Below are positions 1 through 46,830 of a DNA stretch of 46,830 bases, piece by piece. The translations under genes and the position numbers were made by a program. The stretch's first letter is position 1; each line of letters begins with the position of its first letter. The notes under the pieces are model-generated. The model saw only the letters and a list, made by a program, of their open reading frames with translations. It made no database searches and had not been told where the DNA came from. Origin of the DNA: an uncultured Candidatus Saccharibacteria bacterium (lineage in GTDB: Bacteria > Patescibacteriota > Minisyncoccia > Phycocordibacterales > JACOZG01); the NCBI GenBank assembly GCA_964444555.1, contig CAYUHC010000003.1, positions 1 through 46,830 of the forward strand, in the 5' to 3' direction.

Positions 1-1
1 T

Positions 2-544
2 TCATTTGCAAAATTTAAATCGGGGATAGATGGTGTACTTGATCACTTGGCCAAGGAGTTTGCCGCCATTCGAACGGGTCGCGCTACTCCGGCCTTGCTC
101 GATAGTATTAACGTTGAATCCTACGGTTCGCGCGTGCCCCTCAAACAACTCGGCTCGGTTGGCGTTGATGATGTGCGAAGTTTAAGGATTACTTTGTGGG
201 ACAAATCTCAAGTTAAAGCGGTTGAGCAAGCCATTAGTGTGGCTAATTTGGGGGTCTCGGTGACGGTTGATGGTCCAGCTATCCGAGTAATTTTCCCTGA
301 TCTCACAGCGGAAAAAAGAAAATTGTTGTCGAAGGTGGCAGGTGAGAAGGCCGAAGCCGCTCGGATTGCTTTGCGGCAAGAACGAGAAAAAACCTGGAAC
401 GAAATCCAGGCTGGCGAGAAAGATGGAACCATTTCGGAAGACGAAAAATTTCGTTTGAAGGAAGATCTGCAAGCTCAAGTCGATGAGGTTAATCAGAAAA
501 TAAAGTCGGCGCTAGAACGTAAAGAAGCCGAAATCGCCGGATGA
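2..544 (+). CDS. frr: ribosome recycling factor, 5' end off-window
   Basis: The frame is open from base 2 with no stop before the listed Met at 47. The translation ...AAIRTGRATPALLDSINVESYGSRVPLKQLG... and the charged coiled C-terminus are typical of RRF. The stop overlaps the next start (ATGA). Confidence 0.9.
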   Translation, partial: SFAKFKSGIDGVLDHLAKEFAAIRTGRATPALLDSINVESYGSRVPLKQLGSVGVDDVRSLRITLWDKSQVKAVEQAISVANLGVSVTVDGPAIRVIFPDLTAEKRKLLSKVAGEKAEAARIALRQEREKTWNEIQAGEKDGTISEDEKFRLKEDLQAQVDEVNQKIKSALERKEAEIAG

Positions 545-1647
545 CTCTAGTTTTATTTTTTATCATCTTGGCGGTGCTGATTTTGTCTCATGAGCTGGGA
601 CACTTTTTGGCGGCAAAATATTTCGGGGTTCGGGTGGACGAGTTTGGTTTGGGCTTTCCGCCCAAGTTAGTTAGCTGGCGTCGGGGCGAAACCGAATATT
701 CGATTAACCTTATTCCCTTCGGCGGATTTGTAAAAATTTTTGGTGAGACACCTGATGAGGATTCGTTAACGGGAGCCGATTCGGGACGAAGTTTGGTTAA
801 TAAGCCCCGTTGGCAACAGGCTGTGGTCTTGGCCGCCGGAGTCTTTTTTAATTTAATTTTGGCCTGGGGCTTGATTAGCGTGGGCTTGATGGTTGGGTTG
901 CCCTCACCGGCGGAGGAGGCGACGGGGGCGCCGGCTCGTTTGTTGATCACTAGCGTGATGCCCGATTCTCCCGCCGCGGCCGCGGGCCTTCGGCCCGGCG
1001 ACGAGCTCGTCGCTTTAGGGGCCGCGGCAGTCCGGACCACTGGTCAATTAACGCCGGAGTTGGTTCAAGATTTTGTCGCTGATCATCCGACCGAAGAAAT
1101 TACTTTAGAGTATCGTCGAGGGCAGGTGTTGACGGGTAAGGATTTGCCTGTGGCTCGGGCAGAGCTTACGCCTCGACCCATCCAAGCCGGAGCCGCGCCA
1201 GTTCTGGGCATTGCGATGGAGGAGATCGCTCTGCGCCAGGTCTTGCCTCATCGCGCGATTGTGGAGGGCCTTAACCTAACGGTGTCTCTCACTAAGGCAA
1301 CGGCTGCGGCGCTGGCCTCCTTTGTTACGCAAGCTTGGCGGGGCGAATCAATTATCTCGAGCGTCACCGGGCCAGTTGGGTTAGTGGGCTTGGTGGGCAA
1401 TGCCCGGGTAATGGGCTTGGTTTACTTGCTTAGCTTTACGGCCCTAATCTCCATTAACCTGGCGGTGATTAACTTGGTGCCCTTTCCGGCGCTCGATGGG
1501 GGACGCCTCCTGTTTTTATTGATCGAAAAGATTAAGGGTTCGGCAATCCGCCCGACCGTGGCCAACGTGCTTAATGGCGTTGGTTTTGCCTTGTTGTTGC
1601 TGCTGATGGCCGTGATTACTTTCCACGATATCGCCAAGCTATTCTAG
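541..1647 (+). CDS. rseP: site-2 (M50) intramembrane zinc metalloprotease with PDZ domain
   Basis: HELGHF (HExxH) sits in the first TM helix. There is a central PDZ-like segment (SPAAAAGLRPGDELVAL) and a C-terminal NLVPFPALDGG motif, with several TM helices. Confidence 0.88.
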   Translation: MTLVLFFIILAVLILSHELGHFLAAKYFGVRVDEFGLGFPPKLVSWRRGETEYSINLIPFGGFVKIFGETPDEDSLTGADSGRSLVNKPRWQQAVVLAAGVFFNLILAWGLISVGLMVGLPSPAEEATGAPARLLITSVMPDSPAAAAGLRPGDELVALGAAAVRTTGQLTPELVQDFVADHPTEEITLEYRRGQVLTGKDLPVARAELTPRPIQAGAAPVLGIAMEEIALRQVLPHRAIVEGLNLTVSLTKATAAALASFVTQAWRGESIISSVTGPVGLVGLVGNARVMGLVYLLSFTALISINLAVINLVPFPALDGGRLLFLLIEKIKGSAIRPTVANVLNGVGFALLLLLMAVITFHDIAKLF

Positions 1648-1661
1648 GGTTTTGGGCTCTA

Positions 1662-1689
1662 TTGACAAAATCTTATATTAGTGTATGAT
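1662..1689 (+). promoter_or_regulatory. sigma-70-type promoter candidate (TTGACA-16 nt-TATGAT)
   Basis: TTGACA at 1662-1667 and TATGAT at 1684-1689 with a TG just upstream, lying in the rseP-proS gap ahead of a small ORF. Confidence 0.5.
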
Positions 1690-1746
1690 TGTGGCAGATG
1701 GCGTGGTGCTATCTCTGAAATTTAACTTTAAAATAAGGAGATTACA

Positions 1747-1848
1747 ATGGACCCGTTGGCAAGAGAGTTGTGGAGGGGGTTCGGAGCAGTTGTCCTCATG
1801 TTCTTTGTGGGGGCATTGGTAATGTTAATCATCGATTGTTATCTGTAA
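1747..1848 (+). CDS. 33-aa hydrophobic small protein (not in the ORF track)
   Basis: AAGGAG lies 6 nt before the ATG at 1747. Translation is MDPLARELWRGFGAVVLMFFVGALVMLIIDCYL, one predicted TM helix. It is followed by its own terminator hairpin. Confidence 0.45.
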   Translation: MDPLARELWRGFGAVVLMFFVGALVMLIIDCYL

Positions 1849-1867
1849 TTAAAAAACGGGGGGGTAG

Positions 1868-1903
1868 GGCGCCTGGAGAAATCCGGGCGTCTTTTTCGTT
1901 TTT
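1868..1903 (+). terminator. rho-independent terminator candidate
   Basis: ggcgcctgg / ccgggcgtc forms a 9-bp stem (two G-U pairs) with loop agaaat, followed by tttttcgttttt. Confidence 0.6.
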
Positions 1904-1937
1904 GACCCTTGGGGCGGTTTCTAGTAAGCTAAGGGCG

Positions 1938-3191
1938 ATGCGCCAATCTCAACTTTTTACTAAGACCCGCCGCGAAGCTCCCAAGGATGAGGTCTCTCGC
2001 AATGCCGAACTTTTGATCCGAGCCGGGTATGTTCACAAAGAGTTAGCCGGTGTTTATTCTCTTCTACCGCTAGGTTTGCGCGTGCTGGAAAAAATTAATT
2101 CTATTATCCGTCGCGAGATGGCTGGTTTGGGTGCGAGTGAGGCAGAGCTATCGGCCCTTCAAGATCCTACCAGTTGGCAGACCACTGGTCGGTGGAGCGA
2201 TGAGGTGGTTGATGTTTGGTTTAAAACGACTTTAAAAAATGAGTCAGTGGTGGGTCTGGGGCTCACGCACGAGGAGGCGTTCACGATGATTATGAAAGAT
2301 TTTATTCAATCTTATCGTGATCTCCCGCGCGCTGTTTATCAGATCCAAACTAAGTTCCGCAATGAGACGCGGGCCAAGAGCGGACTTCTGCGCGGCCGCG
2401 AGTTTTTAATGAAGGATCTCTACTCTTTCCACGCCACCATGGCGGATCTTGATGAGTTTTACGAACGCGTGGCCACTAGTTACGAACGGATTTTTAAGGC
2501 CGTTGGTCTTGGCGATCTCACTTATCGCACCTTTGCTTCCGGTGGCGTCTTTAGCAAATTTAGTCATGAGTTCCAGACGATTTGCGAAGCCGGCGAAGAC
2601 ACCATTTATCTTTCCAGTGAGCGGGGGGTGGCGGTTAATACGGAAGTTTGCACTGACGAGGTTTTGGCCGAATTGCGTTTGATTAAAGATGATTTGGTCC
2701 CGCACAAAGCTATTGAGGTGGGTAATATTTTTAAATTAGGTTCGCGCTTTTCGGAGGCGCTCGGCCTGTCTTTTGTGGACGAGGCCGGTGAGCGCCAGCC
2801 AGTTTTGATGGCCAGTTATGGCTTAGGCCCGACTCGGATTTTGGGGACGATTGCCGAGGTGCTCTCAGACGAGCGAGGTCTGGTTTGGCCGGCCGCCGTG
2901 GCGCCGTTTGCTGTTCACCTGATTGGTTTGGGTGGCAAGGATGAGGCGGTGGTGGCTAAGGCGGAAGAACTTTATCAATCACTAGTGGGGGCGGGGATTG
3001 AGGTGCTTTACGATGATCGAGAGGTCTCCGCGGGTGAGAAGTTTGCCGATAGCGATTTGTTGGGTTTGCCTTTGCGCTTGGTGGTGAGTGAGCGCAGTTT
3101 GGCTGGTGGAGGAGTAGAGACTAAGCGCCGACGCAGTAGCGAGACAGAAATCATTCCGGTTGACCGAGTAGTGGCGTATTGTCATGGCTAA
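1938..3191 (+). CDS. proS: prolyl-tRNA synthetase, bacterial type without the INS editing domain
   Basis: The canonical N-terminus MRQSQLFTKTRREAP starts at the ATG at 1938; the listed ORF start at 1770 is an upstream extension. Class II motif 2 is FRNETRAKSGLLRGREFLMKDLYSF, followed by EVGNIFKLGSRFSEA and an anticodon-binding C-terminus. Confidence 0.9.
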   Translation: MRQSQLFTKTRREAPKDEVSRNAELLIRAGYVHKELAGVYSLLPLGLRVLEKINSIIRREMAGLGASEAELSALQDPTSWQTTGRWSDEVVDVWFKTTLKNESVVGLGLTHEEAFTMIMKDFIQSYRDLPRAVYQIQTKFRNETRAKSGLLRGREFLMKDLYSFHATMADLDEFYERVATSYERIFKAVGLGDLTYRTFASGGVFSKFSHEFQTICEAGEDTIYLSSERGVAVNTEVCTDEVLAELRLIKDDLVPHKAIEVGNIFKLGSRFSEALGLSFVDEAGERQPVLMASYGLGPTRILGTIAEVLSDERGLVWPAAVAPFAVHLIGLGGKDEAVVAKAEELYQSLVGAGIEVLYDDREVSAGEKFADSDLLGLPLRLVVSERSLAGGGVETKRRRSSETEIIPVDRVVAYCHG

Positions 3192-4248
3192 ATTTTGGGA
3201 CAAGCTTAAGCGTTCATGGTCTACCGATATCGGCATTGATTTAGGTACGGCCAACACGCTTGTTTATATTAAGGGTCACGGCATCGTTATTAACGAGCCG
3301 ACGATTGTGGCGATTAACGAGAAGACCGGTCGCGTTGTGGCTATTGGTACCGACGCCAAACAAATGGTCGGTCGGACGCCGGCGCACGTCTCGGTGATCC
3401 GGCCCTTGGTTGATGGGGTGATTTCTAATTTTGAGGTCGCCGAGGAGATGCTGGCTTATTTTATTCGGCGAGCGCAAGAGTTTAGCCCGAAAAAGTTTTT
3501 GCGACCACGGGTGGTGATCGGCGTTCCGGTCTCGGTGACCAACGTCGAGGTGCGGGCGGTGCGCGATGCCGCGCGCAATGCCGGTGCTGGCGAAGTAGCA
3601 ATTATCGAGGAGCCGATGGCCGCGGCGGTGGGCATTAGGTTGCCGGTTCACGAACCGGTCGGCAGTATGATTATTGATATTGGTGGTGGGACGACAGATA
3701 TCGCCGTGATTTCTTTGGGTGGGATTGTGCGGGCAAAAAATTTGAAAATTGCGGGCGATCGCTTAAACGCCGACATCATGACCTATATTCGTGATGAGTT
3801 TAAAATTTTACTGGGCGAAAAGACGGCCGAGGACGTAAAAATTGCCATTGGTTCGGTTTGGAAGTCTAAGGAGCCACTCGACGCGACCGTGCGTGGTCGA
3901 GATTTGGTGACGGGTTTGCCCAAGGAGGTGGTGATCACGGACGCCGATATTAAAGAGGCGATTGGTCCGTCGATCGAAATTTTGGTGGACTCGATTAAGG
4001 AGGTTCTCGAGTCGACGCCGCCGGAGGTGATTTCTGATGTGATGCACAAGGGAATTATTTTGGTCGGCGGTGGCGCCTTGATTAAGGGGATGCCCGAACT
4101 TTTAGCTCACGCTCTTAAATTGCCAATTACCGTCACCGAGGACCCGCTAACGGCCGTGGTCCGAGGGACGGGGGTGGTGCTCGATGATCTGGAGCGCTAT
4201 CGTGATATTCTAATTAATGATGATGACTCGATACCCGACCGGTCCTGA
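3184..4248 (+). CDS. mreB: rod-shape protein MreB (actin-like ATPase)
   Basis: DIGIDLGTANTLVY phosphate-1 motif, IIDIGGGTTDIAV, and GGGALIKG. Confidence 0.95.
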   Translation: MAKFWDKLKRSWSTDIGIDLGTANTLVYIKGHGIVINEPTIVAINEKTGRVVAIGTDAKQMVGRTPAHVSVIRPLVDGVISNFEVAEEMLAYFIRRAQEFSPKKFLRPRVVIGVPVSVTNVEVRAVRDAARNAGAGEVAIIEEPMAAAVGIRLPVHEPVGSMIIDIGGGTTDIAVISLGGIVRAKNLKIAGDRLNADIMTYIRDEFKILLGEKTAEDVKIAIGSVWKSKEPLDATVRGRDLVTGLPKEVVITDADIKEAIGPSIEILVDSIKEVLESTPPEVISDVMHKGIILVGGGALIKGMPELLAHALKLPITVTEDPLTAVVRGTGVVLDDLERYRDILINDDDSIPDRS

Positions 4249-5038
4249 TCGTTTTGCGCGGCCGCGGCCTAAGCGTTGGCGACGTTTTATCGCGCTGATT
4301 GCGGCCGCGGCCTTTTTGGTCTGGGGCGGGAGTTGGCTGGCTGATCGCTTGTCTCCGGCCGCGACGGTAGTGGAACCACTGGCGAAAACGGCTGGTCAGG
4401 CCACTTTGGGTGGACTCGATTTTTTGTCGGCTTTGTTGGGCGGGAAAGATCGCTTGTTGGCGCAGAACCAGGCGTTGCAAACCAAGGTGGCCGAGCTAGA
4501 GGTCCGGTTGCTTGATTATGATCAGGTACGCGCCGAGCGAGCCACGCTCTTGGGGCAGTTGGGTTTTAAAGCTAGTTCGACGGAGGCATTGACGATTGGT
4601 CGAGTCTTGTCGCTGGGTTGGGCCAGTCCTTACGATACGTTAATTGCCGAGATCCCGACCGGTCAGTTGGTTCGGGTGGGAGCGCCGGTGACATTTGGCG
4701 GTTCCTTATTGCTCGGTTTAGTTGGTGAGGTTAATGATAATTTGGTGCGCATCCGCTTGCTCTCTGCGCCCGGATCAGAGACGCCCGTGCTGGTAGGCAC
4801 CAGCACCGCCGCGGTCAAAGCCCGCGGCCGCGGCAACGGCAACTTTGAGGTGACGTTGCCGCGGGGCGTCCCCGTGATGGTGGGTGACGTGGTTACGGCT
4901 TCGAGCTCGCCGGCGGAACGCTACTTAGGTCGGATCGGCGAGATTGAGAGTGATCCTAGTGACTCCTCGCAGAAAATCTTTTTCCGCTTCCCACTAAATA
5001 TCGGCGCTTTGCGCTTTGTTGAGATCCATGATTTCTAG
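4217..5038 (+). CDS. mreC: rod-shape protein MreC
   Basis: Position directly after mreB. It has an N-terminal TM helix, a coiled-coil (LLAQNQALQTKVAELEVRLLDYDQ) and a beta-rich C-terminal half. The choice among three consecutive ATGs at 4217-4225 is unresolved. Confidence 0.8.
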   Translation: MMMTRYPTGPDRFARPRPKRWRRFIALIAAAAFLVWGGSWLADRLSPAATVVEPLAKTAGQATLGGLDFLSALLGGKDRLLAQNQALQTKVAELEVRLLDYDQVRAERATLLGQLGFKASSTEALTIGRVLSLGWASPYDTLIAEIPTGQLVRVGAPVTFGGSLLLGLVGEVNDNLVRIRLLSAPGSETPVLVGTSTAAVKARGRGNGNFEVTLPRGVPVMVGDVVTASSSPAERYLGRIGEIESDPSDSSQKIFFRFPLNIGALRFVEIHDF

Positions 5039-5252
5039 AGTGATTTTTACTCTGGCGCTCCTTTGGTCAATTTTTAGTCTGCCGTGGTGGGGTAGTTTGG
5101 CTTTGGCCCTCGTTGCCTTATTGCTATTTGATTGGTGGTATGGCTTTTTTTTGCTGTGGCCATTTTTCGTCCGGTTACCCCTTACCGTGATTAGTCTGAT
5201 GTTGGTTGTGCTCGCCCCCGAGATCAAAAGTCGTATAATGGTGTCGTCATGA
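5016..5252 (+). CDS. mreD: small polytopic membrane protein, positional MreD candidate
   Basis: 78 aa and very hydrophobic. It sits between mreC and the PBP2 gene and overlaps both. The call is positional only. Confidence 0.5.
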   Translation: MLRSMISRVIFTLALLWSIFSLPWWGSLALALVALLLFDWWYGFFLLWPFFVRLPLTVISLMLVVLAPEIKSRIMVSS

Positions 5253-6931
5253 CCCCTTTCCGTCGGCGATTTAAGCAGGCCTATCGTGATCTAGATCCGG
5301 ATGAGGTTTTGCTCGACGCGCGTAATCTGCCTTCGTTCAACACCCAACAATTCGAGGGGAGGTTAGAAAAACCGATTAGCAAACTCTCGTTTTATTTTTT
5401 AGCCGCCCTGTTTGCTTTGGTGCTGGTTATTTTTTTAGGCAAAGTTTTTCAATTGCAGGTGGTGCAAGGTGGCGCCTTGGCCGAGCGGAGTCACAACAAC
5501 ACTTTGCGGCACATCCCGATTTTTGCCGAACGGGGGATTATTGAGGATCGTCATGGTGAGGAGTTGGCTTGGAATGATGCCGAACTTGGTCGAGCGTATA
5601 ATGAGGCGCCCGGTCTCGCGCACCTGGTTGGCTACATTGGTTATCCCAACGAAGAGGAGATGGCGACCGGCAATTTCCATCCCAAGCAGATGGTGGGACG
5701 TGAGGGCGCGGAGCGCTGGTTTAACGAGGAGTTGGAGGGTGGTCGCGGTCTTAAGATCGAGGAGGTCGACGTGGGCGGCGAAGTAGTTTCTGAGCATGTG
5801 CTGGAGGTGCCCAAAAGTGGAGCGCCCGTTCGGCTCTCGATTGATTTGGGAGTCCAAGGCGAATTGGGTCGGGCGATTGAGTCGATGATGTCGGAGTATG
5901 GCTTTCGCGGCGGAGCGGGTCTGATTATGGACGTTAAGACGGGGCAATTATTGGCGATGGTCAGCGCGCCGGAGTATCGCTCTGGCATCTTGTCGCAGGG
6001 CGAGGATCGCGCGGCGATCAATGGTTACTTAACCGATAAGCGGCTTCCATTTCTTAATCGGGTCTTGCGTGGACTCTACACCCCCGGCTCGATTGTAAAA
6101 ACGATCATGGCCGCCGCCGCGTTGCAGGAAGGAGTGATTTCACCCACTAAGCAGATTTATTCTAGTGGTGAGATCGCGATTGCTAATCCTTATAGTCCCA
6201 AAGATAAGTCAATTTTCCGCGATTGGAAGGCGCACGGTTGGGTTGATGTGCGTCGGGCTCTGGCCGTTTCTTCGAACGTTTATTTTTACGCCGTTGGTGG
6301 TGGTTACGAGGATCAGCGAGGGATTGGCATCCGGGCGATTGACCGTTACGCCCAGGCTTTTGGTTTGGGTGAGGCCACGGGTTTTAGATTTGGGAGCGAA
6401 GAGACTGGCAACATTCCAACCCCCGAATGGAAAGAAAAAGTTTTTGACGGCGAGCCGTGGCGGTTGGGCGACACTTATCATACGGTGATCGGGCAGTACG
6501 GCTTTCAGGTGACGCCTTTGCAGATGGTGCGCGTGGTGGGGGCGTTGGCCACGGGATCACTTGTTCGACCAACTATCTCGACGACCGATCAGCCGGTGAG
6601 CACGCCTCTTGGGGCCGTTTCGCCAGAGAATTTACAAATTGTCCGTGAGGGGATGCGTCAGGCCGTGCTAGAAGGGACAGCTAAGGGATTAATGGTTAAC
6701 GAGGTGGCGATTGCGGGCAAGACGGGAACGGCAGAGCTTGGCGTATCGAAGGCTGACGTCAACTCTTGGACGATGGGTTTTTGGCCTTACGAAAATCCTC
6801 GCTTTGCTTACGCGGTAGTTTTGGAACAGGGAAGTCGAAATAATTTAGTCGGGGCCACTCTTGCGATGCGGCAAGTCATTAATTGGCTAGTCGCTAATCG
6901 GCCAGAATATTTGCTGGCCGAGACTCGTTGA
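5249..6931 (+). CDS. mrdA: class B penicillin-binding protein 2 (elongation transpeptidase)
   Basis: N-terminal TM anchor, SxxK (GSIVK), SxN (SSN) and KTG (GKTGTAE) motifs, and mreBCD context. Confidence 0.88.
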   Translation: MTPFRRRFKQAYRDLDPDEVLLDARNLPSFNTQQFEGRLEKPISKLSFYFLAALFALVLVIFLGKVFQLQVVQGGALAERSHNNTLRHIPIFAERGIIEDRHGEELAWNDAELGRAYNEAPGLAHLVGYIGYPNEEEMATGNFHPKQMVGREGAERWFNEELEGGRGLKIEEVDVGGEVVSEHVLEVPKSGAPVRLSIDLGVQGELGRAIESMMSEYGFRGGAGLIMDVKTGQLLAMVSAPEYRSGILSQGEDRAAINGYLTDKRLPFLNRVLRGLYTPGSIVKTIMAAAALQEGVISPTKQIYSSGEIAIANPYSPKDKSIFRDWKAHGWVDVRRALAVSSNVYFYAVGGGYEDQRGIGIRAIDRYAQAFGLGEATGFRFGSEETGNIPTPEWKEKVFDGEPWRLGDTYHTVIGQYGFQVTPLQMVRVVGALATGSLVRPTISTTDQPVSTPLGAVSPENLQIVREGMRQAVLEGTAKGLMVNEVAIAGKTGTAELGVSKADVNSWTMGFWPYENPRFAYAVVLEQGSRNNLVGATLAMRQVINWLVANRPEYLLAETR

Positions 6932-6966
6932 CCGCGACCACGAAATAAAGTAGAATAAGCGCCATC

Positions 6967-7425
6967 ATGGATAAACACTATTTAAGCCGCGAGAAGCATG
7001 AACAGTTGGTTGCCGAGTTACATGAATTAAAAATGGTTCGTCGCAAGGAGGTAGCTGAGCGGTTGGATTTTGCAAAGTCGCTAGGCGATCTTTCAGAAAA
7101 TGCTGAGTATCATGCCGCGCGCGAAGAGCAGGCGGAGATTGAGGATCGAATTCGTCAATTAGAGGACTTGCTCAAGTCGAGTGAGATTGTGGAAGCGCAT
7201 CACAGCACGGTGGTTGAGGTGGGCACGACGCTTAAGGTTAAGCGAGCTGGTGGTTCAGAACAATTACTGACGATTGTCGGGAGTGAGGAGGCTGACATCG
7301 CGTCGGGCAAAGTTTCTTATCAATCGCCAATTGGCGCCGCTCTCTTGGGACGCAAGAAGGGCGACAGCGTCACTGTCGAGACGCCTCGAGGTAGTGTGGA
7401 GTACAAAATTCTTAGTCTAGAATAA
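6967..7425 (+). CDS. greA: transcription elongation factor GreA
   Basis: N-terminal coiled-coil with GDLSENAEYHAAREEQ, and a C-terminal globular domain. 152 aa. Confidence 0.92.
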   Translation: MDKHYLSREKHEQLVAELHELKMVRRKEVAERLDFAKSLGDLSENAEYHAAREEQAEIEDRIRQLEDLLKSSEIVEAHHSTVVEVGTTLKVKRAGGSEQLLTIVGSEEADIASGKVSYQSPIGAALLGRKKGDSVTVETPRGSVEYKILSLE

Positions 7426-7428
7426 CTC

Positions 7429-8892
7429 ATGGCTTCATTAGAAGAATTACGCAGTGAGCGCATCAAAAAATTGGAGGCGCTCAGATCGGCGGGCATCGAT
7501 CCTTATCCGACTGATTTTCCTCATGACCACAGTGTGGCCGAAGTGGTGGCTGGGTTTGATGAGCTGGTAACCTCGGGCAAAAAAGTCTCAATCGTTGGTC
7601 GAGTCCGAGCGATCCGCGGTCAGGGGGGTATTTTGTTTTGTAATCTTGATGACGGGACGGGCACCTTTCAGGCCGTGTTTAAAAAAGATGAATTACCAGC
7701 TGAACTATTTGAACGTTTTGTGGAGACGGTGGACTTGGGCGACTTTATTGGCGTGACGGGGCCGCTGTTGGTTACCAAACGAGGCGAACAGAGCGTGGCG
7801 GTTGCCGAGTGGTTGATGTTGGCCAAAGCGCTCCGGCCCTTGCCGAGCCAGTGGCACGGCCTTTCGGAAGTTGAGGAGCGCTTTCGTCGACGTTATCTTG
7901 ATAGCTTGATGTCTCCAGAGGTGCGCGAGCGTTTCGTTTTGCGCTCGCGTTTGATTGCCGAGGTGCGCCAATTCTTACAGCGACATGATTTTATGGAGGT
8001 GGAGACACCAATGCTCCAGACGGTCGCTGGCGGGGCAACGGCCACTCCCTTTGTTACTCATCACGAGGCGCTTGATCTCGATTTGTATTTACGAGTCGCT
8101 CCCGAACTCCATCTCAAGCAAATGGTGATTGGCGGATTTTCTAAAGTCTTTGAATTGGGGCGAAGTTTTCGTAACGAAGGACTCGATGCGACCCACAATC
8201 CGGAGTTTACCTCGCTTGAGGTCTATGAGGCCTACGGTACTCCTGCGACGGCTCAGAAGTTGGTGGCCGAGATGGTGCGCTCGGTCTTTAAAAAAGCGTT
8301 GGGGACGGCGGAGGTGGCCTATAACGGCGCGGTCCTCTCTTTTGCTGGTCAGATTCCGGCGATCACCTTTGCTGACCTACTTCAAAAATACACGCTGATT
8401 AATGATTTGAATTTGCCCGAAAAAGAGTTGGCACTAAAGGCCGCTCAATTTGGTATTACGGTGGCGCCCGGCGAACATCGGACCAAAATTTTGGACAGCA
8501 TTTACAAAAAGATGTGTCGACCAAAATTAATCCAACCTATTTTTATTACCGATTATCCGGTTGAGTTTTCGCCCTTGGCCAAGCGTCAAGCCGATCAACC
8601 CAGTTTAATTAGTCGTTTCCAGTTAGTTGCTGGCGGTTTGGAGTTGGTTAACGGCTTTGCCGAACTTAACGATCCCTTGGATCAGGCCGAACGTTTTACC
8701 GAGCAAGAAGCTCGGCGCGCTGGCGGTGATGAGGAGGCCCAAGCTAAGGACGACTCTTATGTTGAAGCGTTGGAGTATGGTTTGCCGCCTACGACTGGTT
8801 GGGGATTGGGGATTGATCGGTTGGTGATGCTGGCCACGGACACTCAGGCGATTAGGGAAGTAATTTTCTTCCCAACAATGCGCCCGCGCTAG
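7429..8892 (+). CDS. lysS: lysyl-tRNA synthetase, class II
   Basis: OB-fold N-terminal domain, RRRYLD, class II motifs (FRNEG, ELVNGFAELNDP, GLGIDRLVM). Confidence 0.93.
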   Translation: MASLEELRSERIKKLEALRSAGIDPYPTDFPHDHSVAEVVAGFDELVTSGKKVSIVGRVRAIRGQGGILFCNLDDGTGTFQAVFKKDELPAELFERFVETVDLGDFIGVTGPLLVTKRGEQSVAVAEWLMLAKALRPLPSQWHGLSEVEERFRRRYLDSLMSPEVRERFVLRSRLIAEVRQFLQRHDFMEVETPMLQTVAGGATATPFVTHHEALDLDLYLRVAPELHLKQMVIGGFSKVFELGRSFRNEGLDATHNPEFTSLEVYEAYGTPATAQKLVAEMVRSVFKKALGTAEVAYNGAVLSFAGQIPAITFADLLQKYTLINDLNLPEKELALKAAQFGITVAPGEHRTKILDSIYKKMCRPKLIQPIFITDYPVEFSPLAKRQADQPSLISRFQLVAGGLELVNGFAELNDPLDQAERFTEQEARRAGGDEEAQAKDDSYVEALEYGLPPTTGWGLGIDRLVMLATDTQAIREVIFFPTMRPR

Positions 8893-8907
8893 CGAAGGAG
8901 GTGATTT

Positions 8908-10359
8908 GTGTTTACAATAGAGATGATGAAGTATTTTAAACTCAAGCGTTGGTGGTGGTGGCTGATCGCCGCGGTGGTTGTGTTTGGCTTGTTGTGGTGG
9001 TGGTGGTGGCGTGAGCCCGCCGCACCGACTGATCGAGTCACGGTGGCGCCAAGTGACGTGGAGCAGATCGTCACGGTGATTGGTACTGTGGCCGCGGCCG
9101 CCGACACTTCGTTGGCCTTTGAGACGGCGGGCCGAGTGGTGGCGACGCCGGTGATAGTCGGTCAATCCGTCCGGGCCGGTGAGGCCTTGGTGCGCTTGGA
9201 TACGTCCACCCTGGAAGCCGAGTTGGCTGCCGCCCGAGCCGCGGTGGCACTGAAGCGCGCCGAGGCGGGCAACACTTCCATTAACGTCGCGGAGGTGACG
9301 AGAGAGCAAGACCAATTAGTGGTTAGTGCTTATCGCACCCTGCTCTCTAGTGATTTGAGGCCCGTGCCTTCGTCGGCGAACTATGATCTGACGCCGCCGG
9401 TAATTACTGGTCGTTACACTGGGGCGGAGGGGCAATATAAAATTCGTATTCTTCGCAAAACTGGCGGCGGGGATGATTTTGAGTTGTTGACCTTTGGTCT
9501 GGAGCGCTCTGGCCCGATCTTGATCGAAGATAGTGAGCCAACACCGCTCGGGACCCAGGGCTTATTTATTTCTTTCCCTGACGACATTTTTGCTTACGAC
9601 GACACCACTTGGTACATTGATATTCCTAATCAATCAAGCAGCGATTATGCCGACAATTATAATGCTTATCGCGAAGCGATGCGGACTCGTGATCGAGTGA
9701 TTGGTGAGGCCGAGGCCCGAGTGACTGGCAAACTGACTGGTTTAACGGTGGCTGAGGCCGAGGTGGCGCAGGCCGAAGCGGAAGTTCGTCGTCTCGAACA
9801 GGAGATTGCTCAGCGCACGCTCCGTTCGCCAATTGATGGCATAGTGGCACTCCAAGATGCCGAGGTGGGTGAGTTAGTCTCGGCCGGCGTGGTGGTGGCC
9901 AAAGTCATTTCCGCTAATAATTTTGAAATCGAATCAAAGGTGCCCGAGGCGGAGATTGCTAAGTTGGCCGTGGGCAATAAGGGGACGGCGACGCTTGATG
10001 CGTATGGCGAGGCCCTACGTTTGCCGGTGACCGTAACGCAGATTGATCCCGCCGAAACGGTGGTCAATGACGTAGCCACTTACAAAATCACTGTTCAGTT
10101 TGATTCTCGTGACGAGCGGATCCGTTCGGGAATGACGGCTAACGTCAACATTAACTCGGCTTCGAGTAATGGGGCGCTGGCCATTCCCGTCCGAGCCCTT
10201 ATTTATGACGATCGTGGGCCAGCAGTTTACGTTGCTACGGCGACCGGCTCAGAAAAGCGCTCGGTCACGACGGGTATTTTGGGAGTTAATGGTTTGATTG
10301 AGATTTTGTCTGGCTTGGAAGCTGGCGAAGTCGTTTTAACCGACCCACCGCGCGAGTAA
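8908..10359 (+). CDS. HlyD/MacA-family periplasmic adaptor-like protein
   Basis: GAAGGAGGTGA RBS before the GTG at 8908 (alternative ATGs at 8923/8926). Single TM helix, a coiled-coil hairpin (EAELAAARAAVALKRAEA ... AEAEVAQAEAEVRRLEQEIA), and lipoyl/beta-barrel-like segments (IRSPIDGIV). Confidence 0.75.
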   Translation: MFTIEMMKYFKLKRWWWWLIAAVVVFGLLWWWWWREPAAPTDRVTVAPSDVEQIVTVIGTVAAAADTSLAFETAGRVVATPVIVGQSVRAGEALVRLDTSTLEAELAAARAAVALKRAEAGNTSINVAEVTREQDQLVVSAYRTLLSSDLRPVPSSANYDLTPPVITGRYTGAEGQYKIRILRKTGGGDDFELLTFGLERSGPILIEDSEPTPLGTQGLFISFPDDIFAYDDTTWYIDIPNQSSSDYADNYNAYREAMRTRDRVIGEAEARVTGKLTGLTVAEAEVAQAEAEVRRLEQEIAQRTLRSPIDGIVALQDAEVGELVSAGVVVAKVISANNFEIESKVPEAEIAKLAVGNKGTATLDAYGEALRLPVTVTQIDPAETVVNDVATYKITVQFDSRDERIRSGMTANVNINSASSNGALAIPVRALIYDDRGPAVYVATATGSEKRSVTTGILGVNGLIEILSGLEAGEVVLTDPPRE

Positions 10360-10387
10360 ATTTAAACTTTTTAGACGACAATCAAAT

Positions 10388-10412
10388 CTTCGCTTAAAAG
10401 CGGAGATTTTTT
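10388..10412 (+). terminator. rho-independent terminator candidate
   Basis: cttcgc / gcggag forms a 6-bp stem (one G-U pair) with loop ttaaaa, then a T6 run. Confidence 0.5.
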
Positions 10413-10479
10413 GTGGATAAGTGGGGTTGGTGAGTGGGTGGAAGTGGCATATAATGATAGCGTGGTGGGATAAAGTGGG
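10413..10479 (+). promoter_or_regulatory. Pmra-like promoter overlapped by direct GTGG(G) repeats (MraZ-box candidates)
   Basis: GTGGA 10413, GTGGG 10421, GTGGG 10434, GTGGC 10444, GTGGTGGG 10462 and GTGGG 10475. TTGGTG (10427)-17 nt-TATAAT (10450) lies within the array, directly upstream of mraZ. Confidence 0.6.
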
Positions 10480-10485
10480 TTTTAT

Positions 10486-10920
10486 ATGCTCATCGGCGAG
10501 TATCATCATACGATTGACCAGAAGAAACGAATCGCCTTGCCCTCGCGGCTGCGTAAGGAACTTGGTCGTAGTGTGGTAATAACGCACGGGCTGGATCATT
10601 GTTTGGCCGTCTATCCGGAAAAGCAGTGGTCCCACGTTGCCGAAAAGTTAGGCAACCTCTCAATGGGTCAAGCAGACACGCGAAGCTTTAACCGTTTTAT
10701 GTTGGCGGGAGCGGTGGTCGCGGAGGTCGACAAGATGGGGCGAGTGTTGATTCCTGATTTTCTGAAAGAGTATGCCGGCCTCCAAGAAGAAGTGGTGATG
10801 GCGGGAGTCCATAATCGTTTAGAGATTTGGGATCAGGCCCGCTGGCGTGAGTACAAGAGCGGAGTCGAAAAGCAGGCCGACGCTCTGGCGCAAAAGTTAG
10901 GTGAGATCGGAGTGATCTAG
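10486..10920 (+). CDS. mraZ: transcriptional regulator MraZ
   Basis: Two SpoVT/AbrB-like repeats (DQKKRIALPSRLRKEL ... DKMGRVLIPDFLKEY). First gene of the dcw cluster. Confidence 0.93.
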   Translation: MLIGEYHHTIDQKKRIALPSRLRKELGRSVVITHGLDHCLAVYPEKQWSHVAEKLGNLSMGQADTRSFNRFMLAGAVVAEVDKMGRVLIPDFLKEYAGLQEEVVMAGVHNRLEIWDQARWREYKSGVEKQADALAQKLGEIGVI

Positions 10921-10924
10921 GGTT

Positions 10925-11824
10925 ATGGCACATCTCCCTGTTTTGCTCGAAGAGGTGCTGGCCGACTTGGATCCTCAGCCCGACGATGTGATGGTGGATG
11001 CCACAATCAATCGCGGGGGTCACGCCGGAGTGATCTGTCAGCAATTGTCCGGCGGGGGATTCTTAGTTGGGATCGACGCGGACGGCGGAGCGCTCGTCGA
11101 AGCGAAGACGGCTCTGGCTCAGTGTCCTTGCCCGGTTAGATTGATCGAAAGTAATTTCCGTCATCTGGCTGAGCGATTGCACGAGGTCGGGATTACTAGC
11201 GTTAACGGTATCTTGATGGATCTGGGGTGGAGTTCGGATGAGTTGGAGCGTTCGGGTCGGGGATTTAGCTTTCGTCGACACGAACCTCTGCTTATGACTT
11301 ACGCGAGCAATCCCGGTCCTGATGATCTAACGGCGGCCCGAATCGTCAATCAGTGGAGCGAGGAGCGGTTGACCAGCATCTTGCGGGAATTTGGCGAAGA
11401 ACGCTTTGCTCCCCGGATCGCCGCCGCCATCGTGGCCACGCGCCGCCTCCGCCCGATTGAGACGACGGATGATCTGGTGGCGATTGTCTTAAGCGCTGTT
11501 CCGTCCTGGTATACCCATCGCCGTCTCCATCCCGCGACCAAAACTTTTCAGGCCATCCGGATGGCGACCAATGATGAGTTAGGGGCTCTGCAGGCAGGAT
11601 TAGTCAGCGCTTGGCAGGTCTTGGCTCCCGGTGGCCGACTGGCGGTGATCAGTTTCCACAGTCTCGAGGCTCGAATCGTTAAAACTTTTTTTCAAGGGCT
11701 GGTGCGGGAGGGTCGAGCGGAATTTGTTCACAAAAAAGTGACCAAACCAACTTACGCTCAGACTCGCGAAAATCCTCGCAGCCGCAGTGCGCAATTACGA
11801 ACCATTAAAAGAGTATCCTTATGA
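10925..11824 (+). CDS. rsmH: 16S rRNA (cytosine1402-N4)-methyltransferase
   Basis: HLPVLLEEVL, DATINRGGH, GILMDLGWSS, SFHSLE and RSAQLR motifs of RsmH/MraW. Confidence 0.93.
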   Translation: MAHLPVLLEEVLADLDPQPDDVMVDATINRGGHAGVICQQLSGGGFLVGIDADGGALVEAKTALAQCPCPVRLIESNFRHLAERLHEVGITSVNGILMDLGWSSDELERSGRGFSFRRHEPLLMTYASNPGPDDLTAARIVNQWSEERLTSILREFGEERFAPRIAAAIVATRRLRPIETTDDLVAIVLSAVPSWYTHRRLHPATKTFQAIRMATNDELGALQAGLVSAWQVLAPGGRLAVISFHSLEARIVKTFFQGLVREGRAEFVHKKVTKPTYAQTRENPRSRSAQLRTIKRVSL

Positions 11825-12138
11825 CCACACTTCGCACCGTTGAATATCCTTATCGTTTATATGTTCATTATTTTTTGGCTTTAGCGGTGGTGGTCTTGGG
11901 CGTCTACATTTTCTTTGTTAATGCCATCATTATGGACGTCGTGGGACGTGAGCGCGCTCTCCAGTCATTGGCCGAGATTAAAACTGAGGTAACGACCCTA
12001 GAGTCGGCTTACTTAACTTTGGCTAGTACGGTGACGCTTGATCGAGCCACGGAGTTGGGCTTGGTCCCCGTGGCTGGCGCGACGGACTTTGCTTATCGCG
12101 AGAGTGCTCCGACGGCGCAAGTTAGCTTTCGACGCTAA
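11821..12138 (+). CDS. ftsL: small bitopic membrane protein, positional FtsL candidate
   Basis: 105 aa with a single TM helix, then a short coiled segment. It sits between rsmH and the class B PBP, with an ATGA overlap with rsmH. Confidence 0.55.
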   Translation: MTTLRTVEYPYRLYVHYFLALAVVVLGVYIFFVNAIIMDVVGRERALQSLAEIKTEVTTLESAYLTLASTVTLDRATELGLVPVAGATDFAYRESAPTAQVSFRR

Positions 12139-12154
12139 GTAATACCGAGAGTCT

Positions 12155-13861
12155 ATGGCGGCCAGATTGGAGCGACGAATCGGAATTATTGCGGGCTTGC
12201 TAGTTTTGGGCGTTTTAATTTTAACCGCTCGGTTGTTTTTTATTCAGATTGTTAAAGGGGGGTATTATGCCGACCGAGCCGATCGCCAATATCAGCGACC
12301 AGTTACTAACGCGCCAGACCGGGGCTCAATTTATTTTTTAACTAAAGACGGAGCGCGGGTGACCGCCGCCACGATGCGACAGGGTTTTGTGGTGGCGATT
12401 AATCCGCGGTTGATTAAAGATCCAGCCGAGACCTATCGCCGGCTGGCCGAGATCTTGCCCTTGGAGCGAGAAACTTTTTTAGCTCAAGCTAGTGATCGAG
12501 ACGATTCCTATGTGGAGATTGCCGATCGCGTCGAGACGCGCGTGGCCGACCTGATTGCCGCCGCCAAGATTGAGGGTGTTGGGGCTTACCAAAAGCGTTG
12601 GCGCGTCTATCCGGCCGGGACGCTGGCGGCGCACGTGCTCGGCTTTATTGCCTATGATGGCGATACGCGCACTGGCCGTTATGGTTTGGAGAAGCAGTAT
12701 AACGAAATTTTAGAACGCGATCCGACCCAAACCTTTATTAACTTTTTGGGTCGGGCCTTTGCCGAGATCCGCGGCACGGCCTCTGGTCGCTTAACGCAAA
12801 CTGAGGCGGATTTGGTTCTGACGATTGAGCCGGAGGTCCAACTTAATTTAGAAAAGGAGTTGGCGTTAGTCCGTGAGCGTTACGCCGCCGCCGAAGTCGG
12901 TGGGATTGTGCTGGAGCCCACCACCGGCGCGGTGGTGGCGATGGCGGCGGCACCCAATTTTGATCCCGGCGGCCGCCAGAGTGATATCTCGATTCTCACC
13001 AACCCTCTCGTCAGTAAGGTTTACGAAATGGGCTCAATCGTTAAGCCGCTCACCGTGGCGGCCGCCCTGGATGCGGGAACCATTACTGCCGATACGACTT
13101 ACGTCGACACGGGCCGCCTCTTGATTGATGGTCGACCGATCATGAATCATGATGGCAAGAGTCATGGTGCGGTCTCGATGCAACAGGTCCTTAACCAGTC
13201 TCTAAACACTGGAGCGGTTTTTGCGATGCAGAGTTTGGGTAAGTCCAAATTCCGTGACTACTTTTACGGCTACGGTTTAAGCGAGAAGACGGGGATTGAT
13301 CTACCTAGCGAAGGTACGGGTTTGTTAAAAAATTTAAATAGCCCGCGCGAGGTCGAGTACGCGACGGCCTCTTTCGGTCAGGGGATTGCGGTGACGCCCA
13401 TTGCCATGGCGCGCGCTTTGGCGGTGCTAGCCAATGGTGGTAAATTAGTCACGCCGTACGTGGTGGCGCGCTTTGATCGTTACAATAGTCGCTTGTCGAG
13501 CGAGGTGACGCCGGCCTCTGGGCGAAGTGTTTTGAAGCCAGAAACCAGCGCCGAAATTAGTCGGATGCTCGTGCGAGTCGTTGACGAATCTTTGGCGGGC
13601 GGCAAAGCTAAGCTTGAGCACTATCAGGTGGCCGCTAAGACGGGTACGGCGCAGATGGCCAATCCGGCTGGCGGCTATTACGCTGATCGCTATCTGCACT
13701 CCTTCTTCGGCTACTTTCCCGCTTCGGCGCCACGCTTCTTGACCTTTCTTTACGTTGTCTACCCGCAGGGCGTCCAATACGCTTCCGAGACGCTGACTCA
13801 GCCGTTTATGAATCTAACCAACTTTTTGATAAACTATTACCAAGTGCCGCCGGACCGCTAA
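12155..13861 (+). CDS. ftsI: class B penicillin-binding protein (division transpeptidase, FtsI-like)
   Basis: TM anchor, SxxK (GSIVK), SxN (SLNTG) and KTG (AKTGTAQ) motifs, and dcw context. Confidence 0.88.
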   Translation: MAARLERRIGIIAGLLVLGVLILTARLFFIQIVKGGYYADRADRQYQRPVTNAPDRGSIYFLTKDGARVTAATMRQGFVVAINPRLIKDPAETYRRLAEILPLERETFLAQASDRDDSYVEIADRVETRVADLIAAAKIEGVGAYQKRWRVYPAGTLAAHVLGFIAYDGDTRTGRYGLEKQYNEILERDPTQTFINFLGRAFAEIRGTASGRLTQTEADLVLTIEPEVQLNLEKELALVRERYAAAEVGGIVLEPTTGAVVAMAAAPNFDPGGRQSDISILTNPLVSKVYEMGSIVKPLTVAAALDAGTITADTTYVDTGRLLIDGRPIMNHDGKSHGAVSMQQVLNQSLNTGAVFAMQSLGKSKFRDYFYGYGLSEKTGIDLPSEGTGLLKNLNSPREVEYATASFGQGIAVTPIAMARALAVLANGGKLVTPYVVARFDRYNSRLSSEVTPASGRSVLKPETSAEISRMLVRVVDESLAGGKAKLEHYQVAAKTGTAQMANPAGGYYADRYLHSFFGYFPASAPRFLTFLYVVYPQGVQYASETLTQPFMNLTNFLINYYQVPPDR

Positions 13862-13871
13862 TCTTTTTACG

Positions 13872-15170
13872 ATGGCTCGCCAATTTTTACGCTCAATCGT
13901 TATTGCTATTATTCGTTGGGAGGCCAAACAAGTCCTCCGCAAGTATCGTCCCAAAATTGTGGGCATTACCGGTAGTGTGGGCAAGACGGGAACCAAGGAG
14001 GCCGTGGCCACGGTGCTCCGCTCGCGTTACCAGGTTCGGCAGAGTGCTAAAAGTTTTAATGGCGAGTTGGGCGTTCCGCTTACAATCTTAAATCTCCCTA
14101 ACGCTTGGTTAAGTTTGTCTGGTTGGTTAAAAAACATTGTGGAGGGTGCCAGTCTCATTTTGTTTAAAAGTCCTTACCCGGAGTGGCTGGTGTTGGAGGT
14201 GGGAGTGGAACAGCCTGGCGACATTGATTGGATTACGAGTTGGGTTAAGTTTGACGTCGCGGTGGTGACGCGCCTACCGGAGGTGCCCGTCCATGTGGAA
14301 TATTTTTCTTCTCCCGAAGAGGTAGCCGAAGAGAAGATGAAGTTGGCCCAAGCGGTGCCGGCGACGGGAAGGGTTATTTTAAATGGGGACGATGAACGGA
14401 TCATGGCGCGCTCGCGCGGCCTCTCGGCGCCCGCGGTGACTTATGGCTTTGGCCCCGGCCTAACTATCCAGGGCGAGCATCCCGAATCGTTGATCGAAGA
14501 GGGGGTGCCCAAGGGACTTAGTTTTAAATTAGCCACGGGTGGGCACAATTTGCCCGTGCGCGTTAAGGGCTTGGCCGCGCCACATCAGTTATATGGCGTG
14601 ATGGCGGCGATAGCGGTGGGGCAATTTGTGGGCCTTAATTTGGTGGAGATCGCCGAGTCGCTTGGTCATCTCGAGACACCGCCGGGTCGTTTCCGACTAA
14701 TCCCAGGCATCAAAGAGACGTTGATCGTAGATGATAGTTATAATTCGTCGCCGGCGGCGCTTGAGGCGGCGCTAGAAACTTTTGGCAAAATGAGTACGAC
14801 TGGTCGGCGCTTGGCCGTCTTAGGCGATATGCTCGAGTTGGGGCCGCTGACGATTGAGGCCCATCGCCGCGCCGGCGAGCAGGTGGCCGCCGCCAAAATT
14901 GATTTTTTAATTACCGTGGGGATGAGGACTAAGTTTTTGGCCGAGGCGGCGCATAAGCACAAGATGCTTAAAAAGCAGATGCTCCATTTTGATACGTGGC
15001 AGGGGGTGGGGGAGAAGTTGCAAGCGATGCTCCAGCCCGGCGATATTGTGCTCATTAAGGGCTCGCAGTCAATCCGGCTGGAAAAGGTGGTGGAGGAAGT
15101 GATGGCCGAGCCCGACCGCGCCGCCGAGCTCCTCGTCCGCCAGGATCCCGAGTGGAAGAAGCGTGGCTAA
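13872..15170 (+). CDS. murF: UDP-N-acetylmuramoyl-tripeptide--D-alanyl-D-alanine ligase
   Basis: Mur ligase P-loop GITGSVGKTGTKEA, DDSYNSSP, and a C-terminal Mur ligase domain. Confidence 0.88.
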   Translation: MARQFLRSIVIAIIRWEAKQVLRKYRPKIVGITGSVGKTGTKEAVATVLRSRYQVRQSAKSFNGELGVPLTILNLPNAWLSLSGWLKNIVEGASLILFKSPYPEWLVLEVGVEQPGDIDWITSWVKFDVAVVTRLPEVPVHVEYFSSPEEVAEEKMKLAQAVPATGRVILNGDDERIMARSRGLSAPAVTYGFGPGLTIQGEHPESLIEEGVPKGLSFKLATGGHNLPVRVKGLAAPHQLYGVMAAIAVGQFVGLNLVEIAESLGHLETPPGRFRLIPGIKETLIVDDSYNSSPAALEAALETFGKMSTTGRRLAVLGDMLELGPLTIEAHRRAGEQVAAAKIDFLITVGMRTKFLAEAAHKHKMLKKQMLHFDTWQGVGEKLQAMLQPGDIVLIKGSQSIRLEKVVEEVMAEPDRAAELLVRQDPEWKKRG

Positions 15171-15217
15171 GGGCGGAGTAGCAATACTTGACGAAAATTT
15201 TTTCTTGGCCATCCACC

Positions 15218-15255
15218 AGCCGCTGAGTTTTACACACTCAGCGGCTTTAATTTTA
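15218..15255 (+). terminator. rho-independent terminator ending the mraZ-murF operon
   Basis: Perfect 11-bp stem agccgctgagt / actcagcggct with loop tttacac, then ttaatttta. Confidence 0.8.
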
Positions 15256-15352
15256 TAATAGGTAGTGTTTTAGGTGAGCTTCTAAGGACGCCTGGTCAGA
15301 AATGGTTTCTAAAATAAACAATCCGTTTCTTATTAGGGGCTGAACAGTCACC

Positions 15353-15381
15353 TTGACAATGTGATATTAAAGGTATATAAT
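15353..15381 (+). promoter_or_regulatory. perfect consensus sigma-70 promoter TTGACA-17 nt-TATAAT
   Basis: TTGACA at 15353-15358 and TATAAT at 15376-15381 with an exact 17-nt spacer, about 80 nt upstream of the cassette's first ATG. Confidence 0.75.
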
Positions 15382-15460
15382 ATAAGATAGAGATGGCATT
15401 GGGTCATCTGTTCATTCACAAGGGTCCTAGAGAACCCGTTTCCCTAAAGGAGCAAATCTC

Positions 15461-15997
15461 ATGACGACGACCAAAGAAATGGTTCTGCGGACACTCGGCA
15501 GTTCTGGAGTTTCCTTCGACGAATCTGTGGTTGACTTACTCGAGCAGCGAATCGAGAAAGCTATTCAGGGTCGCAGAAGGAACCAGAAGCTCAGTCCCCT
15601 GGGGTTGGCATTCACGACCGCCAGGAACTGGGCAGTCAGCCAGAAGCGGAGATCCGCTGCGGCTGCCAGACGAACGGCTCGCGAGCTTCTCGCTGCAGAG
15701 CAGGCTCGCCTCGAGAAAGACCTGTATGAGCGGTGCCGGGAAGAGTTTGATCGAATTTTCTTCAAACTCCTGCCCGATCTCCGCTGCAGTCAGCCGAAGC
15801 AGCTTCAGCTCGTAAAGCTGATCTGCTTCGAAGGCCTTTCTCTGGAAGAGTGCGCGGAGCGCTTGCCGGGAACTTCCGGCGAACAGCGCTTTAAGTGGAA
15901 GGCGCGCGGGTTCAAACTGGTGATGGCGCAGGCTTCGCCAGAACTCCAGCAGTACCTTCGCCGCTTCTTGACCGCGAAGAGCGAGTGCAAGAGGTGA
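15461..15997 (+). CDS. divergent sigma-70/ECF-like protein (region-2-like and region-4 HTH-like segments)
   Basis: AAAGGAG lies 8 nt before the ATG. FTTARNWAVSQKRR resembles the end of ECF region 2. LLPDL..QPKQLQLVKLICFEGLSLEECAERLPGTSGEQRFKWKARGFKLV fits the region 4 pattern (Lp..qr.v..L....g.s..EiAe.lg.s.g.vk....ra...L). Assigned by eye only. Confidence 0.45.
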   Translation: MTTTKEMVLRTLGSSGVSFDESVVDLLEQRIEKAIQGRRRNQKLSPLGLAFTTARNWAVSQKRRSAAAARRTARELLAAEQARLEKDLYERCREEFDRIFFKLLPDLRCSQPKQLQLVKLICFEGLSLEECAERLPGTSGEQRFKWKARGFKLVMAQASPELQQYLRRFLTAKSECKR

Positions 15998-16101
15998 AAA
16001 CCAAATGGTCCAGGGAGTACCAGAAAACTCCCTTCCGTCTCGGAATGTGTATTCCGACCGATGAAGGCGAAAGCCAGAAACGGAATTGCTCATTGTCACT
16101 C

Positions 16102-16144
16102 GGCCATAGCGAGCCACTTCCGAAAGGAGAAATCGCATGTATCG
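16102..16144 (+). repeat. leader repeat copy 1 (includes the SD and first codons of the downstream ORF)
   Basis: ggcCatagcgagccActtcc-gaaaggagaaatcgcatgtAtcg matches copy 2 at 16467-16510, with 3 substitutions and 1 indel. Confidence 0.85.
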
Positions 16145-16442
16145 TAGAATCGAAGTCCCTGGTAGATCAGCAATGCTGCTGGCCTCCAAGGCGATGGTGG
16201 GATCGGGACTCCCTGATCCTGAGAAGTTATTCCTGCGACCAACGAACAAAACGCTACACTTCTTCTTTACCGAATACGGATGGGAGAAGTGCGGACATGC
16301 CATTCTGAGCGAGCTTCGCTCTAAGGGACATCGCGCTCGAGTTATCTCGGTCGGAGAGAAGGCTGCTCAAAGCAGCATCCGATATCGCGATAAGTGGCAA
16401 GTGGCACTTCTGTTTTGTTGGCCCAAGGGGAAATCCCGTTGA
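16137..16442 (+). CDS. hypothetical protein, 101 aa, no recognisable motif
   Basis: AAAGGAG lies 7 nt before the ATG, inside the conserved leader repeat. Same strand and codon style as the upstream sigma-like ORF. Confidence 0.55.
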   Translation: MYRRIEVPGRSAMLLASKAMVGSGLPDPEKLFLRPTNKTLHFFFTEYGWEKCGHAILSELRSKGHRARVISVGEKAAQSSIRYRDKWQVALLFCWPKGKSR

Positions 16443-16466
16443 TTCTTGGGATCAGTTTTTGGCAAA

Positions 16467-16510
16467 GGCTATAGCGAGCCGCTTCCTGAAAGGAGAAATC
16501 GCATGTTTCG
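16467..16510 (+). repeat. leader repeat copy 2
   Basis: ggcTatagcgagccGcttccTgaaaggagaaatcgcatgtTtcg; see copy 1. Confidence 0.85.
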
Positions 16511-16925
16511 GAAACTGACCACGATCGTGGACTGCAAACTCGCCCGGGAAATTGAAAAAGATCCCGAGTCCGAAGTTTGTTCCTCCGAGGGGTTCAAGGT
16601 GTGCATGGAACTCGCCCTTGCGGTAGTCTACCGAGGACTCAACCTCACTCTCGGGAGGCGAGTCTTACTCAGTAAGGAAAGCGAGAGCGGCAACGACAAA
16701 GTCCTGGAGAAGTTCTTCGGGTCAGAAGGGTACTGCTTGCGTCACGAGATTCAAGCAGCCCACCGGATCGAAGTCGTGATCCACCTCGGGTCAGAAGCAA
16801 CTTCATTTCGTTGGCTGCTGCTTCTGTTCGAGAAGAGTGAGAAGGAGCCCTTTTATGTCCTGAGCATGGACGTGGGGTTAGACGGAAAAATCTCGCGACC
16901 GCACCTGACGAACATGAAACAGTGA
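16503..16925 (+). CDS. hypothetical protein, 140 aa, no recognisable motif
   Basis: The start is placed at the ATG at 16503 because the duplicated SD-containing leader precedes it. The listed start at 16446 would read through the leader repeat. Confidence 0.55.
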   Translation: MFRKLTTIVDCKLAREIEKDPESEVCSSEGFKVCMELALAVVYRGLNLTLGRRVLLSKESESGNDKVLEKFFGSEGYCLRHEIQAAHRIEVVIHLGSEATSFRWLLLLFEKSEKEPFYVLSMDVGLDGKISRPHLTNMKQ

Positions 16926-16964
16926 CCAATTCCCAACCGCATTTCAGTAGCGTTTAATACTGAA

Positions 16965-16993
16965 CCCGCGTTCGAAAGAGCGCGGGATTTTTG
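16965..16993 (+). terminator. strong rho-independent terminator closing the three-gene cassette
   Basis: cccgcgttc / gagcgcggg forms a 9-bp stem (one G-U pair) with a GAAA tetraloop, followed by atttttgtt. Confidence 0.8.
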
Positions 16994-17008
16994 TTACACT
17001 TTTATCAT

Positions 17009-17644
17009 ATGGAAGATTTGACTAGACAGGCCGATCAAAAAATCCGCGAATGGGCAGCGAGAAAAGATAAGCTAGTGGTCGCAATTGACGGCTATACCGG
17101 CGTGGGAAAAACCACTCTGCTGGATAATCTAACTAAACAGAATCCTGATATTGTTCCGGTACATTGGGATGATTTTCTAATGTCCAGTCGAGAATGGGAG
17201 GAAAAATTGAAGAATGATGCCGGGCGGGCGGAAGTCTGTCCGACCAGCCACACCGATCACGACAGAATTGAAAAAGTGATTACCGATTTTAGAAATCAAA
17301 ATGGGATTTACCAAACTAATATTTTTAATCCGCAGACCGGGGAAGTAGACACGCCAATTGAGTATGACTTTTCCAAAAAGATTTTGGTGATGGACGGCGT
17401 CTTTGTGTTCCATCCCAAACTTTTAAACCATCTCTGGGATAAACGAATCTATGTTGACGGCGATACCGATGAAATAGACCGTCGCCGGGTCGCCCGAGAG
17501 AAAGCACGCTGGGGCGAGAAATATTTTCCCGAAACTCATCCCGACTCCCACTTCCGCAAACTCACGATCGCTCTAAAAAAATATCGGGCCGAGCACAAAC
17601 CAGAAGAAAAAGCAGATTTAGTGCTTCACAACACCGACGAATAA
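17009..17644 (+). CDS. P-loop kinase, uridine kinase/phosphoribulokinase-like family
   Basis: Walker A in VVAIDGYTGVGKTTLL, ILVMDGVFVFHP and RIYVDGDTDEIDRRRVARE resemble the Udk/PRK fold. The ATG at 17009 is preferred over the TTG at 16991, which lies in the terminator. No obvious SD. Confidence 0.55.
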   Translation: MEDLTRQADQKIREWAARKDKLVVAIDGYTGVGKTTLLDNLTKQNPDIVPVHWDDFLMSSREWEEKLKNDAGRAEVCPTSHTDHDRIEKVITDFRNQNGIYQTNIFNPQTGEVDTPIEYDFSKKILVMDGVFVFHPKLLNHLWDKRIYVDGDTDEIDRRRVAREKARWGEKYFPETHPDSHFRKLTIALKKYRAEHKPEEKADLVLHNTDE

Positions 17645-18151
17645 TTAAAAGATTCCCAGAGTTTGGACTTTTTTCAGAAGAAAAGTATCTCTTTCGACAA
17701 CATACTTACTCTCGTGATTATTGGCCCGGCTTTCCATGAGTTCAATAGCTTTATCCAACGGCATCCAAATTGCATCCTGAAAACCATTATCTAGTTCATG
17801 TTGAGTAAAAGTAGCTTTCTGCTTTTCGCCTTTTGTTTTGCCGACGTAGCAATAGGAAGTTTGGACGAGAGAAAACTCGGCTCGATACTCCATTACCGAA
17901 CCTAGTTCCCGAATTACCTCCACATCTGTACCGATCTCCTCCAAACATTCTCGACGGAAAGCCTCTACCTTATCCTCACCATTTTCGATTCCTCCTCCGG
18001 GAAGTTTATAATAGTTATGAGCAGTTACGGGAAGAAGCGCTACATTTTTATTTTCATCAAAGACCACGCCTCTGGCGGCAAATCTCGTCCTCAGATTAGC
18101 GGCGGCTTTGTCAGTGATATTGCTTGGATTTAACTTAAGAATTTGTTCCAT
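17645..18151 (-). CDS. NUDIX hydrolase
   Basis: The Nudix box GGGIENGEDKVEAFRRECLEEIG matches GX5EX7REUXEEXGU. Confidence 0.85.
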   Translation of the reverse strand: MEQILKLNPSNITDKAAANLRTRFAARGVVFDENKNVALLPVTAHNYYKLPGGGIENGEDKVEAFRRECLEEIGTDVEVIRELGSVMEYRAEFSLVQTSYCYVGKTKGEKQKATFTQHELDNGFQDAIWMPLDKAIELMESRANNHESKYVVERDTFLLKKVQTLGIF

Positions 18152-18191
18152 ATTCTTCGACGCTTCTCGTGCGTACAGACCTCGCTCGACT

Positions 18192-18266
18192 TGGTGACCC
18201 TACGGGGAGTCGAACCCCGATTACCACCGTGAGAGGGTGATGTCCTAGCCATTAGACGATAGGGCC
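18192..18266 (-). tRNA. tRNA-Glu (anticodon CUC), CCA encoded
   Basis: The reverse complement GGCCCTATCGTCTAATGGCTAGGACATCACCCTCTCACGGTGGTAATCGGGGTTCGACTCCCCGTAGGGTCACCA folds as a cloverleaf. It has a 7-bp acceptor stem, D arm GTCT/GGAC, anticodon loop CTCTCAC, a 4-nt variable loop and T arm CGGGG-TTCGACT-CCCCG. Confidence 0.9.
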
Positions 18267-18345
18267 GTTCGGCAGTAATGGTACCATATTTTTATTCGTT
18301 CGCAACCGTTGGTCGGCGCTGGGGCGCGTGGTACGATAGAGAGCA

Positions 18346-19422
18346 ATGGAAACAAGTTTTTATGTTTTAGCGGGACTCCTGGTGGTGGCGATTGGGGTCA
18401 TTGTGTGGCTCTGGCGTCGCCGCCAAGAGAGCTCGGCGCCCGGCTCTGATCAGGGCCTTCTCTTGATCCAGAGTCAGTTGGCCGAGCAGGCACGAGCCAT
18501 TAGTGAGTTTGGTCGGCTCATGGACGGCAAGCTTACCGAGTCGAGTCGGTGGATGCAGGATTCCCTGCGGAGTCAATTTTCCGAATCAACCAAAATTATT
18601 CGCGAGATTACCACCGAGTTGGCGCGAGTAGGCGAGGGGCAAAAGCAGGTGATGAACTTTACCGAACAGCTCCGCGACTTGCAGGATATTTTAAAAAATC
18701 CCAAGCAGCGCGGGATTTTGGGCGAGTATTATTTGGAGACTTTGTTAAAAAATGTTTTGCCGCCAGGCTCTTTCCAGATGCAATATCCGTTTCCGGATGG
18801 GACGATCGTGGACGCGGCGGTTTTCGTGCGCGACAAGATTATTCCCGTCGACTCCAAGTTTTCGCTCGAAAACTATAATCGCTTAGTCGCCGAGCGTGAT
18901 CCGGCCGAGCGCGAGCGACTCGAAAAGCTTTTCGTCAACGATCTCAAATTGCGAATTCAGGAGACGGCCAAGTATATCCAGCCGGAGCGGGGGACGCTCG
19001 AGTTTGCCTTTATGTTTATTCCGCACGAGGCCATTTATTACGATCTCTTGGTTAGCACAGTGGGCGCGCTTAAGGATGATACAGAAAATTTGATTCAACG
19101 GGCGGCCAGCAAGTATCACGTCATTATCGTTTCGCCCACCTCGTTCTTGGCTTACCTGCAAACCGTGCTTCAAGGTTTAAACGCGATGAAGATTGAGGAA
19201 AAGGCGCAAGAGATTGTTAAGCGCGTCGCGGAGCTTGGCAAGCATCTTAAGGCCTATGAGGAGTATCACGTTAAGTTGGGTAATTCGCTCGGCACGGTGG
19301 TTAACCATTTTAATAACGGCAGTAAGGAGCTAAAAAAGATCGATAAGGACGTTTTGCGGATCTCTGGCGCCGCCCCGGGATTGGCGATTGAGTTGGTGGA
19401 CAGTCCACAGCGTGAGGAATAG
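18346..19422 (+). CDS. rmuC: DNA recombination protein RmuC
   Basis: N-terminal TM helix, long coiled-coil, and a C-terminal nuclease-like core (GILGEYYLETLL ... FAFMFIPHEAIYYDL ... VIIVSPTSFLAYLQTV). Confidence 0.85.
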   Translation: METSFYVLAGLLVVAIGVIVWLWRRRQESSAPGSDQGLLLIQSQLAEQARAISEFGRLMDGKLTESSRWMQDSLRSQFSESTKIIREITTELARVGEGQKQVMNFTEQLRDLQDILKNPKQRGILGEYYLETLLKNVLPPGSFQMQYPFPDGTIVDAAVFVRDKIIPVDSKFSLENYNRLVAERDPAERERLEKLFVNDLKLRIQETAKYIQPERGTLEFAFMFIPHEAIYYDLLVSTVGALKDDTENLIQRAASKYHVIIVSPTSFLAYLQTVLQGLNAMKIEEKAQEIVKRVAELGKHLKAYEEYHVKLGNSLGTVVNHFNNGSKELKKIDKDVLRISGAAPGLAIELVDSPQREE

Positions 19423-19444
19423 AGGAGTAGCGGCCAAAAAGAAA

Positions 19445-19482
19445 CCGCCAGTTCCCATGGGGATAATCTGGCGGGTTGTTTG
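19445..19482 (+). terminator. terminator candidate after rmuC
   Basis: ccgccag / ctggcgg forms a 7-bp stem with a 16-nt loop, followed by a weak U tract, gttgtttg. Confidence 0.4.
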
Positions 19483-19659
19483 AGGCGTGCGGCACCCTGT
19501 TTCTTGCATTTTGGCGCGGTCAAGGGTGCCGCAGCGAGTGGAAGTTCGATTCGGAGACCAAGGCCTCCTGTGGGGTACAATAGCATACAAAAAGTAGGTG
19601 CGCAACTATTTGATTTTATGCTAGAGTAAGAGACGGAATCTTAATTGGAGGAACTTAAA

Positions 19660-20394
19660 ATGCTGAAAGGAAAAACCATTGTAGTGATTGGGGCAACGGG
19701 GGGGTTGGGTTGGCCGCTATCGAAGTATTTAAGCAGTCAGGGAGCCAACTTGGTGCTGGTGTCGCGCGGGCAAGATAAGCTTAATGAGCTGTTGGGAGAG
19801 ATTGGGCCCGAGCGAGCGCTGGCGATTGCGGCCGATGCTTCGGATCTGATCGCGATGCGCGATCGGGTGATCCCTCAAGCGATGAGTCGTTTTCGCTTGA
19901 TTGATGGCGTCGTCTTGTCGGCTGGTAGTTGGAGCCGCTCGGAGGTCTTGGTAAATCCCGCCGAAGAGATTTTGGCCGCGGAAGCCAAGATGCGCCAGGG
20001 CATGGTTTTGCCAACGCTAGTGCCGGCTCTGGCCTTTGCCGACCACTTTAAGGATCAGAATCACGGCCACATCTTCCACATTTCTTCTCACGTGGTTGAG
20101 CGTGCGGAATTGGCAGGTAACTTTGCCTATCGCTTGGCCAAGCAAGTTGGAAGCAATTTGATGCTCCAGTTGGCCATTCGCTTTCAGGGTGAACGTCTGT
20201 CCATCCGCACATCCGACCTGCGTCCCGGGATTATTAATACCCGAGACACCGAGGGGGTAATTCGGGAGGCGGGTTTTGATCCGGCGACGGAGGCGGTCCA
20301 GCCCGAGGTGATTGGCGAGTGGATTGCTCATCACCTCAATGATTCCGAGTCGCCCCTGATTGGTTCCTTTGCTTGTAAGGCCGTTTTGCCTTAG
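19660..20394 (+). CDS. short-chain dehydrogenase/reductase family protein
   Basis: GGAGGA lies 7 nt before the ATG at 19660. It has the Rossmann motif VIGATGGLG and a YxxxK-like segment, YRLAK. Confidence 0.75.
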   Translation: MLKGKTIVVIGATGGLGWPLSKYLSSQGANLVLVSRGQDKLNELLGEIGPERALAIAADASDLIAMRDRVIPQAMSRFRLIDGVVLSAGSWSRSEVLVNPAEEILAAEAKMRQGMVLPTLVPALAFADHFKDQNHGHIFHISSHVVERAELAGNFAYRLAKQVGSNLMLQLAIRFQGERLSIRTSDLRPGIINTRDTEGVIREAGFDPATEAVQPEVIGEWIAHHLNDSESPLIGSFACKAVLP

Positions 20395-20423
20395 CGATTT
20401 TGGCTGGGGTCACCCAGCGCCCG

Positions 20424-20467
20424 GCCCGTCGATGGAGTCCACCCCGGCTCCTCGACGGGCTTTTTTT
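20424..20467 (+). terminator. rho-independent terminator
   Basis: gcccgtcga / tcgacgggc forms a 9-bp stem, with an inner ggag/ctcc pairing, then a T7 run. Confidence 0.8.
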
Positions 20468-20510
20468 CTGCCTTGCTTTTTATTGGTAGATGTGTAAAAT
20501 AAGAGCCACT

Positions 20511-20825
20511 ATGTCATTTGCAGTAATCAAGACCGGGGGCAAGCAATACAAGGTTTCGGCTGGCGACACGCTCAAAATTGAGAAGTTGGCTGGTGCCGAA
20601 AAGGATGGCCAAGTCACTTTTGACGAAGTGCTATTGGTTGATGATGGCTCGACCACCCGCGTCGGGGAGGCGGCTTCGGGCGCCAAGGTTACGGCCACGG
20701 TAGTGGAGGAGGCCGGCCGCGCCGATAAGGTGGTAGGTATCAAGTACCGCGCCAAGAGCCGCTACCGCGTTAAGTACGGTCATCGTCAGCCCTTTACCTC
20801 GGTTAAGATCGCTGAAATAAAATAG
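20511..20825 (+). CDS. rplU: 50S ribosomal protein L21
   Basis: The MSFAVIKTGGKQYKVSAGD start is typical of L21. The ATG at 20511 is preferred over the listed start at 20490. Confidence 0.92.
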   Translation: MSFAVIKTGGKQYKVSAGDTLKIEKLAGAEKDGQVTFDEVLLVDDGSTTRVGEAASGAKVTATVVEEAGRADKVVGIKYRAKSRYRVKYGHRQPFTSVKIAEIK

Positions 20826-20852
20826 GACCTCTTTCTTGAGCGCCTTCAGGCA

Positions 20853-21482
20853 TCATTCTCGATGTTTGAGGGCGCTTTTTATTGTGTCGGGATCAGAATA
20901 CTCTAGTTCCGAACCAGTGGAGAGGCCACGGCCGAGTGTCGAAATTTTAAGCCCATGGCGTTCGGTCGTGGGGGCTAAATATTGTCGCAAAAAGTCAGCC
21001 GTATGATCGCCTTCGGTATTGGCCGAGAGGGCGAGAATAATTTCTTTTAAACCATGAGTGGTTCGGCTGGCGATTTGAGCTAAAAGTTCCGGCCCCCGGA
21101 TCCGTAGTTCGGGATTTTTTTCTAGGACGGGTACCAGCGAACCCAACACAAAGTAGTGACCCTCGTAGGTTCGCGAGCGCTCGATGGTTTCGAGGTCGGT
21201 ATCTTTTTCGACGAGCAAGAGGAGGCGGGGATCGCGTTTGGGATTGGCGCAGATCGGGCAGAGTGAGCCGGTTGTTTGATGTTCGCGTCCAGAAAAGAAG
21301 CGGTGGCAAGTCGGGCATTGGTTAACCTGGGCCCGTAATTCTTTGATCCGTTCGATCAGCGTGTGGACGTTGCTGTTTGAGGAGCGGAGGAGGTAATAGA
21401 CAAAGCGTTCCGCCTGGCGCGGTCCAATACCGGGGAATTTGCGGAACTCTTCCGCTAGTTGTTGGATCACCTTGTCGCTCAT
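20853..21482 (-). CDS. recR: recombination protein RecR
   Basis: HhH N-terminus (FPGIGPRQAERF), a C4 zinc finger (CPTCHRF...CPICANP) and a Toprim domain. Confidence 0.92.
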   Translation of the reverse strand: MSDKVIQQLAEEFRKFPGIGPRQAERFVYYLLRSSNSNVHTLIERIKELRAQVNQCPTCHRFFSGREHQTTGSLCPICANPKRDPRLLLLVEKDTDLETIERSRTYEGHYFVLGSLVPVLEKNPELRIRGPELLAQIASRTTHGLKEIILALSANTEGDHTADFLRQYLAPTTERHGLKISTLGRGLSTGSELEYSDPDTIKSALKHRE

Positions 21483-21491
21483 GGAGTGGAT

Positions 21492-22859
21492 TTAAAAGCC
21501 GCCAAAGTCGCTTTTCTCGAGCGTATTAAAGCTGGTCCGAGCCTCATCAAAGTAGAGTTGGACTTCGCCGGTTGGGCCATTGCGGTGTTTGGCGATAATG
21601 ATTTCGGCAATATTTTTTTTGTCGGAATTTTCGTTCATTTTATCTTCGCGATGGATAAACATCACCACGTCGGCGTCTTGCTCGATGGAGCCGGAGTCGC
21701 GCAGGTCAGAGAGGCGAGGCTTGCCACCGCGCTGTTCGACGGCGCGGGAGAGTTGCGAGAGGGCGAGGACGGGGGCCTCCATTTCGCGAGCGAGAGCTTT
21801 GAGCGAGCGCGAGATCTCGGTGACTTGTTGGACCAGGGAGTCGCTATCTTTTTTGGGCACCATCAGCTGGAGGTAATCGACGATGATTAGATCCAAGCCG
21901 TGTTCGGCTTTGAGTTTGCGACAGACCGACTTCATTTTAGTGATGGTATTGCCTGGCTCGTCGTCGATAAAGATTGGTGCCGTCGCGAGGCGATCAAGCG
22001 CGTCGCGGATGCGGCCAAAGTCGTCATCGGTTTTCACTTTTCCAGTGCGGAGTTGCCAGGAGTCTACCTTACTTTCGGCGGCCAAGAGGCGGTCGACGAG
22101 TTGCTGAGTGCTCATTTCGAGCGAAAAGATGCCAACGACCTTATTTTGACCACAAGCGACGTTGCGAGCGATGTCGAGCGCTAGCGAAGTTTTACCCACC
22201 GAGGGGCGAGCCGCCAAGATCACTAGGTCGGAGCGCTGGAGACCGGCTAGTTTGTTATCAATGTCGCGAAAGCCGGTCGGCACGCCCCGCATCTCACCGT
22301 CTGATTTGTGGAGCTTGTCGAGTCGTTCCCAGGCGTCAACGAGAGTGTCTTTAATTCGCGTAAAAGTTTTTTTGGAATAATGACCAATTTCCAAAATCGT
22401 TCTTTGGGCTTTGTCGAAAACGGTATCGAGATCTTCGGATTCGTTGTAACTAAGTTCCGCGATGCTATCGGCCGAAGAGATTAATTGTCGGAGAATAGAT
22501 TTTTTCTTAACAATTTCGGCGTAATACTTAACGTTGCTGGTGGAGGGGACGGCGTTAACCATTTCGGCGATGTAGGCCGCGCCGCCGATCTGTTCGATCT
22601 GTTTGCGCTCTTTTAAGTAGCCAGTCAGGGCCACCATGTCGATTGGCTCACCCTTTTCGTGAAGGGCCATCATTGCCTTGTAGATTTTGCGGTGCTTTTC
22701 GGCGTAAAAGTCGGTGCCGTCGATGACGTCCATTACTTCGTAGATGGCGTCAGGCCGGAGCATGATCGCGCCGAGCAGTGCCTGCTCGGCGCCGATATCT
22801 TGCGGCGGGATCCGGAGCGGACTTTTTACAAATTCGCCAGCTGTTCTTAGCTCACTCAT
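21492..22859 (-). CDS. dnaB: replicative DNA helicase DnaB
   Basis: PPQDIGAEQALLGAIM N-terminal motif, Walker A ARPSVGKTS, IIVDYLQLM. No intein-sized insertion (455 aa). Confidence 0.95.
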   Translation of the reverse strand: MSELRTAGEFVKSPLRIPPQDIGAEQALLGAIMLRPDAIYEVMDVIDGTDFYAEKHRKIYKAMMALHEKGEPIDMVALTGYLKERKQIEQIGGAAYIAEMVNAVPSTSNVKYYAEIVKKKSILRQLISSADSIAELSYNESEDLDTVFDKAQRTILEIGHYSKKTFTRIKDTLVDAWERLDKLHKSDGEMRGVPTGFRDIDNKLAGLQRSDLVILAARPSVGKTSLALDIARNVACGQNKVVGIFSLEMSTQQLVDRLLAAESKVDSWQLRTGKVKTDDDFGRIRDALDRLATAPIFIDDEPGNTITKMKSVCRKLKAEHGLDLIIVDYLQLMVPKKDSDSLVQQVTEISRSLKALAREMEAPVLALSQLSRAVEQRGGKPRLSDLRDSGSIEQDADVVMFIHREDKMNENSDKKNIAEIIIAKHRNGPTGEVQLYFDEARTSFNTLEKSDFGGF

Positions 22860-22909
22860 TAGGCAGATTGTACCACGCTCCCCAGGGGCAAAAAATCGAG
22901 CCCAAGTGT

Positions 22910-24256
22910 TCAGATAGTGGACATCCGGGGGATAACTTCGGTCCCGGTGGAGGTGTCGTTTAAGTCAAACCCCTGTTCGGTAATTTGCTGGCGGAGACGA
23001 TCAGCTTCGGCCCAGTTGCCAGCTTGGCGAGCGGCTTGGCGTTCGGCGACTAGTCGAGTGATTTCGGTCGGAATGACGCTGGGCGTCTTTGTACCCAACT
23101 TAAGTCCCAGTACTTGATCAAATTTTAACAGAGTCGCGACCCGTTCAGCGGGGGGGAGAGAGTCATCCTTGACTAACTGCCAGGCGAGCGCGACGGCTTC
23201 CGGCAGGTTTAGATCATTGGCCAGGCAAGTTTTAAATTTTTCTTCGTACTCGGCATTGACGGTCTGGTTTGCTGGGTCGGCGCTAGCGGCAAAGTGGTTG
23301 AGTTTTTTGAGCGCGCTTTCGGCGCCAGCCAAGGCCTCCCAGGTAAAGTTGGCCAACGAGCGATAATGAGAGGTTAGGAGCCAATAGCGGTAAGCCAGTG
23401 GAGAAATTTGCTTAGCCCTAATATCGGCGAGGGTAAAGAAGTTGCTTAAAGACTTGCTCATTTTTTGACCATTAACCATCAGGAAAGCGGAGTGGATCCA
23501 GTGTTTGGCGAAAGGTTGGCCGGTGGCGGCCTCGGATTGAGCGATTTCGTTTTCGTGGTGAGGGAAGATTAGGTCAGTGCCGCCGAGGTGGTAATCAAAG
23601 CCGGATCCCAGCTCTTTCAGACTCATGGCTGAACATTCGATGTGCCAGCCTGGTCGACCTTCACCAAAAGGGGCGGGCCAGTGATTGGGACCATCTTCGG
23701 GGGTGGGGAATTTCCAGAGCGCAAAGTCGCGATGGTCACGCTTGCCTCGCGCTGGCGTCTCACCTTGTTCGAGACCTTGATCCAGCGGTCGGCCCGAGAG
23801 TCGACCATAGGGAGCGAAAGAGCTGATCGAAAAATAGATCCCATCTTCACCGGGGTAAGCATGACCTTTTTCCATCAGCGTTTCGATTAGGGCGATCATT
23901 TCGCCTAGATGTTCGGTGGCCCGCGTCAGGGTGGTGGGAGGTAGTAGATTAAGTTCAGCAAAGTCAGTCAAAAATAATTGTTCGTAGCGTTTGGTGAGGG
24001 TGGCCAAGTCTTCGCCCTGGTTCTGGCTGGCGGCAATTGTTTTGTCGTCCACGTCAGTGATGTTCATGACGTGTTTAACTTGGCTTCCGTAATATTCGAG
24101 CGAGCGACGCAAAAGATCGGCCACGACGAGAGTCCGCCAGTTGCCCAAGTGAGCATAATCGTAGACGGTTGGACCACAAACGTAGAGCCCCACCGGCGAG
24201 TGGGGAGGGGCGGGGTCAAATTGGCGACTAAGGGTGTTGTAAAGATTTAGAACCAT
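22910..24256 (-). CDS. cysS: cysteinyl-tRNA synthetase
   Basis: HIGH-type motif (YAHLGN), KMSKS present, GWHIECS zinc/cysteine-site motif. Confidence 0.93.
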   Translation of the reverse strand: MVLNLYNTLSRQFDPAPPHSPVGLYVCGPTVYDYAHLGNWRTLVVADLLRRSLEYYGSQVKHVMNITDVDDKTIAASQNQGEDLATLTKRYEQLFLTDFAELNLLPPTTLTRATEHLGEMIALIETLMEKGHAYPGEDGIYFSISSFAPYGRLSGRPLDQGLEQGETPARGKRDHRDFALWKFPTPEDGPNHWPAPFGEGRPGWHIECSAMSLKELGSGFDYHLGGTDLIFPHHENEIAQSEAATGQPFAKHWIHSAFLMVNGQKMSKSLSNFFTLADIRAKQISPLAYRYWLLTSHYRSLANFTWEALAGAESALKKLNHFAASADPANQTVNAEYEEKFKTCLANDLNLPEAVALAWQLVKDDSLPPAERVATLLKFDQVLGLKLGTKTPSVIPTEITRLVAERQAARQAGNWAEADRLRQQITEQGFDLNDTSTGTEVIPRMSTI

Positions 24257-25155
24257 TTTTTAAATCGGGCCAATACGTACATCACAATACTCGAACCAAA
24301 CATAAGCGCAAGTACGCTGTAAAAGTCGTAGGGTTGGCCGATCAGCGGCAGTTCAGTGTTCATGCCGAAGATTTGGGGGATGACGGAGAGTGGAAAGAAG
24401 ACGAAGGCCAAAACGGTGAGTAATTTCATCGTTTCGTTAGACTTAATGGCCAGCAGGGATTCGTTGGTTTGACGTAGTTCGTTAAAGGTGCCGCGGATGC
24501 TTTCGATTGAGTTCCAGACCTTATCGTATTCACTACTTAGAGCTTGGCTATAATAATTAAATTTATCTCCAAAGAGTTCTCGGCCGGAGTAGTTTAGCGA
24601 TTGGAGGACTTCGCGATGAGTTTTGAGATTCCACTGGCAATCGAGCAAATCTCGGCTAACACCCGCCAGTTCGGTAACGACCTCGCGTTCTTTGCCCGAG
24701 AAGACTTTGGGCTCAATGGTTTTTAGGCGATTGTTGATGGCTGAGAGACTAAGATCGAGCGTGGCGTACATTTCTCGAAGGATTAAATAGAGAACGAGGC
24801 CGCCGTGGACTTTGTGATTATTCTTTTTTAAGGCCAGGTCGGTTTCAAAAATTTTAGCAAAATCTAGCAGAGAATTGATCGGTTCGTAGTGGGCGGTAAT
24901 GATAAAGTTAGATCCAACCACAAAGTCCACTTCTTGAGCTTCTTGATTTGGTCGGTCGGGGAAGTGGAGGATCAGATAAAGATAATCTTGGTAGGTGTCG
25001 ACCTTGCTCCGGCTTGAGGGGCGACGCAATTCTTCTAGCGTGAGGGGGTGGAGATTGTATTTGGTGCCCACTTCAGCCAGTTCAGTTTCCGTGGGATTTT
25101 CTAGATCCAACCAGTGGATTTCTTTGTAGGTAAACGTGCGCAACATATTCCCCAA
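24247..25155 (-). CDS. corA: CorA-family magnesium/cobalt transporter
   Basis: GMN signature (IFGMNTE) between two C-terminal TM helices. The start is TTG at 25155 or ATG at 25146. Confidence 0.88.
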   Translation of the reverse strand: MGNMLRTFTYKEIHWLDLENPTETELAEVGTKYNLHPLTLEELRRPSSRSKVDTYQDYLYLILHFPDRPNQEAQEVDFVVGSNFIITAHYEPINSLLDFAKIFETDLALKKNNHKVHGGLVLYLILREMYATLDLSLSAINNRLKTIEPKVFSGKEREVVTELAGVSRDLLDCQWNLKTHREVLQSLNYSGRELFGDKFNYYSQALSSEYDKVWNSIESIRGTFNELRQTNESLLAIKSNETMKLLTVLAFVFFPLSVIPQIFGMNTELPLIGQPYDFYSVLALMFGSSIVMYVLARFKKWF

Positions 25156-25212
25156 TAGTATAGCGTGATTCTAGTTTGACCACCAAGGGTCAATTTGGGA
25201 TAATTGAGCAAC

Positions 25213-26418
25213 ATGAATAAGACTCTAAAAAGTTTGAGTTTTCTGGTCGTGGCCTTGATTTTGGTGGGCGTGGCCTTTGTCGGCGGGGTGGCCTGGGGAT
25301 TTCAAAGTCGCGCCGAGACCGCGCCAGCCGAAGTTAACCTTGATGACTTTTGGCGAGTTTGGAATTTGCTCGATGAGCGCTTTGTCTCTTCGGCCACTAG
25401 TAGTGCGGCGGTAACGAATGAGCAGAAGTTGTGGGGAGCCATCAGTGGGCTAGTTGATTCTTTCGATGATCCCTACACCGTCTTTTTACCTCCAGAAGAA
25501 AATAAAAGTTTTAAGGAGGAGGTTAGTGGGCGGTTTGGTGGCGTGGGGATGGAGGTTGGCGCTCGTGATCGAATGCTCACGATTATTGCTCCTTTGCCCG
25601 GGACCCCGGCCGCCGCCGCCGGCCTAAAGGCCGGCGATAAGATCCTGTCCATTGATGGACAGGCGGCGGCCGAGATGAGCGTTAGCGAGGCCATTAGTAA
25701 GATTCGGGGCGACATTGGCACCAAGGTCAAATTAAGCATTTTGCGTGGCGCTTCGTCGGCTGATCAAACCACTTTTGATGTAACGCTGACGCGGGCCCGA
25801 ATTGAGGTTCCGACGATGGAGACCGAGCTATTGCCGGAGAAAATTTTCTTAATCAAACTGTTTAATTTTGGCGGCACAAGTGAGCGCCAATTCCGGACGG
25901 CGCTTAGTGAGTTTGTTCGGTCCAAAACCGATAAACTAATTTTAGATTTGCGTGGTAATCCTGGCGGTTATTTGGACGCGGCGGTTGATATTGCTAGTTG
26001 GTTTCTGCCCGCCGATCAAGTGGTGGTTCGGGAGGAGCGCCGAGATGGGGAGAGTAAAGTTTATAAAAGTGATGACCGAGGGCTCTTTAATGATAAGCTA
26101 AAAATGGTCGTTTTGGTGGACGAGGGGAGCGCCTCGGCTTCCGAAATTTTGGCCGGCGCCCTGCGCGAGCACGGCGTCGCAACCCTAATCGGGACCAAAA
26201 CTTTTGGTAAGGGTTCGGTTCAAGAATTAGTGCCAATTTCTTCCGACACCGCGCTTAAGGTGACGGTGGCTCGTTGGTTGACTCCCAAGGGAATTTCCAT
26301 TTCTCACGACGGTTTGGATCCAGATATGGTGGTGGAGGCGGCCACTTCGACGGCTGACTCAGCTCCGGACCGACCTCTAGAAGCGGCAATTGATTTTTTA
26401 CTAGGCCGTAAACGTTAA
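25213..26418 (+). CDS. ctpA: S41 carboxy-terminal processing protease with PDZ domain
   Basis: Signal/anchor helix, PDZ (TPAAAAGLKAGDKILSIDG), catalytic Ser region GSASASEI and TFGKGSVQ. An alternative TTG start is at 25204. Confidence 0.88.
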   Translation: MNKTLKSLSFLVVALILVGVAFVGGVAWGFQSRAETAPAEVNLDDFWRVWNLLDERFVSSATSSAAVTNEQKLWGAISGLVDSFDDPYTVFLPPEENKSFKEEVSGRFGGVGMEVGARDRMLTIIAPLPGTPAAAAGLKAGDKILSIDGQAAAEMSVSEAISKIRGDIGTKVKLSILRGASSADQTTFDVTLTRARIEVPTMETELLPEKIFLIKLFNFGGTSERQFRTALSEFVRSKTDKLILDLRGNPGGYLDAAVDIASWFLPADQVVVREERRDGESKVYKSDDRGLFNDKLKMVVLVDEGSASASEILAGALREHGVATLIGTKTFGKGSVQELVPISSDTALKVTVARWLTPKGISISHDGLDPDMVVEAATSTADSAPDRPLEAAIDFLLGRKR

Positions 26419-26425
26419 AGTTAAT

Positions 26426-26881
26426 ATGAAGGTAATTTTACTCACTGACGTAGCGCGGATCGGCCGTCGTTACGAGATTAAGGAGGTGGCTGACGGCTAT
26501 GGTCGGACGGTTTTGATTGGTCGCGGTCGAGCCCTGCTCGCCACGCCAGAAAATTTACGCAAAGTCGAGGCCGAGCGGCGAGTGGCCACTTCTGGCGTCA
26601 CTCGTGATCAAAAAGATTTTCGCGCGATTGTGGCCTACGCGGCTAAGCATCCACTGGTGATGGTGGCGCCGGCTAGTGCGGAGGGCCATTTATTTGCGGG
26701 TTTGCACGCTCGCGATCTGGCCGCAGCGCTTAAGGCGGCCAGTCACTTGCCAGTAGCGTCTGAATGGTTTGTCTTGCCGTCTCCTCTCAAGTCGATCGGT
26801 ACTTCGGTTGTCAAACTAAAAACCGCCGGGGAGACCGGCAGTTTAGTGGTGGACGTGAGGCGAGAGGCGACTAGCCGTTAA
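26426..26881 (+). CDS. rplI: 50S ribosomal protein L9
   Basis: The [28 protein letters not shown]-terminal domain is typical of L9. Confidence 0.88.
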
Positions 26882-27146
26882 CGCTTACTTCCTTGATCAT
26901 ACTGCGTCGTCCGTCGTAACCAGTCTTGCGCTTATCGCGAAAAGCAACCACGCCCGAAGTGTCGGAAAAAATGGTGTGATCTTTGCCCATTCGCGTACCA
27001 GTACCCGAGGTGTAGTGGGTGCCTCGCTGACGAACGATGATTGAGCCGGGGATAGCGTACTCGCCGGCGAACAATTTAACACCCAAATATTTAGGATTTG
27101 AGTCGCGTAAGTTCTTAGCTGTGCCACCTGATTTCTTTGTTGCCAT
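26871..27146 (-). CDS. rpmA: 50S ribosomal protein L27
   Basis: [24 protein letters not shown]...[10 protein letters not shown] is diagnostic of L27. It converges on rplI, with the ends overlapping by 11 nt. Confidence 0.93.
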
Positions 27147-27171
27147 AGTCTTTTGTTACAATCTAAGCAGC

Positions 27172-27507
27172 ATGAATATAGCGCAGTTATCGGAAAAGAT
27201 CAAGGGGCTGGGGGAGTGGTGGGCCCTAGCCGCCGTGGCCCTGGCTTTTTTATTGGGCTATGGTTTGGGAATATTGTCAAATGTAGAAATTAATCGGCCG
27301 CCCCTTAAGATTTCTACGGCCACATCCAGTTTGCCGACGGTGTCTACAGCCGGGCCGATTGTGGCGTCAAAAAATGGTACCAAATATCACGCACTCACCT
27401 GTCCGGGGGCGAAACAGATTGTTGCGGCCAACCGTCTTTATTTTGCCAGTGCCGCCGCCGCGGAGGCGGCGGGCTATACTCGAGCCGCTAACTGTCAATT
27501 GCCTTAG
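27172..27507 (+). CDS. membrane-anchored protein with Ada-like metal-binding-type C-terminal motif
   Basis: The ATG at 27172 is preferred because the listed start at 27037 overlaps rpmA antisense. One TM helix. The C-terminal KYHALTCPGAKQIVAANRLYFASAAAAEAAGYTRAANC resembles the Ada N-terminal Zn-binding pattern. Confidence 0.55.
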   Translation: MNIAQLSEKIKGLGEWWALAAVALAFLLGYGLGILSNVEINRPPLKISTATSSLPTVSTAGPIVASKNGTKYHALTCPGAKQIVAANRLYFASAAAAEAAGYTRAANCQLP

Positions 27508-27527
27508 AATTTGCTAAACTATGACTA

Positions 27528-28799
27528 ATGAGCGCGCGTTTTAAGCGGTGGTGGATCGCCATTTCGGTGGGTCATTTTTTGGCCTGGCGGCAACTTAAGC
27601 GTTCCAGTTTGGGGACCACTGTTTTGATCATTTTCGTTATGGCCCTGACCTTTCTCAATCTCGTGGTGGTGACAGGCATTTTGGTGGGCTTGATCGAGGG
27701 TTCGGTCCAGGTCAACAAGGGTCTTTATACCGGCGACATTATTATTTCGACCCTGCCCAATCGGACCTACATCGAGCAGTCGCCACGGATTATTGAGACC
27801 GTCAAACGTTTGCCTAGTGTCCAGTCTTTGTCGGCGCGTTATTTAGAGTCGGGGAGCGTTGAGGCTAATTATCAAAAAGTTCGTCGCGGCAATGAGTTGC
27901 CTAATCGCGTCGGGAGCCTGGTAGCGGGGATCGATCCTTTGGCCGAAGATCGGACGACCAATCTCTCCTCGCGAGTTATTGAGGGCGAATTTTTAAATCC
28001 CGGCGATGGTGATTTTATTTTGATTGGTGCCGACAAGTTAGCTAAGTATTTACCGATTGAGTCACCGGGACTCGAGACGCTTAAGGATGTGGCTATCGGA
28101 TCTAAGGTTCGGATGACGATCGGCGATTCGACGCGACTCTATACAATTAAAGGTATCTTACGGAGCAAGGTGGGGGAGGTAGATAATCGTATTTTTATGA
28201 ACGACACTCTTCTGCGGAGTATTGCTGGCCGGTATGATTATGGAGTTGACGAAATTGCGATTAAATTAATTCCCGGTACCGATTCTTTGAGAGTTAAGGA
28301 CCAAATTTTGGCGGCTGGTGTGGGGGCTTACGCTCGCGTCCAGAGTTCCGAGGAGGCCGAACCTAAATTTTTGAAGGATATCAAAAACACTTTTGCCCTG
28401 CTGGGCAACGTGATCGGCAGTATTGGTCTGGCGGTGGCGTCGATTACGATTTTTATCGTGATCTTCGTCAATGCCATTACCCGCCGCAAGTACATCGGCA
28501 TCTTAAAGGGGATTGGGATCGAGGGCGCGGCAATCCAGATCTCTTATATGATGCAAGCCGTCTTTTATGCCGCCGCGGGGATTATCGTTGGTGTTTTAAT
28601 TATTTATGGACTGCTCGTGCCCTTTTTCGCGGCTCATCCGATCAACTTCCCCTTCAGCGATGGCATTTTGGTGGCCCCGGTTTCCGGCACATTAATTAGA
28701 GCAATTATTTTGATGATCGCGACGATTGGGGCTGGTTATATCCCAGCTAAGTTGATTGTCCGCCAAAATACTTTGGATGCGATTTTGGGGCGCAAATAA
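27528..28799 (+). CDS. ABC transporter permease, FtsX/MacB-type (4 TM with large extracytoplasmic domain)
   Basis: TM1 near the N-terminus, a ~250-aa extracytoplasmic segment, then three C-terminal TM helices with the RRKYIGILKGIG FtsX-family hallmark. Confidence 0.85.
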   Translation: MSARFKRWWIAISVGHFLAWRQLKRSSLGTTVLIIFVMALTFLNLVVVTGILVGLIEGSVQVNKGLYTGDIIISTLPNRTYIEQSPRIIETVKRLPSVQSLSARYLESGSVEANYQKVRRGNELPNRVGSLVAGIDPLAEDRTTNLSSRVIEGEFLNPGDGDFILIGADKLAKYLPIESPGLETLKDVAIGSKVRMTIGDSTRLYTIKGILRSKVGEVDNRIFMNDTLLRSIAGRYDYGVDEIAIKLIPGTDSLRVKDQILAAGVGAYARVQSSEEAEPKFLKDIKNTFALLGNVIGSIGLAVASITIFIVIFVNAITRRKYIGILKGIGIEGAAIQISYMMQAVFYAAAGIIVGVLIIYGLLVPFFAAHPINFPFSDGILVAPVSGTLIRAIILMIATIGAGYIPAKLIVRQNTLDAILGRK

Positions 28800-28805
28800 T
28801 TAATC

Positions 28806-29501
28806 ATGATCACGGTAAAAAAATTAGTAAAAAGTTTCTACGACGGCGATCACGAGCTGACGGTTTTGAAGGGTTTAGATCTGACGGTTAAGGCCGGAGA
28901 GTTTGTCGCCATCACTGGTCGTTCTGGTTCTGGTAAATCAACCCTGATGTATCAACTGGGCTTACTCGATCATCCTACCGCCGGCGAAATAATTATCGAT
29001 GGCGTTGACGTCCTAGCTTTGTCGCAGGGGGAGCGTACCCGCTTTCGTTTGACGGAGCTGGGGTACGTCTTTCAAGACTACGCTCTGATGCCGGAGCTAA
29101 CGGCAATGGAGAATGTGATGTTGCCTCTTTTGATGCAGGGGAAGAGTTTGCCGGTTGCTCGCGGCGAGGCCGCTCGCGCCCTGGATCGGATTGATCTCTC
29201 CGATAAGCACGACAACTTACCTAGCCAACTCTCTGGTGGTCAGCAACAGCGGGTGAGTATCGCGCGGGCGATCGGTCATAATCCAAAAATTATTTTTGCC
29301 GATGAGCCAACCGCCAACCTTGATAGTGAGACCGCTAGGGTAGTGCTCGATAGCTTTTTAGACCTCCACCGCCAAGGCCAGACGATCGTGATGGTGACGC
29401 ACGAGCCGGAGTACGCAGACTTAACCGATCGGATTGTTGTCTTATCTGATGGGATGATTACCGAGGAGCATCAACCCCGGCATCGCTCTGGTGGTCGCTA
29501 G
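28806..29501 (+). CDS. ABC transporter ATP-binding protein (MacB/LolD-like)
   Basis: Walker A GRSGSGKST, Q-loop, signature LSGGQQQR, Walker B IIFADEPT, H-loop VTHE. Confidence 0.93.
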   Translation: MITVKKLVKSFYDGDHELTVLKGLDLTVKAGEFVAITGRSGSGKSTLMYQLGLLDHPTAGEIIIDGVDVLALSQGERTRFRLTELGYVFQDYALMPELTAMENVMLPLLMQGKSLPVARGEAARALDRIDLSDKHDNLPSQLSGGQQQRVSIARAIGHNPKIIFADEPTANLDSETARVVLDSFLDLHRQGQTIVMVTHEPEYADLTDRIVVLSDGMITEEHQPRHRSGGR

Positions 29502-29586
29502 GGAAGGGAGAGTCGGCGCCTGGGATTAAAACAAACATAACGTCGCACAACATAGATTTTGCGACACTGTATTTAAAAAAATTAGT

Positions 29587-29694
29587 TTATTCTTTTAACT
29601 CCAACCATTCTAAAAACTTAATCCCCCCTAGGAATAGGAGCCAGGCCACCAGGATCAATAAAGCTTTGCCGTACATTAGAATCTTTTCTCCCAT
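29587..29694 (-). CDS. possible 35-aa small membrane peptide (not in the ORF track)
   Basis: MGEKILMYGKALLILVAWLLFLGGIKFLEWLELKE has one TM helix. No clear SD. It lies downstream of the SLT gene on the same strand. Confidence 0.25.
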   Translation of the reverse strand: MGEKILMYGKALLILVAWLLFLGGIKFLEWLELKE

Positions 29695-29735
29695 GAATGC
29701 TTATTCAAGCAAATTTAAGTTTTTGGTTCAAACTA

Positions 29736-29776
29736 CAAAGATCACCAGCCCCGTTAATTCGGACTGGTGATCTTTG
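29736..29776. other. 13-bp perfect hairpin without a clear U tract
   Basis: caaagatcaccag / ctggtgatctttg with a 15-nt loop, just downstream of the SLT gene stop. Confidence 0.5.
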
Positions 29777-29789
29777 ACAGTTAGTTTGC

Positions 29790-30194
29790 TTAGGCCTTAC
29801 TCCAACAAGGTTGGCTCCACTTCCAGTGATAGATCCCCTCGTTCTTGATCAACCACATCGCGTAATCGATATTACCCTCAGTGGTGTAGATGTCGTAGCC
29901 CAGCTCCTGGCTCTTCGCTAAGTGGAAGTGCTCATTGATCTGGAACAAACCGACGTCATCAGAGTTGTGCAATCCACGGAGTACCTTTCCGTCCTTATCG
30001 AACTGGCGCAGGGTACTTTCACAGAAAGCTACTTTCAGAGCGAGTTTACTATCAACTCCCGCGTCCTCGGCTTTGCTCTCAATAATGTCGTGCAGGCTTT
30101 GGACTTGGGCGGAAACTGGGTTAGCGAGCGTCACACTTGCAGTAAGGCTATCATTCGTGGTCAACTGACTGTTTAACGCTATTAAGCTTGCCAA
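29790..30194 (-). CDS. lytic transglycosylase (SLT/lysozyme-like) domain protein with no evident signal peptide
   Basis: AFCESTL (catalytic Glu-Ser), GLFQIN and YA..L motifs of family-1 SLT domains. The start is uncertain: TTG at 30194 with no SD. Confidence 0.7.
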   Translation of the reverse strand: MASLIALNSQLTTNDSLTASVTLANPVSAQVQSLHDIIESKAEDAGVDSKLALKVAFCESTLRQFDKDGKVLRGLHNSDDVGLFQINEHFHLAKSQELGYDIYTTEGNIDYAMWLIKNEGIYHWKWSQPCWSKA

Positions 30195-30343
30195 GCTTAT
30201 TTGTAAGATTGAGGTATAAATAGGATGTAGAAATGAAAAATGGCTCTAATAAGCCATTTCGTCAATCCCTACAAGACCATCATAGCACAGCCATGGGTGG
30301 CTGTCAATACCCCACAATATTAGGTAAAATCTGTCAAATTTGG

Positions 30344-30565
30344 CTAAATTCGGTTTTTGAGGCCTTTAAAGTTCTCCCAAATCAGGTCAATCACGATTCG
30401 ATCCCAGAATTGGACGACTACCGCCCAGGCATAATCGAGATTGGTCTGGACGGCTTCGGACTCAATGATCGATCGGAGGTCAATGCGAAAGTAACCCAAC
30501 ACAATAATCGCCACAATAATTAGGAGCAGTAGTTTGATTAGTCCCCTGTTCTTTTGTTGAATCAT
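30344..30565 (-). CDS. 73-aa single-pass membrane protein
   Basis: The N-terminal TM helix is LIKLLLLIIVAIIVLGYF. It sits between the M23 and SLT genes on the same strand. Confidence 0.5.
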   Translation of the reverse strand: MIQQKNRGLIKLLLLIIVAIIVLGYFRIDLRSIIESEAVQTNLDYAWAVVVQFWDRIVIDLIWENFKGLKNRI

Positions 30566-30585
30566 GAATTTATTATAACAAAGGA

Positions 30586-31854
30586 TTAGAGGTAGAGCAG
30601 TGGATCAAGATAGGCCTTGGGGTCAGCCATGGGGATGGTGACATTCTGACAATTGATGCTGGTCACATAACGTTGAACGCGGACACCCTCTGAGGCGTAG
30701 ACGGAAAAGTGTAAGTGAGGGCCGGTGGCGTAGCCGGTACGACCGGAATAGCCGATTAATTGCCCGGCGGCGACAGCTTGGCCAGTGGCTACCTTGGTGA
30801 GACTGAGGTGGGCGTAGAGCGTTGAGAGGCCGTTAGGGTGGCGTAGGAGGACCCAGCGGCCATATGAGTAGCAACCCACCTGCTCATCGGTGTTGCCGGT
30901 GGCGGTAACGATGCCAGAGCCCGCGGCTTTGACGGGGGTGCCGTCAGCTGCTCGTAAGTCGATGCCATTATGAGTGCCGGAGACGTATAGTCGAGCGGCG
31001 TCGACTGTTCGGCCGAAGTATTGAGTGATAAAGACGTTATCTAGGGGCCAGGAAAAGATTTTGCCGCGATTAGGAATTTTGGCTGGGTCAACGGCCAGCT
31101 TCAGTTGGGATTCGAAGGCAAAAAGTTCCCGTTCGAAGGCTGCCTTTTGGGCTTGGCGGTCGGCGAGAAGTTTTTTGTAGTTGGCTTCTTGGTTTTGGGT
31201 GGCGGCTAGGAGGGCGCTTTTCTCCTTTTTATTATTGTTCTCGATTTTTTGTTGATCCGCTAGTTGAGCTTTTAGGGCGAGCAGTTTCTTTTGCTCTTTT
31301 TCGGTGGCTTGATGCTGGTCCTCTAGGTCGGCTTTGGCCGTTCGGAGCTCGTCCATGGTGGTCACAATCCCCCCTTGGAGTTTTTCTAATTTACCCTCTT
31401 CGCTCCAGAGGGTGTTGAGACTTTCATCAGCTAACGCCAATTCTAAGAAACTAGCTTGGGTTAATTCCCGATGACGACGGAGAGAAAAAGCCAGGGCGGC
31501 AACCTGCGCCTCAATCCCCTGACTTTTGCGGCCAATCTCAAGGCCAAGTTTTTTGAGATTTAATTCAGCTCGCTCGATTTCTGCTTGGGTTAATCTAACG
31601 TCAGCATTAAGTTTTTTAAGAGTGGCGTCGAGTCGAGCCACCTCGCCTTTTAACGTGCTGGCTTGAGCTTGGGTGGTGGAAATGTTTTTTTGGTAGGCGG
31701 CGATCTCTTTTTCCAGAGCTTCGATCTTGGTGTTGCGGTCACGAATTTGACTTTGGAGATCCGAGAGCGAAGCTTGAGCTAAAGCGGTTGACGCCGACGT
31801 TAAGCCGAAGATAAAGATGAGCGAAAACAAAATTGTTTTAAAGAGTGGCGGCAT
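30586..31854 (-). CDS. coiled-coil M23 peptidase (EnvC/PcsB-like architecture)
   Basis: The start is placed at the ATG at 31854, giving signal peptide MPPLFKTILFSLIFIFGLTSASTALA. A ~250-aa coiled-coil follows, then C-terminal HNGIDLRA ... HLHFSVY motifs. The longer listed N-terminus overlaps gltX. Confidence 0.85.
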   Translation of the reverse strand: MPPLFKTILFSLIFIFGLTSASTALAQASLSDLQSQIRDRNTKIEALEKEIAAYQKNISTTQAQASTLKGEVARLDATLKKLNADVRLTQAEIERAELNLKKLGLEIGRKSQGIEAQVAALAFSLRRHRELTQASFLELALADESLNTLWSEEGKLEKLQGGIVTTMDELRTAKADLEDQHQATEKEQKKLLALKAQLADQQKIENNNKKEKSALLAATQNQEANYKKLLADRQAQKAAFERELFAFESQLKLAVDPAKIPNRGKIFSWPLDNVFITQYFGRTVDAARLYVSGTHNGIDLRAADGTPVKAAGSGIVTATGNTDEQVGCYSYGRWVLLRHPNGLSTLYAHLSLTKVATGQAVAAGQLIGYSGRTGYATGPHLHFSVYASEGVRVQRYVTSINCQNVTIPMADPKAYLDPLLYL

Positions 31855-33133
31855 GGGTGAGACGTTTGATCGTCTCATTTTTACCCAAAACCGCGGCGAT
31901 AGCAAACGGATCGGGAGATTTCTCGCGACCAGAGAGCGCGACGCGAAATGGCCACAAGACAATCCCCCGCCCTTCGGCCGTGGCAAAGTCCCAGACCGCG
32001 GCCTTAACTTTGTCGGCGGTAAATTCATTATCTGGTACGGCGTCTAATAGGAGGACTAATTGTCCTAAGTGAGCAGTTGAGCGCAGTAGTTCACGGCTAG
32101 GAGCTGGTGGGTGAACGTAAAAATCTAGTTCGCCACCGGCCACCATCTGATCTATGTCGGCTAGAGTCGTGAGGCGTGAGCGGAGTTCTGGTAAGGCGCG
32201 TTGGATTAATTCTGCCGAGGCTTCTGGCCAGCGCGGGGCAATTAGAGTGATTAGTTCGGCGTCAGTTTTGCGCTTGAGGTGTTCCCGATTGAGCCAGTTT
32301 AATTTTTCTAAGTCGAAGATGGCCCCTCCCTTTTGGACACGAGTTAATTGGAAAGCGGTGACCAAATCTTCCAAAGTAAAGACCTCCTGATCATCCTCAG
32401 GATGCCAGCCCAGCAGGGCAAGGTAGTTAATTAACGCTTCTGGCAAATAACCTCTTTCGCGGTAATCTCTAACGCTCACGGCGCCATGGCGGCCCGACAT
32501 TTTAGAACGATCTCGCTCTAAAATAAATGGTAGGTGGGCGTAAATCGGCCGCGGGGCGCCAATGGCTTCTTGGATCAAAATCTGCCGCGGCGTATTGGAA
32601 ATGCCGTCTTCGCCTCGAATGACGTGGGTAATGCCCATGTCAAAATCATCAACGACCACGGTTAAGTGATAAAGCGGATCAGTAATACTGCGAGCAATGA
32701 TAAAGTCACCCAGTTCGGTGGTGTCGAAGGTTATTTCGCCACGAATTAGGTCGGTAAAAGTTATTTGTCGATTGGGATTTTTAAGTCGTACTACTTCGGA
32801 TTCGACGCCGGTTTCTTCGTGCTTTTCGCGTGAGACGTAGGCCTGCCCAGCCGCCAAAAGTTTGGCTAATTCGTCGCGATAGCGATCGGTGCGAGCGGAT
32901 TGACGTGGGATCTCGGGATTGTCCCAGCTGAGGCCTAACCACTTTAGCCCCTCGATCAGATCGATTTCAAATTCTTTTTTAGAGCGCTGTTGATCAGTAT
33001 CTTCGATCCGGAAAATCATTTGGCCGCCATGCTGACGAGCAAACAGATAATTAAACAAAGCGGTCCGGGCGCGGCCGATATGGAAATAGCCCGTCGGTGA
33101 AGGCGGAAAGCGAGTGATGACTTTATTGTTCAT
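31838..33133 (-). CDS. gltX: glutamyl-tRNA synthetase
   Basis: FPPSPTGYFHIGRARTALFNY (HIGH) and SKMSGRHG (KMSKS-like). Confidence 0.92.
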   Translation of the reverse strand: MNNKVITRFPPSPTGYFHIGRARTALFNYLFARQHGGQMIFRIEDTDQQRSKKEFEIDLIEGLKWLGLSWDNPEIPRQSARTDRYRDELAKLLAAGQAYVSREKHEETGVESEVVRLKNPNRQITFTDLIRGEITFDTTELGDFIIARSITDPLYHLTVVVDDFDMGITHVIRGEDGISNTPRQILIQEAIGAPRPIYAHLPFILERDRSKMSGRHGAVSVRDYRERGYLPEALINYLALLGWHPEDDQEVFTLEDLVTAFQLTRVQKGGAIFDLEKLNWLNREHLKRKTDAELITLIAPRWPEASAELIQRALPELRSRLTTLADIDQMVAGGELDFYVHPPAPSRELLRSTAHLGQLVLLLDAVPDNEFTADKVKAAVWDFATAEGRGIVLWPFRVALSGREKSPDPFAIAAVLGKNETIKRLTHAATL

Positions 33134-34250
33134 GTTCCAGGGCTAAATTTAAGAGTTCGTAAGCAATTAAGTGAGCGGCTTCGGGTCGAGAAAAGCTTTT
33201 GGCGCCAGCCTTCATTGTGGCTAGGGTTTGAGGATTGCTTAAGAGGCGGTTGATCTCACCCAAGAGGACGGAGGGGGTTAAATTGATTTGTTCGATGACG
33301 ATCGCGCCACCCGAGCGAGCGTAGTTGAAGGCGTTGTGACGCTGGTCATGGCTGATTTCTTCGGGGATCGGAATAATAATCGACGGCGTTCCCCAAATTG
33401 CGATTTCGAAAATAATCGAACCAGCTCGACTAATCACCAGATCAGCCACTCCGGCGATCATTTGCATCGCCGAGGTATTGAGAGTGCCGTGGACTTGGTA
33501 TCTCCCTCGCTCGGGAGAGTTCTCAAGTTTAAGCGCTGATCTTTTTTTGACGTCATCGAAGTTGCGGTCCCCCACTTGATGGATGATTTGAAACTTTTTA
33601 ACCAGTTCCGGCAAAATATCGAGGACGACGTCATTGATCGCTTGAGCACCCAATGAGCCGCCGGTAATAAAGATGGTCGGCAGATTTGGTTCTAGTTTGA
33701 GAAATTCTCGGGCTCCGAGGGTGATGGGTTGGCGTAGTTCTCGTCTGATTGGGTTGCCGGTTACGGCTGTTCGAGCGGGAGGGAAATAAGCGGCGGCTTC
33801 GGGGTAAGACACGGCTACTCGCCGAGCAAATTTCCCTGACCACAAACTGACTCGGCCTGGATGGGCGTCCGACTCGTGGATAATTACTGGAATACCGAGG
33901 AGTCGTGCGGCCCACAAGCTGGGGAAGCTGGCGTAGGCGCCTTTGCTAAAAATCGCGTCAGGAAAAATAAAGTAGAGTTTAATGAGGGCAATGATAATCC
34001 CCCAACCCGTTACTACCGTGGCCGTTAGGTTTTTTAGCGAAAAATAGCGACGCAATTTTCCGGCCGGAATCGCTACAAATTCGATATTATTTTCGTACAA
34101 TAATTGTGAGTTGTAGGGAGCGTCAGAAAAATAATAGAGCTTAACGCCGACGAGGCGCTTTTCTTTGACTAGCTCATTAAGCTCTTGAGCGACGGCAATT
34201 AAGGGGTAAAAGTGTCCACCTGTTCCGCCGCCAGTAAAAACTATTTTCAT
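33123..34250 (-). CDS. murG: UDP-N-acetylglucosamine--N-acetylmuramyl-(pentapeptide) pyrophosphoryl-undecaprenol GlcNAc transferase
   Basis: FTGGGTGGHFYPLIAVA N-terminal motif, GGSLGA, and a GT28 fold pattern. Confidence 0.92.
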   Translation of the reverse strand: MKIVFTGGGTGGHFYPLIAVAQELNELVKEKRLVGVKLYYFSDAPYNSQLLYENNIEFVAIPAGKLRRYFSLKNLTATVVTGWGIIIALIKLYFIFPDAIFSKGAYASFPSLWAARLLGIPVIIHESDAHPGRVSLWSGKFARRVAVSYPEAAAYFPPARTAVTGNPIRRELRQPITLGAREFLKLEPNLPTIFITGGSLGAQAINDVVLDILPELVKKFQIIHQVGDRNFDDVKKRSALKLENSPERGRYQVHGTLNTSAMQMIAGVADLVISRAGSIIFEIAIWGTPSIIIPIPEEISHDQRHNAFNYARSGGAIVIEQINLTPSVLLGEINRLLSNPQTLATMKAGAKSFSRPEAAHLIAYELLNLALEHEQ

Positions 34251-35344
34251 GATTGTCGGGTGTGTCTTGAAATGCTTACAATAATTCCGGCTTCTAATAA
34301 GGCAAACAAGAGAGCCGTTCCGCCGTGACTCACGAAGAGCAAGGGAGTGCCCGTGAGCGGAATCACCCCGAGCATTGAGGCGATATTAATAAATGTTCCG
34401 GTCATAATCATTATAACAATCCCCACGGTGACCAGTCTACCGAACTGATTGGGAGCCCGGGTGGCAATTCGGAAGCCCGCCAAAGCAAAGAGGAGGAAGG
34501 CGGCCAAAATGGTGGTGGCGCCGACGAAGCCAAACTCTTCGCTGGCCACTGAAAAGATTGAGTCACCGATCGGTTCTGGTAGATATTTAAACTTTTGAAT
34601 GCTTTGGCCAAAGCCGCGGCCAAATACTCCCCCAGAGCCAATGGCAATGAGTGATTGATTGATTTGATAGCTTGATCCCAAGATGTTGGCGTCCGGATTA
34701 ATAAAGGTTTTAACTCGGGCAACGATGTAGGGCTTGTAAGTCGCCACGCCAGCAATGCCGACCACAACAAGTAGGCACAGAATAAATAAGTCTCGCCACC
34801 GGGCGCCGGCGACGAAAAACATGGCCAAGCCGGCGCTAAACATGATTACTAGAGTATCAATATCGGGCTGGAGAGCCATCACGACGCCGATGATCCCGAG
34901 CATGATGAGGAATGGGAATAATCCTTGGCGTGGACGGCTGAGGTCATTTTTATTTTTGGCTAGCCAGGCGGCGAGAAATAAGACATAACCTAACTTCAAA
35001 AATTCTGAGGGCTGGATGGTGAGCGAACCCAAAAGAATCCAGCGTCTCGCGCCGCCTGAGGCAAAGCCGAGTCCGGGGACAAAGACTAAGAGCGTGGCGA
35101 CCACCGAAGCCACAAATAAAATTAGACTGTATTTTCGCCACAAGCGGTAATCAATTGTGGAGACGATTAAAAAAACCAACCAACTAACTAGCAAAATTAG
35201 GAATTGTTTTAGCGCCACCGTTCCGACGGTGGCGCCCTCTCGGCTGAGAAGTCCCAAAGAAGCGGAGGAGAAGACGAAAAATCCCAGCAAGGATAGACCC
35301 AGGACGAGAAAGAAAAATAATCGATCTGGTTTGGTGCGACTCAT
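34247..35344 (-). CDS. ftsW: SEDS-family lipid II flippase/peptidoglycan polymerase FtsW
   Basis: Polytopic protein with QPSEFLK and the conserved C-terminal GGTALL-type motif. The ATG at 35344 is preferred, 2 nt after the mraY stop. Confidence 0.88.
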   Translation of the reverse strand: MSRTKPDRLFFFLVLGLSLLGFFVFSSASLGLLSREGATVGTVALKQFLILLVSWLVFLIVSTIDYRLWRKYSLILFVASVVATLLVFVPGLGFASGGARRWILLGSLTIQPSEFLKLGYVLFLAAWLAKNKNDLSRPRQGLFPFLIMLGIIGVVMALQPDIDTLVIMFSAGLAMFFVAGARWRDLFILCLLVVVGIAGVATYKPYIVARVKTFINPDANILGSSYQINQSLIAIGSGGVFGRGFGQSIQKFKYLPEPIGDSIFSVASEEFGFVGATTILAAFLLFALAGFRIATRAPNQFGRLVTVGIVIMIMTGTFINIASMLGVIPLTGTPLLFVSHGGTALLFALLEAGIIVSISRHTRQS

Positions 35345-35346
35345 GC

Positions 35347-36402
35347 TTAGCGTCCAATAAGAGTGATGATTAAGCCGAGAATGGCGGTAATGATACCGAT
35401 TACCCAATAACGCATCACTACTTTGTAGGCGGGCCAACCGATGGCTTCAAAGTGGTGGTGGATGGGAGCGACCAAAAACACCTTCTTGCCACGAAGTTTT
35501 TTGGAGCCAAGTTGGATGACGTTACCCAAAACCGTCGCGAATAAAGGGAAGGCCAAGAGCGGCAAAAGCAGGACGGAATTGGTGAGGAAGGCCACAACGC
35601 CCAAGGTGAGCGTTAATCCCATAATCCCCGTCTCGGACATGTAAAAACGCGCGGGTGGAATATTGAACCACAAAAAGGCTAAGGTTGCGCCAGTAATGGA
35701 AGCTGTTAAGGCGGCCAAGTCAATCTGGTTTTCGAAGAAGGCCAAGGCGGTGTAGGTAGCAAAAATAATGGCCATCACTCCGCCGGCTAAGCCGTCTAAT
35801 CCATCAATGACGCCGCTAGAGAATAGGGCGGCGATCACTGCCATAAAAATCGGTACTAACCACCAACCAACGAAAATTTCTCCCACAAATGGCACAAATA
35901 AAGTTTGCACCTCCAGTTTCCAAAAGAACCATAGTCCGATTGCTAACGCAATCCCCAAAACAATAATCAAGCGCTGTTTAAATGGTAATCCGCCTGAGGC
36001 GTAGCGTCCGGTGCCCCGGACCTCAAGCCAGTCGTCGATTAATCCAACCAGCGAGCCAAAGATGAGCGTCACAAACGGGATCCAGGTCTGTCCGCGTGAC
36101 AAAAAATTAAGTCGATCCCACAAATCGCCGGGCAAAAAGATGGAGGCCAAAACTAGTGCCGCCACGGTGATCAGGGTGCTGGCCCAAATGATTACACCGC
36201 CCATTCTGGGTGTGCCCGTTTCTTTGTGTTCGTGGAGCTTATTAAAGATCGGGGTGGCGTTGCCGCTAGGATCAACCTTGCCGGCGCGACGCTTCCACAA
36301 CTTATGACGATATAGATAGTTGGTCAGTAGCGGAGCGATGGCGATACCCACGAAGAAGGATAGGGTGATTGGTGCAAAAACTTTAAAGAAAGTAATCAGC
36401 AT
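35347..36402 (-). CDS. mraY: phospho-N-acetylmuramoyl-pentapeptide transferase
   Basis: PTMGG-like GTPRMGG, DDWLEV, NGVIDGLDGLA-like GVIDGLDGLAGG and HHHFE motifs. Confidence 0.93.
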   Translation of the reverse strand: MLITFFKVFAPITLSFFVGIAIAPLLTNYLYRHKLWKRRAGKVDPSGNATPIFNKLHEHKETGTPRMGGVIIWASTLITVAALVLASIFLPGDLWDRLNFLSRGQTWIPFVTLIFGSLVGLIDDWLEVRGTGRYASGGLPFKQRLIIVLGIALAIGLWFFWKLEVQTLFVPFVGEIFVGWWLVPIFMAVIAALFSSGVIDGLDGLAGGVMAIIFATYTALAFFENQIDLAALTASITGATLAFLWFNIPPARFYMSETGIMGLTLTLGVVAFLTNSVLLLPLLAFPLFATVLGNVIQLGSKKLRGKKVFLVAPIHHHFEAIGWPAYKVVMRYWVIGIITAILGLIITLIGR

Positions 36403-36403
36403 A

Positions 36404-36928
36404 TTAATTTTGAGAATTAATGGTTAGTTCGGCTCGAACGGCTTCGCGGTCTGGTAGATTATTGGGCGAAGTCAGGCCGAGATACTGCCACAATTCTAAA
36501 GTGGGTTGGTAAAGATAAGTGCGAGCGTCGGCGGGGTTAGGGAGGCGTTCCACCAGGCCACGAATTTGGAGCGCCCGGAGAATAAAGCTGGAATTAACTC
36601 CGCGAATGTAGTCGATTTCGGCCCGAGTAATTGGTCCTTTGTAGGCGACGATGGAGAGCGTTTCGAGCGCGGCTTTACCTAGGTCGCGAGAGAGTTCCTC
36701 TTTGGTTAGTTGGGCGATTAAGTCGCTGGCGGCGGGATTGGTTCCTAGGGTCGCCGAACGTTCGTCGCGAATTAGGGTTAGCCCTCGGTCAGCCAACTTT
36801 TGACTTAATTCTTCGAGGGCGGAGGAAATTTCTTCTGGTGAACAATTTAGCCAAGCGGCCAGATCAGCCAGCGATACCGGCTCAGCCTTCCAAAATAAAA
36901 TTGCCTCAATTTGGGCGTGACGTGGCAT
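36404..36928 (-). CDS. scpB: segregation and condensation protein B
   Basis: IEAILFWKAEPVSL and AYKGPITRAEIDYIRGV winged-helix motifs, downstream of scpA. Confidence 0.9.
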   Translation of the reverse strand: MPRHAQIEAILFWKAEPVSLADLAAWLNCSPEEISSALEELSQKLADRGLTLIRDERSATLGTNPAASDLIAQLTKEELSRDLGKAALETLSIVAYKGPITRAEIDYIRGVNSSFILRALQIRGLVERLPNPADARTYLYQPTLELWQYLGLTSPNNLPDREAVRAELTINSQN

Positions 36929-36990
36929 GGCTAATTGTTGAGCAGTATAGCTGGTTTGGGGGTTTTTCGCAAAACCAGAAATGTCGATAA

Positions 36991-37731
36991 TTATTCGTAA
37001 CGCGGCACATTGCTGGGGCCAGCCGTTTCGATAGCGATGTCATCAAATTGAGCGGATTGCTCGACAGTCACGATGCCCCGCTTGACTAATTCGAGCATTC
37101 CCAAAAAGCTAACGATGATATTAACTTTTTCTGCTTTGTCTCGGACAAAATCTTTAAAACTCATGCGCAGAGCTCCCTGGACTCGTTTGGCCAGATCGGT
37201 AATTGCTTCTTCTAAACTTAAAACTTTTCGGACAACCACTTGAGGGATTGCTTCAGTTTTTGGCAAATTATTGATCACCGCCTTAATCGCTTCGACGACG
37301 GTGGCCAAGGTGAGGTCGCGGGCGGGCGCGAAAACCACTGGCCGCGCTCTCTGACCAGCGGGGGTGAAGATGATCTGCTGGCCAAAGCGCTCCTTAATAA
37401 AGCCGCTAACGCTCCGCACCTTTTCTAGTAAACGGAGGCGTCTTTCTAGATCCTGCATATCGCTCGATTCTTCGGGCGTGACGGGTAGGGTCGGCAGAAG
37501 AGAAATTGATTTGATCAGCATTAGGGTCGAGGCCACTAAGACAAAGTTGGCCATCATCCCCTTTTCTAACTGCTCACCAAACTTTTGCATATGCTCAATA
37601 AACGCGTCCGCTACCGCCGCCAGTGAGACTTGAGAAATATGCAATTTGCGCTCTTCGATTAAGCCCAACAAAACTTCGAGTGGTCCTTCGAACTCCCCAA
37701 CCTTAACTTGAAACTTTGATTCTGAGTTCAT
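36991..37731 (-). CDS. scpA: segregation and condensation protein A (kleisin)
   Basis: FEGPLEVLLGLIEERKLHISQVSLAAVADAF N-terminal kleisin motif. Confidence 0.9.
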   Translation of the reverse strand: MNSESKFQVKVGEFEGPLEVLLGLIEERKLHISQVSLAAVADAFIEHMQKFGEQLEKGMMANFVLVASTLMLIKSISLLPTLPVTPEESSDMQDLERRLRLLEKVRSVSGFIKERFGQQIIFTPAGQRARPVVFAPARDLTLATVVEAIKAVINNLPKTEAIPQVVVRKVLSLEEAITDLAKRVQGALRMSFKDFVRDKAEKVNIIVSFLGMLELVKRGIVTVEQSAQFDDIAIETAGPSNVPRYE

Positions 37732-39112
37732 TGAGTTGTTTGGCTTCGATTTCGGACGGGGCGCTCATCATTAGATCCTGACCTTCACCCGTTTTAGGGA
37801 AAGCGATTACCTCGCGAATGTTTGGCTCCCCTGCCAAAAGAGAAATGAGGCGATCCAAGCCCCAAGCAATGCCGCCATGCGGTGGCGCTCCCGAACCGAG
37901 GGCTTCGAGCATGTGGCCGAAGTTTTTGGTGATTCGTTCTTCGGTGAAGCCCATAATCTCAAAAACTTTTTTCAGAGCTTCCGGCCGATGATTACGGATC
38001 GAACCGCCACCAATCTCGAAACCATTTAGAGCTACGTCGTATTGAGTGGTGATGATTTTTTCAATATCTTGCTTGGCCATTAGAGCCGCCTCCCACTCTG
38101 GAGTGGGGCGGGAAAAGGGGTTATGGGTAAAGGTCCAGCCTGACTGACCAGAGCTGTTGTCATCCGTCTTTTCAAAGAACGGGAAATCAACCACCCAACA
38201 AAAAGCCAGTAAGTTAGGATCATTTTTATCGGCGCGCAAGTCTGGTCGGTCGGTGCCATACTTCTCCATCGCTTCGGCATAGGTTAGGCGCGGGAAAGGA
38301 ATTGTTTGAATTTTTTTCTCGGGCGTGAGAGTCTGAACAATCTTGATCAGTAGTTCTTCGTTAAGCGCCATTACATCTTCACGATCCACAAAAGACAGTT
38401 CCATGTCTAACTGAGTAAATTCTGGCTGACGGTCACCGCGAGTATCTTCGTCGCGGAAGCAGCGCGCGATTTGGAAATAGCGTTCCAGCCCAGCCGCCAT
38501 CAGTAATTGCTTGTACTGTTGAGGCGACTGAGGCAGGGCGTAGAATTTGCCAGGATATAAACGCGAAGGTACCACGTAGTCGCGGGCGCCTTCGGGCGTG
38601 GATTTGGTTAGAATCGGCGTCTCTACTTCGACAAAATTGCGCTCACTAAGATGATCACGAATGAGACGCACAATCTCGTGTCGGAGACGGAGATTTTTTT
38701 GCATTCGCGGTCGACGCAAATCAAGATAACGGTAGTGCAGGCGATGTTCCTCCCCCGTCTCGTAACCACTGTCATCGAGCGGAATCGGTGGCGTGGTCGC
38801 TTCGTTTAAAATCGTGATGGCTAAAATCTCCAGCTCAATCGCGCCGTTCAATTTATCGGCCTGAACACTTTTCTCTGGGCGGGCATTAACTTTGCCGCGC
38901 ACTTCTACTACCCACTCGGGACGGATTTTGCTACCTACCTCGTGGGCCTCTTTAGCGTTAGGCAGGATGACGCCTTGGACCTTGCCGGTTTGGTCGCGAA
39001 AGTCAAAGAAGATCATTTTACCCTGATCGCGGCGGACATCTACCCAGCCAGCGATAACGACCTCTTGACCAGCGTGGGCCGAGAGATCTTTGATTAGCGT
39101 CCGATTTTTCAT
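37703..39112 (-). CDS. aspS: aspartyl-tRNA synthetase, bacterial-type core lacking the GAD insertion
   Basis: OB N-domain, QSPQQYKQLLM, FQIARCFRDEDTRGDRQPEFTQLD and GGIAWGLDRL. Only ~10 residues separate RPDLR from FCWVVDFPFFE, where bacterial AspRS normally carries the GAD domain. Confidence 0.92.
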   Translation of the reverse strand: MKNRTLIKDLSAHAGQEVVIAGWVDVRRDQGKMIFFDFRDQTGKVQGVILPNAKEAHEVGSKIRPEWVVEVRGKVNARPEKSVQADKLNGAIELEILAITILNEATTPPIPLDDSGYETGEEHRLHYRYLDLRRPRMQKNLRLRHEIVRLIRDHLSERNFVEVETPILTKSTPEGARDYVVPSRLYPGKFYALPQSPQQYKQLLMAAGLERYFQIARCFRDEDTRGDRQPEFTQLDMELSFVDREDVMALNEELLIKIVQTLTPEKKIQTIPFPRLTYAEAMEKYGTDRPDLRADKNDPNLLAFCWVVDFPFFEKTDDNSSGQSGWTFTHNPFSRPTPEWEAALMAKQDIEKIITTQYDVALNGFEIGGGSIRNHRPEALKKVFEIMGFTEERITKNFGHMLEALGSGAPPHGGIAWGLDRLISLLAGEPNIREVIAFPKTGEGQDLMMSAPSEIEAKQLNELRIKVSS

Positions 39113-39141
39113 AATTTAAGTTATACCACTCTTTGAGCCAC

Positions 39142-39176
39142 AAAAAAAGCGCTGGGGAAGTAAACCTCCCCAGCGC
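39142..39176 (-). terminator. rho-independent terminator for the 39199-39783 gene
   Basis: On the minus strand, gcgctgggga / tccccagcgc forms a 10-bp stem with an 8-nt loop, followed by a T7 run. Confidence 0.8.
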
Positions 39177-39198
39177 CACCCTTCGCCGTCGCTGGCCC

Positions 39199-39783
39199 CT
39201 AAGGACCAATGACGAAGCGTAAACCAATCGTCCCATACCACCCGTCCCCGTCGACGTGCGCTTTGCTCGTCCAGGTGTCGGTAAAGCGGTAGCCACCCTC
39301 GATAACTAATCCGAGGCGCTCCGTGCGATCTAGTGGGATCTCGCTCCTTAGGCCCAGGATTAATCCTACCCCAGAAAAATGATCGCGCTCTTGTGACCGC
39401 AACGGACCCAACCGGCCAGACATTCGATAGCGAGCTTCGAAAAATTCTCCGCCCACGGTCAGACCGAGCAACCTGGTTTCGGTGGGATACAGAGCGATCC
39501 CTGAGGCCGATGCCCACAAGAAGCCTTCGCCCGCGCCACTGGCCACGAGATGATCGGCGGGGACTCGGCCCTGATTCCCCTGCCACTCGTTCCAGATTTC
39601 CAACTTCTTTCCCAGCGGCTGAGCCAAGCGGACGGTCCCCACGGGGATGGTGGCGCGGCTTCGGAAGCCGTTGTAATTGCCTCGGATTTGCCGAGTGCTA
39701 GCTCCGACGGTTAACGTACTGCCTGGCGCGACGCATCCGGCGCTCACCAGGGCCAGGGTTGCCAACAAGATTTGCTGTCGCAT
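39199..39783 (-). CDS. GC-rich lipoprotein with beta-strand-rich, barrel-like sequence pattern
   Basis: AAGGAGG lies 6 nt before the ATG at 39783. Lipobox LVSAGC. Alternating hydrophobic dipeptide patterns run to the C-terminus (GLVIEGGYRF ... WYGTIGLRFVIGP). It has its own terminator. Confidence 0.6.
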   Translation of the reverse strand: MRQQILLATLALVSAGCVAPGSTLTVGASTRQIRGNYNGFRSRATIPVGTVRLAQPLGKKLEIWNEWQGNQGRVPADHLVASGAGEGFLWASASGIALYPTETRLLGLTVGGEFFEARYRMSGRLGPLRSQERDHFSGVGLILGLRSEIPLDRTERLGLVIEGGYRFTDTWTSKAHVDGDGWYGTIGLRFVIGP

Positions 39784-39845
39784 CACTGACCTCCTTTTCA
39801 GTTTTTAGTTTTGATGTCCCGCCTACTTATACCACAAATTATAAG

Positions 39846-39863
39846 ATTGGAAGAACTTCCAAT
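39846..39863. terminator. palindromic hairpin downstream of trpS (bidirectional terminator candidate)
   Basis: attggaag-aa-cttccaat with T-rich flanks on both strands. Confidence 0.5.
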
Positions 39864-39884
39864 TTTTCGAATTCGTTCTCGCAT

Positions 39885-40835
39885 TTAGGAAATACCTAGA
39901 TTCTGTCGAGCTTGCGCCATGGTGAGGTTAGCCGACGCTCTCGCCTCTTCGGCTCCCTGGGCTAGAATCTCTTTGACCTGGTCTGGGTTGGCGGCAATCG
40001 CTTCGCGCCGCTCGCGTAGGGGCGCGATAAAATTACGAATGTCGGCGATCAAGGCCTCCTTCAGTTCTTTATACTTCCCCTTTTTGGACTCATAAAGCGC
40101 GCTTAACTCTTCAGGGCTGCGGAAGAGTTTGTGGATCTCGTAAACGTTTTGGGGCACGTCGCCGCTCGAGTCAGTCACAATCGCCATGACCTGCTTAGCA
40201 ATCTCTTCGTCGGTCGCGAAGAGTGGAATGGTGTTGCCGTAGCTCTTACTCATCTTTTGGCCATCAATGCCGGGCACGGTTTTAACTTCTGGCAAAATTA
40301 ATGGCTCGGGGAGTTTAAAGGTCTCGCCAAACAGGCGATTAAATTTTTCGGCCGTGTCGCGAGCAATCTCGATATGTTGTTTCTGATCCTGGCCAACTGG
40401 CACCACGTCAGCTTGGTACAAAAGAATGTCGGCCGCCATCAGCATCGGATAGTCAAAGGTGCCAACGCTAATCTCTTTGTTTTTGGCTTCGGCATCTTTA
40501 AAGGCGTGAGCGCGCATGAGGTAAGGTACCGTGGTGATGCAATTAAAGATCCAAGCTAGCTCGGTGTGGGCGGTGACATCAGATTGTTTAAAGAGGGTCA
40601 CGCGCTCGGGGTCAAGGCCGATCGCCAGATAATCAATCGCTAGATCGAGCGTGTTTTGACGCAGTTTGACGGGATCACTTTCGGTCGTGAGGGCGTGGTA
40701 ATCAGCCAGCATAATAAAGCAGTGATAATTCTGCTGGAGATCAACAAATTGTTTTAGCGCCCCAAAATAATTACCAAGATGGGGTCGGCCCGTTGGCTTA
40801 ACACCCGAGAGCAAGATTTTTTTCTGGTCGGTCAT
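39885..40835 (-). CDS. trpS: tryptophanyl-tRNA synthetase
   Basis: SGVKPTGRPHLGNYFG (HIGH-type) and KMSKS present. Confidence 0.93.
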   Translation of the reverse strand: MTDQKKILLSGVKPTGRPHLGNYFGALKQFVDLQQNYHCFIMLADYHALTTESDPVKLRQNTLDLAIDYLAIGLDPERVTLFKQSDVTAHTELAWIFNCITTVPYLMRAHAFKDAEAKNKEISVGTFDYPMLMAADILLYQADVVPVGQDQKQHIEIARDTAEKFNRLFGETFKLPEPLILPEVKTVPGIDGQKMSKSYGNTIPLFATDEEIAKQVMAIVTDSSGDVPQNVYEIHKLFRSPEELSALYESKKGKYKELKEALIADIRNFIAPLRERREAIAANPDQVKEILAQGAEEARASANLTMAQARQNLGIS

Positions 40836-40962
40836 ATGTGGACAATCATAGCAAAAAAGTGGTGCAGGTAAAACTAGAGTATGCTAGGCTAAAAGTGGAG
40901 CTCGTTGCTCTCTAAATGTTGGCCGTTCCTTTCCCACTTCTCTATTTGCAGGAGGAAGTCTC

Positions 40963-41418
40963 GTGAGTCGAAAACTGTTTTGGGGAATAATGGCTTTGAG
41001 CCTGATCTCCCCGCTCATCTCTGGTCAGGGCTGTGCGCCGCCGGCCATTGTGGAGACGCCGACTGATCGCGTCTATCGCCTGTGCCGACCCGTTGGTTAC
41101 AGCGATGAGTACATTGCCTCCATCCTCTCTGGCGCCAGGCAGGATTATGCTAATGGTTATAGCTATGGCGAAGAGATGGACGCTGTGCGCAATGGTTGTG
41201 ACACTGGGTGTAACCGGGCCTACTACTATTACAACGATCAGGTGGGGTGTTACCAAACCTGCGTGCCGTGTGGCGAGGCCATCGTGTCGTTGTATTGGAA
41301 TCCAACTGCTTTAAAGGAGGTCGTCGATGAAGCGTCTGATCTGGCTGGTGCTCCTACCGCTGGTGGTGGCTCCCAGCTGCGAAAACTCTTCGGCGCCGGA
41401 GGTTGCTCCGCCCGCTGA
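40963..41418 (+). CDS. cysteine-rich putative lipoprotein
   Basis: GGAGGA lies 7 nt before the GTG at 40963. Signal peptide with ISGQGC. There are 11 Cys in total, 9 in the region before the overlap, including CDTGC and CVPC pairs. The 3' 92 nt overlap the next ORF. Confidence 0.5.
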   Translation: MSRKLFWGIMALSLISPLISGQGCAPPAIVETPTDRVYRLCRPVGYSDEYIASILSGARQDYANGYSYGEEMDAVRNGCDTGCNRAYYYYNDQVGCYQTCVPCGEAIVSLYWNPTALKEVVDEASDLAGAPTAGGGSQLRKLFGAGGCSAR

Positions 41419-41590
41419 GGTGCCAGCCCCCAAGGTGGAGCCGCCACAGGCCGTGGTCACTGGACCAAAAACTGATCGGCCGTATCCCCCACCTCCGGGG
41501 TGGACGGTGCGACCAAGAGCCGAAGCGCGAGATGCGATGGAAAATTGCCCCCGACTTTCGGCGGGCGAAGGAGGAGCTTATGATCTGTGA
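41327..41590 (+). CDS. proline-rich putative lipoprotein
   Basis: AAGGAGG lies 6 nt before the ATG. The lipoprotein signal is MKRLIWLVLLPLVVAPSC, followed by a PEVAPPAEVPAPKVEPP low-complexity linker. Confidence 0.55.
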   Translation: MKRLIWLVLLPLVVAPSCENSSAPEVAPPAEVPAPKVEPPQAVVTGPKTDRPYPPPPGWTVRPRAEARDAMENCPRLSAGEGGAYDL

Positions 41591-41598
41591 GCAGCGTA

Positions 41599-41640
41599 AA
41601 GCGCCAGTACCAACTAATTGGTACTGGCGCTTATATTTTT
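41599..41640. terminator. bidirectional rho-independent terminator
   Basis: aagcgccagtacca / tggtactggcgctt forms a 14-bp stem with loop actaat, between convergent genes. T-rich on the plus side (atattttt). Confidence 0.8.
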
Positions 41641-42754
41641 ATTCCCAAGGCATCACTCGCGGGTCATAAAAATTTTCGGGGAAGGCTGGTTCGGGCACGT
41701 TTGGCGAGGCGGTAGTGGTGGCGGAAACTTCTGGTAACCTACCCAGCAATGATCGCGCTTGATCATATTCGCCCAATCTAATCTGGAAGTGTAGGTGGGG
41801 CGAAAAATTGTCATTACCGGGCGCAATTGTCCCAAGAACGTCTCCGGCCTGAACCCAAAAGAGCTGACTGACCCATAACCCACCAGGCAAGACGTGGGTG
41901 TAGGTCGCCGTGTAAGGGAGATCGCCGTGGTGGTGCTCCACCACGATGTATCCGCCCCACTTCGGGTCAGTTGTCGAAAGCTTTACCATCCCCGAAGCGA
42001 TGGCGCAAACCGGATCACCCACCTCGGCTCGCAAATCGATGCCCGTGTGCAGGAGAGGGAAATTAGCTGGCGAGATGGTGCGCTGGCTCTCCGGCAACCA
42101 CGGTTCGCCAAAGTTGTAACCAGTAATCATCTCGGGCAAATAGCCGCCCCGCAAAGGAAAATGGTACCAGCCAGTATCTGCTGTTTGGATTGCCAGAAAG
42201 GGTCGAACCGATTCTACTGGATGTTCCCAGCTCGCAAAAGAGTTCATCTGATCTGGGTCGGCCGACTTAACGGTGGGGCAGATCGCGAGGCCGTAATTCT
42301 GCTCCGTCCACAGTCCCGAGCGCCACGCCAAATAAGTCTCGGTCAGATCAATAAACTTCCAAGCGTGACGACGCGAAGATTTGGCTTGGCCCATAAGCAC
42401 GCCAGAAACTTTTTTGACTTCCCAAGAACTGGTAACGCGCATGACTTGGATCTGGCCGTGAGCAACGCTTGAGGCAACTGGTTCTTCGTAGAGCCAGAGG
42501 CGGACGCGGACTGGTGATTTGGGCAACCCTTCCAGAGAAAAATAAACGAGGGTATAAAATTGGATTCCCGAGATTTGTCCGGTGGTAATCCGTTCCGGAT
42601 CGGAAAAGAGGTATCGCCCTGCGGACCTTTGGCCCGCTGGTCGAGCGACGTGCTGGAGAACTGGTCGCTGATCACGCAGGGGGTAGAAAGTTTCGTACTC
42701 GGTTTGGCCAAGGGCCAGAGCTGGCATGGCAGCTAAACAGCAAGCTAACCACAT
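41639..42754 (-). CDS. secreted protein: N-terminal DNRLRE-like beta-sandwich segment plus C-terminal M23 peptidase
   Basis: Signal peptide MWLACCLAAMPALALG. FSLEGLP...VRVRLWLYEE...IQVMRVTSSWE resembles the DNRLRE-type pattern. The C-terminus has HTGIDLRA, GGYIVVEHH and SPHLHFQIR M23 motifs. Confidence 0.7.
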   Translation of the reverse strand: MWLACCLAAMPALALGQTEYETFYPLRDQRPVLQHVARPAGQRSAGRYLFSDPERITTGQISGIQFYTLVYFSLEGLPKSPVRVRLWLYEEPVASSVAHGQIQVMRVTSSWEVKKVSGVLMGQAKSSRRHAWKFIDLTETYLAWRSGLWTEQNYGLAICPTVKSADPDQMNSFASWEHPVESVRPFLAIQTADTGWYHFPLRGGYLPEMITGYNFGEPWLPESQRTISPANFPLLHTGIDLRAEVGDPVCAIASGMVKLSTTDPKWGGYIVVEHHHGDLPYTATYTHVLPGGLWVSQLFWVQAGDVLGTIAPGNDNFSPHLHFQIRLGEYDQARSLLGRLPEVSATTTASPNVPEPAFPENFYDPRVMPWE

Positions 42755-42848
42755 TGTCGATCTCCTACTTTTTAAAGATCACCCACCCTGCTCCCACGCG
42801 AGAGCTTATGGTTGGGTCTACTTAAAAGTATACTATAGCTCGCTTAGT

Positions 42849-44513
42849 CTACAACTCCACAAAGAAGGTGCTCCCCTCGCCTTCGCCGGGAGATTCTACC
42901 CACATTCGTCCGCCCTGGGCCTCAATCATTTGCTTAGCCACAAAGAGACCAAGACCAGTGCCGGTGCCGTTGGAGGCGCTGGCGTTGTAGGCACGAGTAA
43001 ACTTTTGGAACAAGCGGCCCTTAGTCTCTTCGCTCATACCCACGCCAGTATCGGTGATGCTAAAGCGGCGCTTGCCATCTTTGACCTCTAGGCGGGCTTT
43101 AATCGAACCGCTGGGAGTATATTTGATCGAGTTATCCACAATGTTCATGATCACTTGGGAGAGCTTGCTGGGGTCGGCCATCACCTTAAATGATCCTCGC
43201 CCGGCGCTAAAGCTAAAGTCGAGACTCTTGCGCTTGGCCACCGGCTCGAGCTCCTTAAAGACTTGGTCGATCATCTTTTTAAAATCTATTTCAGTGATCT
43301 CATACTTCATTTTGCCAAGCTCGATGCGAGTAATGTTAAGAAAATCTTCGATCACGAAATTAAGTTTTTGCGCCGATTGGAAGATCACATCAACGGCTTG
43401 TTTGGCCTTCTCTTCCAGCGGACCATAAGAGCCCTCAAGCAACATCGAGGAGTAGCCCTTAATGGCCGTGGTGGGGGCGCGAAGTTGATGAGAGGCCACG
43501 GAGACGAACTCGGTTTTTTGCTTGTCTAGTTCTTTAAGCTTGTCGTTGGCGATGTTGAGCTCGTCGTTAGTCTCCGCCAGGGCGCTGGCCAATTTCTCGA
43601 TCTTTTCGCGCTGAGCAACTTCCCGCTTAACGCTTTTGATAAGTATGAGTCCGAAGATAATCGAAACGATCTCCGTCAGCGCCACAATAATGCGGGTAAC
43701 CTCCGATTTTGCGACCAAGAGCAAGGATCCTGTTAGGACCCAAAGAGTAACAACCAGGGCCTGCGTCCCGATAATCTTAATATTGAAGGCCTTATACCGG
43801 ACGATTAGGAAAACTACGGCACCCAAGAACACAGCAAAACCGATGGATCCCGCCAGTGTTACTTGGTAATAACCAGTGGCGTCGCCAATTATGTTTGTAA
43901 TTGAAAATAAGACCAAGAAAAAGGTGGACGCAATTCCCAAAAGAACCTCCTTGCTTTTGATGTTCTTTTTAACTTGCCATCTTTTAAATGTGAAGTACAA
44001 AATCAAAATCGCAATAAAAAATTCTAGGATATATTCGTATCGCCACAAAGAACCAACTAAGCCAGCGCAATTAGTTAAATCAAAGGCGGCAATGTTAAAA
44101 CGGGATGGTAAAAACAAGATAATTGGAAACAAAACAAAAGATAGTGTGAGTTGCCACCATATCGATGGTGCTTTGTTGTGTAGAAAGACGTAAGAAAAAT
44201 AAAACACCGAAAGAAACATTAGGGCCTCAATCAATATAATTATTTGCCAAGAAAAGTGAACTATGTCGGCGTGGACCCCAATCCACTGAAATAGCGCGTT
44301 TACTGACCACAATGAAAAAAATACACTAATAGCTAAGAATGCCTTAGAAATTATAGAAAACTTGCTTGCCACGAGAACATATGCCCCCATAAATAAGCAG
44401 ATAGCAATGATCGGTAGATATGAATAAAACAACAATGGAGGAGCTAGTTCTATGTCGACAATTCCCATGAAGTTTGGCACAGAATCTGGACAAGTAACGA
44501 GGTTATTTAGCAT
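42849..44513 (-). CDS. sensor histidine kinase with large polytopic N-terminal membrane domain
   Basis: About 8 TM helices, H-box SVASHQLRAPTTAIKGY, N-box IVDNSIKYT, and G-boxes DTGVGM and GTGLGL. No response regulator in the window. Confidence 0.9.
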   Translation of the reverse strand: MLNNLVTCPDSVPNFMGIVDIELAPPLLFYSYLPIIAICLFMGAYVLVASKFSIISKAFLAISVFFSLWSVNALFQWIGVHADIVHFSWQIIILIEALMFLSVFYFSYVFLHNKAPSIWWQLTLSFVLFPIILFLPSRFNIAAFDLTNCAGLVGSLWRYEYILEFFIAILILYFTFKRWQVKKNIKSKEVLLGIASTFFLVLFSITNIIGDATGYYQVTLAGSIGFAVFLGAVVFLIVRYKAFNIKIIGTQALVVTLWVLTGSLLLVAKSEVTRIIVALTEIVSIIFGLILIKSVKREVAQREKIEKLASALAETNDELNIANDKLKELDKQKTEFVSVASHQLRAPTTAIKGYSSMLLEGSYGPLEEKAKQAVDVIFQSAQKLNFVIEDFLNITRIELGKMKYEITEIDFKKMIDQVFKELEPVAKRKSLDFSFSAGRGSFKVMADPSKLSQVIMNIVDNSIKYTPSGSIKARLEVKDGKRRFSITDTGVGMSEETKGRLFQKFTRAYNASASNGTGTGLGLFVAKQMIEAQGGRMWVESPGEGEGSTFFVEL

Positions 44514-44556
44514 ACTTATGATTATACCGTGAGTTTTTACTTATAAACAAATTTAC

Positions 44557-45084
44557 ATGCACAATTCTTTCTCTTGGGTGAATGAAAAATTAGAATTACA
44601 AGAAACAACTTCTGGCGCTGGGAAGGGCGTCTTTGCTTTAAAAACAATAACGAAGGGTGAGGTTTTGGCGGTATTTGGTGGATATGTGATGACAATAAAA
44701 GAAGAAAAGGAAGGTCCAACCAATATTTCTGACTATGGTTTACAAATTGATAACGATTTTGTCTTAGGAATAAAAAAAGAATCAGAAATTGAACCGGCTT
44801 GTTTTTTTAATCACTCTTGCGACCCAAATGCCGGCTTTAATGGGCAGATTATTTTAGTTGCCATGAGAGAAATTTTAGTTGGAGAAGCCGTGACTTTTGA
44901 TTATGCGATGGCGCTTGGGTCAGAAAGCGAAAAGGTTTCTTATTCTCTAAATTGTTTATGCGGCACTAAAAATTGTAGAAACATTATCACTGACCAAGAC
45001 TGGAGAAACAAAGAATTGCAAGAAAAATACAAGGGTTATTTTCAGTTATATCTACAAGAGAAGATTAATAGAAAAGTTATTTAG
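44557..45084 (+). CDS. SET-domain protein lysine methyltransferase
   Basis: GKGVFALKTITKGEVL, FFNHSCDPNA, GEAVTFDY and the post-SET CLCGTKNCRN. Confidence 0.88.
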   Translation: MHNSFSWVNEKLELQETTSGAGKGVFALKTITKGEVLAVFGGYVMTIKEEKEGPTNISDYGLQIDNDFVLGIKKESEIEPACFFNHSCDPNAGFNGQIILVAMREILVGEAVTFDYAMALGSESEKVSYSLNCLCGTKNCRNIITDQDWRNKELQEKYKGYFQLYLQEKINRKVI

Positions 45085-45104
45085 AACAATAACGCTAGCG
45101 AAAT

Positions 45105-45230
45105 TTAATTTTCTTCGAGGTCAATTAAATCATAATTTTTTAAAATTACCCCCTGATGGAAGGTGACAAAAATTGAAAAAAATATTGCACCCAAAAGAAC
45201 GGCAACTAAAATTTTTGACGCAGGGGTCAT
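45105..45230 (-). CDS. possible 41-aa small membrane peptide (not in the ORF track)
   Basis: MTPASKILVAVLLGAIFFSIFVTFHQGVILKNYDLIDLEEN has one TM helix and an acidic tail. No SD. Confidence 0.2.
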   Translation of the reverse strand: MTPASKILVAVLLGAIFFSIFVTFHQGVILKNYDLIDLEEN

Positions 45231-45276
45231 AAATTACGAGTGGATTAGATTTATCGTTTAAATTATACTACACCTT

Positions 45277-46197
45277 ATGTCTTGGTTTCTAGTAGCCCTG
45301 GGGGCGCCGCTTTTATACACAGCTGCCAACTATATTGATAAGTTTGTCCTAAGCCACTTTGTAAAAGAAGAAGGTGGGATTGGCGGCATCGTCATCTTCT
45401 CGTCACTTTTTGCGGGAATAATGATTCCCATTTCCTTTTTTATCGACCAGGGCGCCCTCTTGCTTTCTCCCCTGTTTAAAATTTCTCTTGTTATCAATGG
45501 CGTGATCAGCATGAGCAGCTTGGCGCTATACCTAAATGCTTTGCATAAATATGAAACGTCATTAGTCGTTCCCCTCTATCAATTAATTCCCGTCTTTTCG
45601 TACATTTTGGGATATTTGGTGTTGGGTGAAAAGTTAACCATAATCCAAATGGCTCTTTGTGCCCTGATTATTGTTGGAGCATTTCTCTTGTCTCTTGCTA
45701 CTGAGGGAGGAGAATTTAAACTAAACGGTAAATTACTAGGACTAATGAGTCTTGCTTCATTTTTTTCGGCACTATCGGGGGTGATCTTTAAAAAAATTGC
45801 CCTGGATGCGGGTTATTGGCAATCGCAATTTTGGGAATACGCTGGAATTATGCTCCTCGGTGTACTGCTTTTAATTTTCCTCCGTTCTTATCGTCGCGAC
45901 TTTTTTGCCCTTTATCGTGCCGCTGGAACGAAGATGATTAAGTTTGGCTCAGCCACGGAAGGTTCCATGATTGGCGCTGATCTCCTCTTTAATTATGCAG
46001 TCCTTTTGGCACCCGTGGCGTTGGTCTATGTAGTTAATTCGCTACAGCCACTATTCGTTCTTATTGTCGGCGCCTTGCTAACCAAACTTCTTCCTGGCCA
46101 CTTCAAAGAGTCTCTTGATCGGAAAAATTTGGTAAAAAAATTCATTGCCATCCTATTACTTGTTCTCGGCGGCATTGGGCTCGCCTTCTACGGCTAA
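45277..46197 (+). CDS. EamA/DMT-family transporter
   Basis: Ten predicted TM helices in two EamA-like halves. Confidence 0.75.
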   Translation: MSWFLVALGAPLLYTAANYIDKFVLSHFVKEEGGIGGIVIFSSLFAGIMIPISFFIDQGALLLSPLFKISLVINGVISMSSLALYLNALHKYETSLVVPLYQLIPVFSYILGYLVLGEKLTIIQMALCALIIVGAFLLSLATEGGEFKLNGKLLGLMSLASFFSALSGVIFKKIALDAGYWQSQFWEYAGIMLLGVLLLIFLRSYRRDFFALYRAAGTKMIKFGSATEGSMIGADLLFNYAVLLAPVALVYVVNSLQPLFVLIVGALLTKLLPGHFKESLDRKNLVKKFIAILLLVLGGIGLAFYG

Positions 46198-46250
46198 TTT
46201 GACAGCTTAGGGCTTTACGTGATACTGTTTATGTGTTAGAAATACAACAT

Positions 46251-46830
46251 ATGACCTCCCGGAATATTCTGTTTGTATCATCAGAAAATATGATCGCCCC
46301 GCACTTGGCGGTGCGTCTCAAGCAAGAGGGCCACAGCGTCCGACTCTATTTGCCCCCCGAGGCTCAAACCAACTTCTCTGGCCTAGTCGAAAAGACCCAA
46401 GACTGGCGGCAGGAGCTATTTTGGGTTGGCAAAGATGGCTTAATCATCTTTGACGACATTGGCTCCGGCAAGATCCAAGATGACTTGCGCAAGGAGGGCT
46501 ATACCGTCTTTGGAGGTTGTGAATTGGGGGATAAATTAGAGTCTGATCGTCAATACGGTCAGGCCATTTTTGCAAAATATGGGATCAAAACCGTACCCCT
46601 TAAAACCTTTAAAGATATTCTCGACGCCATCCAATTCTTAAAAGATAATCGGGGCGCCTGGGTAATCAAGCAGAACGGCAACGCCTCTAAGAGTCTTAAC
46701 TACGTCTCTCACTTTGACGATAGTCGTGACGTTGCCAGCGTACTAGAAAATTATAATCGCAACCTCAAGAGCCAGGCGCGAGCCATTACTCTCCAAGAGC
46801 GCATCGATGGCGTGGAGATCGGCGTGGGAC
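46251..46830 (+). CDS. ATP-grasp protein, phosphoribosylamine--glycine ligase (PurD)-like, 3' end off-window
   Basis: The frame is open from the ATG at 46251 to the window end. NILFVSSENM..., LESDRQYGQAIFAKYGI and AWVIKQNGNASKS resemble the PurD N and ATP-grasp domains. It is absent from the ORF track because there is no stop. Confidence 0.6.
   Translation, partial: MTSRNILFVSSENMIAPHLAVRLKQEGHSVRLYLPPEAQTNFSGLVEKTQDWRQELFWVGKDGLIIFDDIGSGKIQDDLRKEGYTVFGGCELGDKLESDRQYGQAIFAKYGIKTVPLKTFKDILDAIQFLKDNRGAWVIKQNGNASKSLNYVSHFDDSRDVASVLENYNRNLKSQARAITLQERIDGVEIGVG

Follow-up and report, generated by a model that had tools for sequence, protein, structure and literature searches.

We read a 1.66-kb unit in the 46,830-nt stretch of DNA analyzed here (the window), with moderate confidence, as a mobile sigma-like operon with ribozyme-mediated splitting of its transcript. 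The unit carries three genes, and we judge its most informative features to be a type III hammerhead motif in the spacer between ORF1 and ORF2 and a repeated hairpin/SD leader, both of which had been overlooked in an earlier note on this DNA.

Layout of the unit

The unit is discrete and spans positions 15333-16995, with all three ORFs on the same strand (Table 1). A perfect promoter match such as the one at its left end is expected ~0.02 times per 46.8 kb by arithmetic estimate, both strands counted, and its -35 and -10 hexamers are both identical in the L001 copy of the unit. Transcription would start at about position 15388. The predicted transcript has an AGATG...CATCT hairpin close to its 5' end, which presumably has a function. 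The cassette terminator (16965-16986) consists of 9 pairs, a GAAA loop, and a T run, and the murF terminator is located upstream of the cassette at 15218-15246. The sequence features reported in the earlier note, among them the promoter, the three ORFs, and the terminator, are all present at the positions given there. For ORF3, the ORF list also gives a TTG-extended alternative of 159 aa from 16446; the start was assigned to the ATG at 16503 because the homologues all begin with MFRKLTT.

Comparison with homologues indicates that ORF1, ORF2, and ORF3 are real genes. Each has homologues showing conservative substitution patterns, and the codon differences between the window and L001 were 21 synonymous and 7 non-synonymous for ORF1 and 23 synonymous and 13 non-synonymous for ORF3. 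An antisense ORF of 255 aa, raised earlier as a possible conserved frame, was rejected as a shadow ORF: the frame is not conserved, and its longest open antisense run is only 157 codons in L001 and 138 in L005.

Table 1. Positions of the features of the unit in the window
Feature	Position	Strand	Description
Left border of transferable unit	15333..15352	+	Weakly conserved, just 5' of the -35 hexamer; L001 blastn match begins at 15333
Sigma-70-type consensus promoter	15353..15381	+	TTGACA-17-TATAAT; matches 12/12 consensus positions
5'-end hairpin	15391..15409	+	AGATG...CATCT; read from sequence; 100% conserved in L001
Leader copy 1 (type B)	15422..15452	+	Hairpin GGGT(CCTAGAGA)ACCC, anti-SD-like UUCC, SD AAAGGAG; alignments A3, A11
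ORF1	15461..15997	+	178 aa; highly divergent ECF-type sigma-70-family-like protein
Hairpin H1	16013..16032	+	GGGAG(UACCAGAAAA)CUCCC; in minimum-free-energy fold; abuts hammerhead stem III
Type III hammerhead ribozyme motif	16033..16085	+	Covariance model; ORF1-ORF2 spacer
Leader copy 2 (type A)	16102..16129	+	Hairpin GGC(CATAGCGA)GCC, UUCC(GAAA)GGAG, SD AAAGGAG
ORF2	16137..16442	+	101 aa; orphan accessory gene between two leader copies
Leader copy 3 (type A, 3' part only)	16467..16495	+	Hairpin GGC(TATAGCGA)GCC, SD AAAGGAG
ORF3	16503..16925	+	140 aa; orphan alpha/beta protein
3'-UTR hairpin	16943..16964	+	TTCAGTA(GCGTTTAA)TACTGAA; read from sequence; inside 70-nt 3' UTR
Intrinsic terminator and right border of unit	16965..16995	+	L001 match stops at 16995

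A type III hammerhead motif in the ORF1-ORF2 spacer

The motif in the spacer has the sequence and predicted structure of a type III hammerhead, which would cleave itself after C16039. Stem III pairs 16033-16038 with 16080-16085, stem I pairs 16040-16046 with 16051-16057, and stem II pairs 16065-16068 with 16073-16076. All pairs of stems I and III are standard, as are three of the four in stem II, the exception being an A·A at 10.1/11.1 (16065/16076), the pair that is best conserved in stem II. In the core CCGAUGA (16058-16064), C replaces U4 at 16059; this is the sole core departure, and the other core positions are canonical, including the GAA at 16077-16079, A15.1-U16.1 (16080/16038), and C17 (16039). 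The predicted cleavage site is GUC↓U.

A subfamily covariance model built without the window copy (R2) scored the motif at 65.0 bits (E=9e-18), and the next match in the window reached 12 bits. The training set was gathered with a pattern derived from the window sequence. This pattern prescribes the larger part of the catalytic core and the initial bases of the 3' strand of stem III; the bulk of stem I, the 5' strand of stem III, and the pairings of stem II are left free. In the structure count over 42 sequences, 91.6% of cells were paired, with 103 cells and 9 pairs changed on both sides, a level reached by 0 of 500 shuffles (slid controls, 28-49%); because the pattern had pre-set the core and the stem III 3' bases, independent structural support comes from the unconstrained stem parts only. 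An Rfam search of the cassette (15300-17000, E<=10) returned only noise and no match to the hammerhead model RF00008 (gathering threshold, 48.5 bits). RF00008 gave 46.0 and 37.2 bits in L005 and 47.3 and 37.7 bits in L133, two relatives in which canonical-core hammerheads occupy the same position beside homologous genes. The C4 core is also present in L001, L005 (copy L005b), L087 (two copies), and L034, and those in L005, L087 (both copies), and L034 are independent recurrences with different stems. At the level of sequence, recurrent natural U4C hammerhead cores are thereby documented. Position 10.1/11.1 is non-standard in 15 of the 42 sequences, mostly as U·U. A U4C change has been reported as functional in vivo in a viroid, and natural U·U at 10.1/11.1 has been reported as well (PMC3088659).

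We regard it as unlikely that the unit is an ordinary acquired sigma-type regulator operon whose hammerhead is a catalytically dead relic. The spacer and UTRs would then hold only hairpins, which might, for instance, block RNases or exonucleases, bind proteins as operators, or attenuate translation, and the pairing of the SD with an upstream UUCC, predicted in every leader, could be the real regulatory feature. Core mutations usually reduce hammerhead activity drastically (PMC3088659). The two deviations, U4C and A·A at 10.1/11.1, could each abolish cleavage and, with the missing Rfam match, fit such a relic. However, a C4 core is shared by at least four further copies whose stems differ, which favors tolerance or selection over decay; stems I-III and the remaining core positions are intact; and the copies in L005 and L133 have canonical cores. 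The non-coding parts of the unit are also more conserved than synonymous sites. This includes the ORF1-ORF2 spacer (97.8% identical between the window and L001) and the 3' UTR (70/70 positions identical).

Probable acquisition of the unit from elsewhere

Codon usage in the cassette departs from that of the host (CTG, 0.36 vs 0.14; TTG, 0.08 vs 0.27; TTC, 0.67 vs 0.26; AGA+AGG, 0.22 vs 0.06), and the per-codon likelihood under host usage gave z values of -2.1, -2.5, and -1.2 for the three ORFs, which bears out an earlier by-eye impression of foreign codon choice. Matches between L001-L004 and the window are confined to 15333-16144 (93.6%) and 16459-16995 (88.3%). In L001 the unit, at 88-94% DNA identity and without ORF2, lies between unalignable flanks with a G+C content of 43-48% (53.4% in the cassette). 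Left of 15333, the window and L001 are unrelated (alignment A1). In the window, the cassette is flanked by murF, a P-loop kinase, and a NUDIX gene; in L001, its neighbors are TrmB-like regulator, kinase, and NUDIX genes. The two kinases, each 3' of the cassette, share only 24% identity. Both L001-type junctions were reproduced in an independent assembly (L006). The close relative L128 is collinear with the window at ~87% identity over 3909-15163 and 17667-26003; where the window has 15164-17666, it holds different genes and lacks the unit. The earlier view of the unit as self-contained and foreign is therefore upheld by its discrete borders, deviant codons, absence from a collinear relative, and recurrence in an unrelated context. 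On these sequence comparisons, 15333-16995 appears to be a horizontally acquired small operon in a variable island between murF and tRNA-Glu. The host is an uncultivated bacterium, probably of the candidate phyla, judging by its gene content and by the genomes in which this type of hammerhead also occurs.

Two statements about its location need correction. The tRNA-Glu(CUC) gene (18192-18266, minus strand), said to adjoin the cassette, is 1.2 kb away with two genes between. The cassette was also said to sit where mraY normally follows murF, and L128 has no mraY there either, so the missing mraY is a lineage trait. That tRNA was the sole Rfam match at the gathering threshold in the whole window. 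A fragment of the tRNA-Glu 3' end was sought in the window and did not recur outside the gene itself; an att-like 25-nt tRNA fragment is present in L128. No integrase, transposase, or end repeats were found at the cassette, for which an integron-cassette reading had been considered as well. The small contigs L005 and L130-L136 have no terminal overlaps, and none of them is therefore shown to be circular.

ORF1 and its family of putative, divergent sigma-like proteins

ORF1 matched TIGR02937 (sigma70-ECF) with E=2e-4 and 21 bits (cut-off, 42.9) over aa 25-135 and profile positions 30-143 of 165, and PF07638 (Sigma70_ECF) with E=0.0019 and 18.5 bits (cut-off, 21.1). For its sigma-2 and sigma-4 domains, every score was under the curated sigma thresholds. 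Among 82 family members, TIGR02937 was matched by 19 (best E, 3.6e-8), an ECF-type model by 17, and each Pfam sigma domain by only 3; nearly all remaining matches were to sigma models, and 63 members matched no sigma model. ECF-type sigma factors were thus the only recurrent database matches of the family, all sub-threshold. The AF2 model of ORF1 (pLDDT 87.6) is all-helical, with a continuous 61-residue helix bridging two halves, unlike solved ECF sigmas. Its top Foldseek matches were almost all sigma factors, none significant (all E>=0.086), and a profile search against PDB sequences gave no significant match and no sigma factor. The family has conserved motifs ARNWA.D..R and FPGT...QR..WK.RG.KL.

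The family-level evidence suggests that ORF1 is a very divergent ECF-type sigma-like protein with a short sigma-2-like N-terminus ending in ARNWA.D..R and a sigma-4-like HTH, in agreement with the sigma/HTH-like assignment in the earlier note, for which the two profile matches and the sigma-dominated, though non-significant, Foldseek list speak. Its probable role is to redirect RNA polymerase or, at the minimum, to bind DNA. The family founded by ORF1 comprises at least 124 protein clusters at E<=1e-3; it had no earlier annotation, and its members would be very divergent sigma-like proteins. Neither an anti-sigma domain nor a zinc-binding HxxxCxxC was found in ORF2 or ORF3.

In L136, which carries a distant member of the ORF1 family, the next gene is a 70-aa ORF with HVDKCKTC and no Pfam support.

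Distribution of the hammerhead architecture

The same hammerhead pattern and architecture were found in stretches from viral (22), genome (9), and metagenome (90) sequences, the majority being good hammerheads ahead of start codons. Arrays of two or three copies occur, and a hairpin equivalent to H1, with different stem sequences, lies 5' of nearly every related hammerhead. On this survey of sequences, one hammerhead architecture, interspersed among the genes of arrays, is common to aquatic phage contigs and ordinary genes of candidate-phyla (CPR) bacteria.

Could the unit be a phage-derived moron or a phage early-gene remnant, such as a sigma-like take-over factor left in the chromosome? IMG/VR viral contigs of 25-63 kb are rich in the same architecture, promoter-gene-terminator units are typical of morons, and in L133 an ORF1 homologue is joined to a STIV_B116-like gene through hammerheads. 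We nevertheless consider this origin quite improbable. Hammerheads of the same type also lie 5' of ordinary chromosomal genes in Saccharibacteria, and the flanks of the cassette are non-phage in both the window and L001, whereas a phage moron lies between phage or prophage genes. A tblastn search with ORF1, ORF2, and ORF3 gave no match in 50,697 GenBank phage records. In IMG/VR, a pattern from a 14-sequence ORF1 alignment matched 7 stretches, of which none was confirmed (the full 82-sequence alignment was too diverse for a back-translated pattern), and the leader pattern GGCYATAGCGAGCCRCTTC had 0 matches. Two patterns for other conserved leaders, those of L005, L137, L131, and L132, had 0 and 30 matches in IMG/VR; the 30 were rejected, being in unrelated coding contexts and at approximately the number expected by chance.

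ORF2, ORF3, and the repeated leaders

The initiation regions of the three ORFs (CTAAAGGAGCAAATCTCATG, CGAAAGGAGAAATCGCATG, and TGAAAGGAGAAATCGCATG) are near-identical, and leader similarity runs ~45 nt further 5', taking in the hairpin. The leader copies flanking ORF2 (16102-16144 and 16467-16510) are ~91% identical. Where ORF2 is missing, in L001-L004, the deletion/insertion junctions fall inside the repeated leader. In L005, the type B leader also lies 5' of the ORF3 homologue; compared with the window, ORF1 and ORF3 have exchanged their leader types (A and B) there.

ORF2 and ORF3 had been described as orphans, and neither gained a family, profile, or structure match here: Pfam, PHROGs, PADLOC, and PDB profile searches gave nothing for either. 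The AF2 model of ORF3 (pLDDT 76) is alpha/beta; its Foldseek comparison with PDB and BFVD yielded low-probability matches only (RecA/KaiC and others), which were discarded. Homologues of the two proteins have a very narrow distribution. Those of ORF3 are 43-91% identical, and those of ORF2 (P0017 and P0018) are 51-55% identical and lie in other small-gene arrays (L131 and L132).

A check on co-occurrence, suggested earlier for the trio, found it nowhere else, an outcome that the earlier note had named as counting against its reading; only ORF1 and ORF3 occur together, in three lineages (the window, L001-L004, and L005). ORF2 is also absent from L005, and L137 has an ORF3 homologue alone, monocistronic, with the same leader and its own terminator. 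From these sequence neighborhoods, ORF1 and ORF3 form the conserved core, ORF2 is an accessory gene, and ORF3 is the usual, not obligate, partner of ORF1. The earlier proposal of a mobile defense, toxin-antitoxin, or addiction module, with a private regulator of two small effector or immunity proteins on an island near a tRNA gene, is very unlikely: the variable island near tRNA-Glu, the att-like fragment in L128, the foreign codon usage, and the small, narrowly distributed orphan proteins would suit it, but PADLOC found only a 12-bit DpdF fragment for ORF1 among the three proteins, PHROGs found nothing for any of them, nothing rose above noise for ORF2 or ORF3 in these databases or Pfam, the ORF3 model showed no toxin-like fold in Foldseek searches of PDB and BFVD, and the genes are not obligately linked (ORF2 missing in L001 and L005, ORF3 alone in L137, ORF2 homologues with other neighbors).

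Discussion

In prophages, genes are flanked by hammerheads, which may have a part in the processing of polycistronic mRNAs (PMC3088659, PMC6765202), and the role of genomically encoded bacterial hammerheads is still described as largely elusive (PMC6765202). The motif described here resembles the type III hammerheads of phage and prophage operons (PMC3088659; RF00008) in its three-way junction (stems I and II closed, stem III open), its GUC triplet, CNGAUGA...GAAA cores, occurrence in arrays, and location in an intercistronic spacer a few tens of nucleotides before a start codon. Unlike them, the window copy reads C at position 4, carries A·A at 10.1/11.1, is sub-threshold in Rfam, lies inside a 1.66-kb chromosomal sigma-like operon rather than in a prophage, and is accompanied by a fourth hairpin (H1) on its 5' side and a conserved hairpin/SD leader on its 3' side.

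ORF1 is similar to ECF (group 4) sigma factors (TIGR02937, PF07638, PF04542/PF08281) in size (~170-180 aa), in its region-2-end motif, and in its C-terminal sigma-4-like HTH; it differs in its shortened N-terminal domain, predicted bridging helix, and sub-cut-off scores. The unit also departs from ECF sigma operons in having a housekeeping-type promoter instead of an autoregulated ECF-type one and no recognizable anti-sigma factor. RiboJ combines a hammerhead and a hairpin for 5' UTR normalization (PMC7536230). We infer by analogy that the unit is a natural counterpart of this synthetic insulator: in both, a hammerhead is followed by a hairpin, an SD, and a start codon, and cleavage would yield a context-independent 5' end. 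The likeness is one of mechanism, with no shared family, and the hammerhead of the unit is natural, lies between cistrons rather than after the promoter, and is active by prediction.

In T4-type phages, mobile promoter-early stem-loop repeat cassettes mediate gene shuffling. The unit is comparable to these cassettes and to morons in that its small non-homologous ORFs are bounded by short, conserved regulatory repeats at which indel junctions fall, and, like a moron, it carries its own promoter and terminator. It differs from the T4-type repeats in that the repeated elements are an RNA leader and a ribozyme on a bacterial chromosome, and no phage genome with these genes was found.

In the mechanism that we favor, that of a mobile sigma-like operon with transcript splitting, the host housekeeping sigma factor would read the unit from the consensus promoter to the strong terminator, and the hammerhead, present as a motif, would split the transcript in two on the 3' side of C16039. 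The upstream message, with ORF1, would have hairpin H1 and a 2',3'-cyclic phosphate at its 3' end, and the ORF2-ORF3 message would begin with a 5'-hydroxyl and the stem I hairpin, followed by the standard hairpin/SD leader. Such cleavage may uncouple the stability and translation of the regulator from those of the downstream genes. The positions of the junctions suggest that the repeated leader and hammerhead sequences could serve as joints for gene exchange by recombination.

A much bolder reading, which we hold to be highly improbable, is that hammerhead- and leader-bounded genes constitute a modular system of gene exchange in candidate-phyla bacteria and their mobile elements, with the ribozyme setting unit-length RNA. 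Two same-strand hammerheads lie on either side of the ORF1 homologue in L005, with predicted cut sites 668 nt apart, and cleavage would therefore free a complete leader-ORF1 RNA with 5'-OH and 2',3'-cyclic-phosphate ends, which are substrates of RtcB-type ligases. If this reading were true, the freed RNA could become a translatable circular mRNA, or recombine or be copied into DNA. It would represent a protein-coding prokaryotic analogue of retrozymes and would account for non-homologous genes sharing identical leaders and for insertion junctions inside leaders.

Taken as a mobile sigma-like operon with a split transcript, the unit is built from components of known kinds; it extends those kinds and changes no paradigm. 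It is unusually tractable: a single ribozyme and three short genes lie between a strong terminator and a consensus promoter that should be readable for an E. coli-type polymerase. There are also natural variants that have or lack ORF2 and variants whose cores are either canonical or C4. The unit and its variants could therefore show directly if ribozyme cleavage sets the ratio of regulator to downstream expression and, being compact and natural, lend themselves to a test of why multi-gene messages are cut in bacteria.

Layout of the cassette

The cassette extends from position 15333 to 16995 of the window and combines one promoter, three genes, and one terminator with a candidate ribozyme between ORF1 and ORF2. 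An earlier note had described the unit by eye, and the observation as a whole was confirmed. The promoter sequence is a perfect consensus match, the GAAA-tetraloop terminator closes the unit, and homologues of all three same-strand ORFs show conservative patterns of substitution; the 255-aa antisense frame, a possible competitor as the conserved frame, is closed in relatives. The initiation regions of the three ORFs are near-identical, as had been noted, and their similarity runs ~45 nt further 5' into a small hairpin.

Features of the cassette and of the preceding murF gene
Feature	Position in the window	Strand or placement	Description
murF	13872-15170		own terminator hairpin at 15218-15246
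Promoter	15353-15381	ahead of the ORFs	TTGACA-17-TATAAT, 12/12 match
ORF1	15461-15997	+	178 aa
ORF2	16137-16442	+	101 aa
ORF3	16503-16925	+	140 aa
Cassette terminator	16965-16986	3' of the ORFs	9-pair hairpin, GAAA loop, T tail

Codon usage departed from that of 37 host ORFs in the directions claimed. Fractions in the cassette and the host, respectively, were 0.36 vs 0.14 for CTG, 0.67 vs 0.26 for TTC, 0.22 vs 0.06 for AGR, and 0.08 vs 0.27 for TTG; codon likelihood z-scores of the cassette ORFs were -2.1, -2.5, and -1.2. Elsewhere in the window, two ORFs (44557-45084 and 45277-46197) have low G+C (0.35 and 0.43; host mean, 0.51) and low GC3 (0.31 and 0.45), and may be a further acquired segment.

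The cassette lies in a variable island

Among 5.8 billion proteins, a word-indexed search turned up only two relatives of ORF1. Four contigs from a single study, L001 to L004, encode the closer relative (96% identical) and align with the window at 15333-16144 (93.6%) and 16459-16995 (88.3%) and nowhere beyond. The borders of the unit in the window/L001 alignments fall just 5' of the -35 hexamer and just 3' of the terminator T run. On L001, the unit (53.4% G+C in the window, vs 43-48% in the L001 flanks) is flanked by a TrmB-like gene and a P-loop kinase gene, the latter 24% identical to the kinase of the window. L128 (GCA_964651115.1), from a close relative of the window's genome (~87% identity), is collinear with window positions 3909-15163 and 17667-26003 and, where the window has 15164-17666, holds two unrelated genes. 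The window junctions were exactly reproduced in an independent assembly (L006). Taken together, these comparisons identify the stretch from murF to tRNA-Glu as a variable island in which the cassette is, judging by the alignments, a recent arrival. Sharp borders, unrelated flanks in L001, absence from L128, and deviant codons all agree with the proposal of a foreign, self-contained unit. We looked for an integrase, a transposase, and terminal repeats at the unit and found none.

L128 bears two tRNA-Glu fragments that resemble traces left by integrative elements. One, a 25-nt piece of the 3' end, lies within the variable island (12119-12143); the other is an extra ~75 nt that duplicates the 5' end next to the tRNA-Glu gene (L128 13468-13545, compared with window 18188-18266). 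The window carries neither. Genes for a P-loop (PRK/uridine-kinase-like) kinase and for NUDIX proteins follow the cassette in both genomes (window 17009-17644; L001 4224-5964). A 14-aa motif, KPEEK.DLVL, lies at the C-terminus of the window kinase and also occurs within a His_Phos-NUDIX fusion protein of L001. These neighbors and their common motif may point to a preferred type of target site or to a functional connection.

A hammerhead motif in the ORF1-ORF2 spacer

Codon differences between the window and L001 numbered 21 synonymous and seven non-synonymous in ORF1 and 23 and 13, respectively, in ORF3. The 139-nt spacer had three mismatches and the 70-nt 3' UTR had none. By this measure, both non-coding segments are under purifying selection that is stronger than that on silent sites.

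When the intercistronic spacers of L001, L005 (a contig with ORF1 and ORF3 homologues), and the window were aligned, a hammerhead pattern emerged, consisting in order of UUCCGUC, UCGGAAU-GUGU-AUUCCGA, CCGAUGA, AGGC-GAAA-GCCA, GAA, and ACGGAA. The Rfam type III hammerhead model scored the L005 spacers at 46.0 and 37.2 bits and two spacers of contig L133 at 47.3 and 37.7 bits, all just below its threshold of 48.5 bits, and did not match the window copy. A degenerate core pattern retrieved 22 viral, nine genome, and 90 metagenome stretches. The majority shared one architecture, which reads 5' to 3' as a hairpin, CCGU(A/C), stem I hairpin, CUGAUGA, stem II, and GAAACGG, with a start codon 20-130 nt past GAAACGG. 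Over 42 distinct copies, 91.6% of the cells of the structure were paired and 103 were changed on both sides; no shuffle out of 500 came this high, and slid controls gave 28-49%. We then scored the window with a covariance-type model from which the copies of the window, L001, L005, and L087 had been left out. The score for 16028-16086 was 65.0 bits (E = 9e-18), against 12 bits for the runner-up in the 46.8 kb, and the predicted cut is after C16039.

Two core features of the window copy are off-consensus: position U4, which is C (C16059), and pair 10.1/11.1, which is A·A (A16065·A16076). They are the ground for supposing that the ribozyme may be a dead relic. Both recur elsewhere. Copies with C4 also occur in L001, L005 (the second copy), L087 (two of three), and L034 (one), and their stems differ; one L087 copy has both deviations yet a compensated stem II. 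Pair 10.1/11.1 is non-canonical in 15 of the 42 rows, mostly as U·U. U4C reportedly retains in vivo activity sufficient for viroid infectivity, and natural U·U at 10.1/11.1 is known (PMC3088659). We therefore regard the motif as certain and its catalysis as probable; a dead relic is rather unlikely.

Distribution of the hammerhead type

The same hammerhead type precedes varied candidate-phyla genes (encoding periplasmic binding, small membrane, and response-regulator-like proteins), occurs in arrays of two or three copies, and joins an ORF1 homologue to a STIV_B116-like gene on L133. This spread suggests a general processing element of candidate-phyla lineages and aquatic phages that is not specific to the cassette. 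The distribution also raises the idea of a phage origin for the cassette itself, but none of the phage records searched carries the cassette proteins or leader, and we regard such an origin as quite improbable.

Hammerheads of this type at L037 3783-3841, L065 538-596, and L113 2181-2239, loci that include annotated Saccharibacteria contigs, lie 19-72 nt 5' of genes for 358-371-aa proteins. These genes resemble periplasmic substrate-binding proteins (assigned by eye), and the positions suggest that the ribozyme type also serves ordinary chromosomal genes. On a Candidatus Kaiserbacteria chromosome (OY969413.1; L035 781-839), a hammerhead of this type is followed within ~45 nt by the tRNA-5'-end-like sequence GGGATGGCGGAATTGGTAG, which hints at ribozyme-assisted processing of a putative tRNA 5' end. 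The database protein P0020 (L133 1361-1423) has a spurious N-terminal extension, MCVPTDELERAKQ, that is a translated canonical hammerhead; its true start is the ATG downstream of AAAGGAGGAATCTC. Gene callers may often translate hammerheads as protein starts.

A modular unit built on ORF1 and ORF3

L001 lacks ORF2, and the junctions fall within the repeated leader, the hairpin and Shine-Dalgarno stretch ahead of each ORF (window 16102-16144 and 16467-16510 are ~91% identical). On L005, the ORF1 homologue (58% identical) is followed by that of ORF3, and ORF2 homologues (51-55% identical) are on other short contigs with different small neighbor genes. The three genes were not seen together elsewhere, and by gene order the trio is a two-gene core of ORF1 and ORF3 plus an ORF2 insert. 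An ORF3 homologue (56% identical) stands alone on L137 behind the same leader and with its own terminator; among these loci, ORF3 is the usual, though not obligate, partner of ORF1. Compared with the window, L005 has the two leader sub-types the other way round on ORF1 and ORF3. We infer that the leaders serve as recombination joints for a pool of small genes.

ORF2 and ORF3, noted as orphans, had no match in Pfam, PHROGs, PADLOC, or PDB sequences. The ORF3 structure model (pLDDT 76) is alpha/beta and had no meaningful structural neighbor in PDB or BFVD. The suggestion of a defence or addiction module gained no positive evidence, is weakened by the loose gene linkage, and is highly unlikely.

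A conserved ~130-nt region (77% identical) lies 5' of the first gene in both L005 (170-300) and L137 (85-190). It contains the palindrome TGGATTCAT(A/G)TATCCA and a hairpin stem differing by compensating changes, and matched neither Rfam nor viral contigs. A promoter/operator is one possible role, an RNA element not yet described another, in the position occupied elsewhere by the hammerhead. Other small-gene contigs of the pool have different conserved leaders (L131 540-585, L132 455-504, L134 150-245 and 900-990), one of which has a 9-bp hairpin, GTTTCTGAA..TTCAGAAAC, followed by TT(T/C)AGAGATTCGTTCTT. L134 also has a ~60-nt direct repeat on either side of its ORF1-like gene. These leaders and repeats had no Rfam match.

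ORF1 belongs to a divergent sigma-like family

A profile built from three close sequences and searched against 1.84 billion representative proteins recovered 124 ORF1-family proteins at E ≤ 1e-3 and 60 at E ≤ 1e-10. Their lengths mostly fall within 160-185 aa, and the conserved motifs are ARNWA.D..R around residue 55 and FPGT...QR..WK.RG.KL around residue 140. TIGR02937 (NCBIfam sigma70-ECF) matched ORF1 below its cut-off (E = 2e-4) and 19 of 82 family members (best E, 3.6e-8); nearly all other family matches were to sigma models. Pfam Sigma70_ECF matched ORF1 at E = 0.0019, and r2 and r4_2 matched three members each. The AlphaFold model is confident (pLDDT 87.6) and all-helical, with one 61-residue helix, and its Foldseek matches in PDB were mostly sigma factors and sigma-4 domains (best E, 0.086). 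The proposed sigma/HTH-like character is probable, with sub-cut-off or non-significant scores for ORF1 itself. On this evidence, we place ORF1 as a highly divergent protein within the sigma-70/ECF superfamily or, failing that, among the sigma-4-type DNA-binding proteins; a role as a sigma factor is putative.

Elements of ~135 nt resembling tmRNA directly adjoin ORF1-family genes at L134 6-140 and L135 625-763 (RF00023, 41.9 and 44.7 bits; E = 4e-14 and 2.6e-15; under the 47-bit threshold). Candidate readings are tmRNA genes in reduced form and tRNA-like attachment sites marking islands. On L136, a 70-aa ORF (540-752) starts 13 nt past the ORF1-family gene and holds HVDKCKTC, in agreement with the HxxxCxxC pattern that zinc-binding anti-sigma factors carry; Pfam gives no support.

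Proposed mechanism and significance

Promoter and terminator motifs, gene order, the ribozyme motif, leader repeats, and the pattern of conservation were all established. The unit would be transcribed by the host primary sigma factor and its transcript split by the hammerhead between ORF1 and ORF2. After the cut, hairpin H1 (16013-16032), which abuts stem III, would form the end of the ORF1 message, and the downstream message would open with a 5'-hydroxyl, the stem I hairpin, and the standard leader. The promoter-proximal UTR would imitate that layout, having a 5' hairpin (15391-15409) and a leader of its own. Cleavage would give the two messages independent stability and translation, a fate already proposed for bacterial hammerheads (PMC3088659, PMC6765202). 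RiboJ, a synthetic insulator that joins a hammerhead to a hairpin and normalises the 5' UTR (PMC7536230), exploits the same cleavage-based separation. It is hardly probable that hammerhead-bounded genes such as L005 ORF1, whose flanking predicted cut sites are 668 nt apart, are released as unit RNAs open to circularisation or recombination.

Every part of the cassette belongs to a known kind, and the finding is richer than first described. For the study of what bacterial hammerheads do, the cassette offers a compact model that can be cloned, and its ORF1 founds a divergent family of sigma-like proteins.
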